Shown: positions 1 to 64,000 of the stretch, in pieces
Position numbering within the stretch: the stretch's first letter is position 1
How the letters are laid out: each line of letters begins with the position of its first letter
Assembly (NCBI GenBank): GCA_034666985.1
Contig: JAXDKS010000053.1
Coordinates: 97,980 to 161,979 of the forward strand
Direction of reading: 5' to 3'
From: Acidobacteriota bacterium
Lineage (GTDB): Bacteria; Acidobacteriota; Thermoanaerobaculia; Multivoradales; UBA5704
DNA: 64,000 bases
The notes under the pieces: model-generated
Told to the model about the DNA's origin: nothing
Databases searched by the model: none
The model's input: only the letters and a program-made list of their open reading frames with translations
Program-made: the position numbers and the translations under genes

Positions 1-215
1 ACCGCGTGCCGCAGCATGCGGATGCGCGGGTTGGCCGCGGCCAGGCGATCGACGATCTCGGGCGAGCGATCCTGCGAGGCGTCGTCCACCACCAGGATCT
101 CGTAGTCCCCGGCGTGGCGCTCCAGGGCGTCGACCGCGTAGTCGATGGCGTGCTCGATGTTCTCCTCTTCGTTGAACATCGGGATCACGAGCGAGACGGA
201 AGGGCGTTCGTGCAT
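1..215 (-). CDS. Glycosyltransferase family 2 (5' part; runs off the window edge)
   Basis: Translated by hand from ATG at 215: MHERPSVSLVIPMFNEEENIEHAI...YEILVVDDASQDRS, the GT2 N-terminal signature. Confidence 0.9.
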   Translation of the reverse strand, partial: MHERPSVSLVIPMFNEEENIEHAIDYAVDALERHAGDYEILVVDDASQDRSPEIVDRLAAANPRIRMLRHA

Positions 216-233
216 GGCTGGATGAGGCAGAGG

Positions 234-2051
234 TTACCGGTGGATCCGCTTCACGGCAAGGAGCTGCACGGCGAGGCGCCGGGAGTCGGTCCCCGTCTCC
301 GCCGTGCCCGGAACGAAGGAGCGGTCGGAGTGGAACGCGATGTCGGCCTTGCCACACCCGGCGAGCGGCAGCTCGACCTGCCGCTCGGACCCCCGAGGTA
401 GCTCGACGGTGGTGATCGACGTGCCGTTGACCGACACGGTGACCGTGTTGGACGGCAGGGGCGCCGCCATGGGGAGCCCCAGCGTCACGGCCACGGCCTG
501 GATGCCCCGCGGGAAGACGCGGAGGACGGCGTCGGCATCCAGCCAGCGCCATCGCGCGTCCCGCACGCTCGGCTCATAGGGGCTGACGCCCCGCACGACT
601 TGGTAGCGGGCGTCCGCCGGGATGGGGCTCAGGGAGATGACACGGTAGTGATTGCGGGTGAGCTTGCCGTAGGCGTCCGTCTCCGGCCAGCGGAAGGTGA
701 CCGCTCCCGGCCACGCCGTCTCGCCCTCGGCGAGGAGCCAGAGAGGCGCGTAGGGACGCCGGGCGTAGGCCTGCAGCCCCGCGTCGATGGGCGAGAGGTC
801 GAAGCCCCGCAGCAGGAAATGGGCGTGGGGCGCGAGGTCGTCCTGCACCAGGATCCCCGCTCCCGCCGGCAGGTGGCGGTGGGCCCAGACGGCCGCCTGC
901 AAAGGAGGGGACAAGGAGGTGGAGCGCGCGGCCAGGAGAGGGCCGGCGTAGATGGCGCCGCCCACGACGACGAGGGCGGGGACCACCCAGGCCGCCGCCG
1001 GGACTCCCATCCGGCGCGCCGCCGCCTCGCTCCCCACCACCGCGGCGAAGGCCGTGCCGAGGACGACCGGCAGGGCATAGCGAACTCCGTCCGCCGGGTC
1101 CATGAGGATCAGGCAGGCGGCGAGCTGCGTTGCCGAGAGGATCGCTAGGGGGAGCGCCGCCGCCCGCCGCCGCCGCGCCAGCGTCACGATTCCGGCCGCG
1201 GCCAGGGCGAGCACCGGCAACGACAGCCACTTGGTCCCCCAGGGATGGGCCACGAAGCGGGTCAGCAATTCCCCGGTCGACTCGCCCCCGCGCGAGGTCT
1301 TCGCGTCGTGCACGGCCACGTAGGCTGCCTGCTTCAACTCGTAGTCGAGGAAGCTCTTGGGCCCGCCCGCGGCCACCACCAGCGGCACGAACCAGAGGAG
1401 CGAGGTCACGGTGAACGCGGCCAGGACCTGCCCGCGGCGCCGCCGGTCCGAGGCCTGCCAGAGTGCCACCGCGAGCATGGGGAGGACGGCCAGAGCAAGC
1501 TGCGGCCGGCAGCCGATGGCCGCCGACGCGGCCGCTCCCAGCCCCACGGCCGCCCCCGTCCCGCCGTGGTCGCGCAGGGCGGCCGCCGCCGCCAGCGCCA
1601 GGGCGATGAACATCAGCGCCGGCGGGTCCGACATGGGGAGCGGCCCCTGCACGAGCATCACGGGCGAGAGCTGGAAGAGGAGCGCGCCCGCCACCGCCAG
1701 CCGCTCGGCTCCAGGGGCAGGTCCCCCGGCGATCCGGCGGAAGGCCGCCACCAGCGCCCAGTAGCCCACCAGGGAGGAGACGACGGCCAGGGCCACGAGG
1801 CTCACGAAATGACTCTGGAAGACCAGGGCGAAGAGCTTGCCGAGCCCCACCGTGAGTGGATAGCCCGGCGGGTGCGGCCGGTGGTGGAGCGGTTCGAAGT
1901 GCCCCACGGCGCCGGAGAAGAGGAACTCGTCCATTTCCCAGAGACTGCGCGGCAGGGTCAGGGCGCGGACGGCCACCAGCAGGACGAAGCCCAGGAGAGA
2001 CGCCGGCGAGAGGCTGCGCACAGCGGAGCGGAGCCGGGTTGACACCGTCAT
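234..2051 (-). CDS. Multi-pass membrane protein, GT-C/PMT-like glycosyltransferase candidate with a C-terminal soluble domain
   Basis: WEMDE acidic motif after TM1, HPPGYP motif, about 10 hydrophobic segments; probable start MTVSTRL at 2051; sits directly upstream of the GT2. Confidence 0.65.
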   Translation of the reverse strand: MTVSTRLRSAVRSLSPASLLGFVLLVAVRALTLPRSLWEMDEFLFSGAVGHFEPLHHRPHPPGYPLTVGLGKLFALVFQSHFVSLVALAVVSSLVGYWALVAAFRRIAGGPAPGAERLAVAGALLFQLSPVMLVQGPLPMSDPPALMFIALALAAAAALRDHGGTGAAVGLGAAASAAIGCRPQLALAVLPMLAVALWQASDRRRRGQVLAAFTVTSLLWFVPLVVAAGGPKSFLDYELKQAAYVAVHDAKTSRGGESTGELLTRFVAHPWGTKWLSLPVLALAAAGIVTLARRRRAAALPLAILSATQLAACLILMDPADGVRYALPVVLGTAFAAVVGSEAAARRMGVPAAAWVVPALVVVGGAIYAGPLLAARSTSLSPPLQAAVWAHRHLPAGAGILVQDDLAPHAHFLLRGFDLSPIDAGLQAYARRPYAPLWLLAEGETAWPGAVTFRWPETDAYGKLTRNHYRVISLSPIPADARYQVVRGVSPYEPSVRDARWRWLDADAVLRVFPRGIQAVAVTLGLPMAAPLPSNTVTVSVNGTSITTVELPRGSERQVELPLAGCGKADIAFHSDRSFVPGTAETGTDSRRLAVQLLAVKRIHR

Positions 2052-2073
2052 CGGCGGAAGATATTCAGTCCGG

Positions 2074-2736
2074 GTGGCTTCCATTGGGTACTTCCAGTCC
2101 CTGTCTCTGATCCGTCGCATCTGGCGCACGGCGCCTGCCGCCGCGCGCCTCCACGTCCTGGGACGCTTCCTTTCATGCCCTTTCCTGCGGGTGCTCGACT
2201 TCCTCCCGCCGGGGGCCTGCGTGATGGATCTCGGAGCTGGGCATGGAATCTTCTCACATCTTGCCCTCGCGGTGGGAGCCCGCAGCGTCGTTTCCCTGGA
2301 GCCGGACCGGCGGAAGGTCTTCCTCATCTTCCCCCGCCCGGGGATGCGGGTCGTGGCGGGCTACGACGACGCCGTCCGCGGCCCCTTTGACGCCGTGGCG
2401 ATCCTCGACGTCCTCTACCGGCTGCCCCGCGAGGCCTGGGACCCGCTGCTGCGCTCGGTGCGGGAGCGGCTGGCGCCCGGGGGCGTCCTGCTGCTCAAGG
2501 AGCAGGACCCCGGCCACCGGCTCAAGGCCTCCTGGAACCGCGCCCAGGAGTGGCTGGTGGATCGCGTCGGCCTCACCCTGGGCGAGGCTTTCAGCTATGA
2601 GACCCGCGAGAAGATGCGCCGCCGGCTGCTCGCCGCTGGCTTCGCGGGCTTCCAGGCCGTGGAGATCGGCGCGGGCTACCCGCACGCCCACATCCTCTAT
2701 ATAGCTACGGTTGGCGCCGGCCCTGGTGGGCAATGA
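2074..2736 (+). CDS. Class I SAM-dependent methyltransferase
   Basis: VMDLGAGHG motif I, FDAVAILDVLY, LAPGGVLLLKE. Confidence 0.85.
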   Translation: MASIGYFQSLSLIRRIWRTAPAAARLHVLGRFLSCPFLRVLDFLPPGACVMDLGAGHGIFSHLALAVGARSVVSLEPDRRKVFLIFPRPGMRVVAGYDDAVRGPFDAVAILDVLYRLPREAWDPLLRSVRERLAPGGVLLLKEQDPGHRLKASWNRAQEWLVDRVGLTLGEAFSYETREKMRRRLLAAGFAGFQAVEIGAGYPHAHILYIATVGAGPGGQ

Positions 2737-3520
2737 ATTCGTCGATGAGGGCGCGGGCGATCGACAGCGGGGAAGGCAGGGACGGCAGGCTGTCCACCGT
2801 GAACCAGCCGGCGTCCTCGATCTCCCCGGGCTGGGGCGTCAGATCGCCGGACTCGTAATTGGCCACGAAGCCCACCATCAGCGAGTTGGGGAAGGGCCAG
2901 GGCTGGCTGCCGAAGTAGCGGAGGTTGGTCACTGTCACTCCCACCTCCTCTTTCACCTCCCGCAGCACCGTGTCTTCCAGCGACTCGCCAGGCTCGACGA
3001 AGCCCGCGAGCGTGCTGTACACCCCCGGCGCGAAGTGGGGCGAGCGGGCGAGGAGGATCTGGTCTCCCCGCTCGATGCGCACGATGACGGCGGGCGAAAT
3101 CCGTGGGAAGTGCTGCAGGCCGCAGCGCGGGCAGGTGCGGGAGAGCTCCGAGGGCTGGCGCTCCGTCGGGGTGGCGCAACGGCCGCAGAAACGGTGGTTG
3201 CGATCCCACTCGACGATCTGCACCGCCCGTCCGGCGAGCTTCCAGACCTCCTCGTCCAGGGCTCCCCAGAGGCGGCGCAGCCCCTCGAAGGCGAAGCCCG
3301 GCGGCGGCTCCGTCCCGGGCGGCAGGGCCACACCCCAGGCGGGCACGCCCCGCAGCGAGCCGACCGCGACGGGCTCCGCCGCGGGCAGCCCCAGACCCGC
3401 CCACTCGGCCGCGCCGGGCACCCGCACCCCGGCGTCCTCCCGCGCGACCAGGAGCTCGGGCCCCCGGAACCCGAACCACCAGCCTTGGGGACCTTGGAGA
3501 CCCCGGAGATCGTCGCTCAC
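2705..3520 (-). CDS. nudC: NAD(+) diphosphatase NudC
   Basis: Zn ribbon FCGRCA...CPRCG, Nudix box GFVEPGESLEDTVLREVKEEVG, SQPWPFPNS signature; GTG start overlaps the upstream TGA. Confidence 0.93.
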   Translation of the reverse strand: MSDDLRGLQGPQGWWFGFRGPELLVAREDAGVRVPGAAEWAGLGLPAAEPVAVGSLRGVPAWGVALPPGTEPPPGFAFEGLRRLWGALDEEVWKLAGRAVQIVEWDRNHRFCGRCATPTERQPSELSRTCPRCGLQHFPRISPAVIVRIERGDQILLARSPHFAPGVYSTLAGFVEPGESLEDTVLREVKEEVGVTVTNLRYFGSQPWPFPNSLMVGFVANYESGDLTPQPGEIEDAGWFTVDSLPSLPSPLSIARALIDEFIAHQGRRQP

Positions 3521-3981
3521 GGCTGGACGGGGGTGAGCCCCCGCAGATTCAGCAGATAGTCGGCGAAGACCTCGTTGAACAGGGCGCCGGGCCGCTTGTG
3601 CCGCAGCAGGGCCACGGCCTCCGACCCCTCCATCCCCAGGTACATGAGGATGAGGCCCGCCATCAGGGCCGAGCGGTTGAACCCCATGCCGCAGTGGGAG
3701 AGCACCTTGTGCCCGTCGGCGATCAGGGAGGCGGCCAGCCGGGCCACGCCATGGAGCTTGGGCATGTCCGGCAGGTCCTCGTCGTAGATCGGGAAGTAGA
3801 GATAGAGGATGTGGTTCGGCATGGTGGGGATGCAGGTGTCGAGATCCCCGTCGAGATCGATGACCGTGGTGATCTCGCGGTCCTCCACGAATTTCCAGTC
3901 CTCGATACGGGGCGAGAGGTAGAGGCAGCCGGCGTCGTCGAGACAGATGATCTGCATCTGCAGAGCCTTTACAGCCGCCAC
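3517..3981 (-). CDS. Cys-based protein tyrosine / dual-specificity phosphatase family protein
   Basis: HCGMGFNRS (CX5R) P-loop; start may instead be 3957. Confidence 0.8.
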   Translation of the reverse strand: MAAVKALQMQIICLDDAGCLYLSPRIEDWKFVEDREITTVIDLDGDLDTCIPTMPNHILYLYFPIYDEDLPDMPKLHGVARLAASLIADGHKVLSHCGMGFNRSALMAGLILMYLGMEGSEAVALLRHKRPGALFNEVFADYLLNLRGLTPVQP

Positions 3982-4478
3982 CAGTCGAAGGTCTTCCGCG
4001 CCGGGTCCCAGTAGATGTGGAATGCGTCGCAGCGGTCGTCGTGGAGATTGATCCCCAGGCTCCCCTTGCCCCCCTTGCCGTCATTGGCCGCCTTGCGCTC
4101 CCCAGCCTTGGTCGACGGATCCAAGGGCTCCAGGCTGATCTTCGCCTGATCGGAGCAGAGCGCCTCCTGGCCTCCCCCCTTCCAGGGGAAGTCCAGGAAC
4201 CAGGTCTTGCTCCCGGCGGTGACCGGGCCCTCGACGATCCCCACCACGAAACGGTCCTTGCGGATGCCGCTCAGGGCGTAGTCCGGCCGTCCGTCCTGAT
4301 CGAGGTCGCCCTCCACGAGGCTCTGCGAGCTCCACTGCGTGTTCGGCTGCCGGAGCCTGGCCACGTCGAGTGCCGTCCGGGTGCCGCCCGGCCCCGTCCG
4401 CGGGCCCGTGGCGCAGGCGACACAGGCGGCGCAGCCACAGAGGACGAGGATGAGAAGGATGGTCTGTCTGGTCTTCAT
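3969..4478 (-). CDS. Hypothetical lipoprotein
   Basis: Signal peptide with Cys (CGCAACVAC); GDLDQDGRPD Ca-binding-like loop. Confidence 0.65.
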   Translation of the reverse strand: MKTRQTILLILVLCGCAACVACATGPRTGPGGTRTALDVARLRQPNTQWSSQSLVEGDLDQDGRPDYALSGIRKDRFVVGIVEGPVTAGSKTWFLDFPWKGGGQEALCSDQAKISLEPLDPSTKAGERKAANDGKGGKGSLGINLHDDRCDAFHIYWDPARKTFDWWRL

Positions 4479-4550
4479 GATCTTCCCCCGGTTCTCCTTC
4501 CCCGGGGGACATCATAACTCGCGGCTCAATTCGCGGGCTCAAATCGCGGC

Positions 4551-5492
4551 TCACCGTGGCGGTGCCACGTCCTTCTTGCGGAGATACTGGTCGATCATCA
4601 CGGCGGCGATGTTGCCGGTGCCCATGGCGACCGCCACCTGCTGGGTCATGGGGCGCAGGTCGCCGGCCACCCAGACGCCGGGCACGTTGGTGTCCCCCCG
4701 CTGGGACTTCGGCTCGGCGTGATAGCCGGTGGCGGCGATCGTCACCCCGAGCTGCACGGCGAGGTCGGTGCGTCCGCGGGCGGGGCTGGAGACGAAGAAG
4801 GCCTCGGCTTCGAGGATCGTGCCGTCCTGGAGCTCCAGGCCGTTGAGCAGGCGCTTGCCGCCGATCAGCCGCTTGATCTCGCCCGCGATCACGGGGATCT
4901 TCCGCTCCCGCAGCCGCTCGGCCCAGTGGGGAGAGAGGTCGCGGTCGCCGGCCAGCAGCAGCCGCAGGCGCTCCGTGTAGCGGGAGAGGCCCACGGCCAT
5001 GGACGCGCCCCAGTCCGCCGGGCCGGTGCCGATGACGATCGTGTCGCGGCCGAAGAGCTCGGGCCCTTCGCAGTCCGAGCAGTAGAAGAGGTTGCCCTTG
5101 CCGGCATAGGCGAAGCAGGGGGTGAAGTCGCCGTCCACCGTGGGATGGAAGCGGGAGACGCCCGTGGCGAGGAGGACGGTGCGCCCTCGCCACCGCTCCC
5201 CCTTGCTGCCGGTGAGGACGAGCTCCCCCTCCTGCCCCTCGGCCTTCACCACGTTGGCGTGCTGGATCTCCGTCCCCAGCGCCAGCGCCTGCACCTTGAG
5301 ACGCTTCTGGATCTCCACCCCCGTCGCCTCCGGCATCCCGGGCACGTTCCACAGCTTCTCCAGGGTGAAGAACAGAGGCCCGGTGACGCGGTCGATCACC
5401 ACCACCTTGCGCTGATGCCAAGCCAGATGCAGCCCGGCCGACAGACCCGCCGGTCCGCCGCCCACGATGAGGGTGTCATAGAGGGTACCCAT
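4551..5492 (-). CDS. Thioredoxin-reductase-like FAD-dependent oxidoreductase
   Basis: IVGGGPAG, ATG motif, CSDC (CxxC), TNVPGVWVAGD. Confidence 0.88.
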   Translation of the reverse strand: MGTLYDTLIVGGGPAGLSAGLHLAWHQRKVVVIDRVTGPLFFTLEKLWNVPGMPEATGVEIQKRLKVQALALGTEIQHANVVKAEGQEGELVLTGSKGERWRGRTVLLATGVSRFHPTVDGDFTPCFAYAGKGNLFYCSDCEGPELFGRDTIVIGTGPADWGASMAVGLSRYTERLRLLLAGDRDLSPHWAERLRERKIPVIAGEIKRLIGGKRLLNGLELQDGTILEAEAFFVSSPARGRTDLAVQLGVTIAATGYHAEPKSQRGDTNVPGVWVAGDLRPMTQQVAVAMGTGNIAAVMIDQYLRKKDVAPPR

Positions 5493-5526
5493 GAGCTTTC
5501 GGCGGAGCTTATACTGATCCGCCCAT

Positions 5527-5558
5527 AAAAAAGTCGGGGTCCCAAAGGACCCCGTTTT
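5527..5558. terminator. Intrinsic-terminator-like hairpin
   Basis: CGGGGTCC-caaa-GGACCCCG, with an A6 tract on the left and T4 on the right. Confidence 0.55.
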
Positions 5559-5701
5559 GAGGTTTGTACTAGGGGGAAAGCGTTGTGAACGCTGACCCAG
5601 TTATCCCATGGGCGGCCGGCGAGCGTCTCGGCAGATGGTGGCTCCGATGCGGCAGGAATCGTGAAAAGCGCCGCCCGCTTCCCCGGCCCGAGACCGAGGT
5701 G

Positions 5702-5765
5702 TGTCAGCGACAGGGCCCGGACACAGTTGTCACCTCCTGACACACTTCCTGACAGACCTCTGTCA
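5702..5765. promoter_or_regulatory. Cluster of TGTCA/TGACA half-sites (putative operator array)
   Basis: TGTCA at 5702, 5728, 5761 and TGACA at 5738, 5750; perfect TGTCA-N5-TGACA at 5728-5742. Confidence 0.4.
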
Positions 5766-5872
5766 CTTCCGCCCTCTTCTCCCAGGGGAGATCCTCCTGG
5801 CAGCACCCTTGCACTCCTGCCCCCTCAGACAAGTTGATCGTTGAATGATGTGTGAGGAGAGGAGCTGAAAGG

Positions 5873-6418
5873 ATGCTCGACCGTAACGACTTCGAAACGC
5901 GGATCTTTTCCTACTACCTGCCGTTGCAGAGGGTGAGGGCGTTCGTGGACAGAAATCTGTCCGAGCCCATCCCCCTGCGGACGGCGGCCCGGGCCGCGGG
6001 CCTGGAGGAGAAGTACTTCTCGGCCTTCTTCCATCGCAAGACGGGGGTCTGCTTCCGCGACTGGCTGGCGGGGCGCCGGGTGGAGCGGGCGATCGAGATC
6101 CTGAAGCAGCGCGACGACACCATCACCAGCGTTGCGGCCAGCGTCGGCTTCCAGGATCTGCGGACGTTCGAGCGCGCCTTCAAGCGGCTGACCGGGCTCA
6201 CCCCCCGGGAGCTCAAGCGGTCCGTGGCCCCCAGGGTCATGCCTCCACTCCAGGCTCAGGAAGAGGAAGGTGAGCCCCAGGAGCATGACGAGGATCCTGA
6301 TGGGGATCAGGGCGTTGCGTGGCACAGGCCGGGATTGCGAGACCTCGCCCCTCCGGAAACCCTCCCGGCCCTCTTGAAAGCCGCCCCGGCGATCCTACGC
6401 CTGCCGATGCCGCTCTGA
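5873..6418 (+). CDS. AraC-family regulator (DNA-binding domain only)
   Basis: YFSAFFHRKTG...ITSVAASVGFQDLRTFERAFKRLTGLTP; GAGGAG RBS upstream. Confidence 0.88.
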   Translation: MLDRNDFETRIFSYYLPLQRVRAFVDRNLSEPIPLRTAARAAGLEEKYFSAFFHRKTGVCFRDWLAGRRVERAIEILKQRDDTITSVAASVGFQDLRTFERAFKRLTGLTPRELKRSVAPRVMPPLQAQEEEGEPQEHDEDPDGDQGVAWHRPGLRDLAPPETLPALLKAAPAILRLPMPL

Positions 6419-6519
6419 CCAGCCGCCGCGTCACTCGCTTCTTCCTCCCGTGCTGAGGGAGATCGTACCGCCTCCCGGGTGAGCCCTCGCCAGGCTTGGT
6501 GGTACTCTTGAGGCGAGCC

Positions 6520-7482
6520 GTGAACCCTTCCCTTGCGGACCTCCTCCCGTCCCTCTTGGCCGTGGCCGTCCTGGCCCTGACGATGGTGTTCGTCATGGTG
6601 CGCTACAGCCAGGCCCTGATGTCCGGGACCGGGGACCGACCGGGAGAATCCCGGAGCTGGGGCTTGGCCTATGCCCTGGTCTGGGCGGCCCTGATCGGTG
6701 CCTTCCTCGTCTTCCTGGATCGCGCCGGCACCCGTCCCCTAGGACGGTACTGCCTCGGGCTCGTCCTCGTGGCCCTGGCCTGGTACGGCTTCAACCGGCT
6801 GCTCATCGCCTTCGGCCGCGGTCTCCAGCGGGCCCAGGAACGGGTGGCTCAGGCTCCGCCCATCGAGGAGCCCGAGCCGCTGGCGGACCTCCCGGCCGCG
6901 GCGCCGCCCCCTGCCGCGCCGGCCCGGCGGATCCCGGACGTCCTGAGCTGGGCGGGAACCCTCGCCATCGTCCTCGCCGCCATGGTCCTCGGCACTCTTC
7001 CTCCCTTCCAGCGCTTCCATGTCTGGACGACCGGGCACCAGCGGGCCCTTCTCTGGGTGACGATCCCCATGGGCGCCGTCGGTTTCGTCCTCTTCATGGG
7101 GGGCATCATCCATCTGGTCCTCACCCAGGGACGGCCCATGCGCCGGCAGGAGATCGACGAGATGGAGCAGCGGCGCCGCAAGCTGCGGGCGGGCCCCGCC
7201 GTCTGGAGCGGGTATCGCTACCGCACCTTCGGGCTGGCCGTCGGAGCCCAGGCCGAGGAGGGGGCCACCTTCAGCGAGATCAAGGACGCCTGGCGTACCC
7301 GCGCCTGGGAATTCAGCCCCCGATGGCGCCGGATGTTCCTCCTGATGCTCGGCGTGGCCCTCCTCGTCGTCGGCCTCTTCGGCTCCCTCTTCGCCATCGC
7401 TCCGGCCGGTGTCCAGATCCTGATCGCCGCCGCCCTGGTCTACTCGGCCGTGCGGGCCGTCATCGGGTTCGCCCGCGCCTGA
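6520..7482 (+). CDS. Hypothetical membrane protein
   Basis: About 7 hydrophobic segments, high-GC3 codon usage. Confidence 0.65.
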   Translation: MNPSLADLLPSLLAVAVLALTMVFVMVRYSQALMSGTGDRPGESRSWGLAYALVWAALIGAFLVFLDRAGTRPLGRYCLGLVLVALAWYGFNRLLIAFGRGLQRAQERVAQAPPIEEPEPLADLPAAAPPPAAPARRIPDVLSWAGTLAIVLAAMVLGTLPPFQRFHVWTTGHQRALLWVTIPMGAVGFVLFMGGIIHLVLTQGRPMRRQEIDEMEQRRRKLRAGPAVWSGYRYRTFGLAVGAQAEEGATFSEIKDAWRTRAWEFSPRWRRMFLLMLGVALLVVGLFGSLFAIAPAGVQILIAAALVYSAVRAVIGFARA

Positions 7483-7551
7483 CGTCATCCGGACCGGCCG
7501 AATTCCTCGTAGGAGAGAGTTGAATCCACTCGCAACCCACGGAGAGATGAC

Positions 7552-8034
7552 ATGAACGCGCCCGACCGCAGCCGTTCCCTGATGCTCGCCGGCTTCGTCC
7601 TCTTCATCCTGGCCCTGGTGACGGGTATCCTCGTCACCGTCCTGCCCAACCCGCGGCAGGGGCTCTCCTCCCACCTCACCGGGGTGATGAACGCGATGTT
7701 CCTCGTCCTCCTCGGCCTGGCGTGGGAGCGCCTGCGCCTCGGTGCCCGGGCCGCCTCGGCCGCCTTCGGCCTCGCCCTCTACGGCACCTACGCCAACTGG
7801 GGCTTCAACCTCCTGGCCTCGATCCTGGGCACGGGCAGCATGACGCCGTTGGTGGCCGGCGGGCGGGTGGGACGGCCCTGGCAGGAGGCCGTGGTCAATA
7901 CCGGCTTGGTCACGCTGTCTCTCTCCATCCTGGCCTGCGGCTTGATCGTGGCGTGGGGCCTGCGCAAGCCGGCCGGCGAAACGGCCGCCGTCCCGGTGCG
8001 CGGCAGCCAGCCGGGCGCGCTGACTCCAGGATAG
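7552..8034 (+). CDS. Four-TM protein resembling the styrene-oxide isomerase (StyC) family
   Basis: SHLTGVMN (H-x5-N) and YANWGF segments, 4 TMs; RBS GGAGAG. Confidence 0.55.
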   Translation: MNAPDRSRSLMLAGFVLFILALVTGILVTVLPNPRQGLSSHLTGVMNAMFLVLLGLAWERLRLGARAASAAFGLALYGTYANWGFNLLASILGTGSMTPLVAGGRVGRPWQEAVVNTGLVTLSLSILACGLIVAWGLRKPAGETAAVPVRGSQPGALTPG

Positions 8035-8046
8035 ACTCCGCCCGCG

Positions 8047-8913
8047 ATGTCTTCCCCATACGGCAGCCAGAGCATGGTCGCTCCCCTGCGGCGGGTCCTC
8101 GTCCGCCGGCCGGACGCGGCCTTCGGCGGCGCGGACCCGGCCGTCTGGCACTACACCTCCCGGCCCGACCTTGCGGCGGCCCAGCGCGAGCACGACGCGC
8201 TCGTGGACCTGCTGCGGGCTGCCGGCGCCGAGGTCGTCGAGCACGCCGCGCCCCAGCCGGAGCGAGCGGACGCGATCTTCGTCTTCGATCCCGTCCTGAT
8301 CACCGACCGCGGGGCCGTCCTCCTGCGCATGGGCAAGGCCCTGCGCCGCGGCGAGGAGGAGGCGATGGGGCGCCGGCTTCAGGAGGTGGGCGTCCCCATC
8401 CTCGGCGCTCTTGGAGGCGAAGCCACGGCTGAGGGGGGCGACCTCCTGTGGCTCGACCGCCACACCTTGGCCGCCGGCCACGGCTTCCGCACCAACGCCG
8501 AGGGTCTCCGCCAGCTCCGGGAGATCCTCGGCCCTCTGGACGTCGAGGTGGTGCCCGTCGAGCTGCCGTACTTCGGCGGTCCCGAGGCCTGCCTCCATCT
8601 CCTCTCGCTCATCAGCCTGGTGGACGACGACCTCGCCGTCGTCTACCCGCCCCTCCTCGCCGTCCCCTTCTGGCGCCGGCTGCGCGACCGGGGGATCCGA
8701 CTCGTCGAGGTGCCCGAGGAGGAGTTCCCCACCCAGGGGCCGAACGTTCTGGCCCTGGGGCCGCGCAAGGCCCTGATGCTGGAGGGAAACCCCGCCACCC
8801 GCCGGCGTCTGGAGGAGGCCGGTTGCGAGGTGGTCACTTACGTGGGACGGGAGATCTCCCTCAAGGCCGAGGGGGGGCCGACGTGTCTGACACAGCCTTT
8901 ATTGCGGGGATAA
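8047..8913 (+). CDS. Dimethylarginine dimethylaminohydrolase / amidinotransferase family
   Basis: DAIFVFDP, RRGE, EGGD, LHL, C-terminal GGPTCLT. Confidence 0.88.
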   Translation: MSSPYGSQSMVAPLRRVLVRRPDAAFGGADPAVWHYTSRPDLAAAQREHDALVDLLRAAGAEVVEHAAPQPERADAIFVFDPVLITDRGAVLLRMGKALRRGEEEAMGRRLQEVGVPILGALGGEATAEGGDLLWLDRHTLAAGHGFRTNAEGLRQLREILGPLDVEVVPVELPYFGGPEACLHLLSLISLVDDDLAVVYPPLLAVPFWRRLRDRGIRLVEVPEEEFPTQGPNVLALGPRKALMLEGNPATRRRLEEAGCEVVTYVGREISLKAEGGPTCLTQPLLRG

Positions 8914-8937
8914 TCGGCGGGAGTAAGCTATGGGACT

Positions 8938-9735
8938 ATGAGCACCATCCTGAAGCTCTCCTTCCTCATCCTGATCCTGGCCGTCCTCGCTCCCCGCGGC
9001 GGCTCCGGCGAGGCCGCGGCGGCCGCCGGCGACCGGACGGCCGTCGTCGAGCTCTTCACCTCCCAGGGGTGCTCGAGCTGCCCGCCGGCGGACCGGCTGC
9101 TCTCGAAGCTCGCCCAGGACTCCCACTACCAGGGAAAAGTCATCCCACTGTCATTTCATGTGGATTATTGGAACTCCATCGGCTGGGAGGACCCCTTCTC
9201 CTCCTCCCGCTGGTCGCAGCGGCAGCAGCTCTACGGGGCGCGGGTCTTCCACACCAATCGCATCTACACCCCCCAGGTGGTGGTCAACGGGCGGGCGGAG
9301 TGCGTGGGCAACCAGGAGGGGGCGGTGATCGGCCGGATCGGCGACGCCCTGTCCCGGGAGCCGGCCGGCCGGGTCACCCTGGCCCTCGATCCGCTCACTC
9401 CGGACGGCCATCTGAAAGTGAAGGTGGGGGCGAAGCTGGCCCGCGCCGCCGGCCCCCTGGATCTCTGGGTCGCCGTCTACGAGAGCGGCCTCTCCACCTC
9501 CGTGAAAGCGGGGGAGAACGCCTCGCGGGTCCTGCGCAACGACCGGGTGGTGCGCCGCCTTGAGAAAGCCTTCACCCTACCAATCACTGCGGGCGCAGGC
9601 GCGGAGAAGTCGACCGAGCTCGTCCTTGGGATCGACAAGCGCTGGAAGACGGACGCGCTGGGCGTCGCCGCCTTCCTCCAGGACCCCACGACGCTGGAGA
9701 TCCAGGGGGCGGCGGCTCGAGAGGTGGGGCGCTAG
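8938..9735 (+). CDS. DUF1223 secreted thioredoxin-like protein
   Basis: VVELFTSQGCSSCPPAD, FHVDYWN, YTPQ. Confidence 0.9.
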   Translation: MSTILKLSFLILILAVLAPRGGSGEAAAAAGDRTAVVELFTSQGCSSCPPADRLLSKLAQDSHYQGKVIPLSFHVDYWNSIGWEDPFSSSRWSQRQQLYGARVFHTNRIYTPQVVVNGRAECVGNQEGAVIGRIGDALSREPAGRVTLALDPLTPDGHLKVKVGAKLARAAGPLDLWVAVYESGLSTSVKAGENASRVLRNDRVVRRLEKAFTLPITAGAGAEKSTELVLGIDKRWKTDALGVAAFLQDPTTLEIQGAAAREVGR

Positions 9736-10559
9736 GGTTTGGCGGGGGAGGGCTCCACGACCTCGAAGGTCCACGTCTTGTCCGGCAGGAGAGCCCCATC
9801 CTTTTGCAGCCGGATCGTATAGACGCCTGGCTTCATGCCAGAGGGGACGATGACGTAGTAGGCGCCGAGGGGGCCGGGCTGCAGTCGCATCTGTTTGACA
9901 GGCTTCTCCGCCGCGTCCAGGATCTCGGCCCCTAACTCTCCGGAGGTTCCCGCGGTGAGGATCAGGACGCGGCTCTGGTCGTTCGGAATCGCCGCCGCCG
10001 AGCTCTCCGCCCGGACGACACCACCACCGCCCATGTCGATCCCAACCCCGGGCTGCATCTCCTGAGAGGGTGCCGAAGTCTGGGTCCCGGCCAACTGCGT
10101 CGTGGGATCACCCACCTGCCGGGCCGTGTGGATCCACCCGCCCATGGCGACGACCGCGGCCAGGCCGGCAGCCAGGGCGGCGGCACGCCAGGTCCTGGGG
10201 GCGGCTCCGGCTAAGGGTCTCGGCTTCCCGGCGGGAAAGAGGGCGATGTTGTCGTCCTCCTCCAGGCGACGGCTCATCCGCACCATCTCCAGCTCCGCGG
10301 CGCACTCGGCGCAGGACGCCAGGTGCTCCTCGGCGGCAGCGGGATCGATGCCCGAAGGGGGCTGGCCCCAGGCCAGGGCCACCAGGTCCTGGGTGGGGAT
10401 GTGCTGGGCGAACACGGTCCAGGCCTGCCGGGTATCGGCCAGAGCCTGGCGGCAGCGCTCGCAGGTCGCCAGGTGATTCCGCACCTCTTCGCGCTCCCCT
10501 GCGTCGAGGGTGCCGTTCAGGTACCAGGGGAGGATTTCTATGGCTTGGTCGCAGGTCAT
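9732..10559 (-). CDS. Anti-sigma factor with tandem zf-HC2 (ZAS) domains, one TM and an extracytoplasmic domain
   Basis: HLATCERC and HLASCAEC (two HxxxCxxC), TM WRAAALAAGLAAVVAMGGWI. Confidence 0.85.
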   Translation of the reverse strand: MTCDQAIEILPWYLNGTLDAGEREEVRNHLATCERCRQALADTRQAWTVFAQHIPTQDLVALAWGQPPSGIDPAAAEEHLASCAECAAELEMVRMSRRLEEDDNIALFPAGKPRPLAGAAPRTWRAAALAAGLAAVVAMGGWIHTARQVGDPTTQLAGTQTSAPSQEMQPGVGIDMGGGGVVRAESSAAAIPNDQSRVLILTAGTSGELGAEILDAAEKPVKQMRLQPGPLGAYYVIVPSGMKPGVYTIRLQKDGALLPDKTWTFEVVEPSPAKP

Positions 10560-10606
10560 CAGTTTTCGCCTTTCAACTTTTGTTAGGCGAACTTTTGACC
10601 GCGACG

Positions 10607-11167
10607 TTACGTCGGTTTGCCGGTCGGCCGCAAGATCTCCTGTCTCAGGGCCGCCGCCTTCTCCCGGCAACGCAGGACACGGACCCGCAGCGTCCCCTCG
10701 GCGACGTTCAGGCGCAGGCTCATCTCCTTGTACGAGAGGCCGGCCACGATCATGCGCCACATCTCCCGGCAGTCCGGGGGGACCCGCCGCAACACGCGCT
10801 GGAGCAGGTCCCGGTCTTCCCGGTTCGGAGTTGGGGCGTGGACGACGACGCCGGCGGGGCCCTCCCCCTGCTCCAGGGTCTCCAGATCGGCCCACTTCCA
10901 CTTGTTCTGGGCCCGGATTTGGTCGAGGCAGGTGTGGCTGACCACTCGCCAGAGATAGGTGCGCAGGCTCGACTCGCCGCGGAACTTGCCCTGGCCCAGC
11001 AGGCGCGTCACCTCCAGGCGCACGTCCTGAAGGACATCGTCCCACCGGTCCGCGAGCCGGCGCTGATACGGCCACGCGGCGCGCGAGATCCAGCCATCCA
11101 CCGTCCCTACCGCCTCTGTCTCGCCCCGTAGAAAGCGGGCGACCACCTCCCGGTCGTCCGTCGCCAT
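10607..11167 (-). CDS. ECF sigma-70 factor
   Basis: DDVLQDV...FRGESSLRTYLWRV (region 2), GLSYKEMS...GTLRVRVLRCR (region 4). Confidence 0.9.
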   Translation of the reverse strand: MATDDREVVARFLRGETEAVGTVDGWISRAAWPYQRRLADRWDDVLQDVRLEVTRLLGQGKFRGESSLRTYLWRVVSHTCLDQIRAQNKWKWADLETLEQGEGPAGVVVHAPTPNREDRDLLQRVLRRVPPDCREMWRMIVAGLSYKEMSLRLNVAEGTLRVRVLRCREKAAALRQEILRPTGKPT

Positions 11168-11261
11168 AGACAACATTCTATAGTCTCCGGGTCCCATCGT
11201 GAGTCCTCCTACCCAGGTTCTTCGCCGCGAGTGCGATAAACTCGACAAAGGTCATCGCCAC

Positions 11262-14200
11262 GTGACGGCTTCTCGCGCATTCCGCCCGCTTCGCATCCTC
11301 TCTATCTTTGGGATTGTCTTGCTGGCGGCCGGCCTCCTGGGGGGGTGCCGGCGCAAGACCCTGGCTCCTTTCGAGGGAGAGGTGGCGCTTCCGATGCAGC
11401 CGGGTGCCTCTGTCGAGCGCCTGGTTCGGGGTGGGGAGAGGCAGGCTTTCAGTCTTCGTCTGGGAGCCGGCGCGTTCGTCCTGGTGGAGATCTCCCAGCG
11501 GGGTGTGAGTCTGTCCTCCAGGCTGCTGGACCCTGAAGGAGAGGAGTTGGCGGCGGGGGAGGGTACGGAGGTCCTTGGCCCTCAGCGTCTCGATCTGGTC
11601 ACCGGGAGCGGGGGAGTCTTCCGGCTCGAAATCCTGGCGCGCGGCTCACCGAAGATCTCCAGTCGATATCGGGTCAGTGTGCGAGAAGTGCGTCGCGCGG
11701 GTCCTGGCGACGACGACAGGGTCGAAGCCGGGAAGGCTCTGACAGAAGGCCGGCGACTCATGGCCCAAAAGAGCCCGAAGGCCCTCCCGCGTCTGCAGGC
11801 GGCCCTGGCCTCCTGGCGGGCGGCTGCTGATGCCCGTGGCGAAGCCATGGCCCTGGGGGACATCGGTGCCTTCGAGGAAGCTCGGGGGGACCCGCAGGCC
11901 GCTCTCGGCTGGCACCAGAAGGCCCTCGAGCGTTCGCGGCAGAGCGGAGCCCAGGATCTGGAGGCCCGGACGCTCAACAAGATGGGTTTGTGCAGCCGAA
12001 GCCTCCTGCAATATGACCAGAGCTTCCGTTTTTATCAGCAGTCTCTGGCGATCTGGGAACGGGTGGGGGGCCCCTGGGAGCAGGCCAACGTGCTTCTGGG
12101 TCTGGGCAATGCGTACCAGGAGAAAGGCGATTCAGCACTAGAGCTGCAGGCGTTCGAGAAGGCCCTGCCTCTCGCGGTGGCTTCGGGTGAGCTCGTTCAG
12201 CAGGCTCAGGCGCTGCTCGACATCGGCACCAGTCACTATCAGCAGTTTCGTCCTCGCGAGGCCAGGGAAACGTGGGAGAAGGCTCTCGAGCTCAGCCGCC
12301 ACGCAGGGGATGCGCAGGTCGAAGCCATCGTCGAGCAGGATCTGGCGGCCATCTATCTGAATCAGGGGAAGTTCCAGCGAGCGCTGGAGTTGTTCAGCCA
12401 GGCCGTCGAAAAGGTTCCTGCAACGAGTGCCGGAGTCATGCGTCTCAACATGGGCAATCTTTACTTCGAGCTCGGCAACCCTGAGAAGGCGCTTCAGAGC
12501 TACGAGCTGGCGAGAGCAGCTTTCGCGGGCCGCCAGGTGGACGAGGAGGCCTTGGCCATGGTGGGGATCGGCAGGGCTCGCCAAAGAATGGGAGATCCGC
12601 GGGCCGCCCTCGCCGAATATGAAAAGGCACGGCGTCTGGTGCCTGAAGATCCCAGCGTAGCCTATGCCATGGGATTGGCCCTGCTCGACCTGAACGAGCC
12701 CGGGCAGGCGTTGTCGTCGCTCAAAAGGGCGCTCGACCTGGCGCGGGCAAAGAAGAGTCGATCCCGCGAGACGTCGAGCCTTTTCGCCCTTGGCATGGCC
12801 TACACTAAACTGGATCAGCCCACGGAGGCGGCTCGATGCCTGGGTCAGGCCATCGCTCTGGGGAATGACATCGAATATACGAGTGTGGTGGCGTTGAGCC
12901 TCCTGAAGCGTGCTCAGTTACGCAGGGATCAGGGACAACTCGAAGTGGCCCTGGCAGACGCCAGGAATGCATTGAGCATCATCGAATCGTCCCGCCGAAA
13001 CATCGCACCCGATCGGCTTCGCATCGGATTTTCCGCCTCGCGGCGGACTTACTACGATCTGGAGATGGATCTCCTGATGCGTCTCGGCCGCAAGGCCGAG
13101 GCTTTGAACATCAGTGAGTCGGCCAAGGCGAGAGGATTGCTAGACCTTCTGGCGGAAGGCAGGATCGACGTCAGTCAAGGGCTGGACCCCGATCTCCGGC
13201 GTCGCGAGGAGGACCTTGCAGACCAGATCTCCCGAACCCAGCAGGAGCTCAGGGCCAGTGACCTGCCCCCCTCGCGCGCCCGGGAGCTCCGGTCCGAATT
13301 CCAGAAACTGATCGGGCAGCGAGAGCAACTCGACCTGGAGATCCGGGCCAGGAACAAACGCTACGCCCAGGTCCGCTATCCAGTCCCGCTCACGCTGTCC
13401 GAAGTCCAGGATCGGCTTCTCGATGATCGAACCGCGCTGCTCGAGTACTATCTTGGTGAAAGCCACTCCACTCTGTTCGTGATCACCCGGAAAGGATTGA
13501 GCACCTACGACCTTCCTCCCGCGAGCCAGATCTCCGAGCAGGTGCTGCGGCTGCGAGCGGCTCTCGACAAAGAGAGCGTCCTGACACGGAAGGACTATCT
13601 GGAGTCGGCGCTCCAGCTCTACGACGAGCTTCTGGCTCCCGCCGCAAAAGAGCTGGCCGGAAAGCCGAACCTGCTCATCTCTCCGGATGGGGCGCTCTTT
13701 TACATTCCTTTTGAAGCGCTCCTGACCGAGCCGCCAGGAGAGCGCTCCTATCAGGATCTTCCCTATCTGCTCCGCCGTCATTCGATCGCGTACATACCTT
13801 CGGCGAGCGTCCTCGCCGGTTTGCGCGAGCCGCGGCAAGAGCCGCCATCGGCGAATCGCATGCGCGTCGTGGTGTTCGCCCCCTTCGCCTTGTCCCGCAG
13901 CAAGGCTTTCGACCGGCTGCGTGCTTCGGAGCAGGAGGCCAAGGAGATCGCCGGGCTCTATCCTGGATCGGCTTTGAGCTTCATCGGTCAAGCCGCGACG
14001 GAAGACAAGGTGACGCGCAATCCTGTCGTAGCCTTTGCCCGACGGCTCCATTTCGCCACCCACGCGAAAATCGATGAGCGTTACCCTGAGAGCTCGGCCC
14101 TGATTCTCGCAGCTCGACGTGGCAGTGGGGACGACGAGTTTCTCCAGGTTCCCAAGATCTTCAACCTGAAGCTCTCCGCCGATCTGGTCGTGCTGTCCGC

Positions 14201-14477
14201 CTGCCAGACGGCGATGGGCCAGGAGGTGACGGGAGAAGGGCTGGTGGGGCTGAGCCGGGCGTTCTTCTATGCCGGCGCGCCGAGCCTGGTGGTGAGCCTC
14301 TGGAATGTCGCTGACGGGCCGACGCCCGAGCTCATGGTGGATTTCTATCGCAATCTCGATCACCCGCAAGAGAAGGCCAAAGCCCTTCAGGCGGCGAAGC
14401 TGGCGATGATTCGTCGCGGAACCTATCCGCATCCCTCCAATTGGGCGCCCTTCATCCTTCTTGGAGAGCCGCGATAG
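11262..14477 (+). CDS. TPR-CHAT domain protein (caspase-HetF-like protease), predicted lipoprotein
   Basis: Lipobox LLGGC, many TPRs, LHFATHA (His) and VLSACQT (Cys), SLWNVAD, HPSNWAPF; start could be 11199. Confidence 0.9.
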   Translation: MTASRAFRPLRILSIFGIVLLAAGLLGGCRRKTLAPFEGEVALPMQPGASVERLVRGGERQAFSLRLGAGAFVLVEISQRGVSLSSRLLDPEGEELAAGEGTEVLGPQRLDLVTGSGGVFRLEILARGSPKISSRYRVSVREVRRAGPGDDDRVEAGKALTEGRRLMAQKSPKALPRLQAALASWRAAADARGEAMALGDIGAFEEARGDPQAALGWHQKALERSRQSGAQDLEARTLNKMGLCSRSLLQYDQSFRFYQQSLAIWERVGGPWEQANVLLGLGNAYQEKGDSALELQAFEKALPLAVASGELVQQAQALLDIGTSHYQQFRPREARETWEKALELSRHAGDAQVEAIVEQDLAAIYLNQGKFQRALELFSQAVEKVPATSAGVMRLNMGNLYFELGNPEKALQSYELARAAFAGRQVDEEALAMVGIGRARQRMGDPRAALAEYEKARRLVPEDPSVAYAMGLALLDLNEPGQALSSLKRALDLARAKKSRSRETSSLFALGMAYTKLDQPTEAARCLGQAIALGNDIEYTSVVALSLLKRAQLRRDQGQLEVALADARNALSIIESSRRNIAPDRLRIGFSASRRTYYDLEMDLLMRLGRKAEALNISESAKARGLLDLLAEGRIDVSQGLDPDLRRREEDLADQISRTQQELRASDLPPSRARELRSEFQKLIGQREQLDLEIRARNKRYAQVRYPVPLTLSEVQDRLLDDRTALLEYYLGESHSTLFVITRKGLSTYDLPPASQISEQVLRLRAALDKESVLTRKDYLESALQLYDELLAPAAKELAGKPNLLISPDGALFYIPFEALLTEPPGERSYQDLPYLLRRHSIAYIPSASVLAGLREPRQEPPSANRMRVVVFAPFALSRSKAFDRLRASEQEAKEIAGLYPGSALSFIGQAATEDKVTRNPVVAFARRLHFATHAKIDERYPESSALILAARRGSGDDEFLQVPKIFNLKLSADLVVLSACQTAMGQEVTGEGLVGLSRAFFYAGAPSLVVSLWNVADGPTPELMVDFYRNLDHPQEKAKALQAAKLAMIRRGTYPHPSNWAPFILLGEPR

Positions 14478-14630
14478 GATGATTTGTAACGCCAGAACGT
14501 TTGAGACGCCTGTGCAGTAGGGTGAGTGGGATCAACTATGCACTTCTGGGCGCCGAGGCCGGCAACGAGAAGCTGCCCTACAAGGAGGGAACGAGAATGA
14601 AGAGCACTCGAATCGAGTGGGGAGGATCTC

Positions 14631-14987
14631 ATGGCTGACGGTACCGGAACCACGTCTCCTCCGGTCAAGTCCTATCCGCCCCCAAGCCCGATCGTTGCGC
14701 CGCCGCCCCCGAAGGTCCTCGGCCTTGTCACTGCGGCTGCCGCCGCGACGGCTGGTTTCCTGGGCTACAGTGAGGTCGCGGGAATCCTGGCCCTGCTCAG
14801 CCTGGTGTTCGGGTTCTGGGACCTCTTCCAGACTCGCTATGTGGCCGCACCACCGCCTGACAAAGCAGGAGACCCGGGGGTCTTAGAACCGGCTTCTCCG
14901 GTGGATCCTCTAGGCCCGAAGACGCATGATCCGAGGACTCCTGACCCGAGAACCCCTCGCCAGGAAAGCCCGCCGTCCTACCGTTGA
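14631..14987 (+). CDS. Small Pro-rich membrane protein, hypothetical
   Basis: GGGGAGGA RBS, central hydrophobic hairpin, DPRTP repeats; followed by a hairpin. Confidence 0.6.
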   Translation: MADGTGTTSPPVKSYPPPSPIVAPPPPKVLGLVTAAAAATAGFLGYSEVAGILALLSLVFGFWDLFQTRYVAAPPPDKAGDPGVLEPASPVDPLGPKTHDPRTPDPRTPRQESPPSYR

Positions 14988-15007
14988 TGCTTCGACGCTT
15001 TAGGCTT

Positions 15008-15047
15008 CGCCCCCGCCCGGCCCAACCGCCGGCGGGGGCGTCTGTTT
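15008..15047 (+). terminator. Putative terminator hairpin
   Basis: CGCCCCCGCC...GGCGGGGGCG followed by TCTGTTT. Confidence 0.45.
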
Positions 15048-15076
15048 GTATACTGGCGGCGGCAAAGGAGAACCGC

Positions 15077-15823
15077 ATGCTGAAACGACTGACGATCGCC
15101 GCCGTCCTGACTCTGCTGGCGCTGCCCCTGGCGGCTCAGGATTCCAGGCCGCCGGCGGGAGGAGGACCGGCCATGGATGCCATTCCCGTGCTGACCGTCT
15201 CCGGCTCGGGCAATGCCCGGGTGGCGCCCGACGAGGCCACCGTCCGCCTGGGAGTGGTGGCTCAGGCCCCCACCGCCCGCGCCGCCCAGGACCAGGTGAA
15301 CAAGGTCGCCAACGCCGTGCTGGACGCTATCCGTAAACTGGGAATCAAGGCGGAGGACGTCCAGACCTCGGGCCTCTCGCTGTCGCCCCTCTACTCCCAG
15401 AACCGGCCGGGCGCTGAGAACCAGGCCCCCAGGATCACCGGCTACCAGTCCAACAACACCGTCACCGTCCGAATCGACGACCTCACCAAGGTGGGGCCGG
15501 TCATCGACGCCGGCCTGGGCGCCGGGGCCAACACCCTGGACGGCGTCGAGTTCGGTCTGCGCAACGACGAGGCGGCCCGGGCTCAGGCCCTCGCCGACGC
15601 CGCGCGGGCGGCCCGCGCCAAGGCCGAGACCCTGGCCAAGGCCCTCGGGTTGCGGCTGGGGGAGATCCTGGAGGTCGCGGAGGGGGGCATCTCGATCTCG
15701 CCGCCGCCCATGCCGCGGCTCGCCCGCATGGCAATGGCGGAGTCCATGGACTCGACTCCGGTTTCGGCGGGCCAGGTCGGGGTCTCGGCGAGCGTCACGA
15801 TCCGCTACCGGATCGCCCAGTGA
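15077..15823 (+). CDS. SIMPL (DUF541) domain periplasmic protein
   Basis: Signal peptide, LTVSGSGNARVAPDEA, GANTLDGVEF; AAGGAG RBS. Confidence 0.9.
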   Translation: MLKRLTIAAVLTLLALPLAAQDSRPPAGGGPAMDAIPVLTVSGSGNARVAPDEATVRLGVVAQAPTARAAQDQVNKVANAVLDAIRKLGIKAEDVQTSGLSLSPLYSQNRPGAENQAPRITGYQSNNTVTVRIDDLTKVGPVIDAGLGAGANTLDGVEFGLRNDEAARAQALADAARAARAKAETLAKALGLRLGEILEVAEGGISISPPPMPRLARMAMAESMDSTPVSAGQVGVSASVTIRYRIAQ

Positions 15824-16242
15824 CGGCCGAGGAGGTCGTCCGGCTCCTCGGCCTCCTCCCCCACCCCGAGGGCGGCTTCTACCGCGAGACGTTCCGCGCT
15901 CCGGCCGCCGCGGGGGAGCGCGGCGCCTCGACGGCCATCTACTACCTGCTGCCGGAGGGGGAGACCTCGGCCTGGCACCGGGTGGTGGACGCCGACGAGG
16001 TCTGGCACCACTACGCCGGCGGTCCGCTGGAGCTGATCCTTTCGGACGGCCGGGAGAGCTTGGCCGTGATCCTGGGCTCGGACCTCGCGGCCGGGCAGCG
16101 CCCCCAGGCCGTGGTGCCGGCCGGGGTCTGGCAGACGGCCCGCACTCTCGGCGGGTGGACCCTGGTGGGGTGCACCGTGGCCCCGGGCTTCCAGCTCGCG
16201 AGCTTCGAGATGGCCCCGGCGGGATGGGAGCCGGGCGGATAG
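15820..16242 (+). CDS. Cupin_5 (DUF985) protein
   Basis: LGLLPHPEGGFYRET, STAIYYLL, DEVWHHYAG, CTVAPGF. Confidence 0.9.
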   Translation: MTAEEVVRLLGLLPHPEGGFYRETFRAPAAAGERGASTAIYYLLPEGETSAWHRVVDADEVWHHYAGGPLELILSDGRESLAVILGSDLAAGQRPQAVVPAGVWQTARTLGGWTLVGCTVAPGFQLASFEMAPAGWEPGG

Positions 16243-16256
16243 GACACGGCCGCGCC

Positions 16257-16372
16257 CCCGGAAATTCTGGTCCGCCCCTCGCGAATTTTCATCGCGCCCT
16301 CGCGAGGGCGCACCCGAAATTCGCGAGGGCGCACCGAGAATTCGTGAGGGCGTTACGAGAATTCGCGAGGGC
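16257..16372. repeat. 21-bp tandem and inverted repeat array
   Basis: CGCGAGGGCGCACCCGAAATT-like units at 16301, 16322, 16343, 16364, with inverted copies to the left around a CCCTCGCGAGGG palindrome. Confidence 0.75.
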
Positions 16373-17225
16373 CGTGCTCCCCCTCGATGGCGGCGAGCTG
16401 GCTGATGTCGCCGTCCTTCTCGGCGGCGAGGGTCCAGCGCTCGACTTCCTCGGGGCTCATGTTTCCCTCGGGCTGCAGGCGGGCGTCCTCGTAGCCCCAC
16501 TGGAGGACGTCCACCAGGTACTGGGAGCGGGAGAGGATCGTCCCCCGGCAGAGGGGCTCGTCCTCGCCGGCTGTGTCGCCACGTAGACGGCCGGCGAGGG
16601 TCTCGAGGACGCGGCCGGGGATGAGCCGGGCATCCCCCGGATAGATGTAGCCGAAGAGCACCAGATGGACGAGCAGCACCCGCCAGCCGCCGTGGGGCTC
16701 GAAGCGGCGCAGGAGGCGGTCCCAGTCCAGGTCGGCGGCGCGGCAGCGGAGCACGTGGGCCACGTCGGCGCCGTCGAAGCGCTCGCGCTCCATGATGAAG
16801 GCCTTCGACCAGATCATCTCCTCGGGGGGCACGAGACGCACCGGGCGGCCGAGGACCGTATCGTCCACGGCGTGCTGGAACCAGAGGTCGTCCACCCGGG
16901 CGACGCCGTTGCCGGAGCTGAAGATCACGTCCACGAAGTCGTTGCCCTTATAGCCCTTGCCCAGCCAGTGGGCGAACGTGCGCTCGGTCTTCCAGCCCCT
17001 GGCGGCGAAGGCGTCGAGGGCGCGGCCGATGTCCCGGGGCTTGACGAAGACGTCGAAGTCCTTAGTATGGCGGACGATACCCGTGTAGCGGGCATAGGCG
17101 TAGGCACCCCCCACCAGCACGGGCACGCCGGCCTCTTCGAAGGCGGCCAGGGCCTCGCGATAGAAGTCCGCCGTCTCGGGAGCCAGTCCTTGCTGTGGAG
17201 CTTCAGTCTCGGTTGTCATCGTCAT
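16353..17225 (-). CDS. Nucleotidyltransferase family protein
   Basis: VLVGGAYA...RHTKDFDVFV pol-beta-superfamily motif, ERERFDGADV. Confidence 0.82.
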   Translation of the reverse strand: MTMTTETEAPQQGLAPETADFYREALAAFEEAGVPVLVGGAYAYARYTGIVRHTKDFDVFVKPRDIGRALDAFAARGWKTERTFAHWLGKGYKGNDFVDVIFSSGNGVARVDDLWFQHAVDDTVLGRPVRLVPPEEMIWSKAFIMERERFDGADVAHVLRCRAADLDWDRLLRRFEPHGGWRVLLVHLVLFGYIYPGDARLIPGRVLETLAGRLRGDTAGEDEPLCRGTILSRSQYLVDVLQWGYEDARLQPEGNMSPEEVERWTLAAEKDGDISQLAAIEGEHGPREFS

Positions 17226-17325
17226 GGGAGCCTCCCGTTGAGGTCCCGAGGCACAGCAAGAGGCATACCAATCGGCATTTGGCACGTCTCTTGAAGCCCT
17301 GGGCGCGGCGGGAGTGACAAGCGAG

Positions 17326-18078
17326 ATGACACAGACGAATGGAACGGTGCGCATCGCGGCGCTGGGCGATCTCCACTATGCGCGGTCGCCCGAGCCCGCG
17401 GTGCGGGAGGTGCTGGCGCAGGCGGGGGGGGACTGCGACGTGCTCCTGCTCTGCGGCGATCTGACGGACCACGGCCTGCCGGAGGAGGCCCGGGACCTGG
17501 CGCGGGAGATCCACGCGGCGGTCAGCGTGCCGGTGATCGCGGTGCTCGGCAACCACGACTTCGAGAGCGGTAAGCAGGAGGAGGTCAAGCGCCTGTTCTG
17601 CGACAGCGGCATCCGCATCCTCGACGGCGATGCTACGGAGGTGAAGGGGGTGGGCTTCGCGGGGGTGAAGGGATTCGCCGGCGGCTTCGGCAAGCGCGCC
17701 CTGGGGCCCTGGGGGGAGGACATCATCAAGCAGTTCGTGCGCGAGGCCGTGGACGAGGCCCTAAAGCTGGAGTCGGCCCTCGCCCGGCTGCGGGGCCGGC
17801 CGCGCATTGCCGTGCTCCACTACTCGCCCATCCAGGAGACGGTGGAGGGCGAGCCGGTGGAGATCTTCCCGTTCCTCGGCTCCAGCCGGCTGGAGGAGCC
17901 GCTGACCCGCTATCCCGTGCAGGCCGTCTTCCACGGCCACGCCCACCGCGGGCAGCCGGAGGGGAAGACAGCGCAGGGCGTGCCGGTCTACAACGTCAGC
18001 CTGTCGCTGCTGCGGCACGCCTTTCCGGAACGGCCCCCGTTCCGCGTCTTCGAGGTCGCGGTGGGGGACGGCTCCTGA
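17326..18078 (+). CDS. Metallophosphoesterase (calcineurin-like)
   Basis: GDLH, GDLTD, GNHD, HGHAH motifs. Confidence 0.9.
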   Translation: MTQTNGTVRIAALGDLHYARSPEPAVREVLAQAGGDCDVLLLCGDLTDHGLPEEARDLAREIHAAVSVPVIAVLGNHDFESGKQEEVKRLFCDSGIRILDGDATEVKGVGFAGVKGFAGGFGKRALGPWGEDIIKQFVREAVDEALKLESALARLRGRPRIAVLHYSPIQETVEGEPVEIFPFLGSSRLEEPLTRYPVQAVFHGHAHRGQPEGKTAQGVPVYNVSLSLLRHAFPERPPFRVFEVAVGDGS

Positions 18079-18167
18079 GCCGGAGCTCCTGGTATAATTT
18101 ACAGACTTCGATAGCGACGCGACTGGGCGGTAGTCCTGCGACCGCTCCTTCCGATACGATCCCTGCG

Positions 18168-19079
18168 ATGCGGAGCAGCGAAGGGTTCGTATTCGTCCGT
18201 CCGGGGCTCCACCTCTACTACCACGTCCTGGGGGACGGGCCGGAGGCGGTGGTGGTGCCCAACGCCAACTGGCTGGCGGAGCTCCTCCAGCCGCTGGCCG
18301 CCGACGGGACTCGGCGCCGCCTCATCCTCTACGATCCCCGCAGCCGCGGCCGGTCGAGCGCCGTCACCGACGGGCGCCGCCTGAGCCTGGAGGAGGACGT
18401 GGCCGACTTGGAGGCGGTGCGGCGCTACTTCGGCCTGGAGCGCATGGCCCTTCTCGGCTCCTCCTACCACGCGGCCATCACCGCCCTCTATGCCCTGGAC
18501 TTCCCGGAGCGGGTCGAGCGAATGCTCCTCGTCTGCCCCATCACCCCCCGGCGCCCGGGCGAGTGGCTGCAGGAGACCCCCACCTCCGAGGAGCTGACCT
18601 ATCCGCCGGGCATCCCGCGGCTGGAGGAGATGCGGCGCGAGGGGCTCGACCGCGACGATCCGGTCGCCTTCTGCCGCGCCTGGTTCACCTATTTCCTGCT
18701 GCCCGCCCAGATGGGCGAGCTGTCCGCGGCGGCGCGCTTCCCGTTGGACGACATCTGCTCCTTCCCCAACGAGTGGCCGCAGAACGCCATGAGCCTCTAC
18801 TTCCGGCACATCATCCCGAAGATCAAGGAGTGGGACTTCCGCCCCCGCCTGCGGGAGCTGCGCCGGCCCCTGCTGGTGATGCAGGGGACGGACGACCTGG
18901 TGCCGGAGGAGGCGTCCCAGGAGTGGGCCGCCTACGCCGGCGATGCCCGCTTCCTGCGCATCGAGGGCTCGGGCCACCACCCCTACCTGGAGCGGCCCCA
19001 GGAGTTCTTCCCGGCCGCCGAAGCCTTCCTCAGCGGGGGCTGGCCAGAGGGGGCCGAGACCGTCCCTCGCCCGGCCTGA
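18168..19079 (+). CDS. Alpha/beta hydrolase
   Basis: YDPRSRGRS, GSSYH nucleophile elbow, QGTDD, SGHHPYLE. Confidence 0.85.
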   Translation: MRSSEGFVFVRPGLHLYYHVLGDGPEAVVVPNANWLAELLQPLAADGTRRRLILYDPRSRGRSSAVTDGRRLSLEEDVADLEAVRRYFGLERMALLGSSYHAAITALYALDFPERVERMLLVCPITPRRPGEWLQETPTSEELTYPPGIPRLEEMRREGLDRDDPVAFCRAWFTYFLLPAQMGELSAAARFPLDDICSFPNEWPQNAMSLYFRHIIPKIKEWDFRPRLRELRRPLLVMQGTDDLVPEEASQEWAAYAGDARFLRIEGSGHHPYLERPQEFFPAAEAFLSGGWPEGAETVPRPA

Positions 19080-19101
19080 CGCCGCAAGTCACCCCCGCAA
19101 G

Positions 19102-19923
19102 TCACCCGAGCCGCTCGCCGCGGAAGCGGGCCTTGAGGCGCCGCCAGGCGTCGTAGACGCCGCCCGCCCCGGCCGTGCCGCCCAGCAGGACGTCGAAGCG
19201 GGAGGGGTCGCGGGCGAGCGACTCGACGGCCAGGGCGTCCAGGGCCGACTCCAGCCGCGTCTCCAGCACCGTCGTCCAGTCCGCGGCGGTGAGGTCGGCC
19301 TCGCCGGCCGGGAGCTCCTCGCCGAAGCGGGCCAGGGCCTCGGGCGTCCGCTCCTCCCAGAACGGGTATTCCAGCGCCAAGGGGAGGAGCACGGACTGCC
19401 GCACTCGGTTGGCCAGATGGCCGATGCCCGACCGCAGCCGCACGGGCCGTACCCGCGGGTCGGTGAGCTGCCCCTCGGCGGCGATCCAGAGGGTGGAATC
19501 CGGCCGCGAGAGCACCTGCTGCGAGACGCTGAGGAAGCGACGGGCTCCGCGCGCGCTGCCGAGCTCGACGCCGAAGAACCCCAGCCGCTCGAAGAAGCTG
19601 TGCTTCTGCAGCGCCGCGGCGTCGATGGGGGCGTAGTGGTTGCGGCCGGGGAAGAACTGCTCCGCCAGACGCAGGCAGATCAGCGGGTCCCACCAGGACG
19701 GGTGATTGAAATAGACGATGAGCGGCTTGCCGCGGATCGCCACCGGATCGGGGCGCTGGGCCTGGGAGAGCCGGAAGGCGTGGAAGCTCTGGGCGACATG
19801 GCGTCCGGCGTAGCGCTCGAACATGGAGAGGAGAAGCGGTGAGATCTCGGGCGCCCGCTTCTCCCCTGGCGCCCCTGGCGCGGCTGATGCGGCGGCTTGT
19901 TCAGGGTCATCGTCGTGCTCCAT
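19102..19923 (-). CDS. Lysophospholipid acyltransferase family protein
   Basis: NHPSWWD (HX4D), AEG motif. Confidence 0.85.
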   Translation of the reverse strand: MEHDDDPEQAAASAAPGAPGEKRAPEISPLLLSMFERYAGRHVAQSFHAFRLSQAQRPDPVAIRGKPLIVYFNHPSWWDPLICLRLAEQFFPGRNHYAPIDAAALQKHSFFERLGFFGVELGSARGARRFLSVSQQVLSRPDSTLWIAAEGQLTDPRVRPVRLRSGIGHLANRVRQSVLLPLALEYPFWEERTPEALARFGEELPAGEADLTAADWTTVLETRLESALDALAVESLARDPSRFDVLLGGTAGAGGVYDAWRRLKARFRGERLG

Positions 19924-20004
19924 GGCGGTCAGTCTACTCCCCGAATCCGGGTGTGATCGATAGCCGATCGGGAATGCAAAAGCTGAACCCGACTCCGCGC
20001 GAAT

Positions 20005-20649
20005 CTACCGCTGTAGCCGCTGGAGCCAGCCCCGCCAGCCGAGATAGAGGTTGGGCGTCTCCAGGCGGGTGAGGGTCCAGCACTTCTCGCCGGGCTCGGT
20101 GACGGGGCGGTGCTGGCTGCCGGGCGCGTAGGAGGCCCAGGCGCCCGTCTCGAAGGCGCCGAACTGGTCTTCGAAGCCGCCGGTCAGGACGAGGATGTCC
20201 TCGGGGCCGACGTGGAGGTGGGCCGGGTAGCCGAGCTCCGGCGGCATGTGGCCGAGGATCAGGGCGCTGCCCGTGAGCCGGTCGCGGAGCAGGACGGCGT
20301 AGCGGGCGGGGTGGGCCGGCATCCGGCGCCAGCGCAGCTCCTTCATTCCGGGCGTCTCGGACAGCTCGCGGCGCGCTCCCTCGGGCAGGGGGAGGCCCGC
20401 GAGGGCGGGGCTCAGGGCCGGCCCCGCCTGCGGCAGGGTGCCGACCCGCGCCCGCAACCGCTCCCAGAGGATGTCCGGCGGGCGGACGGCGGGGAGGCTT
20501 TCGAGCAGAGCGCCGCCGGGCGTGCTGATCTCGGCCACGGCGGCGCGGCAGGCCGCGCAACCGTCGAGATGCCCCTCCACCATCACCCGGTGGGGGAGGT
20601 CGGCCTGGCCGGAGGCCACCGCGACGAGGATCTCTTCCGTGGGGTGCAT
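20005..20649 (-). CDS. ChrR-like anti-sigma factor (ZAS plus cupin)
   Basis: MHP...HLDGCAAC; cupin HLHVGPEDILVLTG...SQHRP. Confidence 0.85.
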   Translation of the reverse strand: MHPTEEILVAVASGQADLPHRVMVEGHLDGCAACRAAVAEISTPGGALLESLPAVRPPDILWERLRARVGTLPQAGPALSPALAGLPLPEGARRELSETPGMKELRWRRMPAHPARYAVLLRDRLTGSALILGHMPPELGYPAHLHVGPEDILVLTGGFEDQFGAFETGAWASYAPGSQHRPVTEPGEKCWTLTRLETPNLYLGWRGWLQRLQR

Positions 20650-20650
20650 G

Positions 20651-21262
20651 TCAGTGTCCCTCCAGCACGGTGCGGAGGGTCTTCAGCCCGGAGCGGATGC
20701 GCGACTTGAGGGTTCCCAGCGGGACCTCCAGGCGCTGCGCCGTCTCCTCATAGGTGAGCCCGCCGAAGTAGGCCATCTCGATCGCCCTCCGCTGCTCCGG
20801 CGCCACGCGGGCCAGTGCCTGATGCATGGTCAGCCGCAGCTCGCCCTGCTCCTGCGCGGGGTCCACCGCCTCCTCGAGCTCGCACAGCGTCCCCGCGTCC
20901 CCCTGCCGGCGCCACAGGTCCACCAGCTTGTTGCGCGTGATGGTGTACAGCCAGCCTGCGGGATCGCCGCGATCGGGCCGGAAGCTGGACGCCCGCCGCC
21001 ACACCGCCACGAAGACCTCCTGCACCACGTCCTCCGCCCCCTCCCGGTTGCGGCCGAGCTGCCGCACATAGGCCAGCACCCGGCCGGCGTAGCGGCCGTA
21101 GAAGGTGTGGAACGCCTCCAGGTCCCCCTCCGCGATGCGGGCGAGGAGGAGGAAATCGCTGGGGGCCGGCGGGGCTCCTGGCGGCAAGCGCGTGGTCTCC
21201 GGTACGGAATATACGCCAACCGGCCGGAGAGGGCGAAGGTGGATGGGCGTGGCGAGCTGCAC
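20651..21262 (-). CDS. ECF sigma-70 factor (cognate of the ChrR-like protein)
   Basis: AEDVVQEVF...WLYTITRNKLVD; GLTYEETA...PLGTLKSRIRSGL; start uncertain. Confidence 0.9.
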   Translation of the reverse strand: MQLATPIHLRPLRPVGVYSVPETTRLPPGAPPAPSDFLLLARIAEGDLEAFHTFYGRYAGRVLAYVRQLGRNREGAEDVVQEVFVAVWRRASSFRPDRGDPAGWLYTITRNKLVDLWRRQGDAGTLCELEEAVDPAQEQGELRLTMHQALARVAPEQRRAIEMAYFGGLTYEETAQRLEVPLGTLKSRIRSGLKTLRTVLEGH

Positions 21263-21485
21263 GTCCTACCCTACGCAGGAATCCGGAATCTGGATGATGG
21301 AGCCAGGCGAATCCATAGATTCCCGTTCAGGCGGTTTTCTTTCCCGCTGAGCGTCGAAAGTTGTCTCACGATGGACCGCAGGCGGCAACAACACGTCTCA
21401 GGAGGCAATCGGTAAGGCTGGGTAAATTCCTGAAGGAAAAGGACTTATGTTGATGACCGGGGCTGGCTCCGGATAGATTCCGGTG

Positions 21486-21992
21486 GTGGCCATGTTCGAG
21501 CTCATCGGAGAGACCCTCCGCCGCCTGCGCCGGGAGCGGGGCCTGACCCTGGAGGAGCTCGGGCAACGCGCCGAGCTGGGCCGCGGCCAGCTCTCGCGCA
21601 TCGAGAACAACAAGCAGGAGGCCACGCTCTCGACGCTGGCCAAGATCCTGGCCTGCCAGGGCGTGAGCCGGCGCGAGTTCTTCCGCCGCTACGAGCTGGT
21701 GGAGTCCGAGACCCAAGCCGTGCAGCGCGAGAAGGGCGGCACCCCCGCCGGCAAGCCGCAGGAGGTCCAGGACGTGCTCGGGTCTTTCCTCCAGTCGACC
21801 CTCAACCCGGTGGGCACGGTGGCCCAGGGCGCCATCGAGGTCGGCGATCTCGTGGTGCTCTTCCGGGTGGTCCCGCGCTCCGCCGCCCCGCTGGAGACCG
21901 CGCCTCCGCCTCCATCTCCGAATGCCGGCGAGGAGAAGCCGCCACGGCCGGGCCGCCCGTCCGGCTCCGGCCCCCGCAGGCGCAAGCGCTGA
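21486..21992 (+). CDS. XRE-family HTH regulator
   Basis: LRRLRRERGLTLEELG...QLSRIENNK. Confidence 0.85.
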   Translation: MAMFELIGETLRRLRRERGLTLEELGQRAELGRGQLSRIENNKQEATLSTLAKILACQGVSRREFFRRYELVESETQAVQREKGGTPAGKPQEVQDVLGSFLQSTLNPVGTVAQGAIEVGDLVVLFRVVPRSAAPLETAPPPPSPNAGEEKPPRPGRPSGSGPRRRKR

Positions 21993-22175
21993 TCGACGCT
22001 TCTCGCGTATCCGGTCGCGGCTCCACAGTTCCCAGAAACAAGAACACAGACCGGCTCCGCGTATTCCGATCGCGCTATTTGTAGCCACATACGGCAATTA
22101 TAGGCCGACGCTAAGTTCCCTGCTTTCAGAGATTTGCGCTTGATTTGGGTGGCGTGGAGCCGATACATTTCCTTT

Positions 22176-22646
22176 ATGGGCATGTTCGCGAACCTGGGTC
22201 GTACCCTCAGTCTGCTGCGTGAGCTCCGGGGCAAGAGTCAGGCCCGGGTGGCCCGCGAGGCCGGAATCGGCAAGAGCCAGCTTTCCAAATACGAGAACGG
22301 CAAGGAGCTGCCGAAGCTCGACTCCCTGGAGAAGGTCCTCAATGCTCTGAAGGTGGGCTACTTCGAGTTCTTCTACACGCTGTACCTGGTCGATCGCCGC
22401 GCCGCCGAGCTGGAACGCGCGGACGCCGCGGACGGCGACGAGGACACGGAGGCCGAAACGGGCAGCTCCGAAGCTCCCCTCTACCTGCCGCCCCTGGTCA
22501 AGGGCGAGAGCGTGCTCGCCGAGAGCACCGATCAGGCTTTCCGGCAGGTGTTCACCGACCTTTTACTGCTCTACCGGCGGGTCTTCGAGCAGGTGGTCCT
22601 GGCCGCCGCCGAGCCCGGGCCGGAGGACCTCGAGCCCTCCGTCTGA
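22176..22646 (+). CDS. XRE-family HTH regulator
   Basis: LRELRGKSQARVAREAGIGKSQLSKYENGKELP. Confidence 0.85.
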   Translation: MGMFANLGRTLSLLRELRGKSQARVAREAGIGKSQLSKYENGKELPKLDSLEKVLNALKVGYFEFFYTLYLVDRRAAELERADAADGDEDTEAETGSSEAPLYLPPLVKGESVLAESTDQAFRQVFTDLLLLYRRVFEQVVLAAAEPGPEDLEPSV

Positions 22647-22840
22647 CCTCCCCGCTTGACCTCGCATAGTAAGTGCTGCAGAGCGGCCTCGAGGTGAGCG
22701 ACATCGTGAACATGACGGCGCTCTGCGTGGTCGATGCGCAGGAGCTGGAGGGCTGACCGGCTGAGAGACGGATAGCCCTGGAGCGTTGATCCGGGGTAAA
22801 CTAGAAGGCAGCCCGATTTTTCCTCAAGGAGGTTTTGACC

Positions 22841-23446
22841 ATGAAGCGCGCTTCCATTCTCGCCCTCTGCGGCGTCGCCCTGCTGGCCATGGTGGTCGCC
22901 CCGACCCTGTCCAGCGCGGGGGACAAGCCCCGCATCGCCGTCCTCGAGTTCAAGAACAAGGCCGACAACCAGTGGTGGGGTCACGGCGGCGCCGAAGCGG
23001 CGCAGGACGTGTTCGTCACCGAGCTGGTCAAGAGCGGCAAGTTCACCGTCGTCGACCGCGAGCGGCTCGACGCGATGATGCAGGAGAAGGGTCTCCAGCA
23101 GTCCGGGGACATCGACCCCAAGACGGCCATCAAGCTGGGCAAGCTCCTGGGCCTCAACTACGTGCTGGCCGGTGCCGTCACCGAGTACGGCAACACCGAC
23201 GTCGGCGGCGGCGGTGGCGGCGTCTTCGCAGGCAAGCGCAAGTTCGTCGCGGCGTTGAACGCCCGGCTGATCAACGCCAGCACCGGCGAGGTGGTCTGGG
23301 CTGACGAGGCGAGCCAGGAGGAGTCCAGCATCAAGGTGTCGGTCTTCGGCGTCGGCGGCGGCGTGGACGACAGCCGGATGTTCGACAAGGTGATGAAGCC
23401 TTGCATCCAGAAGCTGGTCGCGAGCCTCAAGGCCGCCGACCTGTAG
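22841..23446 (+). CDS. CsgG/HfaB-family exported protein
   Basis: Signal peptide, RIAVLEF, LVKSGKFTVVDRERLD, GAVTEYG; AAGGAGG RBS. Confidence 0.82.
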   Translation: MKRASILALCGVALLAMVVAPTLSSAGDKPRIAVLEFKNKADNQWWGHGGAEAAQDVFVTELVKSGKFTVVDRERLDAMMQEKGLQQSGDIDPKTAIKLGKLLGLNYVLAGAVTEYGNTDVGGGGGGVFAGKRKFVAALNARLINASTGEVVWADEASQEESSIKVSVFGVGGGVDDSRMFDKVMKPCIQKLVASLKAADL

Positions 23447-23479
23447 TCGCCCCCCCGGATATACTCCCTGCCTGAAAGA

Positions 23480-23507
23480 AAAAGGCCCGGCGTGCGCCGG
23501 GCCTTTT
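23480..23507. terminator. Bidirectional intrinsic terminator
   Basis: AAAAGGCCCGGCG-tg-CGCCGGGCCTTTT between convergent genes. Confidence 0.85.
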
Positions 23508-23536
23508 CCTTTCCTGAACCTCCCTGAAAGGATCGG

Positions 23537-25516
23537 CTACCGCACCGGCGGATTGAAGTTCACCCGCAGGGTCATCCACATCTTGACCCGCACGCCGTCC
23601 TTGGTGGCGGGCTGGAAAATCGCCCGCTTGGCGGCGTCGAGGGCAGCCTCGTCGAAGCCGAAGCCGGCCTTGGAGCCGAGCCGCTCGGCGTCCATCACCC
23701 GGCCGCGCTCGTCGACCAGCACCTTGATGTCCACCTGCGCCGCCCGGTTCAGGCGCTGGGCCGCGGGCGGATAGCGCGGATCGAGCTGGCTCTGGAGCTT
23801 CGGGGAGGCCACGCCGGGCCCGGGCTGCACCAGGTCGCCCACCTGCACCTGCGACGGCCGGGGTGCTGGCGCCGGGACCGCGGGAGCCGGGTTCACCGGA
23901 GCCGGCGCGGGGGTCGTCGCCGGCCGCTCGGTCTTCTCGCCAGGCGTCTGCTGCGCGGTCGTGGGCTGCGGCGCGGGCACGGCGGGCTTCTCCTGCGCCG
24001 GCGCGGGCGGCTCGACGTGGGGAGCGGGACGGGTCTCGACGGGAGGCGCGGTCGTCGGCGCCGCCGCCTGCTGGTTGGCCTTGCGAGTCTCCTCGAGCTG
24101 GGTCTGGAGCTGCTTGATGCGGTCGTCGTACTGATTCTTGAACTTCGCCTCCATCTCCTTGCTGCGGGCCTCGAACATCTGCTGGATCTGGGCCTGGAGC
24201 TGGTCTTCGGAGGTGGAGGTCCCGGTGGCCGGCACGGCGGGCACCGGGGTCGTACCCGGCATGGCCGCCGGCTGGGGCGTGGGGGCGGCGGCGGGCACCG
24301 GCCCCGTCGCTACGGCGTCGCTCGCCGGGCGCCCGAAGAGGAAGTAGCCGGCGCCACCCAGCACGGCGAGGGCCAGCACGGCGGCGATGCCGATCCACAG
24401 CCCCTTCCGGGAGGGCTCGGGTTGGCGGGCGGACTGCGAGCGGGTGCCCGATTGGGTTCCCGACAAGGTGCCCGAGAGCGTGCCCTCGCGCACCCCGGTG
24501 CCCTCCCGCAGCGGCGTGGGCGCCGCCATGGGAACGGGCGCGGGCGCCGGCTGCCGCTTGGGCAGCTCGAGCCTCTTCTCCGCCTGCATCTCCTGGCTCT
24601 CCCGCTCGATGTCGTCGCGGAAGAGGTTGTGCATGAAGAAGGCGAGGTTGAAGGTGGTGGGGCTGAAGTGGCCGTCGATCATCAGCTTCGACAGCGTCTT
24701 GTGCCAGGTCACGGCGTCGGCGATCCGCTGCTCGCGGGCCACCAGGCTCTTCTTGAGCAGGGCGGCGACGGGGGCGGGCAGCGGCGTCCCCTCGTTGGGC
24801 AGCTCGGCGCCGTCGATCAGGGCGCCATAGCCCTCCGCCGGAGCGGCGGCGCCGGCGGGGAGCCGCTCGCCGGTGAGCAGCTCGAAGAGCAGGGTGCCCA
24901 GGGAGTAGACGTCGTCGGCGCGGGTCGGCGCCGCCCCGGCCAGCACCTCGGGGGCGAGGTAGGGGCGCAGGCCTTCCTCCTGCCAGCCGGCGGCCGCCAG
25001 CTCGCGCAGCCCCGGCGCCACCTCGAAGCCCAGCAGGCGCGTCTCGCCCTCGTTGGAGATCATCACGAGCTGCGGCACCACGAAGCCGTGCGTCACCCGC
25101 TCGTCCTGCAGGCGGCTCTCGAAGGCGGCGGCGAGGGCCAGGGAGATGCGCTCGGCGATGAGCAGCGCGTGGTCGGTGGGCACCGGGGAGCGCTGGCGGG
25201 CGGACTGGGCGAAGACGGCCGCCAGACTCTTGCCCGAGATGTAGTCGTAGGCCGCGTAGGGAAAGCTGCGGACGCGGCCGAGGTCGACGCCATTGCCGAT
25301 ATTGGGACTCTTCAGGATCTCCTGCACGCCGGCCCGCCCCGACGCCCGGGCCCACAGCTTCTCGCCGTCGAGCCCCTTGCCGTTGAAGACGCGGAGCAGG
25401 ACCACCTGGTCCATGCCTTCCTGGCCGACCCTGCCGGCGCGGAACGTCTCTCCGAGCGGATCCTCCGCCAGCTTCTTGAGAAGCAGATACTTCCCAAACT
25501 CCTCCGGGATGTTCAT
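23537..25516 (-). CDS. Ser/Thr kinase-like (pseudokinase) - TM - Pro-rich - TonB C-terminal fusion
   Basis: FGKYLLLKKL, YLAPE, DDVYSLG kinase-fold remnants; one TM; YPPAAQR...VLVDERGRV...FDEAALDA TonB_C. Confidence 0.8.
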   Translation of the reverse strand: MNIPEEFGKYLLLKKLAEDPLGETFRAGRVGQEGMDQVVLLRVFNGKGLDGEKLWARASGRAGVQEILKSPNIGNGVDLGRVRSFPYAAYDYISGKSLAAVFAQSARQRSPVPTDHALLIAERISLALAAAFESRLQDERVTHGFVVPQLVMISNEGETRLLGFEVAPGLRELAAAGWQEEGLRPYLAPEVLAGAAPTRADDVYSLGTLLFELLTGERLPAGAAAPAEGYGALIDGAELPNEGTPLPAPVAALLKKSLVAREQRIADAVTWHKTLSKLMIDGHFSPTTFNLAFFMHNLFRDDIERESQEMQAEKRLELPKRQPAPAPVPMAAPTPLREGTGVREGTLSGTLSGTQSGTRSQSARQPEPSRKGLWIGIAAVLALAVLGGAGYFLFGRPASDAVATGPVPAAAPTPQPAAMPGTTPVPAVPATGTSTSEDQLQAQIQQMFEARSKEMEAKFKNQYDDRIKQLQTQLEETRKANQQAAAPTTAPPVETRPAPHVEPPAPAQEKPAVPAPQPTTAQQTPGEKTERPATTPAPAPVNPAPAVPAPAPRPSQVQVGDLVQPGPGVASPKLQSQLDPRYPPAAQRLNRAAQVDIKVLVDERGRVMDAERLGSKAGFGFDEAALDAAKRAIFQPATKDGVRVKMWMTLRVNFNPPVR

Positions 25517-25645
25517 CAGACGCCTCCTGTGGGTCCGGCGCGCCGCCATCGGCGGCTATCTCACTCGAAGGGACGGCGCGGCTGCTGTTTGTCGACTCTA
25601 GCTAACCGTCTTGATACACCAGTGGGTCGGCAACTGTCAATCAAA

Positions 25646-26749
25646 TTAGCGGCCGGCCCGGCGATCCCGCCAATACTGTCGTTGCCAGATCTCGACGTTG
25701 CGGTTGTGCTCGGCGAGGGTCTCGGCGAAGACGTGGGTGCCGTCGTTGCGGCCCACGAAGTAGAGGTAGGGGACGTCCGCCGGCGCCGCGGCGCCTACGA
25801 GGCTGGCGAGGCCTGGCGAGCAGATGGGCCCGGGAGGGAGGCCGGCCCAGCGGTAGGTGTTGTAGGGCGAATCCATCCGCAGGTCCTCGCGCGTCAGGTT
25901 GCCATTCCACCGGCCCAGCTTCTTGAGGGCGTAGATGACGGTGGGGTCCGCCGCCAGGCCGATCTTCTTGTCCAGGCGGTTCTGGTAGACGGCGGCGATG
26001 AGCGGCCGCTCGCCGCTCATCTTGGCCTCCTTCTCGACGATGCTGGCGAGCGTCACCACCTGGCGCACGCTGCGTCCTGGGGGGCCCTGGGCGAGCCGCG
26101 GCCGGACGCTCCTGTCGAAGCGGCGGCGGAAGGTGCGCACCAGGGTTTCGACGATCTCCCGCTCGCCGGTGCCGGAGGCGAAGCTGTAAGTCTCCGGGAA
26201 GAGGTAGCCCTCGAGGTCGGGAGCGTCCGGATCGAGGTCGGCGATGAGCCGCGGCGAGCGCATCAGGTCCAGGAAGACCTCGCGCCGGCCGAACCCTTCC
26301 CGCGCGAGCTGGTCGGCGGTCTCCTCCAGGGTCATCCCTTCGACCAGGGTGAAGCTGTGGGTGAGGGTCTGGCCGCGCACCAGCATGCGCAGCACCTGGG
26401 CGGTGGTCAGGGGGCCGCGGAACAGGTAGTCGCCGGCCTGCATCTTCGGGTCTCGCATGTAATAGATGAGATAGGAGCGGGCCAGCTTCGCGTCGGCCAG
26501 CACCCCATCGCGTTCGAGGATCTGGAGGATCTGGCTGGCGGGCGTCCCCGGCGCGATCGTCACCTGCCGCTCCGGCCCTGGGTAGCCCTTGTAGGGGCGC
26601 TGCAGCTTCCACCACGACCAGGCCACCATCCCGGCCGGCACCAGCAGCAGCAGCAGCAGGACGCCGAGGCCTACGGCCACCCGCCGGAAGCCCCCTCCCT
26701 TCTTGCCGCGGGATCGCCCGCCGCCGGACTGCTGTCTGCCTCGCGCCAA
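25646..26749 (-). CDS. mltG: Endolytic transglycosylase MltG
   Basis: LEGYLFPETY, LASIVEKE, SPYNTY, GLPPGPI. Confidence 0.95.
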   Translation of the reverse strand: MARGRQQSGGGRSRGKKGGGFRRVAVGLGVLLLLLLVPAGMVAWSWWKLQRPYKGYPGPERQVTIAPGTPASQILQILERDGVLADAKLARSYLIYYMRDPKMQAGDYLFRGPLTTAQVLRMLVRGQTLTHSFTLVEGMTLEETADQLAREGFGRREVFLDLMRSPRLIADLDPDAPDLEGYLFPETYSFASGTGEREIVETLVRTFRRRFDRSVRPRLAQGPPGRSVRQVVTLASIVEKEAKMSGERPLIAAVYQNRLDKKIGLAADPTVIYALKKLGRWNGNLTREDLRMDSPYNTYRWAGLPPGPICSPGLASLVGAAAPADVPYLYFVGRNDGTHVFAETLAEHNRNVEIWQRQYWRDRRAGR

Positions 26750-26760
26750 ATCTCCCTCCT

Positions 26761-27171
26761 CTACGGATTACGGTCCAGGGCGTCCTGGAGCAGGATCTGA
26801 GCCGCCAGGGCGTCGAGCCGCTCCGGCTGCCGGCGGGGATCGATCCCGGCCTGGCGCAGCCGCTCGGCGGCCTCGACGGTGGTCAGCGCCTCGTCGATCC
26901 GCTCCAGCGGCAGCCCGGTGACCTCGGCGAGCTTGCGGCCGAAGCGCTCGACCCGCTCGGCGGCCGCTCCCCGTTCGCCGTCGAGGCCCACCGGCTCGCC
27001 CAGCACCAGCCGCTCGACCCCCTCGCGGCGGGCGATCTCCGCGATCTGCCGCACGGCCGAGCGGTCGTTGCGGCGCTCCAGGGTGGCGAGCGGCACGGCG
27101 ACCCGGCCGGCCGGGTCCGAGATGGCCAGGCCGATCCTTTTCTCGCCGAAGTCGATGCCCAGGGATCGCAT
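26761..27171 (-). CDS. ruvX: RuvX/YqgF nuclease
   Basis: LGIDFGEKRIGLAISD, DEALTT, DALAAQILLQ. Confidence 0.93.
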   Translation of the reverse strand: MRSLGIDFGEKRIGLAISDPAGRVAVPLATLERRNDRSAVRQIAEIARREGVERLVLGEPVGLDGERGAAAERVERFGRKLAEVTGLPLERIDEALTTVEAAERLRQAGIDPRRQPERLDALAAQILLQDALDRNP

Positions 27172-27287
27172 GGCCGCAGTCCGCCTCGGCGCATTGTACT
27201 CGTTGTCGTGTGCTAGCATCCCCGGGCCTGTCCGCCGGCCGCGCGGGCGGCCTCAGCTCCCCCCAAGACGGCTTCACAGGAGAGGTC

Positions 27288-28469
27288 ATGGACGACGTCG
27301 TAATCTTGAGCGCGGTGCGCACGCCGATCGGAACCTTCCAGGGTGCGCTCTCGGGCCTTCCGGCGCACGCCCTCGGGGCGCGCGCCATTGCCGCCGCCAT
27401 CGAGCGGGCGGCTCTCACCCCTCAGGACGTCCAGCAGGTCAACATGGGTTGCGTGCTCACCGCTGGCCAGGGGCAGGCCCCGGCCCGCCAGGCGGCTCTC
27501 GGCGCCGGCTGCCCGGTCGCGACCGGCGCCATCACCCTCAACAAGGTCTGCGGCTCGGGCATGCGGGCGGCGATGATCGCCGCCAACGACCTGCGCTGTG
27601 GCGACTATAAATACGTGGTGGCCGGGGGCATGGAGAGCATGAGCCAGACCCCCTACCTGGCCGCCGGCGCCCGCGATGGGCTGCGGCTGGGCCACGGCAA
27701 GCTCCTCGACTCGCTGATCCACGATGGCCTGTGGGACCCCTACAACGACCTCCACATGGGCAGTTGCGCCGAGACCTGCGCCGTGGATTATCAATTCGGC
27801 CGCGAGGAGCAGGACGCCTACTCGGTGGAGAGCTACCGCCGCTCCCGCGAGGCCACCGAGAAGGGGCTGTTCGCCGAGGAGATCGTCCCTGTCCAGATCC
27901 CCCAGAAGAAGGGCGGCCCGGTGGCGGTGGACCGCGACGAGGAGCCGTTCAAGTCCGACCTGTCGCGCATCGGCTCGCTGCGCCCGGCCTTCCAGAAGGA
28001 CGGCACCGTCACCGCCGGCAACGCCAGCAAGATCAACGACGGCGCCGCCGCTCTGGTGCTCACCACCGCCGCCGAGGCCGCGCGCCGGGGCCTGAAGCCC
28101 CTCGCCCGCATCATCGCCCACTCCTCGATCGCCCAGAAGCCGGAGCAGTTCACCACCGCGCCGGGCGGCGCCGTGCGGGCGGTGCTGGAGCGGGCCGGCC
28201 TCAAGGCCGCCGACGTCGACCTGTGGGAGGTCAACGAGGCCTTCGCCGTGGTGGCCATGGCCTTCCTGCGCGACCTCGAGCTGTCCGCCGACCGGGTCAA
28301 CGTCCGCGGCGGCGCCGTCTCGCTCGGGCACCCCATCGGCGCCTCGGGAGCGCGCATCCTGGTCACCCTGCTGCACGCTCTGCGCGAGCGCGGCGGCCGT
28401 CTCGGCTGCGCCGCCATCTGCATCGGCGGCGGCGAGGCTACCGCGATGATCGTCGAGCGGATAGACTAG
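27288..28469 (+). CDS. Acetyl-CoA C-acetyltransferase (thiolase)
   Basis: NKVCGSG, NEAFA, GHPIGASG, CIGGG. Confidence 0.95.
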   Translation: MDDVVILSAVRTPIGTFQGALSGLPAHALGARAIAAAIERAALTPQDVQQVNMGCVLTAGQGQAPARQAALGAGCPVATGAITLNKVCGSGMRAAMIAANDLRCGDYKYVVAGGMESMSQTPYLAAGARDGLRLGHGKLLDSLIHDGLWDPYNDLHMGSCAETCAVDYQFGREEQDAYSVESYRRSREATEKGLFAEEIVPVQIPQKKGGPVAVDRDEEPFKSDLSRIGSLRPAFQKDGTVTAGNASKINDGAAALVLTTAAEAARRGLKPLARIIAHSSIAQKPEQFTTAPGGAVRAVLERAGLKAADVDLWEVNEAFAVVAMAFLRDLELSADRVNVRGGAVSLGHPIGASGARILVTLLHALRERGGRLGCAAICIGGGEATAMIVERID

Positions 28470-28479
28470 CCGCCGCCTC

Positions 28480-30861
28480 ATGCACGGAAAACGCCCCACT
28501 CCGGCCCTCCTGCTGGCGATCGTCCTGAGTCTGCCCGCGGCAGCCCAGACGACACCTCCCCCCGCGGCACCCGCGGCCATACCGCCGGAGCTGCAGCCCC
28601 AGGGACCCATCCAGCCGGTGGCGCCGACGCCGGGGAACCAGCCGACGCCCGGCACGCCGCAGACCCCGCCCTCGCCGGCCCCGGGAGCTCCGGGAGCCGC
28701 GCCCACGCCCGTCCCGGCAACGCCCGCTCCTCCGGCCGGACCGCCGGGCGCGGGGCCCGACCGGCTCGACTTCCAGCTCAAGTTCACCGGCCACGGCGGC
28801 GGCAGCGCGGCCGGCAGCGCCACCAGCCTGGAATACAAGCGCGAGGACCTCGCCGTCCTCACCGGCGGGGTGCAGATCCGCTACCAGGACATCGACCTCA
28901 AGGCCGACCAGGCCGAGATCGACCTCAAGACCAAGCTGGTCACCGCCAAGGGCAGCGTCATCATCGACCAGGGCCCCCGCCGGCTGACGGGCGATACCGC
29001 CACCTTCGACCTCGACACCAAGACCGGCAAGCTGATCAACGCCGGCGGCCAGGTCGCCCCCGACTATTATTTCAAGGGCGCCGAGGTGGAGAAGACGGGC
29101 CCCGACACCTACGTGGTGCGTGACGGCACCTTCACCTCCTGCAGCCAGCCGGTGCCGGACTGGAGCTTCCGCCTCAAGGAGGCGCGGATCGAGGTCGAGG
29201 GCTACGCCCACGTCAAGAGCGCCTCGATGCGGGCGAAGAAGCTGCCGGTCTTCTACACCCCCTACATCGTCTGGCCGGTGAAGAGCGAGCGCTCCTCGGG
29301 CTTCCTGATTCCCAACGTCGGCTACTCGGACCGCCGCGGCGCCTCGCTCGGCCTCGCCTACTTCCAGACCCTGGGCCGCAGCTACGACACCACGTTCCAC
29401 GCCGACTTCTTCACCCGCGACTTCCTCGGTCTGGGCGACGAATTCCGCTACCACCCCACCGCCGGCACGCGTGGCGATCTGCTGACCTACTTCGTGCGCG
29501 ACCCCGAGGTCGACCAGTGGCGCTGGAAGGTGGAGCTGAACCACACTACGGACGACCTGCCGCACGGCATGCGCGGCGTCATCCAGTATCAGGACTTCTC
29601 GGATTTCAACTTCTTCCGCGACTTCGAGCGTAGCTTCGACCGCAACACCCTGCGGTTCATCGACAGCCGGGCGTTCGTCACCGGCAACTGGGGCCCGCAC
29701 CTGTTCAACCTGCTGCTCAACAGCCGCGAGACGTTCATCAACCAAGCCGACACGGTCGTCCAGCGCAAGCTCCCCGAACTCGAGTACCGGCTGCGCCAGA
29801 CCCGCGTCGGCAGGACGCCGTTCTACCTGGAGCTCGACAGCTCGGTCGACTACCTCGACATCGCCCGGCCCAACAGCTACAGCGGCCAGTACGGGCGCTT
29901 CGACCTCTTCCCGCAGGTCACTCTGCCGGTGCGTACGGTCCCCTGGCTCAACCTCTCGGTGACGGGCGGCGAGCGGCTCACTTGGTACGGCGACTCCCTG
30001 AACGCCAATCAGACGGCCTTCACCGGTAACAGCCTGACGCGCACCTTCCCGGTGGCCAGCGCCCAGATCGTGGGTCCGTCGTTCTCGAAGATCTTCGCCG
30101 GCACCCTCGGCGGCTACAAGCTCAAGCACGTCATCGAGCCGCGCTTCACCTACGCCTATCAGGGGGCCTTCGACGACCGGCAGAACATCCCCCTGTTCGA
30201 CGAGGTCGACAACACCCCCCGCTCCGCCAACTCCGGACGGATCGCCCTCGACAACCGCATCCTCGCCAAGCCCAACACCGAAACTGGAAGCTCCCGCGAG
30301 GTCTTCCTCTTCGAGCTCGCCCGCAACTACAGCTTCGACGCCACCCAGCCCTTGCAGCTCTCCATCGACCGCCTGACGACGACGACCGCCGGCCCGCTCG
30401 AGGCGCTGCTGCGCTTCAACCCCGCGGACAAGATCAGCCTCAAGATCGAGGCCACCTACGACACCCTGTTCAAGGGGCTCTCCTCGACGAGCCTGACGGG
30501 CAACTACGGCTGGGGCCTGGCGAACTACGTGGGCGCCACCTGGTTCACCACCTCCCGCCCGGAGACCGGCCGGTCACTCGCCAACCAGGTGCGTTTCAAC
30601 GGCGGCTTCGGCATTCCCTCCTGGGGCCTGCGCCTGGAAGGGCAGATCAACTACGACTTCGAGCAGCAGCTCCTGCAGAGCGAGACCCTGATCGCCAACT
30701 ATCTCTCCCAGTGCTACGGTCTGCGCGTCGAGCTGCGGAAGTTCCAGAGCGCCACGGGGGCGCTGGGCGTGCAGGACCAGGAGATCCGTTTCTCCCTGAC
30801 GCTGAAGAACGTCGGCACCTTCCTCGACCTCACCAGCCGCACCTCGCAGAATCAGCCGTGA
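28480..30861 (+). CDS. lptD: LPS assembly protein LptD
   Basis: Signal peptide, OstA-like N-terminal domain with FTSC, RSSGFLIP, beta-barrel, QCYG near the C-terminus. Confidence 0.85.
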   Translation: MHGKRPTPALLLAIVLSLPAAAQTTPPPAAPAAIPPELQPQGPIQPVAPTPGNQPTPGTPQTPPSPAPGAPGAAPTPVPATPAPPAGPPGAGPDRLDFQLKFTGHGGGSAAGSATSLEYKREDLAVLTGGVQIRYQDIDLKADQAEIDLKTKLVTAKGSVIIDQGPRRLTGDTATFDLDTKTGKLINAGGQVAPDYYFKGAEVEKTGPDTYVVRDGTFTSCSQPVPDWSFRLKEARIEVEGYAHVKSASMRAKKLPVFYTPYIVWPVKSERSSGFLIPNVGYSDRRGASLGLAYFQTLGRSYDTTFHADFFTRDFLGLGDEFRYHPTAGTRGDLLTYFVRDPEVDQWRWKVELNHTTDDLPHGMRGVIQYQDFSDFNFFRDFERSFDRNTLRFIDSRAFVTGNWGPHLFNLLLNSRETFINQADTVVQRKLPELEYRLRQTRVGRTPFYLELDSSVDYLDIARPNSYSGQYGRFDLFPQVTLPVRTVPWLNLSVTGGERLTWYGDSLNANQTAFTGNSLTRTFPVASAQIVGPSFSKIFAGTLGGYKLKHVIEPRFTYAYQGAFDDRQNIPLFDEVDNTPRSANSGRIALDNRILAKPNTETGSSREVFLFELARNYSFDATQPLQLSIDRLTTTTAGPLEALLRFNPADKISLKIEATYDTLFKGLSSTSLTGNYGWGLANYVGATWFTTSRPETGRSLANQVRFNGGFGIPSWGLRLEGQINYDFEQQLLQSETLIANYLSQCYGLRVELRKFQSATGALGVQDQEIRFSLTLKNVGTFLDLTSRTSQNQP

Positions 30862-30895
30862 GAATCAGCCGGGATTGCGCGCCACCGGAGATCCG

Positions 30896-31972
30896 ATGAA
30901 GGGGTTGATCCTGTCTGGAGGCAAGGGGACGCGGCTGCGCCCCCTCACCCACACCTCGGCCAAGCAGCTCGTGCCGGTCGCCAACAAGCCGGTGCTCTTC
31001 TATGCCATCGAGTCGATCGTGGCGGCGGGCATCACCGAGATCGGCATCATCGTCGGCGACACCCGGCGGGAGATCAAGGCCGCGGTGGGCGACGGCTCCC
31101 GCTTCGGCGCCCAGGTGACCTACATCGAGCAGGAGGCGCCCCTGGGCCTCGCCCACGCCGTGCTGATCGCCGAGCCCTTCCTGGCCGGCGCCTCCTTCGT
31201 CATGTACCTGGGCGACAACCTGATCGCCGGCGGCATCACCTCCCTGGTGGAGGAGTTCCGTGACCTCGGCTGCAACTCGGAGATCCTGCTCGCCGAGGTG
31301 CCCAACCCCGAGCAGTTCGGGGTGGCGGAGCTGACCGCCGAGGGGAAGGTCCACCGGCTGGTGGAGAAGCCGCCCGAGCCGCGCAGCAATCTCGCTTTGG
31401 TTGGCGTCTACATGTTCGACGCGTCGATCTTCGAATCGGTCCAGCGCATCAAGCCCTCGCAGCGCGGCGAGCTCGAGATCACCGACGCCATTCAGGACCT
31501 GATCGACCGCGGCCTCGACGTCCACCCCCACATCGTCCGCGGCTGGTGGAAGGATACCGGCAAGCTGGAGGACATGCTGGAGGCCAACCGCATCGTCCTC
31601 GAGAGCCTGGAGGTGCCGCGCGGCGCCAACCTCGGGGAGGTCGGCAAGGGCAGCCGCATCGAGGGGCGGGTGCAGCTCGGAGAAGGGGTGGAGATCGTCG
31701 ACTCGCTGGTGCGCGGGCCGGTGGTGATCGGCGACGGTGCCCGCCTGGAGCACGCCTTTGTGGGGCCCTACACCTCGATCGGCGAGCGCTGCACCCTGGT
31801 GCGCTGCGAGATGGAGAACTCCATCGTCCTCGCCGACTCCGAGATCCGGGACGTGCCGCTGCGCATCGACGGCTCGCTGATCGGCCGCAACGTGCGCATC
31901 GTCCGGACCGATCAGAAGCCCAAGGCCTACCGCTTCATGGTGGGGGACAACTCGGAGGTCGGGATCTCCTAG
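30896..31972 (+). CDS. rmlA: Glucose-1-phosphate thymidylyltransferase (long form)
   Basis: GGKGTRLRPLT, KQLVPVANKP, RGELEITD, WKDTG. Confidence 0.92.
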   Translation: MKGLILSGGKGTRLRPLTHTSAKQLVPVANKPVLFYAIESIVAAGITEIGIIVGDTRREIKAAVGDGSRFGAQVTYIEQEAPLGLAHAVLIAEPFLAGASFVMYLGDNLIAGGITSLVEEFRDLGCNSEILLAEVPNPEQFGVAELTAEGKVHRLVEKPPEPRSNLALVGVYMFDASIFESVQRIKPSQRGELEITDAIQDLIDRGLDVHPHIVRGWWKDTGKLEDMLEANRIVLESLEVPRGANLGEVGKGSRIEGRVQLGEGVEIVDSLVRGPVVIGDGARLEHAFVGPYTSIGERCTLVRCEMENSIVLADSEIRDVPLRIDGSLIGRNVRIVRTDQKPKAYRFMVGDNSEVGIS

Positions 31973-32866
31973 ATGCGCTGCCTGGTCTTCGGCGGGACGG
32001 GCATGCTGGGCCAGGCGGTAATCGCGGAGGCGAGGTCCCGCGGCTGGGCCGCGCTCGGGCTCTCTCACGTTCAGGCCGACGTCACCGACCGCGAGCGGCT
32101 GCTCGGCTGGGCCGACGCCTTCCGTCCCGAGGTCGTGGTCAACTGCGCCGCCCACACCAGAGTGGATGCCTGCGAGACGGAGGCGGAGCGGGCCTTCGCC
32201 ATCAACGGCGACGCCGTGGCGAACGCCGCCGCAGTGGCCGAGAGAGCGGGCGCGCGGCTGGTCCACGTCTCCACCGACTACGTCTTTGATGGAGCGGGCC
32301 GCGAGCCCTATCTTGAGGAAGCGCCCACGGCCCCCCTCTCCGTCTACGGCCGCAGCAAGCTCGGGGGCGAGGCCCACGCCTTGGCCTGCGAGCGCGGCCT
32401 GGTGGTGCGGACAAGCTGGCTCTTCGGCCCCGGCGGCCCCAACTTCGTCGCCACCATGGTGGGCCTGATCGAGGCCGGCCGCGTGCCCCTGCGGGTGGTG
32501 CGCGACCAGGAGGGGTGCCCCACCTACGCCCCGTTCCTGGCCCGGGCCCTGCTCGACCTCGCCCGTCTCGGGGCCACCGGCGTCGTTCACTATCGCAATC
32601 GGGAGCCCGTCTCCTGGTACGCTTTCGCCGTCGAGATCGCCCGCCTGTGGTCGGGACAGCCGGGAGCGGTCGAAGTGGTGCCCATTACCACGACCGACTA
32701 TCCCCGCCCCGCCCGGCGCCCGGCCTGGTCGGTGCTGGACGTGACGCGCTTCGAGGGGCTGGCTGGCCGGCGGGTGGAGCCCTGGGAATGTGGACTGGTC
32801 GAAACGCTGGACCGGCTGCGCGAGTCGCGGTCTCCGGGACATCTGCGAAAGGGGAGGAGTCAATGA
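31973..32866 (+). CDS. rmlD: dTDP-4-dehydrorhamnose reductase
   Basis: GGTGMLG, STDYVFDG, YGRSKLGGE, PARRP. Confidence 0.92.
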   Translation: MRCLVFGGTGMLGQAVIAEARSRGWAALGLSHVQADVTDRERLLGWADAFRPEVVVNCAAHTRVDACETEAERAFAINGDAVANAAAVAERAGARLVHVSTDYVFDGAGREPYLEEAPTAPLSVYGRSKLGGEAHALACERGLVVRTSWLFGPGGPNFVATMVGLIEAGRVPLRVVRDQEGCPTYAPFLARALLDLARLGATGVVHYRNREPVSWYAFAVEIARLWSGQPGAVEVVPITTTDYPRPARRPAWSVLDVTRFEGLAGRRVEPWECGLVETLDRLRESRSPGHLRKGRSQ

Positions 32867-33846
32867 GAGCACTGATCACCGGAATCACCGGCTTCGCCGG
32901 ATCCCACCTGGCGGAATACATCCTGGCGGAGCAGCCGGGGGTCGAGGTCTTCGGCACCTTCCGGTGGCGTAGCCGCATGGACAACGTCGAACACCTCGAC
33001 GGCCGCATCCGGCTGGTCGAGGCCGACCTGCGCGACTACACCTCGATGCACCAGGCCCTGAACGTCTCGCGGCCGGACGTCATCTTCCATCTCGCGGCCC
33101 AGAGCTTCGTGCCGTCGAGCTGGAACGCGCCCAGCGACACGATGGTCACCAACGTCACCGGGCAGACCCATCTCTTCGAGGCCATCCGCGCCCTGAAGCT
33201 CGATCCGGTGGTGCAGATCGCCTGCTCCAGCGAGCAGTACGGCCTCGTCCTCCCCGGCGAGACGCCGATCAAGGAGACCAACCCGCTGCGGCCGCTGTCC
33301 CCCTACGCCGTCTCCAAGGTGGCCCAGGACTATCTTGGCTACCAGTATTTCCAGAGCTACGGCCTCAAGGCCGTGCGCACCCGGGGCTTCAACCACACCG
33401 GGCCGCGCCGCGGGCAGGTCTTCGTCACCTCCAACTTCTGCAGCCAGGTGGCGGCCATCGAGCTCGGGCTCCAGGAGCCGGTGATCCACGTGGGCAACAT
33501 GGAGGCCATCCGCGACTTCACCGACGTGCGCGACATGGTGCGCGCCTACTGGCTGGCGGTGACCAAGGCCAAGCCCGGCGAGGTCTACAACATCGCCACC
33601 GGCCACGGCATCCACATCCGCGAGATGCTCGACCTCGTCCTCTCCTTCTCCCGGGTCGAGGTGCGGACGGAGGTCGATCCGAATCGCCTGCGCCCCTCGG
33701 ACGTGGAGATCCTGATCGGCGACAGTTCGAAGTTCCGCGCCGACACGGGCTGGGAGCCGCGCATCCCCTTCGAGCAGACGGTGCGCGACCTGCTCGACTA
33801 CTGGCGCAAGGTGCTCGCCGCGCGCAAGGCACGGCTCCAGGGATAG
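32863..33846 (+). CDS. GDP-mannose 4,6-dehydratase-like SDR
   Basis: GITGFAG, HLAAQSFV, SSEQYG, SPYAVSK, FNHTGPRR. Confidence 0.85.
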   Translation: MRALITGITGFAGSHLAEYILAEQPGVEVFGTFRWRSRMDNVEHLDGRIRLVEADLRDYTSMHQALNVSRPDVIFHLAAQSFVPSSWNAPSDTMVTNVTGQTHLFEAIRALKLDPVVQIACSSEQYGLVLPGETPIKETNPLRPLSPYAVSKVAQDYLGYQYFQSYGLKAVRTRGFNHTGPRRGQVFVTSNFCSQVAAIELGLQEPVIHVGNMEAIRDFTDVRDMVRAYWLAVTKAKPGEVYNIATGHGIHIREMLDLVLSFSRVEVRTEVDPNRLRPSDVEILIGDSSKFRADTGWEPRIPFEQTVRDLLDYWRKVLAARKARLQG

Positions 33847-33862
33847 AATTCTTCAGAATCCC

Positions 33863-34762
33863 ATGCACGTCTTCATCACCGGCATCGGCGGCTTCGTGGC
33901 CTCGCGGCTCGTGCGACATCTGACCGGCCGGGGGGAGCGGGTGAGCGGCACGTACATCGGCGCGCGGCCGGATTTCCCTGGCGTCGACCTCCACGAGGTG
34001 GACCTGCTGGACCGGGACGGCCTGAAGCGCGCCGTCTGCGCAGCCTCGCCGGACGCGATCGTGAACCTCGCGGGCCTCTCCCACATCGGCGAGTCCTGGG
34101 CCTGGGAGAAGATGGCCGACTATTTCTGGGTCAACGTCGTGGGGACCGAGAACGTGCTCGCCGCGGCGTCGGGCCGGCCGGTGGTGATCGCCTCCAGCGC
34201 CGACGTCTATGGCACGGTCCCCCGCGAAGAGCAGCCGATCCCCGAGGACCGCCGCATCGCGCCGCAGACCCCCTATGCCCTGACCAAGGCCGCGGCCGAG
34301 CGGCTGGCGGTGGGTGCCAACGCCGTGATCGTGCGCTCGTTCAACCTGATCGGTCCGGAGCAGGCCCCGAAGTTCGCTCTGCCCTCCTGGGCCGCCCAAC
34401 TCGCCGCCATCCAGCGCGGCGAACGGGGGCCAGTGCTCGAGGTCGGCGATCTCTCGACGGCGCGCGACTTCGTCCACGTCGACGACGGCGCCGCCGCCTA
34501 CCGCCTGCTGGCCGAGAAGGGGAGCCCGGGGACCGTCTACAATCTGGCCAGCGGCAAGGCCGTCCAGATGGGGCACGCCCTCGACCGGCTCCTCGCGATC
34601 TCGGGCGTCGCGGTCGAGGTGAAGGAAGGGGCCTTCCCTTCCCGTCCCTTCGACATCCCCTACCTCGCCGGCGACGCGAGCCGCCTGCGGGCCCTGGGAT
34701 GGAAGCCGGAGCGCACGCTGGACGACGCCCTGACGGACCTGTGGAGGGACGCTCGAGCATGA
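33863..34762 (+). CDS. GDP-4-keto-6-deoxy-mannose reductase (Rmd)-like extended SDR
   Basis: GIGGFVA, SSADVYG, TPYALTK, FNLIGPEQ. Confidence 0.75.
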   Translation: MHVFITGIGGFVASRLVRHLTGRGERVSGTYIGARPDFPGVDLHEVDLLDRDGLKRAVCAASPDAIVNLAGLSHIGESWAWEKMADYFWVNVVGTENVLAAASGRPVVIASSADVYGTVPREEQPIPEDRRIAPQTPYALTKAAAERLAVGANAVIVRSFNLIGPEQAPKFALPSWAAQLAAIQRGERGPVLEVGDLSTARDFVHVDDGAAAYRLLAEKGSPGTVYNLASGKAVQMGHALDRLLAISGVAVEVKEGAFPSRPFDIPYLAGDASRLRALGWKPERTLDDALTDLWRDARA

Positions 34763-35760
34763 AAGTCCTCGTTACCGGTGGCACCGGCTTCCTCGGTCGC
34801 CGCGTCGTCTCCGAGCTGGCGCCCCGGCACTCGCTGCGGCTGCTGGTGCGCCGGGGCTCGTCCCGCGAGCGCTTCCCGGCCGGCGTCGAATTCGCCGAGG
34901 GGGACGTCGTCGATCGCGAGAGCCTGACGCGGGCCGTCGCCGGCTGCGACGCCGTGGTGCACGCGGCGGCGCTGGTGAAGATCCTGGCGCCCCGCGAGCA
35001 GTTCGACCGCGTCAACGTCGGAGGGCTGGAGAACGTGCTGGCCGCGGCGGAATCCGCGGGGACCGTGGAGCGGATGGTCTACGTCTCCAGCTTCATGGCC
35101 CTCGGCCCCACCGAAGGCGGACCGGGGGGCGTGCTCGACGAGAGCGCCGAGCCTCGCGACCGGGTTTGGATTAACGACTACGAGCGCACCAAGGCCCTCT
35201 CCGACCGACGGGCCCGCCAAGCCGCAGCCGCGGGCGCGCCCCTCGACGTCGTCTACCCCGGCGTCATCTACGGTCCGGGCGAGCTGACCGAGGGGAACAT
35301 CGTGGTGCGCCACGTCCTGGACCTCGTGAAAGGGCGCCTGCCCGCCCTCCTGGGGAAGCCCGAGCGGCGGTGGAACTACGTCTACGTGGACGACGTCGCC
35401 CGCGGCGTGACCCAGGTCCTCGAGAGTGGGGGCCCGGCGGGGCGGCGGTACGTGCTGGGCGGTGAGAACGTGACGCAGGGCGACTTCTACGCCACGGTCG
35501 GCCGGCTCTTCGGCGCCAAGATCCCATCGCTGCGCCTGCCCGACGCGGTGGCCAAGGCGGCCGGCGGCCTCCAGAAGGCGTGGGCCCAACTGCGCGGTAC
35601 CACCCCACAGCTCACCCCCGATCTTGTGGAGGTCTACCGCCACGACTGGGCGTTCAGCTCGGGCAAGGCGGAGAAGGAGCTGGGATACCGCTGGCGTACC
35701 CTGGCCGAGGGCCTGGGCTCGACCGCCGCCTGGCTGCGGGAGAGCGGGCAGATCCCGTGA
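34759..35760 (+). CDS. Extended SDR of the HpnA / plant farnesol dehydrogenase type
   Basis: TGGTGFLG, HAAALV, VNVGGL, SSFMALG, YERTK, YPGVIYGPG. Confidence 0.8.
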   Translation: MKVLVTGGTGFLGRRVVSELAPRHSLRLLVRRGSSRERFPAGVEFAEGDVVDRESLTRAVAGCDAVVHAAALVKILAPREQFDRVNVGGLENVLAAAESAGTVERMVYVSSFMALGPTEGGPGGVLDESAEPRDRVWINDYERTKALSDRRARQAAAAGAPLDVVYPGVIYGPGELTEGNIVVRHVLDLVKGRLPALLGKPERRWNYVYVDDVARGVTQVLESGGPAGRRYVLGGENVTQGDFYATVGRLFGAKIPSLRLPDAVAKAAGGLQKAWAQLRGTTPQLTPDLVEVYRHDWAFSSGKAEKELGYRWRTLAEGLGSTAAWLRESGQIP

Positions 35761-37112
35761 GCGACTTCACGCGGAGCGAGCTGGCGCGCAAGGCGACCCA
35801 CATGGGGGTGGGGCTGATCGCCTTCTCCCTCCGCTTCCTGGGTCCCCTCTGGTCGGCCGTGATCGCCCTCTGCGCCCTGGGCTTCAACCTCTACCTGCTG
35901 CCGCGGATCGGTGGCCGGCACCTGTGGCGGCCGGCGGAGCTGGAGGCCGGCGGCTCGCTGGGCATCGTCCTCTACCCGCTGGCCGTACTGCTGCTGATCC
36001 TCGTCTTCTGGAATCGCCTGGAGGTGGCGGCGGCGGCCTGGGGGATCCTCGCCTTCGGCGACGGCATGGCCTCGGTCGCGGGCATGACCCTCGGCCGGGC
36101 CAAGCTCCCCTGGAACCCGCGGAAGAGCTGGGTGGGGAGCCTCGCCTACGTGGTCTGCGGCGCCCTGGCCGCGGCCATGCTCCTGGTGTGGACGGCGCCC
36201 GTCCAGGGCCGCTCTTACAGCTTGGCTTTCGCCCTGGCCGCCGGTTTCGCGACCGCCCTGCTCGCCGCCGCCCTGGAGTCGCTGCCTCAAGGCTTGGACG
36301 ACAACCTCGGCGTCCCCCTCGTCTCCGGCCTGTTCCTGCTCGGACTGGTGCTGACCCAGGGACATTGGGGCGCCTTCCTGGCCGATCCAGGCCTGCCGGC
36401 GCGTCTGCTGCTGGCAGTGCTGGTCAACGCCGCCCTCGCCGGGGCCGCCTACGCCGCGCGCACGGTCGATCTCTCCGGCGTGGTTGCCGGTTTCGTAGTG
36501 GGCTTCCTCATCTATGCTTTCTACGACTGGCGGGGCTACCTGCTGCTGCTGACCTTCTTCGTCATCGGCAGCGCCTGCACCAGATTCGGCTACCGCAAGA
36601 AGGCCGCCGCGAAGCTGGCCCAGGAGAAGGGGGGCCGGCGGGGGGCCCGCCACGCTCTGGCGAACGCCGGCGTGGCCACGGCCTGCGCCCTGTTTGCAGC
36701 CTTGACCGGCCACCCCGTGCTCTTCGGCCTCGCCTTCGCCGGGGCCTTCGCCACCGCCGCCGCCGACACCGCGTCGAGCGAGATCGGCCAGCTCCTCGGC
36801 CGCCGCACCTTCCTCATCACTACCTTCCGCCCGGTGCCGCGGGGCACTGAAGGGGCCGTCTCCCTGGAGGGGACGCTGGCGGGCGTGATCGCCTCGCTGA
36901 TCCTCGCCGTCCTCGGCGCCTCCCGCGGGCTCTACCCCTGGGCTGGCGTGCTGGCCGTGGTGGTGGCAGCATTCGTGGGCACGACGTTCGAGAGCGTGGT
37001 GGGGGCGGCGCTCGAAAAGCGGCAGCTCCTCGACAACGAAGCGCTCAACTTCCTGAACACCCTGGTGGGAGCGCTCGCCGCCGCGGCGTTCGCTCCCTGG
37101 ATCCTGCACTAG
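35757..37112 (+). CDS. Fusion of a CTP-dependent prenol (phytol/dolichol) kinase-like domain and DUF92
   Basis: N-half: ELARKATH, FGDGMASVAG, KSWVGS, DDNL. C-half: ANAGVA, ADTASSEIG, GAVSLEGTLAG. GTG start overlaps the upstream stop. Confidence 0.8.
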   Translation: MSDFTRSELARKATHMGVGLIAFSLRFLGPLWSAVIALCALGFNLYLLPRIGGRHLWRPAELEAGGSLGIVLYPLAVLLLILVFWNRLEVAAAAWGILAFGDGMASVAGMTLGRAKLPWNPRKSWVGSLAYVVCGALAAAMLLVWTAPVQGRSYSLAFALAAGFATALLAAALESLPQGLDDNLGVPLVSGLFLLGLVLTQGHWGAFLADPGLPARLLLAVLVNAALAGAAYAARTVDLSGVVAGFVVGFLIYAFYDWRGYLLLLTFFVIGSACTRFGYRKKAAAKLAQEKGGRRGARHALANAGVATACALFAALTGHPVLFGLAFAGAFATAAADTASSEIGQLLGRRTFLITTFRPVPRGTEGAVSLEGTLAGVIASLILAVLGASRGLYPWAGVLAVVVAAFVGTTFESVVGAALEKRQLLDNEALNFLNTLVGALAAAAFAPWILH

Positions 37113-37115
37113 ACC

Positions 37116-38105
37116 ATGGCCTCCAAGCTCTCTCTCTACAGCCAGCTCGCCCGCCCTTTCACCCTGCTGCCGCCGCTGCTGGGCATCGTCTCGGGCGCCG
37201 TCTGCGCCTTCGGCTCGGTGCACAACCCCGACCCGTCGCGCCAGCTCACGATGCCGGTCGTCCTCACCGTGATCCTGGGCTCGGTCTGCGCCAGCCTGAT
37301 GAACGCGGCGTCGAACGCCATCAATCAGATCTACGACCTGGAGATCGACCGCCTCAACAAGCCGAACCGTCCCCTGGTCACCGGGGCGCTCTCGGTGCGT
37401 GAGGCCTGGATCTTCACCTGGATCTTCTACACCCTGGCGCTGATCCCCACCTGGCTCGTGGTGCCGCACCCCTACGACACCCTGGAGCAGAAACTGACGG
37501 CTCCCCTCTCCGAGCACGTGACCTTCTTCATCTACCTGGCGGGGCTGCTCTTCACCTTCGTCTACTCGGCGCCGGAGTTGGGGCGGACCAAGGTCCGGGG
37601 CATGCTCGCCAACCTGACCATTGCCATCCCCCGCGGGGTGCTGCTCAAGGTGGCGGGCTGGGCCATGGTGGCGCACGTGGCCTTCACCGAGCCCTGGTAC
37701 ATCGGCGCGGTCATCGGCTTCTTCCTCATCGGCGCCGCCTCCACCAAGGACTTCGCGGACATGGAAGGGGACCGCGCCGGCGGGTGCAAGACCCTGCCCA
37801 TCCTCTACGGTCCCAGGAAGGCGGCCTGGATCATGGCCCCCTTCTTCGTCTTTCCCTGGCTCCTCCTGCCGCTGGGTGCCCATCTGCGCGATCCGCAGAA
37901 CCCGCAGCACGCCATCCTCACGGGCAACCCTCTGCTGCTGACCATCATGGGCGTCCTCTTCACCCTCTGGGGCCTCTACACGGTCTACCTCCTGGTGCGG
38001 GACCCTGATTCCCTCACCGAGACGGAGAACCATCCGTCCTGGAAGCACATGTATCTGATGATGATGGGGGCGCAGGTGGGGCTGGCGCTGGCTTACATGT
38101 TCTAA
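37116..38105 (+). CDS. UbiA-family prenyltransferase (ChlG/DGGGP-synthase/HPT-type motifs)
   Basis: RPFTL, NQIYDLEIDRLNKPNRPL, KDFADMEGDRAGG. Confidence 0.88.
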   Translation: MASKLSLYSQLARPFTLLPPLLGIVSGAVCAFGSVHNPDPSRQLTMPVVLTVILGSVCASLMNAASNAINQIYDLEIDRLNKPNRPLVTGALSVREAWIFTWIFYTLALIPTWLVVPHPYDTLEQKLTAPLSEHVTFFIYLAGLLFTFVYSAPELGRTKVRGMLANLTIAIPRGVLLKVAGWAMVAHVAFTEPWYIGAVIGFFLIGAASTKDFADMEGDRAGGCKTLPILYGPRKAAWIMAPFFVFPWLLLPLGAHLRDPQNPQHAILTGNPLLLTIMGVLFTLWGLYTVYLLVRDPDSLTETENHPSWKHMYLMMMGAQVGLALAYMF

Positions 38106-38671
38106 GTCGCGCCCGTCAGGCGCCGCGCCACGATCGCCATGTGATGGGCGTTGTGGTAGAGGGTGAAGAAGAGCATCTCGCGCAACGTCAGCTTGCCCAG
38201 GAGGGGGTGGGGAAGGCGCACGCGATCGAGCTCCTTCTCGGACCAGCGCTCCGAGGCGGACGTCCACTCGCTCACCGACCAGCCATAGACGGTGACGATT
38301 TCCTGGCGCCAGGCTTCGAGGTCGGAGGGCAGCGGCTTGTCGGACGGGGCGAACTTGCCCGCCTGGGCGCCGGCCGCGAGCTTGGCGCGATAGTCCTCCC
38401 GGAGCTTCTCGAAGCTTCGCGACGGCGCCGAGGCACCCCCGAAGAGCAGGCGCGGCACCAGCTTCGGCGAGCGGAGCGCCTTCGCCACCGGAAAGTTCGA
38501 CTTCGCGAGATGTCGCACGTGCCACGCCGGCGACCACGACTGACCCTGGGGAGCGAAGAAGACCTCAGTGGAGATCGACGCGAGAAATGGCGTGATCTCC
38601 TCGTGGAGCGCCTCCGCGGCGGCCCGAATCTCGACGCCGGTGCTCGGGTTCCCGGTCTCGAATTGCGGCAT
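38102..38671 (-). CDS. DinB family protein
   Basis: WSPAWHVRHL, PHPLLGKLTLREML, HNAHH. Confidence 0.88.
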   Translation of the reverse strand: MPQFETGNPSTGVEIRAAAEALHEEITPFLASISTEVFFAPQGQSWSPAWHVRHLAKSNFPVAKALRSPKLVPRLLFGGASAPSRSFEKLREDYRAKLAAGAQAGKFAPSDKPLPSDLEAWRQEIVTVYGWSVSEWTSASERWSEKELDRVRLPHPLLGKLTLREMLFFTLYHNAHHMAIVARRLTGAT

Positions 38672-38683
38672 GCGTCAGATTCC

Positions 38684-39166
38684 TCAGGGCAAAGTCGCGG
38701 GACTCGCAGGGGCAGCGGCGGGCCGGCGGGATTCCCGGATGATCAGGAAGGCGGGGATCAGCACCAGCCAGAAGCCCCCTTTCGGGTAGAAGACGAGGGC
38801 CGCCAGGTTCATGATCACGAGCTCCCACCCGATCGCCGCGGGAAGGCGCCTTCCCTGCCCCTCCACCCAGGCGACGAGATGCCCGAGCGTGAACGTCACC
38901 ACTCCCCAGAGCATGAACCAGAAGACCGCCTCCATGTCCGTCCGGGAGGGCACTCGGCCCAGCGCGGAGTCCGCCGTCCCGAGGAAGCCTTCGCGGGCCA
39001 TGCGGGCCAGCGGTCCCCGGGCGACCCAGGCCCCGCCGAGGATGTGGAGGACGCCTGCGAGCATCAACAGGCGCCCGGCCTTCTTCTCGCCGAGCCGCAC
39101 GATGATCAGGAGACCGATCAGGAAGAGCGGTCCCAGAGACAGCCGGACGAGGTCGGCTTCGAGCAC
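38684..39166 (-). CDS. Small membrane protein (DUF6463-like)
   Basis: GVLH, FWFM, P-x-GGFWL motifs. Confidence 0.6.
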   Translation of the reverse strand: MLEADLVRLSLGPLFLIGLLIIVRLGEKKAGRLLMLAGVLHILGGAWVARGPLARMAREGFLGTADSALGRVPSRTDMEAVFWFMLWGVVTFTLGHLVAWVEGQGRRLPAAIGWELVIMNLAALVFYPKGGFWLVLIPAFLIIRESRRPAAAPASPATLP

Positions 39167-39278
39167 GTCTCCAGTCTAGCAGCCGCTTTCAATCCCGCCC
39201 CGCTGAGGCTCGCTTTCACATCTTAGGCGCACCTAACATTCATGAAGGGCGAGCACCTCCAGCCCGGAAAGGAGAGGC

Positions 39279-39872
39279 ATGGACCTGACAGCATCCACTG
39301 TGACACCCATGGCCCGGAGCCACGGCTCGCAGACGTTCCTGGAGCGCCTCAACACCGTCTGGCACGAGCGGGCCCTGCAGGTCTTCACCGTCGTCGTGCT
39401 GGCCCATTGGGCGGAGCACCTGACGCAAGCCTTCCAGATCTACGTCCTCAAATGGCCGGTGCCGCAGTCGCGCGGCGTTCTGGGCCTGTGGTACCCGTGG
39501 CTCATCAAGTCCGAGGTGCTGCACTACGGCTATGCCCTCGTCATGCTGATCGGCCTCTGGGTGCTGCGCCCCGGGTTCGTCGGCACGGCGCGGCGGTGGT
39601 GGACGGTGGCGCTCGTCATCCAGTTCTGGCACCACATCGAGCATGCGCTACTGCAGGGGCAGGCCCTCGTCGGCCAGAACCTGTTCAACTCGCCGGTGCC
39701 GACCAGCATCGCCCAGCTCTGGATCCCCCGCGTCGAGCTGCACCTGATCTACAACACGATCGTCTTCATCCCCATGGTGATCGCCATGTACTACCACCTG
39801 TTCCCGCCGGCGGGAGAAGCGGCCCACATGAAATGCACCTGCGCCTTCCAGCCGCGCCTCGTCGCGGCCTAG
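39279..39872 (+). CDS. His-rich four-TM membrane protein
   Basis: HWAEH, LHY, WHHIEH, ELH in TM segments; AGGAGAGG RBS. Confidence 0.75.
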   Translation: MDLTASTVTPMARSHGSQTFLERLNTVWHERALQVFTVVVLAHWAEHLTQAFQIYVLKWPVPQSRGVLGLWYPWLIKSEVLHYGYALVMLIGLWVLRPGFVGTARRWWTVALVIQFWHHIEHALLQGQALVGQNLFNSPVPTSIAQLWIPRVELHLIYNTIVFIPMVIAMYYHLFPPAGEAAHMKCTCAFQPRLVAA

Positions 39873-41296
39873 ACCTGCTGTCCTCGGCTGGGGTGGGGCG
39901 CTTCCTGCGCTGGCGCCACGCGCGAACGGCGATGCAACTCCCGCTGTTCGCCGTGGCTGTGGCCATGGTCGTCCACGGATTCCTGGGCCCCCAGCTCGCG
40001 CCCCGCAATCTCGCCACCCTCCTCACCTGGGTGCACTACCGGGGCGCGCTCGTCCTGGTCCTCCTTGCGGGTGGCAACCTGTTCTGCATGGCCTGCCCCT
40101 TCATGCTCCCGCGCACGCTGGCCCGCCGCTTTTTCAAGCCCGTCCTGCGCTGGCCCCGCCGGCTGCGCTCGAAGTGGCTCGCGCTGGGGCTCTTCGTGCT
40201 CGTCCTCTATGCCTACGAGCTGTTCGACCTGTGGAGCTCGCCGTGGTGGACGGCCTGGCTCATCGTCGCCTATTTCGCCACCGCCCTCGCCGTTGACTCG
40301 CTGTTCAAGGATGCCTCGTTCTGCAAGTGGGTCTGCCCCCTCGGCCAGTTCAACTTCGTGGCGTCCACGGTCTCACCCCTGGAGGTGCGCGTCCGCGACG
40401 CCGACGCTTGCGTCACGTGCACCACGCACGACTGCATCCAGGGGACGCGCGATCCGGCCGATCCCTCCGTCGTCCTTCAGCAGGGCTGTGAGCTGGGCCT
40501 CTTCCTACCGAAGAAGACGGGCAACATGGACTGCACGTTCTGCCTCGACTGCGTCCACGCCTGCCCACACGACAACGTCGTGCTGACGACGCGCGTGCCG
40601 GCGAGCGAGCTGTGGGAAGATCCGCGCCGCTCCGGAATCGGGCTCTTCTCGCGGCGGAAGGACCTGGCGGCGCTGGCGGTCGTCTTCGCCTTCGGCGCCC
40701 TGGTGAACGCCTTCGGCATGGTGAGCCCGGTCTACGCCGTCGAGGAGTGGCTGGCCCGCTGGATGGGGACGACCCACGAGGCTCCGGTGCTGGGCGTTCT
40801 CTTCCTGCTCCTGCTGGTGGTGGAGCCCATCCTGCTCCTCGGCCTGGCCTCCTGGCTGACGCGCCGGGGCGCGGGCACGCGGGAGCCTCTGGTGCCCCTG
40901 ACCAACCGCTTCGCCTATGCCTTCATCCCCCTCGGCTTCGGCATCTGGCTGGCCCACTACACCTTCCATTTCGTCACCGGCTTGTGGACTTTCGTGCCGG
41001 TGACGCAGGAGGCTCTCGCCGCGGCCGGCCTGCCCTGGCTCGGGGCGCCGAGCTGGGGGCTCACCGGCCTCTCTCCAGGGCTGGTCCACCCCCTCGAGCT
41101 GGGTTTCCTCAGCTTGGGCCTGCTCGGCTCCCTGCTGGTGGCCTACCGGATCGCCGAGCGCGATTATCCGGTCCGCGCGGCGCGGGCGTTCGCGCCGTGG
41201 GCCGGCCTCTTCCTCCTCCTCGCGGCCGCCGCCATCTGGCTCCTCTACCAGCCCATGCAGATGCGCGGCACGATCATGGGAAGCATGGGAGGCTGA
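39833..41296 (+). CDS. Polytopic 4Fe-4S membrane protein (NapH/CcoG/FesM-like)
   Basis: FCMACP, FCKWVCP, CVTCTTHDC, CTFCLDCVHACP; start uncertain. Confidence 0.8.
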   Translation: MHLRLPAAPRRGLDLLSSAGVGRFLRWRHARTAMQLPLFAVAVAMVVHGFLGPQLAPRNLATLLTWVHYRGALVLVLLAGGNLFCMACPFMLPRTLARRFFKPVLRWPRRLRSKWLALGLFVLVLYAYELFDLWSSPWWTAWLIVAYFATALAVDSLFKDASFCKWVCPLGQFNFVASTVSPLEVRVRDADACVTCTTHDCIQGTRDPADPSVVLQQGCELGLFLPKKTGNMDCTFCLDCVHACPHDNVVLTTRVPASELWEDPRRSGIGLFSRRKDLAALAVVFAFGALVNAFGMVSPVYAVEEWLARWMGTTHEAPVLGVLFLLLLVVEPILLLGLASWLTRRGAGTREPLVPLTNRFAYAFIPLGFGIWLAHYTFHFVTGLWTFVPVTQEALAAAGLPWLGAPSWGLTGLSPGLVHPLELGFLSLGLLGSLLVAYRIAERDYPVRAARAFAPWAGLFLLLAAAAIWLLYQPMQMRGTIMGSMGG

Positions 41297-41297
41297 C

Positions 41298-41834
41298 ATG
41301 AAGGCACGCCTCCTGCTGCTCTGGACCCTCGCCTTCATCCTTTTCCCGTCCCTGGTTGTGGCTCACCAGGGTCCGCCGTTCCCCATCCTGGTGGACCGGC
41401 CCGTCGGACCGTACGTCGTCTCGGTCTGGACGGATCCGGACATCGGCACGGGCACCTTCTTCGTGATTCTCGACGCACCGGAAGGGAAACGCCTGCCCCC
41501 CCGCACCCGGGTGCGGATCGGCATCCGCCCCGTCTCTGGCCGTCTCCCGGAGGTCCTCTACGAAACGGAGGCGGAACGCGTCCGCCAAGGCGCGCGCTAC
41601 TTCACCTCGGCGCGCTTCGACCAGGGCGGGATGTGGCACGTCCGCTGTCTGATCGACGGCTCCGCCGGCGGCGGCGAGCTCACGGCCGACGTCGAGGCCA
41701 CGCCGGACGGCACCCTCGGGCCGCTCGGCTCGCTGATCTACCTCGTGCCCTTCCTCGGCGTGGGCGGTCTCTGGCTGAAGGCCGTTCTGTATCGCAGGAA
41801 CGCGGCGCGAGCGGTTGGCCACGCCGATTCGTAG
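41298..41834 (+). CDS. Exported protein with C-terminal TM anchor
   Basis: Signal peptide ending VVA|HQGPP, beta-rich domain, C-terminal TM. Confidence 0.7.
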   Translation: MKARLLLLWTLAFILFPSLVVAHQGPPFPILVDRPVGPYVVSVWTDPDIGTGTFFVILDAPEGKRLPPRTRVRIGIRPVSGRLPEVLYETEAERVRQGARYFTSARFDQGGMWHVRCLIDGSAGGGELTADVEATPDGTLGPLGSLIYLVPFLGVGGLWLKAVLYRRNAARAVGHADS

Positions 41835-42021
41835 CGCTCTGAATACATCCTTTCACCAGTCTCGGGCACGAGGTGATTCCTCGGCGAAATTTGTGAAGGT
41901 CAGCGGGTTGGTCAGCCCCAAGAACGGATTATGTCCGGCCCTTCCGTTCAATCTGCGATGAAAGTCGTTTTAAACCGTGAATTTCACGTTTTGTAAAGAC
42001 GTCGATGCCGCCAATCCGCCA

Positions 42022-42051
42022 TTGACCCCAGGGCGAATCGCTCTTTACGAT
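42022..42051 (+). promoter_or_regulatory. Sigma70-type promoter for a leaderless XRE gene
   Basis: TTGACC-N18-TACGAT, ATG 6 nt downstream. Confidence 0.55.
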
Positions 42052-42057
42052 GGATCC

Positions 42058-42552
42058 ATGGACGTGAGCGAATTCCAGGAAGAAATCGCGAAGTGGCGTA
42101 TCGCGGCCGGATTCACACAGGAAGAGCTCGACGAGAAGTGCGAGCTCCGGCCTGGGACGGTGGGGCGTCTCGAGCAGAAAAAATTGAAGATGACGGAAGA
42201 CCACTTCCTCCGAATCCTGATCTGTACGAAACAGGACCCCTTGTGGATCCTGCTCGCGAGCTGCGGCTCTCTGTACGCCAGGCTCCGGCCCCTGGAGGCC
42301 GAACTGAGCAAACGGTTCCGAGTCGGTCCGAATCAATATAAACCCTTGATCGACGAAGATTTCCAGCGCGGCCTCAAGGAGATGTTCTCGGGTGCGCAGG
42401 TCGTCTTGACCAAGGTGGCGAGAGCCGCGGATCCGAAGGCCTGGGCTATCGACCTGCTGCTCAGGGCGGCCAGCCAGGGAGCCGCGGACGATCAGCCGAA
42501 GCGCCACCGGGTGAGAGCGAAACGGCTGCCGTCGGCCGATCCTTCTTCCTAA
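42058..42552 (+). CDS. XRE-like HTH protein
   Basis: IAKWRIAAGFTQEELDEKCELRPGTVGRLE. Confidence 0.7.
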   Translation: MDVSEFQEEIAKWRIAAGFTQEELDEKCELRPGTVGRLEQKKLKMTEDHFLRILICTKQDPLWILLASCGSLYARLRPLEAELSKRFRVGPNQYKPLIDEDFQRGLKEMFSGAQVVLTKVARAADPKAWAIDLLLRAASQGAADDQPKRHRVRAKRLPSADPSS

Positions 42553-42631
42553 AGCTTCCTTCAGATGGGCATAGCGTGGCACGGGGATTGAACCGAGACT
42601 GGAAGAGGATAGACTGTCCCTGGAGACTGCC

Positions 42632-43249
42632 ATGCCTGACGACTACGTATCTGACGAACCGCTGACCGACGAGATCTCCGCCGCCGTGGCCGAGGACTTC
42701 GAGAATTTCGACTCCGAACGGGCTGAGAGGGAGTCCGAGGAGGCCCTGGCCCAGGGCACGTCGCTGCCCAGCCGTGGCCTGCTGAGCTTCTACGACCGTC
42801 TGCGGGAGAAGATCTTCAAAGTGGTGGAGAAGCGCGGCGGCAAGCTCTCCGAGGGAACCGTGCGGGCGCTGATGCTGGTGCCGGACGTGTTCATCCTCCT
42901 GGTGCGGCTGACGCTCGACAAGGAGGTGCCCGGCTCGACGCGGGCGCTGATCGGCGGCGCCCTCGCCTACTTCGTCCTGCCGTTCGACCTGCTCCCCGAG
43001 GCCATCCTCGGCGGCGCCGGCTACCTGGACGACTTGGTGCTCGCCACGGCCGTGCTGTCCCAGGCCTTCGGCGGCGATCTCGAGCCCTACGCCCGCAAGC
43101 ACTGGAGCGGCTCGGAGGACCTGCGCGTCGTCATCCGCGACATCAGCGAGACCGCCCAGTCGCTCCTCGGCCAGAATCTCTACGACCGCCTCCGCCGGCT
43201 GATGTCTCGCCGCGGGATCGACGTGGAGGCCCCGGAGCGCGAATCCTAG
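42632..43249 (+). CDS. YkvA/DUF1232 family protein
   Basis: ALAYFVLPFDLLPE...GYLDD. Confidence 0.85.
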   Translation: MPDDYVSDEPLTDEISAAVAEDFENFDSERAERESEEALAQGTSLPSRGLLSFYDRLREKIFKVVEKRGGKLSEGTVRALMLVPDVFILLVRLTLDKEVPGSTRALIGGALAYFVLPFDLLPEAILGGAGYLDDLVLATAVLSQAFGGDLEPYARKHWSGSEDLRVVIRDISETAQSLLGQNLYDRLRRLMSRRGIDVEAPERES

Positions 43250-43267
43250 GATCTCCGGCCCCAAAGA

Positions 43268-43395
43268 GCCTCTCTTGCCCAGAATAGACTGATATTGCCC
43301 AAATAAGCCTCCCTTGCCCAGGGCAGCCTTCTTTGCCCAGAGGCACCTCCTTTTGCCCAAAGGGCCTTCTTTTGCCCAGGGAGCTTCAAAATGCC
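43268..43395. repeat. Degenerate 19-20 bp tandem repeat with a TTGCCCA core
   Basis: TTGCCCA at 43275, 43295, 43314, 43333, 43353, 43372, plus a decayed copy at about 43391. Confidence 0.8.
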
Positions 43396-43404
43396 TACCG
43401 GGCG

Positions 43405-43959
43405 TTATTTGGAGCTCCGTCGCTCCCGCAGCTCCTCGAACAGCTCTCGGACGGCGGGAAAGCCCCCGTCCGGGAAATTGTCGGGATTGTCCCAGAACTC
43501 AGACAGGGCGCCGGTGCCCCAGCGCTCGTAGACCGCCACCTTGAGCATGAGCTGGAGCTTGTCGCAGGCCTTCACCAGCCGGGCCTCGGGGGTGGTCCCT
43601 TCCTGATACTCGTCGTAGAGGAGCCGGGTCCGCTCGGGCAGGGGAGCCAGGACGTCGGCCATGGCCGCGGCCTCCGCCGCCTTCTTTGCTCCCGGGGGGA
43701 AGTAGTGGGAGGAGGTGCGGGGCAGGTCGCCGATGCGCAACTCGGCCAGATCGTGGACGAGGGCGATCTCCACCGCCCGCGACACGTCGACTCCTTCGCT
43801 CTGCATGCCCAGAGTCCAGACGAGGAACAGCACGTGCAGCGTGTGCTCCGCGACGCTCTCCGGATCGGCGACGCCGCGCAGCACGTAGCCGGACCGGGGA
43901 ATGCGGTCGAGCATCTGGATCTCGAGGAAGAGGTCGAGCAGGGTGCGGTTCGCTTTCAT
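43405..43959 (-). CDS. HD-domain hydrolase (5'-deoxynucleotidase-like)
   Basis: PRSGY, ESVAEH, HDLAE, GD, ACDKL. Confidence 0.88.
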   Translation of the reverse strand: MKANRTLLDLFLEIQMLDRIPRSGYVLRGVADPESVAEHTLHVLFLVWTLGMQSEGVDVSRAVEIALVHDLAELRIGDLPRTSSHYFPPGAKKAAEAAAMADVLAPLPERTRLLYDEYQEGTTPEARLVKACDKLQLMLKVAVYERWGTGALSEFWDNPDNFPDGGFPAVRELFEELRERRSSK

Positions 43960-44018
43960 GGCGTGGGGAGGGTACGCTATTCGTCAGGGCGCGTCGAGTG
44001 CCGCCTTAAGGAGTCCCG

Positions 44019-44672
44019 ATGAAGCCGTCTTTCCGCAACACGCTGCTGCTCGCCGGTCTCGCCGTCTTGGGGCTGGGGGCCGCGCCGGCGGGTCCGATCC
44101 GGATCGGGAAGGGGGAGATCGAGTTCCCCGCCATCGTCACCCGGAAGTCCTTCGAGCGCGAGCTCCTGGGCATGGGGATGCCCGGCTACCACCTGATCGT
44201 CTGGCAGGACGGCGGGGCGGCGATGGCCTCGCTCTTCCGCGCCGAGGTCACGGATATCCAGGTGCTGGACGCCCTGGAGAGTCTGGGGGCCAAGCCGGGG
44301 AACGCCCTCGGCATGGACACCTGGGAGGAGCGCAAGGACAAGGATTCGAAGGCGCCCGACAAGGTCATCGCCGGACCGCCCGTCGAGATCCTGGTGCGGG
44401 TGCCGGGCCGGCCCGCCCTCCTCACCCTCGGTCAGATCCTGCAGGATCCTGGAGGCCGCGGCTTCGACATGCGCTTCGGCGGCCACCGCGCGAACATCCC
44501 GAAGTGGAAGTCCGGCTGCATCGTCTGCCTCTACTCCTGCCCCGGCAGCAAGGTCGGAAACGCCCGCTACACCGTGCGCGACTGGGTGAACGAGCGCACG
44601 AAGTTCCGGGTGAAGCCGGGGGTGCTGCCGGAGGATGGGACGCGGGTGGGGATCGTGTTCCGTCTGCGGTGA
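44019..44672 (+). CDS. YdjY-like exported protein
   Basis: Signal peptide, SGCIVCLYSCPG. Confidence 0.65.
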   Translation: MKPSFRNTLLLAGLAVLGLGAAPAGPIRIGKGEIEFPAIVTRKSFERELLGMGMPGYHLIVWQDGGAAMASLFRAEVTDIQVLDALESLGAKPGNALGMDTWEERKDKDSKAPDKVIAGPPVEILVRVPGRPALLTLGQILQDPGGRGFDMRFGGHRANIPKWKSGCIVCLYSCPGSKVGNARYTVRDWVNERTKFRVKPGVLPEDGTRVGIVFRLR

Positions 44673-44678
44673 GACCCC

Positions 44679-44981
44679 CTACTTCCCCGGCACCGGGAAA
44701 ATCTGCCCCCGGCTCGCGTAGTCGGCGAGCGTCAGCCCGATCAGGATGGCGAGCCAGAGGAATCCGGCGGCGGCGGTGAGGGCCGTCATCCGCGTGCTGT
44801 AGCGCACGTGCATGAAGAAGAGGAGCACGAGCATGGCCTTGGTGACGGCGATGGTGAGGGCCACCACGTCGTTGAAGGCTCCGAGATCCACCTCCGCCGC
44901 CGCCACCGTGAGACCGGTCAGGATCAGCAGGGCCGCGAAGACCAGGAAGTACACCTTGCGCGAAGTCACGTGCTCAGCCAT
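44679..44981 (-). CDS. coxD: Cytochrome c oxidase subunit IV
   Basis: IAVTKAMLVLLFFMH, 3 TMs, operon position. Confidence 0.88.
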   Translation of the reverse strand: MAEHVTSRKVYFLVFAALLILTGLTVAAAEVDLGAFNDVVALTIAVTKAMLVLLFFMHVRYSTRMTALTAAAGFLWLAILIGLTLADYASRGQIFPVPGK

Positions 44982-44990
44982 GGCGGTCCT

Positions 44991-45696
44991 TTAGCGGGCG
45001 TGGGCCCCGAGCAGGTAGAGCAGGGGGAAGAGGAAGATCCAGACGATGTCCACGAAGTGCCAGTAGAGGCCCGTCATCTCCAGCGGGTTGTGGTACTCCG
45101 GGCCGTACTTCCCCTTCCAGGACAGCACGGCCAGCACGACGAGGATGCCGATGCCGATGATCATGTGCAGGGCGTGCAGGCCGGTCATGATGAAGTAGAG
45201 GGAGAAGAAGATCGAGGCGTGCCGCTCGAGCTGGGGGTCCGTGACCTTCACGTGCTCGGACTCCGGCACGAAGTGGAAGGTCGGCCCCGGCACGTGGTGG
45301 GTCTCGAACTTCTCCCGGTACTCCACGGACTTGATGCCGAGGAACGCCGATCCCAGAAGGATCGTCAATCCCAGGAACAGGACGATCCCCTTGCGCCAAC
45401 TCACCTGCGCCGCCCAGATCGCCAGCACCATGGTCAGGCTGCTGCCGATCAGGATGGCGGTGTTGATCGCCCCCATCGGCACGTTCAGCGTGTGGCTCGC
45501 CAGGGCGAAGGCCTGGGGGTACAGCCGCCGGTAGATCACGTAGGCGGTGAAGAGACCGCCGAAGAACATGATCTCGGTGACCAGGAAAAGCCACGTCCCC
45601 AGCGTCGAGGACTCCTTCTGCTGGTCGAGCGAGTCGAACTGATGGGCCAGGTCGCGATGATGCGCGGCGTGACCGTGCGGTTCCATCAACGGTTCG

Positions 45697-45704
<8 letters not shown>
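44991..45704 (-). CDS. coxC: Cytochrome c oxidase subunit III
   Basis: [31 protein letters not shown]. Confidence 0.93.
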
Positions 45705-47367
<1,663 letters not shown>

Positions 47368-47386
47368 GGCTTCTTTCTCATGCTTC

Positions 47387-48439
47387 TCAATGCGGAGTGC
47401 CCGGGCCCGCGGTCTGCGGCTGGTTGGAGTCCGTGCGGCCGCCGGCCGTATCCGTCGGCCCGGCGTTCGGTCCGCCCGTGCCGCCGGCCGGCGCGCTGCC
47501 CACAGGGCCGAGGGAGCGGACATAGGCGATGAGCTGGCTGAGCTGCTCCTCGGTGACCTGCCCCTGGAAGGTGGGCATCACCGGATCCCAGCCCGCCACG
47601 AGCTTGGCCGTGGGATTGAGGATCGACTCGCGGACGTAGTTGTCGTCGGCGATCACCGTGCGGCCGTCGGCGAGCTTCACCTGGTTGCCGTAGACCCCTT
47701 CGAGCGCGGGCCCGCGGGCCAGGCGGCCGGAGGCGCCCGCCCGGTGGCAGGTGACGCAGGCCAGCGACTGGAAGAGGTCGCCGCCCGTCGCCACCATCGA
47801 CTTGCCCGCGGCGCCGCCCGCCAGCCAGCTCTCGTAGTCCCTGGGCTCCATGACGATGACGCTGCCGATCATCTTCGAGTGCTCGCCGCCGCAGTACTCG
47901 GCGCAGAACAGGTGATAGACCCCGGGCTTGGTGGCGTGGAACCAGAGGGAGGTGTAGCGCCCCGGGATCACGTCCTGCTTCACCCGGAAGGCCGGGATGT
48001 AGAAGCTGTGGATGACGTCCTCGGAAGTCATCTTCATGACCACCGACTGCCCCACGGGCATGTGCAGGGTGTTGATCTCCCGCTGCCCTTCCGGGTGCTG
48101 GACCTTCCACATCCACTGCCGGCCGATGGCGGTGTACTCCACGGCGTCGGCGGGCGGCCGGTAGATGTTGAAGAAGACCCGCGTCCCCCAGACGAACATC
48201 GCCAGGGCGATCACCAGGGGGATGACCGACCAGCCGACCTCGAGCCAGAGGGCCGCCTTCTCTTCCGCTCCCACCTCCTCGGGATGGCGCCGGCGGTAGC
48301 GGACCATGAAGTAGAGGATCAGGCCGGCGATCAGGGCGGTGAAGAAGATGCTGATCACCGACCAGACGATGAACAGCAGGTCGACGTCCCCGGAGAGGGA
48401 GGAGGCGGAGTCGGGAAAGAGCGGAAACGGTGAGCTCAT
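47387..48439 (-). CDS. coxB: Cytochrome c oxidase subunit II with fused cytochrome c (caa3 type)
   Basis: [18 protein letters not shown] (CuA), CVTCH. Confidence 0.95.
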
Positions 48440-48440
48440 G

Positions 48441-49271
48441 TCAGGCGGCTCCCAAAGGACCGGGCTCGGCGGTCTCCCGCCGCCGCAGGAAGACGATCAG
48501 AAGGGCGAGGGCCAGCACGGTCGCCACGGCCGAGATGCGCAGGATGTTGAGGGTGGCGGCGCTGTAGCGGCCCACCGTCGGATCGTAGTGGAAGCAGTAG
48601 AGGAGGACCTGGTCGACGACGGTGCCGAGTTTGCCGTGGCCCGACTCCACCAGGCCTAGCCGGATGTCGCGGGCCGGGAACTCGACCCCCAGGATGTAGC
48701 GCGACACCCGCCCCTCGGGAGTGAGGATCACCATGCCGGCGGCGTGGGCGAACTGGTTGCGCGCGGGATCGTAGACGTAGCGGAAGCCGACCGCCTGGGT
48801 CAGCCGGGCGATCGAGTCCCGCGAGCCGGTGAGAAAGTGCCAGCCCCCCTCGGTGCCCGGCCGCGCGTAGCGCTCCAGGATCTCCCGCTTCTTCTTCGCG
48901 GCCAGGGCCGGCGTCTCCGCCGGATCGATGCTCGCCACGATCACGTCGAAGTCGCGTCCGGGATCGAGCGACAGCGGCTTGAGGCCCGTCTCCACCCCCT
49001 GCAACACCAGGTCGCAGAGCATGGGACAGTGATAGTAGGCGAGCACCAGGACGGCCGGCCGCTGGCCCTGCTTACCGAGGAGATCCCCCAGCTTCACCTC
49101 GCGGCCCGCCTCGTCCCGCCAGGCCGAGTCGACGGGGATCTTCTCGCCGATCCGCTGGTCATAGCCCACCGCCTTGAGCGGCCCCGGCATCTCCGAGCTG
49201 GGCACCACGGACGACGCTGCCTGCGCCACGCCGGCCATCAAGAGCAGGGCGGAGAAGAGCCAACCCTTCAA
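48441..49271 (-). CDS. SCO/SenC family protein
   Basis: YYHCPMLC (CxxxC), FAHAAG, YCFHYDP; TTG start approximate. Confidence 0.88.
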   Translation of the reverse strand: MKGWLFSALLLMAGVAQAASSVVPSSEMPGPLKAVGYDQRIGEKIPVDSAWRDEAGREVKLGDLLGKQGQRPAVLVLAYYHCPMLCDLVLQGVETGLKPLSLDPGRDFDVIVASIDPAETPALAAKKKREILERYARPGTEGGWHFLTGSRDSIARLTQAVGFRYVYDPARNQFAHAAGMVILTPEGRVSRYILGVEFPARDIRLGLVESGHGKLGTVVDQVLLYCFHYDPTVGRYSAATLNILRISAVATVLALALLIVFLRRRETAEPGPLGAA

Positions 49272-49858
49272 TGAATCCCTCCCTGCCGTCCCTTGGGTCC
49301 CCTTGTCCCTGCTGGTTGGGTCGGCCGCGCGTTTTGCACCGTGGCGCCGGGCGTCGTCGCCGTGGTGCCGGCGGCGTCTGTGGTGACCGGCGCCCCTGTC
49401 TTCCCGCCCACCACCTCGGGGGCGACGCCGCGGGCGGCGATGACGTCGATGGCGTCCTGCAATGGCAGGCGCACCAGGCCTTGACGCTGGTCGATCCAGG
49501 CGGCCTGATTGAGCTCCTTGTCCTCGTTCTCCCGCATCGCGGTCATGTCCAGCACCGGGCTCTGCTGGAGCAGGGGCGCCGGCGGCGGCTGCTGCGGATT
49601 GGCGGCCTCGATGGGCGACAGGCGCACGTCCCGCTTCTCGTCGTAGCGCTGGAAGCCCTTGAGCATCCACCACACCACCAGATGCGCCACCACCGCCACG
49701 ACGACGAGGACGACGCCGCTCCAGACCACGCCGCGGAGGTTGATCTCGCGGTCGAAATGCTCCGTCTCCGGAGCGTAGGCGGAGTGGCCCTGGCCGGTCG
49801 CGGGACCGGTCTCCGTCTGGTCGCGGTTGCGGTCATCGCGCGAGGATCGGTCACTCAT
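49268..49858 (-). CDS. ActG-like single-TM subunit
   Basis: One TM, PAPLLQ, WID...VRLPLQDAI; lies between actF and SCO. Confidence 0.65.
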   Translation of the reverse strand: MSDRSSRDDRNRDQTETGPATGQGHSAYAPETEHFDREINLRGVVWSGVVLVVVAVVAHLVVWWMLKGFQRYDEKRDVRLSPIEAANPQQPPPAPLLQQSPVLDMTAMRENEDKELNQAAWIDQRQGLVRLPLQDAIDVIAARGVAPEVVGGKTGAPVTTDAAGTTATTPGATVQNARPTQPAGTRGPKGRQGGIH

Positions 49859-51047
49859 GATGAGCTATCGCCTCCGGCAGGTAGGGATCGTTGATCGGCA
49901 GCAGCGGCCGCTTCTTGAGCTCGCGCAGGAAGTAGTAGAACCACAGGCCGCCGACGGCGACCGGCGCGGCCAGGTAGAGCCAGATGAACCCGAGGTTGTG
50001 ATCGTGGAAGGCCGGCTCCACCTGCCAGACCAGCTCCACCCAGCGCATGAACAGCATCAGCACGGCGACGATGACGAGGCGCCGGGCGTGGCGCTTCAGG
50101 TCCCGCGACAGCAGCAGGAGGAACGGCAGCAGGAAGTGGAACAGGGCGATGATCAGGAAGACACCGCCCCAGAAACCCCGCATGCGGGGCAGGTAGAACG
50201 AGATCTCCTCCGGCAGGTTGCCCGCCCAGATGATGAGGAACTGGGAGAAGGAGAAGTAGGCCCACAGCATGACGAAGGCGAAGAACAGCTTGCCCCAGTC
50301 GTGGAAGTGGCGCGGCTGGAGCACCTTCGCCATCGGCTCGCGCCGCGACAGCCACAGCGCGAAGGTGATGAGGAAGGCGAGCGCCGCCAGGCCCTGGCTG
50401 CCCATCAGGTAGATGCCGTAGATGGTGGAGAACCAGTGCGGCTGGAGCGACATCAGCCAGTCGACCGCCGCGAAGGTCACCGCCAAGCAGTAGGCCCCCA
50501 GGAAGGGCGCGGCGAGGACCTGCATGCGCCGGGTGATGCCGGCGGGTTCCGTCTCGCGGTCCTGGCGCAGCGACAGGCGGCTCACGAGGAAGGCGGAGCC
50601 GCCCCAGATCAGGAAGTAGAGCACCAGCCGGACGAAGAAGAACGGGACGTTGAGATACGGCGCCTTGACCTGCAGCAGGGCGTCCGCCCGCACCGCCTCC
50701 GGCCGCGCCCACACGTAGAGGTCCTTCATACCGAAGACGAGCGGCAGGGCGAGCACCAGCAGCAGGGGCAGGGTGCGCGAGGCCGCCTCCAGCACGCGGC
50801 GGATGACCAGGCCCCAGGCCCCGCGCGACAGATGATGCAGCAGCGAGATGGCCAGGCAGCCGAGCGACACGCCCACCCAGAAGACCCAGCCCACCAGCCA
50901 GGCGCGGAAGAAGTACGGGCGCGACAGCAGCAGGCCAATCACGCAGACCACGGCGCCCGCTCCCCCGGCGATGAGGGCGAGCCGTTGCAGCCGGTCGACG
51001 TCAGCGGGGGCGGCGTAGGCTTCGGAGCTCAGGCTCTCTCGGTTCAT
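49851..51047 (-). CDS. actF: Alternative complex III subunit ActF
   Basis: About 10 TMs, DWLMSLQPHWFSTIYG, FSQFLIIWAGNLPEE. Confidence 0.9.
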   Translation of the reverse strand: MNRESLSSEAYAAPADVDRLQRLALIAGGAGAVVCVIGLLLSRPYFFRAWLVGWVFWVGVSLGCLAISLLHHLSRGAWGLVIRRVLEAASRTLPLLLVLALPLVFGMKDLYVWARPEAVRADALLQVKAPYLNVPFFFVRLVLYFLIWGGSAFLVSRLSLRQDRETEPAGITRRMQVLAAPFLGAYCLAVTFAAVDWLMSLQPHWFSTIYGIYLMGSQGLAALAFLITFALWLSRREPMAKVLQPRHFHDWGKLFFAFVMLWAYFSFSQFLIIWAGNLPEEISFYLPRMRGFWGGVFLIIALFHFLLPFLLLLSRDLKRHARRLVIVAVLMLFMRWVELVWQVEPAFHDHNLGFIWLYLAAPVAVGGLWFYYFLRELKKRPLLPINDPYLPEAIAHHE

Positions 51048-51766
51048 GGCACCTTGCTCCGGTCCGGTCCGCCCGGCGCGAGCTGCGGGCCGGCAGGCTG
51101 CTGGGGAGAGGGCGGTTTGGCGAGATCGCTCTGGATCGCCTGCCGCCGCTCGGGCGACAGGCCGTCGAGATCCGCCAGCTTCGCCGTCTGCCGGTATTGC
51201 AGCACGCGTATGTAGGCGGCGATGGCCCAGCGGTCCGCCACCGGCACCTGCGGCGCGTAGCTCGGCATGACGCCGAAGCCCTCGGTGATGACGTTGTAGA
51301 AATAGCCGACGGGCGCGTTGCGCAGCCGCTCGACGTGGTACGACGTGGGCTGCTTGTAGCCGCGCTGCACGATCATCCCGCGGCCCGTCCCCTGCCGGTC
51401 GTGGCACGGCGAGCAGAAGATGTTGAACCGCTGCTCGCCGCGCAGCAGCACCTCGCGGGTGAGCGGGAAGGGCAACTGCGCCGCCGGCTTGTTGGCCGCG
51501 TCGAGCCCGGTGTAGGCCCAGCCCTCCCGCAGGTCGCCCCGCGCCACCGTGTGGGCCGGGATCGGCCGGGCGCCCTGGCCGTCGGGGAAGAAGTCGCTCG
51601 ACGCCAGCGTCCTGATCTTGTGCTGGTTGTGCATGTTCTGCCGGCAACCCGCGGCGGCCAGGAGCAGAGTCACCGCTGCCAGGACGCGTAGGGTGCGCTG
51701 TGCGCACCAGAGCGCGCGGGATCGGTCGCGGTGCGCACAGCGCACCCTACGGGTCTCAGGGCTCAA
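51044..51766 (-). CDS. actE: Alternative complex III monoheme lipoprotein ActE
   Basis: Lipobox AAAGC, RQNMHNQ, CSPCH, MPSYA. Confidence 0.88.
   Translation of the reverse strand: MSPETRRVRCAHRDRSRALWCAQRTLRVLAAVTLLLAAAGCRQNMHNQHKIRTLASSDFFPDGQGARPIPAHTVARGDLREGWAYTGLDAANKPAAQLPFPLTREVLLRGEQRFNIFCSPCHDRQGTGRGMIVQRGYKQPTSYHVERLRNAPVGYFYNVITEGFGVMPSYAPQVPVADRWAIAAYIRVLQYRQTAKLADLDGLSPERRQAIQSDLAKPPSPQQPAGPQLAPGGPDRSKVP
51687..51751. repeat. GTAG-type REP doublet
   Basis: Perfect 22-bp inverted repeat CGTAGGGTGCGCTGTGCGCACC / GGTGCGCACAGCGCACCCTACG; same unit at 59923-59980. Confidence 0.85.
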
Positions 51767-52309
51767 CTTCGAACACCTCGCTCGCTTTGAGGTCGGTCAG
51801 GAAGCGCTCCGTCTCCCGGCGGTCGAACTTCGCGTCGCGCGCCTCGATCACCAGGAAGTAACGGTCGCGCGACGCCAAGGCGAAGCGCGGCACGTTGAAC
51901 ACCGGGTGATACGGGTGCGGCAGCCCGTTCAAGGCGAACATGCCGAGCACGGCGAAGAGCGCCGCCGCCAGGATCGTGCACTCGAAGGTCGGCACGATGA
52001 AGGCCGGCCAGCTATGGACGGGGCGGCCGCCGATGTTCATCGGGTACTCGATCGTCGCCGCCCAGAATTGCAGCCCGTAGCCGCCGAGCGCGCCCAGGAT
52101 GCCGCCGATCAGGACGATGATCGGCAGCTTCGAGCTGTGGTGCCCCAAGGCTTCGGACAGCTCCTCGATGGGGTAGGGCGTGTAGGCGTCCACCTTCTTG
52201 TAGCCGGCGTCGTGGATGCGGTGCGCCGCCGCGATCAGGTCGTCCGCCGAGTTGAACTCGGCCATCAGCCCATGGACCTGCGGCCGGTGAGGGTGAGGAT
52301 GCGCTGCGC

Positions 52310-52313
<4 letters not shown>
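51756..52313 (-). CDS. actD: Alternative complex III subunit ActD (DUF3341)
   Basis: AYTPYPI, MNIGGRP, PAFIVPTFE. Confidence 0.9.
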
Positions 52314-53699
<1,386 letters not shown>

Positions 53700-53713
<14 letters not shown>

Positions 53714-56700
53714 GCTCGGCTCCTTGGTCGCTTCCTGCGAGCGCCGGGTTGGGATTGCGCAGCTTCGCCAGATAGGTGGTGCGCGGTCGCGTGTTCAGCT
53801 CCTCGAGCAGGCCGTAGTCGAGCGGCTCGGCCTTGAGCTTCGTCACCTCCCAGGCCGGGTCGTTGACGTCGCCGAAGATGATGGCCTGGGTGGGGCAGGC
53901 CTGCTGGCAGGCCGTCTTCAGCCAGTTGGCGGGGATGGGCCGGTCCTCGACCTTGGCCTCGATCTTCGCCTCCTCGATGCGCTGCACGCAGTAGGTGCAC
54001 TTCTCCATGACGCCGCGCATGCGCACCGTCACGTCCGGGTTCTGGAGCAGGGCGAGCACCGGCGTCGTGCGGTCGCTGTAGCGCAGGAAGTTGAACCGCC
54101 GCACCTTGTAGGGGCAGTTGTTGTTGCAGTAGCGGGTGCCCACGCAGCGGTTGTAGACCATGTCGTTCAGCCCCTCGTCGCTGTGCACCGTGGCGGCCAC
54201 CGGGCAGACCACCTCGCAGGGGGCGTTCTCGCAGTGCATGCAGGGGATCGGCTGGTGATGGATCGTCGGCTCGTCGATGTCGCCGCCGAAGTAGCGGTCG
54301 ACGCGCAGCCAGTGCATGTGGCGGTGCTTGAGCACCTGCTCCTTGCCCACCACCGGCACGTTGTTCTCCGCCTGGCAGGCCACCACGCACGAGCTGCAGC
54401 CGGTGCAGGTGCTGAGGTCGATCGACATGCCCCAGGCGTGCCCCTTGTAGACGACCTTGGGATAGAGGGTCTCGTCCGGCGCCGGCTTCTCCCGCGCCTC
54501 CTGGATGAAGTTGGGGTTCTGCCGGAACTGTTCGAGAGTGCCGTGGCGGATCACCTCCCGGCGCTCGGCCTCCTCGCTCGCCAGCTTCATCTCATCCCAG
54601 CCCGGATCGAGCAGGTGGTGGTTCTGGGTGCTGGCCAGGGGATAGCGCCCGCCCAGGCTCCGCAGCGTGGCTCCGGGGAGGGCCCACAGAGCCTGCCGGG
54701 TGCGCAGGGGGTAGGCGTTGAAGCCCAGCCCCGTGGCCTTGCCGGCGTTCTGGCGGCCATACCCCAGATGGAGCACGGCGGTGTCGTCGGCCACGCCGGG
54801 CTGGATCCACACCGCGGCCTTGATTTTGCGGCCGCCGGGAACGGTCACCTCGGCCATCTCCTCCGTGTCCAGCTTCAGCCTTTGGGCGGTCTTCGGCGAG
54901 AGCATCAGGGCGTTGTCCCAGGTGAGCTTGGAGATCGGCTTGGGGCACTCCTGGAGCCAGGCGTTGGGGGCCAGGGCGCCGTCGCGGATGGTGGGATCGG
55001 GCCGGATCAGCAAGGTGATCTGCCCCGCCGCGGTCGTCGCAGTCAGCGCCTGCGCGATCTGGCCTGCCCCCTGCTGCGCGGCCCCGCTCGCGAGCGCGGC
55101 GGCTACCACCGGCGCCTGCGTGTTGGGGATGAGGCCGGCGTTGAGCACCCGCTGCCAGGCGGCGTCGAAATTCGCCGCCACCGGTCCGGCGACCGTGGGG
55201 GCCATGGTGCCCGGCAGGCTGCCGAAGCCGCGGGGGGTGATGACGCCCCCCGCATCGGTCGCCGGACCCAGGCCCAGGGCCGCGCCGGCGTCGAGGCGGG
55301 TCGACCAGAATTCCCGTACCAAGTCGTAGCTCGTCGAGTCCGGCCGGTCGGAGAGGCCGGCCAGCACCTCGGTGGACGTCCTGCCGCCGTAGAGCGGCTC
55401 GATCAGCGGCTGCAGGATGCTCACCGTGCCGTCGAAGGCGCGGGCGTCGCCCCAGCTCTCCAGCTCGTGGGCGCCGTTGAGGTGCCACTGGCAGTAGCCC
55501 GAAGTCTCGTCCTCGTAGAGGCCGTGATGGATCGCGACACGGACCTTCCTGAGGCCGGCGGCGAACGGCAGGTCGGCCGGCGCCGTGTAGACCGGATTGG
55601 CGCCGTCGAGCATCAGCAGCACGTCCACCCGGCCGGCGTTCATGTCGGTCACCAGCTCAGCGAGCGATTGCACGGCATCGACGGGGTCGGCTTCCACCGG
55701 CTCCGTATAGATCACCGTCCTGCCGGCGTTGCCCAGCGCCTGGTTGATGGCGTGGACGAGCACCTGAACGGCCGTCGAGGCGTACTCGTCAGCCACCACC
55801 AGGGAGGCGCCGGGATTGGCCTTGAGATCGTCCGTCACCGCCTGCAGGAAGGCCTGGACCCGTTGATCCGTGGGTCCCCCGGAAGTCACCCCGGCCGGCG
55901 CAACGCCGAGGCCCTGGGCAAGGGCAAGAGCGAAGGCCTCGAGCTGGGGAGGCGAGAGCTGGAGCCGGTGGTCGGCCACCGAGCCCGTGCAGGTGGGCAC
56001 GCTCTCGACGGCGTAGAGGCGGTTCATCTCCGGCCGGGCCTTGCGCACGCGCCGGCCGTCGGTGAAGTCGCGGGAGTAGCGCACCGAGCCCGGGCCCTCG
56101 GCGAACACGTCGCAGCCGAGGGTCAGCACCACCTTCGCCTGGGTGAAGTCGTAGCGCAGCCCAAGCGGCCGGCCGAAGGCAGCCATCGAAGCGGCGTGGG
56201 CGGTGTTGGAGGCGGTCGGTTCCCAGCGGTGCCAGCGGGCCCGCGGGTAGCGCTGTAACAGGCCCTGGATCTGCCCCGCCAGCGTCGGCGAGGTGACGGT
56301 GCCGGTGAGGATGCGCAGCCCTTCGCCTCCCAGCGGCTGCAGGGCGCGCAGGGCCGCGCTCGCCTCGCTGACGAAGCTGCCCCAGGTCGCCGCGCGGCCG
56401 GCATGGAGGATGGTCTGCGAGCGCTCGGGATCGTAGAGGCTCAGCACCGAGGCCTGGGCGAAGATGTCCGTCGCCCCGAGGCTCGCCGGGTGGTCCGGAT
56501 TGCCCTCGATCTTCGTCGGCCGTCCCTGGTGGCTCTCGGCGAGCACGCCCAAGGCATAGCCGCCCACCGTGTGGGCCGTAGCGAAGAACAGGGGCTTGCC
56601 GGGCACGAGCTGCTCCGGCTGCCGGACGTAGGGGACGATCGAGTCGGTCGGCTGCTTGGTGCAGGCGGTCAGCCCGGCGAGGGCCAGCGAGGCGCTCGCG

Positions 56701-56945
56701 AGCTGGAGGAAGCCGCGCCGCGAAACGCCGTCCTTGTCGTCCATCCACTCCGAGGCATGGCGCGGGAACTCGCGGTGGAGCAGGTCCTGGAACTCGGAGG
56801 TCGCGGCGAGCTCGTCCAGGCTGCGCCAGAACTCCGGCCCCCGCTTCGTCCGCAGCCGCTCCCGCACCGCGTCCAGATCGAGCCGTGCCGGCTCCCCGGG
56901 CGCGGACGCCTCGGCGTTGCATCGGCCTTTGGCATTGCTGTCCAT
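53700..56945 (-). CDS. actB: Alternative complex III subunit ActB (molybdopterin-oxidoreductase-like plus Fe-S)
   Basis: FWRSLDEL leader, SRRGFLQ Tat motif, KIEGNPDHP, CTGCSSCVVAC, CMHCENAPC, CVGTRYC, EKCTYC. Confidence 0.95.
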
Positions 56946-56964
56946 CAGGTTCGCTCCCCCCGCC

Positions 56965-57621
56965 CTAGCGATGACATGTCGAGCAACTCGTAAGGGTCTT
57001 GACGTGGTACTCCTTCAACAACCGCGTCTGCATCGCCAGCGCCTGCTGCGGGTCTGTCGGCGGCTGCCAGTCGAGGTTGAACACCTCCTCGCGCGGCCGG
57101 ATGTTCTTGCCGGGATCGCGGTGACAGTCCAGGCACCACTCCATCTGCAGCGAGGCGTGCTGGAAGGTGAGCTGCATCCGGTTCACCGGCCCGTGGCAGG
57201 TGACGCAGCCCATCCCCTTGGCGATGTGCACGGAATGATTGAAGTAGACGAAGTCCGGCAGGTCGTTGACCCGCGCCCACCGCACCGGCACGTTGTCCCG
57301 GTAGCTGGCCCGGATCGGCTCCAGCAGGTCGGCGTTCGTCCAGATCTGCCGGTGGCAGTTCATGCACGTCTCGGTCGGCGGGATGCCGGCGAAGGCGGAC
57401 CGCTCCACCGAGGTGTGGCAGTAGCGGCAGTCGATCCCCAGCCCCGCCACGTGATGCTGATGGCTGAACGGCACCGGCTGCTTCTTCATCACGCCCTGGC
57501 CCGTCGCGTAGGAGGAGCGCAGCAGGGTCGAGAAGACCCAGGCGAAGAATGCCAGGAAGAAGATCGAGCCGAAGATGCTGACCTTCGCGATCGTATTCGT
57601 GCTGCGGTGGAAGATCTGCAT
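56965..57621 (-). CDS. actA: Alternative complex III pentaheme cytochrome ActA
   Basis: Five CxxCH motifs (CRYCH, CMNCH, CVTCH, CLDCH, CSTCH). Confidence 0.93.
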   Translation of the reverse strand: MQIFHRSTNTIAKVSIFGSIFFLAFFAWVFSTLLRSSYATGQGVMKKQPVPFSHQHHVAGLGIDCRYCHTSVERSAFAGIPPTETCMNCHRQIWTNADLLEPIRASYRDNVPVRWARVNDLPDFVYFNHSVHIAKGMGCVTCHGPVNRMQLTFQHASLQMEWCLDCHRDPGKNIRPREEVFNLDWQPPTDPQQALAMQTRLLKEYHVKTLTSCSTCHR

Positions 57622-57805
57622 GGACCGCCCCCCCTAGACTCCCCGACGGCCAAGATATCCGAGCGCCGCCTGTGGTTCAAGGGACTTTGTGAAAGTCGTC
57701 ACAAGCGGCACTCTACTCCAGGGCCGGGAGAGGGTGCAAGATGAGTGCCCCTGCTTCAGCGGTGTGAAGATTGGGCGCCGCCGCTCCCGCGCACGTAGAC
57801 AGGAC

Positions 57806-58189
57806 ATGAACGCACTGCGCCGCTCCATCCTGTCCACGTCCACCCTCCTTCTTCCCCTCCTCGTTGCCGCCGTTCTGTCGGCGGGCTGCGACTGCGTCCC
57901 CTTCCGATTCCGAACCCAGGCCCTCCGAGCCCGGGAAGCCGTGCTCCGCACCAACCTGAGGACCTTGCGCGACGTCCTCGGCCAGTACCGCGGCGACAAG
58001 GGGCAGGGTCCCGACTCTCTCCAGGCCCTGGTTGAGGCAGGCTATCTGCGCAAGATCCCCATCGACCCGTTAACGAAGCGGGACGACACCTGGATACCCG
58101 TTTACGCGCCGGCCTCGAAAAGTGTCGTGGGTGTGCACTCCGGCTCCAGCCGGCGGGGCTCCGATGGCAGATCTTACAGCGAATGGTGA
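57806..58189 (+). CDS. GspG/pseudopilin-like domain protein with an atypical N-terminus
   Basis: AREAVLRTNL...QYRGDKG..PDSLQALVEAGYLRKIPIDP...YSEW. Confidence 0.65.
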   Translation: MNALRRSILSTSTLLLPLLVAAVLSAGCDCVPFRFRTQALRAREAVLRTNLRTLRDVLGQYRGDKGQGPDSLQALVEAGYLRKIPIDPLTKRDDTWIPVYAPASKSVVGVHSGSSRRGSDGRSYSEW

Positions 58190-58362
58190 CGGCCGGGTGC
58201 CGTATTTCGTCAGTGCCGGCAACACGGTTTGTCTCTGGGAAACGGACGCTTGGATGAGTTGGCTCGCTTATTGCTATTCACCAATTGCGTCAGGGTAGCG
58301 GCTGAACGGGCCCCGTGATGACCACCAAGGCGTAGCCGCTACGATCCAAAGGAGATACGGAC

Positions 58363-58650
58363 ATGCGCCCTGCCCTGCGTCGCCCTCTGATGATGGTTCT
58401 TCTCGTCGCGCTTCTGGTCCCCGGTCTCGTTCAGGCACGCCCTGTTCACGACTCGTCCGCACAGCTCGCCGTCGCCGGTGCGGTGACTCACGACTCGGGA
58501 TTCTTCGACATGGTGTGGAATTTGCTTACGAAACTATGGGCTGCTTCGCCGATTATGGCGAAAGACGTGGTGAATACGACCCCGTCCACGGCGACCACGC
58601 CGCCGCCGCCTTCGGGCGATAATGGTGGTCACCTGGATCCGTTGGGTTAG
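58363..58650 (+). CDS. Small secreted protein, putative pro-peptide
   Basis: AAAGGAGA RBS, signal peptide ending VQA, amphipathic helix, C-terminal DNGGHLDPLG. Confidence 0.7.
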   Translation: MRPALRRPLMMVLLVALLVPGLVQARPVHDSSAQLAVAGAVTHDSGFFDMVWNLLTKLWAASPIMAKDVVNTTPSTATTPPPPSGDNGGHLDPLG

Positions 58651-58704
58651 TGGTACCGATGAGGCAAGCATCACAGCATTGATTCCAGCCCGAGAGGATG
58701 CATC

Positions 58705-59859
58705 ATGGTCGATTCCTTAAATGCTCTGGCGAGATCCCGAGCCGAAGCCTGCGAGCTCTGGGGCGAGCTGGAGCCTTATCGTTTTGAGGACCAGTACTAC
58801 CTGGTCAGGACCCATCAACGCTTCCTGGCCTGGGGATTCTGCGAATTCCTCTGCCAGGAGAGCCTGCGCCTGACGGCCGTCGACGCGGCCAAGGCCGTGG
58901 AGCGGGCGGAGCTGGCGGTGCTCATCTCGGACCTCATGAAGGACGACGATCCGGTCACCGACCGCCGGCTCTATCAGCTCCGCGGCTATGCCTGGGCGCA
59001 CGACGGCAATGCCCGCCGCGTGCTCGGCGACCTGCGCAGCGCCGACGAGTCGTTCTCGATCGCCGATGCCTGGTGGGAGGCGGGAGAGGCGGAGCTCGGC
59101 GACTGCCTCGGCTACGAGCCGCTGTTCCTGGAGCTCAAGGCCTCGCTGCGCATCGCCCAGCGGCGCTTCGCGGAGGCCTTCGAGCTGCTCGACCGCATGT
59201 ATGCGATCCATGCCCAGGGCGACCGCCTGGAGCACCGGGACGCGCATCTCGCCGGCCGCTCCCTGGTGAAGAAGGCCCTCGCCCTGGCGGAGATGAACGA
59301 GCCCGAGACGTCCATCGAGTTGCTCGAGCGGGCCGAATCGATGCTGGACCTCCGCCGCGATCCTCGCCTCGTCCTCTGCCTGCGGCACAACCTGCTGTGG
59401 GACCTGACAACGGTGGAGCGCTACGCGGAGGCCGAGTCCCGGCTCCCCGGCGTCGTGGCCCTCTGCCGCGAGTTGGGCAACCCCCTGGACCTCATCCGCC
59501 TGCGCTGGGCCGAGGGGCGGATCGCCGCCGGTCTCGGTCACACGGAGGAGGCGATCCAGCACCTCCGCGGCCTGCGGCAGGACTTCGTCGAGCGTGAGAT
59601 GGCCTTCGACGCCGCCCTGGTCACCCTCGAGCTGACGGAGCTCTACGCCCGCCAGGGCTCGACCGCCGAGGTCAAGGAGCTGTCGATCGAGATGGCTAGC
59701 ATCTTCCAGGCCCAGGACGTCCCCCGCGAAGCCCTGGCGGCCCTGCTCTTCTTCCAGAAGGCCGCCGAGCGGGAGCGGGCCACCGCCAAGCTCGCCCGCG
59801 AGATCTCCACCTTCCTGCAGCAGCTCCGGGTCAACCCGGGGCTGCGGTTCGAGCGGTAG
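58705..59859 (+). CDS. All-helical TPR-like protein with no signal peptide
   Basis: Repeats such as AWAHDGNARRVLGDLRSADESF, RFAEAFELL, LRWAEGRIAAGLGHTEEA. Confidence 0.8.
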   Translation: MVDSLNALARSRAEACELWGELEPYRFEDQYYLVRTHQRFLAWGFCEFLCQESLRLTAVDAAKAVERAELAVLISDLMKDDDPVTDRRLYQLRGYAWAHDGNARRVLGDLRSADESFSIADAWWEAGEAELGDCLGYEPLFLELKASLRIAQRRFAEAFELLDRMYAIHAQGDRLEHRDAHLAGRSLVKKALALAEMNEPETSIELLERAESMLDLRRDPRLVLCLRHNLLWDLTTVERYAEAESRLPGVVALCRELGNPLDLIRLRWAEGRIAAGLGHTEEAIQHLRGLRQDFVEREMAFDAALVTLELTELYARQGSTAEVKELSIEMASIFQAQDVPREALAALLFFQKAAERERATAKLAREISTFLQQLRVNPGLRFER

Positions 59860-59864
59860 CCCTA

Positions 59865-60058
59865 CCCCTCTCCCGACCACCCCATCCCCCTCCCGGGAGG
59901 GGTACGCCTGCGAGCGGTCTTGCCGTAGGGTGCGCTGTGCGCACATTCACCATTCCTGGTGCGCACAGCGCACCCTACGGGATCTTGCTTTTCTCCCTCT
60001 TCTCCCGGTGAGGGGGGTTGGGAGGGGACGGGAGAAGAGGGCCGGGGTGATGAGGGTC
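59865..60058. repeat. Composite palindromic repeat cluster: GTAG REP doublet flanked by CCCTCTCCC/GGGAGAGGG-type hairpins
   Basis: 22-bp perfect inverted repeat at 59923-59944 / 59959-59980; CCCTCTTCTCCCG...CGGGAGAAGAGGG at about 59995-60041. Confidence 0.8.
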
Positions 60059-60143
60059 TTGGGTGGGGGCCTGCGCGGCGTCCGCTTTGAAGAACCTCTA
60101 GCATCCTCCCCCAACACCCTGTAGAATCCCACCCATAACAAGG

Positions 60144-61283
60144 GTGGGAGCAGTGAATCGCAGGGAATTTTTACGCGCGAGCTTGCTCGCTGGGACCGGG
60201 GTCCTCGCCGGTCCGATGATCAACCGGGGACGCTACAACCTCTTCGCCGATACGCGGAGCGAGCATTCCGCTCGCGCCGTCGAGCTGGTCGGGCGGTCGA
60301 TGGTCATCGACATGCTCGGCCTGCTGACCCTCGACTGGCCGAAGCTCTACGCTTGGCAGCGCGATCCGGGCGCCTTCGGCGTCTCCGACCTCCAGAAGCT
60401 CCGCAGCTCCGGCGTGCGGGTGTTCCATCCCGCCGTGGACCCCAACGATCCGCGCGCCTATGACGCCGCCCTCGACTGGATGGCGGGCTGGGACCGCCTC
60501 CTGACCCGGCGGGCCGACTCGTTCCTGCGCATCGAGGGCGCCCGCGACCTGGAGCAGGTGCGGACGGGGAGCAAGCTGGGGATCCTCGTCGGCTTCCAGA
60601 GCTCCGACCACTTCCGGACGACCGACGACGTGGCCCATTTCTACGGCATGGGCCAGCGGGTCTCCCAACTCACCTACAACGCCCGCAACCGCCTCGGCTG
60701 CGGCTGCCTCGAGGCGCAGGACACGGGGCTCACCGAGTTCGGCGCGCAGGTCGTCACGGCGATGAACCGGGCCGGCATGGTGGTGGACATCTCCCACTGC
60801 TCCGAGCGCACCAGCCTCGACGCCGTCGCCGTCTCGTCGAAGCCGGTGCTCGTCACCCATTCCAACTGCCGCGCCCTGGTGGCCAACCCGCGTTGCAAGT
60901 CCGACACGGTGCTGCGGGCACTGGCCAGCCGCGGCGGCGTGATGGGGATCACCGCCGTGGCGGCCTTCGTCAGCCCCCGCCGGTGGGCCACCGTCAACGA
61001 CCTCCTCGACCACTTCGACCACGTGGCCCGCACCGTGGGGATCGAGCACGTGGGGATCGGCAGCGACGTCGACGTGGACGCCGCCGACCCCGCGACAGGA
61101 CGCCCCCTGGCGCGCTACGCCGTCCAGGGCCTCGACCCCGCCCGCCGCGTCTTCGACCTCGCCGAGGGACTGGTGCGCCGCGGCTACACCGACCGCGCCA
61201 TCGAGCTCATCCTGGGCGGCAACTTCCAGCGCGTGCTGGGTGAGATCTGGGCGGCGCCGGGGAAGGTCATGGAAGGGACATAA
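60144..61283 (+). CDS. Membrane dipeptidase (M19-like) with a Tat signal
   Basis: NRREFL, QLTYN, DISH, THSN, HVGIGSD, LGGNF. Confidence 0.88.
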   Translation: MGAVNRREFLRASLLAGTGVLAGPMINRGRYNLFADTRSEHSARAVELVGRSMVIDMLGLLTLDWPKLYAWQRDPGAFGVSDLQKLRSSGVRVFHPAVDPNDPRAYDAALDWMAGWDRLLTRRADSFLRIEGARDLEQVRTGSKLGILVGFQSSDHFRTTDDVAHFYGMGQRVSQLTYNARNRLGCGCLEAQDTGLTEFGAQVVTAMNRAGMVVDISHCSERTSLDAVAVSSKPVLVTHSNCRALVANPRCKSDTVLRALASRGGVMGITAVAAFVSPRRWATVNDLLDHFDHVARTVGIEHVGIGSDVDVDAADPATGRPLARYAVQGLDPARRVFDLAEGLVRRGYTDRAIELILGGNFQRVLGEIWAAPGKVMEGT

Positions 61284-61374
61284 GGGACTGCAAGGACATC
61301 AAGGACCTCAAGGACACAACGCCTCCCCCTCCGCCTTTCGTCCTTGCAGTCCTTTGGGTCCTTTCCCGTCCTTT
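61273..61374. repeat. 9-bp tandem units (AAGGAC core) forming two inverted arms
   Basis: GGAC at 61276, 61285, 61294, 61303, 61312 and GTCC at 61340, 61349, 61358, 61368. Confidence 0.75.
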
Positions 61375-61375
61375 C

Positions 61376-62515
61376 TCACGCCATCACCTTCTGGAACGCC
61401 GCCAGGAACGCCTCCATCTGCGGCCGGGTACCGATCGTCACCCGCAGGAATTCCGGCAGGGCGTTGAACCGGCGGCCGACCTCCACCCCCCGTCCCTTGA
61501 GGGCCTCGATCACGGGGCCCACGTCCCGCTTCACATCGATCATCATGAAGTTGGTCTCGGAGGGGAGGAGGCGGTAGCCCTTTCCCTCCAGACTGGAGCG
61601 CAGCCAGTCCCGGGTCTCGCGGTTGAGCCGCCGGCTGCGTTCGAGATGCCCGGCGTCCTGGAGGCTCGCCCGCGCCGCCACCACCACCAGGATGTTGAGG
61701 CTGTCCCAGGCCTGCTGGTCCCGCAGCCGCGCGATCGTCTCGGGCTGGGCCACGGCGTAGCCCAGGCGCAGGCCGGCCATGCCGTGGATCTTCGAGAAGG
61801 TGCGCGCCACGATCAGGTTCGGATGGTCGTGGACGAGGGGGATGACCGTCTCGTAGTCCGGGCTGTCCGCATAGTGGAAGTACGCCTCGTCCACCAGCAC
61901 GGTTGCGCCGGCCGCCTGGGCCACGAGCTCACGGATCTGCGCCTTCGGCGTCAGGGTGGCCGTCGGGTTGTTGGGATTGCAGACGTAGATCAGCCCGGTT
62001 CCCGCCGCGGCCTTGAGCAACCCCGCCACGTCGTGCCGGTAGTCGGCGGTGAGGGGCACTCTCACGATCGGGGCGCCCCCCTTGTCCGCATAGCGCGCCA
62101 GGGCCTCGAACGTGGGGTCGGCCGTGACCGCCGGCTTGCCGGGGCCGGTGAAGGCCGCGGCGGCGATCTTGAGGATCTCGCTCGAGCCGTCTCCCGCCAG
62201 GATGTGGTCGGTGCCCACACCGTGGAGCTTCGCCAGATCCGCCGCGAGAGCGTCCACCTGCTCGTCCGGATAGCGCCAGGCGAGCCCGAACGCCTCCCGC
62301 ATGGCGTCGAAGGCGGCGGGGGAGGGACCGTAGGGGTTCTCGTTCGAGCTCAGCCGCACGACCGTATCGACATGAGTCATGTGCCCTGCGGTCTTCGCCG
62401 CTTTCCCGGCATCGGCCAGGGCCGTCAGATCCGGACGCAGGACCGCGGCCGCCGCGCCGGTGCCGAGCATCTGGACGAAACCGCGCCGGGAGAGGGACTT
62501 CGCCGTCGTCTGCAT
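61376..62515 (-). CDS. HisC-like PLP aminotransferase (class I/II) with a Tat signal
   Basis: SRRGFV, SSNENPYGP, NPNNPT, DEAY, RTFSKIHGMAGLRLGY. Confidence 0.9.
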   Translation of the reverse strand: MQTTAKSLSRRGFVQMLGTGAAAAVLRPDLTALADAGKAAKTAGHMTHVDTVVRLSSNENPYGPSPAAFDAMREAFGLAWRYPDEQVDALAADLAKLHGVGTDHILAGDGSSEILKIAAAAFTGPGKPAVTADPTFEALARYADKGGAPIVRVPLTADYRHDVAGLLKAAAGTGLIYVCNPNNPTATLTPKAQIRELVAQAAGATVLVDEAYFHYADSPDYETVIPLVHDHPNLIVARTFSKIHGMAGLRLGYAVAQPETIARLRDQQAWDSLNILVVVAARASLQDAGHLERSRRLNRETRDWLRSSLEGKGYRLLPSETNFMMIDVKRDVGPVIEALKGRGVEVGRRFNALPEFLRVTIGTRPQMEAFLAAFQKVMA

Positions 62516-62552
62516 GGCGTGCCTCCTTGAAGGGATCAGGACTGGGGACAGA

Positions 62553-64000
62553 TTATCGCATCTGAATCGATCCGTTCGCCGTCCTCTCCATCACCGGCGC
62601 GTAGGGACCCAGCTCCTTGCGCCACCACCAACGCCCCGTCCTCATCTTCTCCGCAGGCGTGGTGAACCCGTATTGCCAGAGCACGGCCCGCACCTGTGCC
62701 GGCGGCTTGCCGGCGAAGGGATCGCGGCGGAAGAGGGCCAGCACGTCCTTGCTCCCCTCGAGCAGCTTGATCTCCGCCGTCTCCACCCACGGGCTCTGGG
62801 ACAGCGGACCCAGCGAGGCGAACCACAGGTTCCAGTCGAAGCGCGGCTGGTACGGCGCGAAGACGCCGGGCGGCTCGGCCGGATCCTGGGGCTTGTAGCG
62901 GAAGGGGTACGCGGTCCAGGTCTTGCCGTCGCGGCTCCCCTGGAATTCGATCTCGTAGCGCTCCCGGGTCATGACGGCGAAGAGGCCGTACTGATTGGCG
63001 ATGCGGAACGGCTCCAGCGCCCGGGCCGGAGCCGCCAGGACGGGGCTCCGCGCCGGCAGCCAGGGTACGAGCGTGGCGTAGAAGATCCAGATCAGGACCG
63101 CCGCCGCCCCGGCCATCCGCCACCGCGGCACCGGCCGCACCGCCGGGCTCTCCGCTACCCGCAGCCGAAACCGGGCGAACACTCCATCGTCCAGGAGAAG
63201 GAAACCGAGGGCGAAGACCAGGTAATTGAGGAAGGCGTAGTTGGCCGTGGCGATGATCCCCACCTGGAGCGTCGTGCAGATTGCGAAGCACGTGAGGCGG
63301 AACGGACGGGGTAGCCACGCGAGCCACACCAGGCCGAGCTCGATGATCAGCGTCGCCAGGGCCGTGCCGGCGTGGAAGGCCTGGGGGAGCCGCTGCTGGG
63401 CGTACCAGCCGATCCACGAGGGGAGGGGGCCGTTCTCGTAATAGTGGTTCATGGCGGTCATGTCCCGCCACTGGGGGTCGCCGCTCGCCAGCTTCACCAC
63501 GCCGGACTCGAAGTAGATCCGGAACCACTCCCACCGCAGCAGGAAGAGGCTGGCCCGCGACGGCGGCTGATCCGCGCCCAATCCCGGACGCAATCCTCGC
63601 GGCGCGAAGAAGAGGCAGAGGAACGCCGCCTCCAGCAGCATCCCGTCCGACTGATAGGAGGAGAAGTCCTGGGCCGCGCCGATGAAAGAAAGGAAGAGGA
63701 CGAGGCAGATCGCGATCATCCCCCGCGGCCAGACGTTCAGGATCAGGAGGACCGACGCGATCAGCCCGCCCCACACCAGCGCCATGAGCGCCCCGTTGCC
63801 GGAGCCCATCCAGAGGACGGTCGGCGCGTACCAGAACCGTGACAGCCCCGGAAAAACCCGCGCCACCATCTCCAGGTACGCCGCGGCGGGAAGCAGGCCG
63901 TTGAGCCCGATCAACCCCTTGATCTGAAAGGCGAGGGAGTAGAAAACCGAGAAGAAGATCACCCCCAAGGCCCGCAGGAAGATCCAGCGCGGCCAGAGGG
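62553..64000 (-). CDS. Lipase maturation factor family protein (5' end outside the window)
   Basis: GLIGLNGLLPA, YQSDGMLLE, FESGVVKL, APYQPRFDWNLWFA. Confidence 0.9.
   Translation of the reverse strand, partial: LWPRWIFLRALGVIFFSVFYSLAFQIKGLIGLNGLLPAAAYLEMVARVFPGLSRFWYAPTVLWMGSGNGALMALVWGGLIASVLLILNVWPRGMIAICLVLFLSFIGAAQDFSSYQSDGMLLEAAFLCLFFAPRGLRPGLGADQPPSRASLFLLRWEWFRIYFESGVVKLASGDPQWRDMTAMNHYYENGPLPSWIGWYAQQRLPQAFHAGTALATLIIELGLVWLAWLPRPFRLTCFAICTTLQVGIIATANYAFLNYLVFALGFLLLDDGVFARFRLRVAESPAVRPVPRWRMAGAAAVLIWIFYATLVPWLPARSPVLAAPARALEPFRIANQYGLFAVMTRERYEIEFQGSRDGKTWTAYPFRYKPQDPAEPPGVFAPYQPRFDWNLWFASLGPLSQSPWVETAEIKLLEGSKDVLALFRRDPFAGKPPAQVRAVLWQYGFTTPAEKMRTGRWWWRKELGPYAPVMERTANGSIQMR

Follow-up and report, generated by a model that had tools for sequence, protein, structure and literature searches.

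A phylum-wide acidobacterial gene module predicted to activate an isoprenoid alcohol and transfer it to an acceptor

At the end of an operon that opens with an lptD-like gene, a soil acidobacterium carries three tightly packed genes, encoding an extended SDR (SDR1), a two-domain fusion protein and a UbiA-family prenyltransferase, which together probably make an isoprenoid envelope lipid. We propose that they represent a phylum-wide acidobacterial module for isoprenoid alcohol activation and transfer. The fusion would carry out two successive CTP-dependent phosphorylations in the membrane, its N-terminal domain (Sec59/VTE5-like) converting a prenol to the prenyl monophosphate and its C-terminal domain (DUF92/VTE6-like) converting this to the prenyl diphosphate. 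The adjacent UbiA would take the diphosphate as donor and attach the chain to an acceptor. SDR1 would probably reduce an aldehyde with NADPH to provide the alcohol, or else tune the alcohol/aldehyde balance. To the full series of steps, running from alcohol through prenyl phosphate and prenyl diphosphate to O-prenylation of a probably envelope-located acceptor, we give about an even chance.

The trio and its operon

The trio forms the end of an eight-gene operon in the window, i.e. the whole 64,000-nucleotide stretch that was analysed (Table 1). Direct reading of the open reading frames and junctions bore out the tight coupling described in the initial annotation: the fusion start overlaps the end of SDR1 via GTGA, and UbiA starts 3 nt past the TAG of the fusion. 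The ATG of SDR1 in turn shares bases with the stop codon of SDR0, the epimerase gene before it (ATGA). Five same-strand genes precede the trio, with successive gaps of 13, 0, -4, 16 and -4 nt, and the ATG of the 4,6-dehydratase-like gene overlaps the rmlD stop. For the fusion, the 451-aa form was chosen over the 510-aa open reading frame because its homologues measure 445-460 aa and begin to align at about residue 4.

Table 1. Features of the operon (positions in the window)
Feature	Position	Strand	Basis
lptD-like, outer-membrane LPS-assembly gene	28480..30861	+	Pfam LptD_2, LptD_N
rmlA-long, glucose-1-phosphate thymidylyltransferase	30875..31972	+	TIGR01208 456.4 bits (cut-off 320)
rmlD, dTDP-4-dehydrorhamnose reductase	31973..32866	+	TIGR01214 285.2 bits (cut-off 224)
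NDP-hexose 4,6-dehydratase-like extended SDR	32863..33846	+	Pfam GDP_Man_Dehyd 287.6 bits
SDR0, sugar-nucleotide epimerase/reductase-like SDR	33863..34762	+	Pfam Epimerase 145 bits, GDP_Man_Dehyd 143 bits
SDR1, HpnA/FLDH-like extended SDR, 333 aa	34759..35760	+	Pfam Epimerase 101.9 bits
Fusion, 451 aa	35757..37112	+	N-domain motifs and DUF92
Fusion N-terminal domain, Sec59/VTE5-like CTP-transferase fold, putative prenol kinase (about residues 1-222)	35757..36422	+	conserved residues, weak fold matches
Fusion C-terminal domain, DUF92 (VTE6 family), putative prenyl-phosphate kinase	36423..37112	+	PF01940
UbiA-family prenyltransferase, ChlG/DGGGPS type, 329 aa	37116..38105	+	PF01040 116.6 bits

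The first gene scores above the Pfam cut-offs for LptD_2 (39.2 bits, cut-off 22.5) and LptD_N (25.3, cut-off 20.4) and under that of the NCBIfam LptD model (136.7 bits, cut-off 683). It is the sole LptD-family match in the genome, PF04453 and PF19838 each having one match, both at this gene. The 4,6-dehydratase-like gene met no NCBIfam equivalog cut-off, and SDR0 reached about 92-96 bits with each of the LegB, GalE and RmlB models, all under cut-off. The lptD/nucleotide-sugar context to which the trio had been assigned is real and conserved: a same-strand lptD precedes the module in 12/12, 12/20 and 14/20 loci, i.e. 38 of the 52 with enough flank. Since the arrangement recurs in dozens of genomes from the phylum's other families, it lies far outside what chance would give. 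Co-transcription with 6-deoxyhexose genes and with the only lptD of the cell makes an envelope lipid the likeliest product of the module; a shared lptD operon need not imply a common function.

The fusion protein and its UbiA partner

The initial annotation read gene 2 as a prenol kinase fused to DUF92 and proposed HMM searches of both domains. The DUF92 half stands: PF01940 was recognised at 203.2 bits (cut-off 27.5) over residues 223-439 only, and TIGR00297 reached 204.7 bits, just under its cut-off of 205.85. In contrast, the N-terminal domain had no match in Pfam or NCBIfam searches, nor did its profile match solved structures by sequence; 3 of 29 stand-alone homologues matched PF01148 weakly. 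The kinase assignment of this domain draws instead on motifs, weak fold matches, the JGI name of one fused homologue ('dolichol kinase/uncharacterized membrane protein') and published HHpred comparisons. The motifs first listed are present in the translation (RKATH, GDG, KSWVGS and DDN), and the conserved residues comprise R11, H15, G101-D102, K123, E174 and D182-N183. In the HHpred comparisons, the N-domain of the archaeal fusions matched Sec59 dolichol kinase at 99.85%, and DUF92 matched pfam01148 at 97.6% (PMC5898192, section 3.4). The reading of gene 2 as a Sec59/VTE5-like domain joined to DUF92 is supported.

The predicted model of the whole fusion has a pLDDT of 95.8, and CTP-dependent membrane enzymes, CarS and CdsA, are on top among the structural matches of both halves. 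The DUF92 domain matched CarS (5guf) with a Z score of 8.6 and an rmsd of 3.7 over 120 aligned residues. The fold search with the N-domain was led by the same chain (Z 6.1), then CdsA. These matches are weak (Z 6.1 and 5.6, Foldseek E 0.076), and scores this low can arise by chance between helical bundles. The two halves also align with each other over a D-x3-[AS]-x3-G-x3-G ... S-x-x-G ... ES core (hhalign E 1.8e-4, probability 49%), and each has an invariant Asp pair (D102/D182 and D337/D426). Because fused domains are the expected form for successive reactions, we infer that the two catalyse consecutive steps.

UbiA had been described as of the ChlG/DGGGP synthase/HPT type, and both model scores and nearest solved chains agree. 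Its best NCBIfam models are PRK12884 (112.5 bits, cut-off 269) and ChlG (100.3 bits, cut-off 313), although it lies far under all curated cut-offs, and its nearest solved chains are the DGGGPS 6m31 (85.5 bits) and the ChlG 9sau, a chlorophyll a synthase (76.8 bits). It is an orphan within the UbiA family, nearest to chlorophyll synthase and the archaeal DGGGP synthase. Both Asp-rich motifs are invariant in the orthologue alignment, and a possibly clade-specific C-terminal ENHPSWxHMY motif and an invariant Cys are present in all or nearly all of 34 aligned acidobacterial orthologues. Since the closest enzymes use a C20 diphosphate to O-prenylate hydroxyl or carboxyl groups, attachment of a chain to an acceptor by a reaction of this general type would be expected of UbiA. 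For ordinary FPP or GGPP a salvage route would be dispensable, because four polyprenyl diphosphate synthases are encoded in the genome. The C15 or C20 alcohol and the scavenging of plant phytol envisaged in the initial annotation would be conjectural.

The same scores bear on the best of the alternatives, which we nevertheless consider unlikely. Here the N-domain would be a polyprenol (undecaprenol- or dolichol-type) kinase making a polyprenyl-phosphate glycan carrier, and a DPPR-synthase-like UbiA would charge it with an activated sugar or another phosphoryl donor. SDR1 would modify the lipid-linked sugar like DprE2, or interconvert polyprenol, polyprenal and dolichol, and LPS or other envelope glycans would be decorated from the resulting lipid-linked sugar donor. 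The company of lptD and dTDP-6-deoxyhexose genes across the phylum would fit, as would the annotation of the N-domain family as Sec59 dolichol kinase, a GT-C (PMT_2) gene beside UbiA in one locus and PagL with a GT2 gene in another. Archaeal DUF92 is likewise linked to uppS and has been proposed to act in the metabolism of isoprenoids or glycosylation lipids (PMC5898192). However, UbiA scores 21.6 bits on the DPPR-synthase model as against 100-112 on ChlG and PRK12884, and 20.5 bits with the solved DPPR synthase as against 85.5 with DGGGPS, while a separate UbiA elsewhere in the genome exceeds the DPPR-synthase cut-off (300.7 vs 234 bits). Moreover, Und-P supply normally needs no kinase, and the fused DUF92 domain would be left without a task.

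SDR1 and co-inheritance across the phylum

The initial annotation likened SDR1 to Arabidopsis farnesol dehydrogenase (FLDH), and all of the motifs that it named are in the translation (HAAALV, VNVGGL, SSFMALG, YERTK, YPGVIYGPGELT, GRLP and RHDW...KAEKELGY), along with GGTGFLG. The nearest Atlas clusters point the same way: one is from Streptophyta (land plants; feature score 0.99, TM 0.95), and another is named 'dihydroflavonol-4-reductase/farnesol dehydrogenase family'. FLDH membership is nevertheless an Atlas lead, and orthology to the Arabidopsis enzyme is only a lead. SDR1 shares the extended SDR fold of HpnA and FLDH. Its best NCBIfam model is HpnA (TIGR03466, 209.9 bits), whose cut-off of 367.65 it misses; SdmB (114 bits) and OleD (108) also score well above GalE (26) and RmlB (45). 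This wide margin supports grouping SDR1, by sequence, among the lipid-type extended SDRs rather than with the adjoining sugar-nucleotide enzymes. The nearest solved chain is 3wj7 (142 bits). HpnA itself is a 'hopanoid-associated sugar epimerase', whereas no squalene-hopene cyclase was found in this genome. An Arg after strand beta-2 (R31) is invariant in 34 orthologues, which we take to suggest NADPH use.

Co-occurrence was surveyed in 301 Acidobacteriota genomes, a strong fusion match (E<=1e-65) and an SDR1 orthologue (E<=1e-85) being defined after viewing the score distributions. The fusion has a strong match in 109 genomes. Counted over kin, non-independent genomes, so that independent events are overstated, a UbiA orthologue is present in 97 of these 109 against 2 of the 192 others, and one of the two exceptions has a split fusion. 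Middling fusion-profile matches (E 1e-65 to 1e-30) were accompanied by UbiA in 1/24 genomes and, where a range was listed, covered the DUF92 part and nothing else. The co-conservation on which the original proposal hinged is therefore very tight for fusion and UbiA, but SDR1 accompanies the fusion in about half of cases (58/109), so that the module can exist without it. Unlinked pairs exist: the fusion is not directly upstream in 30 of 80 UbiA-centred loci, and in one genome the two genes lie on different contigs. The coupling persists without linkage, and UbiA is therefore almost never found without the predicted kinases, as would be expected if its donor could be made only from the free alcohol. 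Twelve fusion genomes lack UbiA, so the fusion presumably has other uses too.

The absence of SDR1 from 51 of the 109 would favour a reading without any single pathway, in which SDR1 is a further 4-keto reductase or epimerase of the sugar branch, fusion and UbiA serve housekeeping as a pair of their own, and an old, tightly packed operon accounts for the gene order. Indeed, the sugar epimerase gene immediately precedes the fusion in most families of the order to which the window belongs, the second- and third-best solved matches of SDR1 (69.8 and 63.5 bits) carry sugar epimerase or dehydratase names, and 'sugar epimerase' is part of the HpnA family name itself. We regard this as distinctly improbable, since SDR1 orthologues are nearly confined to fusion genomes (58/60) and the model scores of SDR1 favour lipid-type SDRs by a wide margin. 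SDR1 is directly upstream of the fusion in 26/30 and 9/20 loci of two sets, and in L071, L082, L190 and L198 it is so placed with lptD immediately before it and no sugar genes between.

Relation to known systems

The fusion architecture as such is not new, Sec59-like::DUF92 fusions (e.g. Mbar_A3310, arCOG02245) having already been described for archaea, with a conserved Asp pair per domain and a predicted isoprenoid kinase step (PMC5898192). The likeness, drawn from that description, does not extend to gene context, which is uppS in archaea and SDR1, the orphan UbiA and lptD here. Plants and cyanobacteria salvage prenols with VTE5 or FOLK and then VTE6; VTE5 is a phytol kinase and VTE6 a phytyl-phosphate kinase according to excerpts from a review (PMC9782597). 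The fusion has the same DUF92 family (203 bits) and, as predicted, the same succession of two steps, alcohol to monophosphate and monophosphate to diphosphate; among 14 control genomes, DUF92 was found only in Synechococcus and three archaea. In phototrophs the product feeds the UbiA-family HPT, ChlG and MenA. In contrast, a single acidobacterial polypeptide would carry both steps. It comes from a phylum without photosynthesis and is encoded inside an lptD operon, its N-domain is too diverged for Pfam, and its partner UbiA is neither ChlG nor HPT nor MenA.

DGGGP synthase (6m31) and ChlG (9sau) have both Asp-rich motifs in common with UbiA, although UbiA misses all curated cut-offs by a wide margin. 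The Actinomycetota decaprenyl-phosphate phosphoribosyltransferase pathway resembles the trio in pairing a UbiA-type enzyme with an SDR (DprE2), to make an envelope glycolipid donor on polyprenyl phosphate, but its UbiA-type enzyme is remote from that of the window (about 21 bits) and has a better separate homologue in this genome. In archaea, DGGGP synthase precedes CarS. A CarS-like cytidylyltransferase role for the N-domain, with the fusion making a CDP-activated isoprenoid alcohol or lipid after UbiA had built the lipid to be activated, would fit CarS as top structural match of both halves, CdsA as the next, and DGGGP synthase as UbiA's nearest solved relative, but it is very improbable given the low Z scores, the failure to find a GGGP synthase (PcrB family) in this 97%-complete genome and the description of VTE6, the characterised DUF92 member, as a kinase in the review excerpts (PMC9782597). 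Finally, in the genome in which fusion and UbiA lie on different contigs (G033, locus L136), a polyprenyl diphosphate synthase gene stands directly upstream of UbiA.

Gene content of the operon

The genes for SDR1, the fusion and UbiA close a run of eight same-strand ORFs (28480-38105) with successive spacings of 13, 0, -4, 16, -4, -4 and 3 nt, in a window of about 69% G+C. The initial annotation had read this trio as a possible plant-like prenyl salvage module, composed of a farnesol dehydrogenase (FLDH)-like SDR, a prenol kinase/DUF92 fusion and a UbiA prenyltransferase; its coordinates, the ATGA and GTGA overlaps, the 3-nt gap and all of the quoted motifs were recovered in the translations. 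The lptD gene heading the operon is the sole LptD-family match of the source genome (7.5 Mb, 97% complete). A simple scan of positions 27000-40000 detected no promoter-like or terminator-like sites above the shuffled expectation. The closest relatives in the databases are labelled as Thermoanaerobaculia or Thermoanaerobaculaceae MAGs. Twenty sequencing runs, mostly labelled soil metagenome, share part of the window (best word share 0.37, none reaching half), and no RNA run carrying window sequence was listed in the sequencing-run search. A long frame antisense to the fusion and UbiA genes was rejected as a typical artefact of 70% G+C DNA, with no gene evidence.

Features of the operon and its flank, and of related loci in other parts of the source genome or in other genomes
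Feature	Location	Strand	Remark
lptD-like	28480-30861	+	first gene of the operon
rmlA, long form		+	TIGR01208, 456 bits
rmlD		+	TIGR01214, 285 bits
4,6-dehydratase-like SDR		+	
SDR0	33863-34762	+	epimerase-like SDR
SDR1	34759-35760	+	333 aa
Fusion	35757-37112	+	451 aa
UbiA	37116-38105	+	329 aa
Antisense frame	35634-38537	-	967 aa, rejected
DinB-family gene	38102-38671	-	PF12867, 48.6 bits; convergent with the end of the UbiA gene
ORF	38141-39223	+	361 aa, no family match; overlaps the DinB-family gene, probably a spurious high-GC ORF
ORF	39242-41296		684 aa; weak NapH-like ferredoxin match, kept in close relatives only
DPPR-type UbiA paralogue	G000:C8:41578-42297 (locus L004)		source genome, outside the window; 300.7 bits against a cut-off of 234
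PF01663 gene	L085 8392-10440		660-683 aa (range for L085 and L087)
PF01663 gene	L087 9295-11274		
UbiA with NYN-domain and FAD_binding_2 genes	L150, L156, L161 (about 3300-6000)		fusion unlinked
YmdB to UbiA run	L136 2524-6993	same strand	fusion unlinked

SDR1 is an extended SDR by its length (~330 aa expected) and by the presence of GGTGFLG (GxxGxxG) and YERTK (YxxxK); Y141 and K145 do not vary across 34 orthologues. The top curated model is HpnA (TIGR03466, 209.9 bits), ahead of SdmB, a sterol demethylase SDR (114 bits), and OleD (108 bits). Membership of HpnA was rejected, as the model cut-off (367.65) is missed and, for a hopanoid gene context, the source genome has no match to squalene-hopene cyclase (PF13243), so that a hopanoid role for SDR1 is unlikely here. 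The nearest solved chain is 3wj7, a 'putative oxidoreductase' (142 bits). The nearest ESM Atlas cluster (332 aa; feature score 0.99, TM 0.95) is 80% Eukaryota, mostly Streptophyta; a second, bacterial cluster is auto-named 'dihydroflavonol-4-reductase/farnesol dehydrogenase family', and further ones are named hopanoid-associated sugar epimerase. The FLDH likeness claimed for this gene thus agrees with the nearest Atlas clusters, as a lead and not as an alignment with FLDH (At4g33360-type). As a general rule for SDRs, an Arg following strand beta-2 points to NADPH use. R31 occupies this position and is invariant in the 34 orthologues, which suggests that SDR1 uses NADPH and works reductively. 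The SDR1 matches of three genomes (G123, G179 and G133, two of them of genus g96) carry one in-frame TGA each, whereas sister genomes have none; the genes could be pseudogenes, or the codon could reflect recoding or an error in sequencing.

In the fusion, Pfam detects DUF92 alone (residues 223-439; PF01940, 203.2 bits against a cut-off of 27.5), and TIGR00297 falls about one bit short (204.7 against 205.85). This half is a putative prenyl (phytyl) monophosphate kinase, as VTE6, and in homologue alignments D337, E342 and D426-N427 are invariant or nearly so. Residues 1-222 (the N-domain) have no Pfam or NCBIfam match, even at E<=10. PF01148 is weakly matched by 3 of 29 stand-alone N-domain homologues (best E 0.0059) and occurs in 16% of the members of an Atlas cluster scoring 0.91 to the N-domain; one fused homologue bears the JGI name 'dolichol kinase/uncharacterized membrane protein'. 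A search of 1.84 billion cluster representatives with the N-domain returned 1911 clusters at E<=0.001, among them fused forms of ~450 aa and stand-alone forms of ~200 aa. Across 29 stand-alone and 60 fused sequences, R11, H15, G101-D102, G109, K123, G127, E174 and D182-N183 are invariant or nearly so. The CTP site of Sec59, VTE5 and FOLK follows the pattern D-x2-A-x3-G-x3-G ... K-[ST]-x-x-G plus a second acidic motif, and the pattern is found in the N-domain at G101, D102, G109, K123, G127, D182 and N183.

The AlphaFold model of the whole fusion (pLDDT 95.8, pTM 0.93) gave nothing in the PDB at E<=0.001 by Foldseek, the top rows being unrelated transporters. In an exhaustive structural search its residues 311-448 matched the CDP-archaeol synthase CarS (5guf) first (Z 8.6, rmsd 3.7 over 120 residues), and CdsA (4q2e) came second (Z 6.9). 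For the N-domain modelled alone (pLDDT 92.8), the same CarS structure again came first (Z 6.1, rmsd 3.5, 112 residues, 22% identity) and CdsA reached Z 5.6, values that helical proteins can also reach by chance; Foldseek put CdsA 4q2g in its first row at a weak E of 0.076, and the N-domain sequence profile had no match among PDB chains at E<=10. Such scores count for little where the fold is helical, so the models are consistent with, but do not prove, a CdsA/CarS-like membrane fold. In a profile-profile comparison of the two halves the core motifs align (E 1.8e-4, probability 49%). A complex prediction for the fusion with UbiA scored 0.00 with the verdict 'no answer', and speaks neither for nor against binding.

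Such an architecture has a precedent. DUF92/COG1836 matches pfam01148 with an HHpred probability of 97.6% (PMC5898192, section 3.4), and several archaeal DUF92 proteins, e.g. Mbar_A3310, begin with a domain matching Sec59 dolichol kinase (99.85%), with the two catalytic Asp residues retained in both domains; the predicted role is that of a kinase in isoprenoid metabolism (PMC5898192). Archaea thus provide a published example of this fusion. For plants, PMC9782597 gives VTE5/FOLK as prenol kinases and VTE6 as a prenyl-phosphate kinase that had been predicted from COG1836. In one family (f36; e.g. G058, G075 and G091), 18 of the 22 genomes with a fusion-profile match show it in two pieces (profile positions ~6-89 and ~88-442) within one open frame of ~510-580 aa, suggesting that an insertion separates the first helices from the remaining N-domain; 20 of these 22 have a UbiA orthologue.

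Co-occurrence and linkage of the fusion, UbiA and SDR1

One draw of 301 Acidobacteriota genomes, each at least 85% complete, was searched with a profile of each protein, taking E<=1e-65 as a strong fusion match, E<=1e-40 as a UbiA orthologue (all at least 348 bits) and E<=1e-85 as SDR1-level; among genomes that lack the fusion profile, the highest SDR1 score is 273 bits. With these thresholds, picked after the scores had been seen, and with related genomes that are not independent, the fusion occurs in 109 genomes, the UbiA orthologue in 99 and both in 97 (95 of 107 fusion genomes when G062 and G183, two unpublished genomes positive for both, are left out). Twelve genomes have the fusion without UbiA and just two have UbiA without the fusion, one of which has a split fusion. 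UbiA is found in 1 of 24 genomes with a middling fusion-profile match (E 1e-65 to 1e-30), whose listed ranges cover the DUF92 part only. Thus, the fusion can occur without UbiA, whereas UbiA almost never occurs without the fusion, nor alongside DUF92 alone. The co-conservation proposed for the trio therefore holds for the fusion and UbiA. For SDR1 it holds in one direction: 58 of the 60 genomes with an SDR1-level match have the fusion, but only 58 of the 109 fusion genomes have SDR1.

Gene order was compared at several sets of loci. Twelve loci represent the other genera of the order. In every one of them the fusion comes after lptD and sugar genes (rmlA and/or rmlD are missing in two, and one has DUF92 only), UbiA follows the fusion in seven and SDR1 is present in three. 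Orthologue searches of the genomes of these loci found SDR1 missing in five (best match 37% identity), and UbiA on another contig in one and not at all in four. Among the 30 best-scoring loci, one of which (L065) comes from the unpublished genome G183, SDR1 lies directly upstream of the fusion in 26 and UbiA within 1.5 kb in 20, four of these being convergent. At 20 lower-scoring loci with 7-kb flanks, UbiA adjoins in 13 and SDR1 in 9, with lptD upstream on the same strand in 12; lptD is also upstream in 14 of 20 loci of the best-scoring set with longer flanks. Four loci (L071, L082, L190 and L198) have SDR1 immediately after lptD, and then the fusion.

The UbiA clade and a candidate pathway

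Gene 3 belongs to the UbiA superfamily (PF01040, 116.6 bits against 34.2). All 34 aligned orthologues keep the Asp-rich motifs N70-x3-D74-x3-D78 and D212-x2-D215-x3-D219, and C224 and a putatively clade-specific C-terminal ENHPSWxHMY motif are invariant or nearly so among them. The top curated model, PRK12884 'prenyltransferase', scores 112.5 bits, far under its cut-off of 269. Assignments to ChlG/BchG (NF005742, 100.3 bits against 313; TIGR02056, 70.2 against 436; TIGR01476, 79 against 212), to DGGGP synthase (NF009521, 75.3 against 296; NF009522, 70.9 against 353), to HPT (NF009525, 61.5 against 226) and to decaprenyl-phosphate phosphoribosyltransferase (NF008977, 21.6 against 234) were all rejected. 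DGGGP synthase would also lack its partner GGGP synthase, as PcrB/GGGPS (PF01884) has no match in the 97%-complete source genome. With a profile of the 34 orthologues, the nearest solved chain is the M. jannaschii DGGGP synthase (85.5 bits), and the next is chlorophyll a synthase (76.8 bits). The source genome encodes four other UbiA paralogues, namely heme O synthase, MqnP, one above the DPPR-synthase cut-off and one of no assigned type; the DPPR pathway is usually tied to Actinomycetota. It also has four polyprenyl diphosphate synthases and no geranylgeranyl reductase above cut-off.

The initial annotation had proposed a chain in which an aldehyde would be converted to an alcohol, then to a monophosphate and a diphosphate, from which UbiA would transfer the prenyl group. 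We judge this chain to have about an even chance of being right. In its support are the asymmetry between the fusion and UbiA, the proximity of UbiA to DGGGP synthase and ChlG, and a lipid-type, probably NADPH-dependent SDR. Moreover, UbiA seems to depend on the putative alcohol and monophosphate kinases although the cell can make ordinary prenyl diphosphates de novo; the donor would therefore most simply pass through the free alcohol, just as plants supply phytyl diphosphate. The module keeps its place after the only lptD and the 6-deoxyhexose genes, which suggests that the product belongs to the envelope, operon membership being no proof of this.

Of the other readings, a role in polyprenyl-phosphate carrier lipids, with UbiA catalysing a DPPR-synthase-like reaction, fares best but seems unlikely to us. 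UbiA is distant from the decaprenyl-phosphate phosphoribosyltransferase family, a separate DPPR-type paralogue is already present in the source genome, and DUF92 would be left without a task. It is distinctly improbable that SDR1 is part of the sugar branch of the operon. The initial annotation had named a grouping with nucleotide-sugar epimerases as the outcome that would count against it, and the model scores go the other way: sugar-nucleotide models are much lower on SDR1 (RmlB 45 bits, GalE 26 bits), and SDR0 shows the reverse pattern. We give very little weight to a cytidylyltransferase reaction of the fusion in place of the putative kinase reaction. Finally, synthesis of non-isoprenoid alkyl ethers, a reading for which one could cite the 82-85 bits that SDR1 reaches with models of fatty-acyl and thioester reductases, was set aside on general chemical grounds, as UbiA chemistry demands an allylic or otherwise stabilised diphosphate.

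The salvage chain can be extended to a broader reading, which seems unlikely to us. Many Acidobacteriota would make a so far undetected isoprenoid envelope lipid, in which a free alcohol is obligatorily re-activated by the fusion and moved by a new UbiA clade, without archaeal GGGP synthase and with its expression coupled to the building of the outer membrane via the lptD operon. In this lipid an ether or ester bond could join a C20 prenyl or phytyl chain to glycerol, a sugar or an LPS-related acceptor, and the alcohol would come from SDR1 or be phytol taken up from plant litter.

The component families are known and the kinase fusion is already published for archaea; the primary papers on VTE6 may report that COG1836 is clustered with, or fused to, phytol kinase in prokaryotes. 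A full-text literature search returned no paper on the acidobacterial module, and none on the bacterial non-phototrophic setting of the fusion, its tight co-inheritance with an orphan UbiA clade, its frequent FLDH/HpnA-like partner or the conserved embedding of the module in an lptD operon. The operon is a compact bacterial candidate for both kinase steps, with a dedicated transferase that is virtually never found without the kinases, and makes testable the genes of bacterial prenol salvage, the role of DUF92/Sec59-like fusions and the product of the orphan UbiA clade. In soil, Acidobacteriota rank with the most abundant bacteria, and the lipids of their membranes serve as environmental proxies, so that an unrecognised isoprenoid lipid of the envelope with a link to the lptD operon, if real, would matter for envelope biology and lipid biogeochemistry. 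It would also bear on how sharp the divide between bacterial and archaeal lipid chemistry is, and the operon would then open prenol salvage in non-phototrophic bacteria to genetics for the first time.

Neighbourhoods centred on UbiA

The best 80 UbiA loci all come from Thermoanaerobaculia or other Acidobacteriota, and 50 of them have the fusion immediately upstream (48 of the 71 with enough room); in the remainder the genes are unlinked, yet co-occur at the genome level. No gene is conserved 3' of UbiA, where leuS, methylmalonyl-CoA mutase and others vary by locus. In two loci from distant families (L085 and L087), a PF01663 gene (type I phosphodiesterase/nucleotide pyrophosphatase) replaces lptD directly upstream of the module, and its product could be a hydrolase freeing an alcohol or a phosphate ester. 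Where the fusion is unlinked, UbiA is often divergent beside genes for an NYN-domain protein and an aspartate oxidase/fumarate reductase-like FAD_binding_2 protein (L150, L156 and L161), with a convergent GT-C (PMT_2) gene also present in L156. In a Thermoanaerobaculia MAG (G033; locus L136, identical to L030), UbiA is preceded by YmdB, a GT2 glycosyltransferase, PagL and a polyprenyl diphosphate synthase; PagL is a lipid A 3-O-deacylase, another association with lipid A and the envelope. Among the loci compared this is the one genome with a polyprenyl synthase beside UbiA, an anecdote rather than a pattern.
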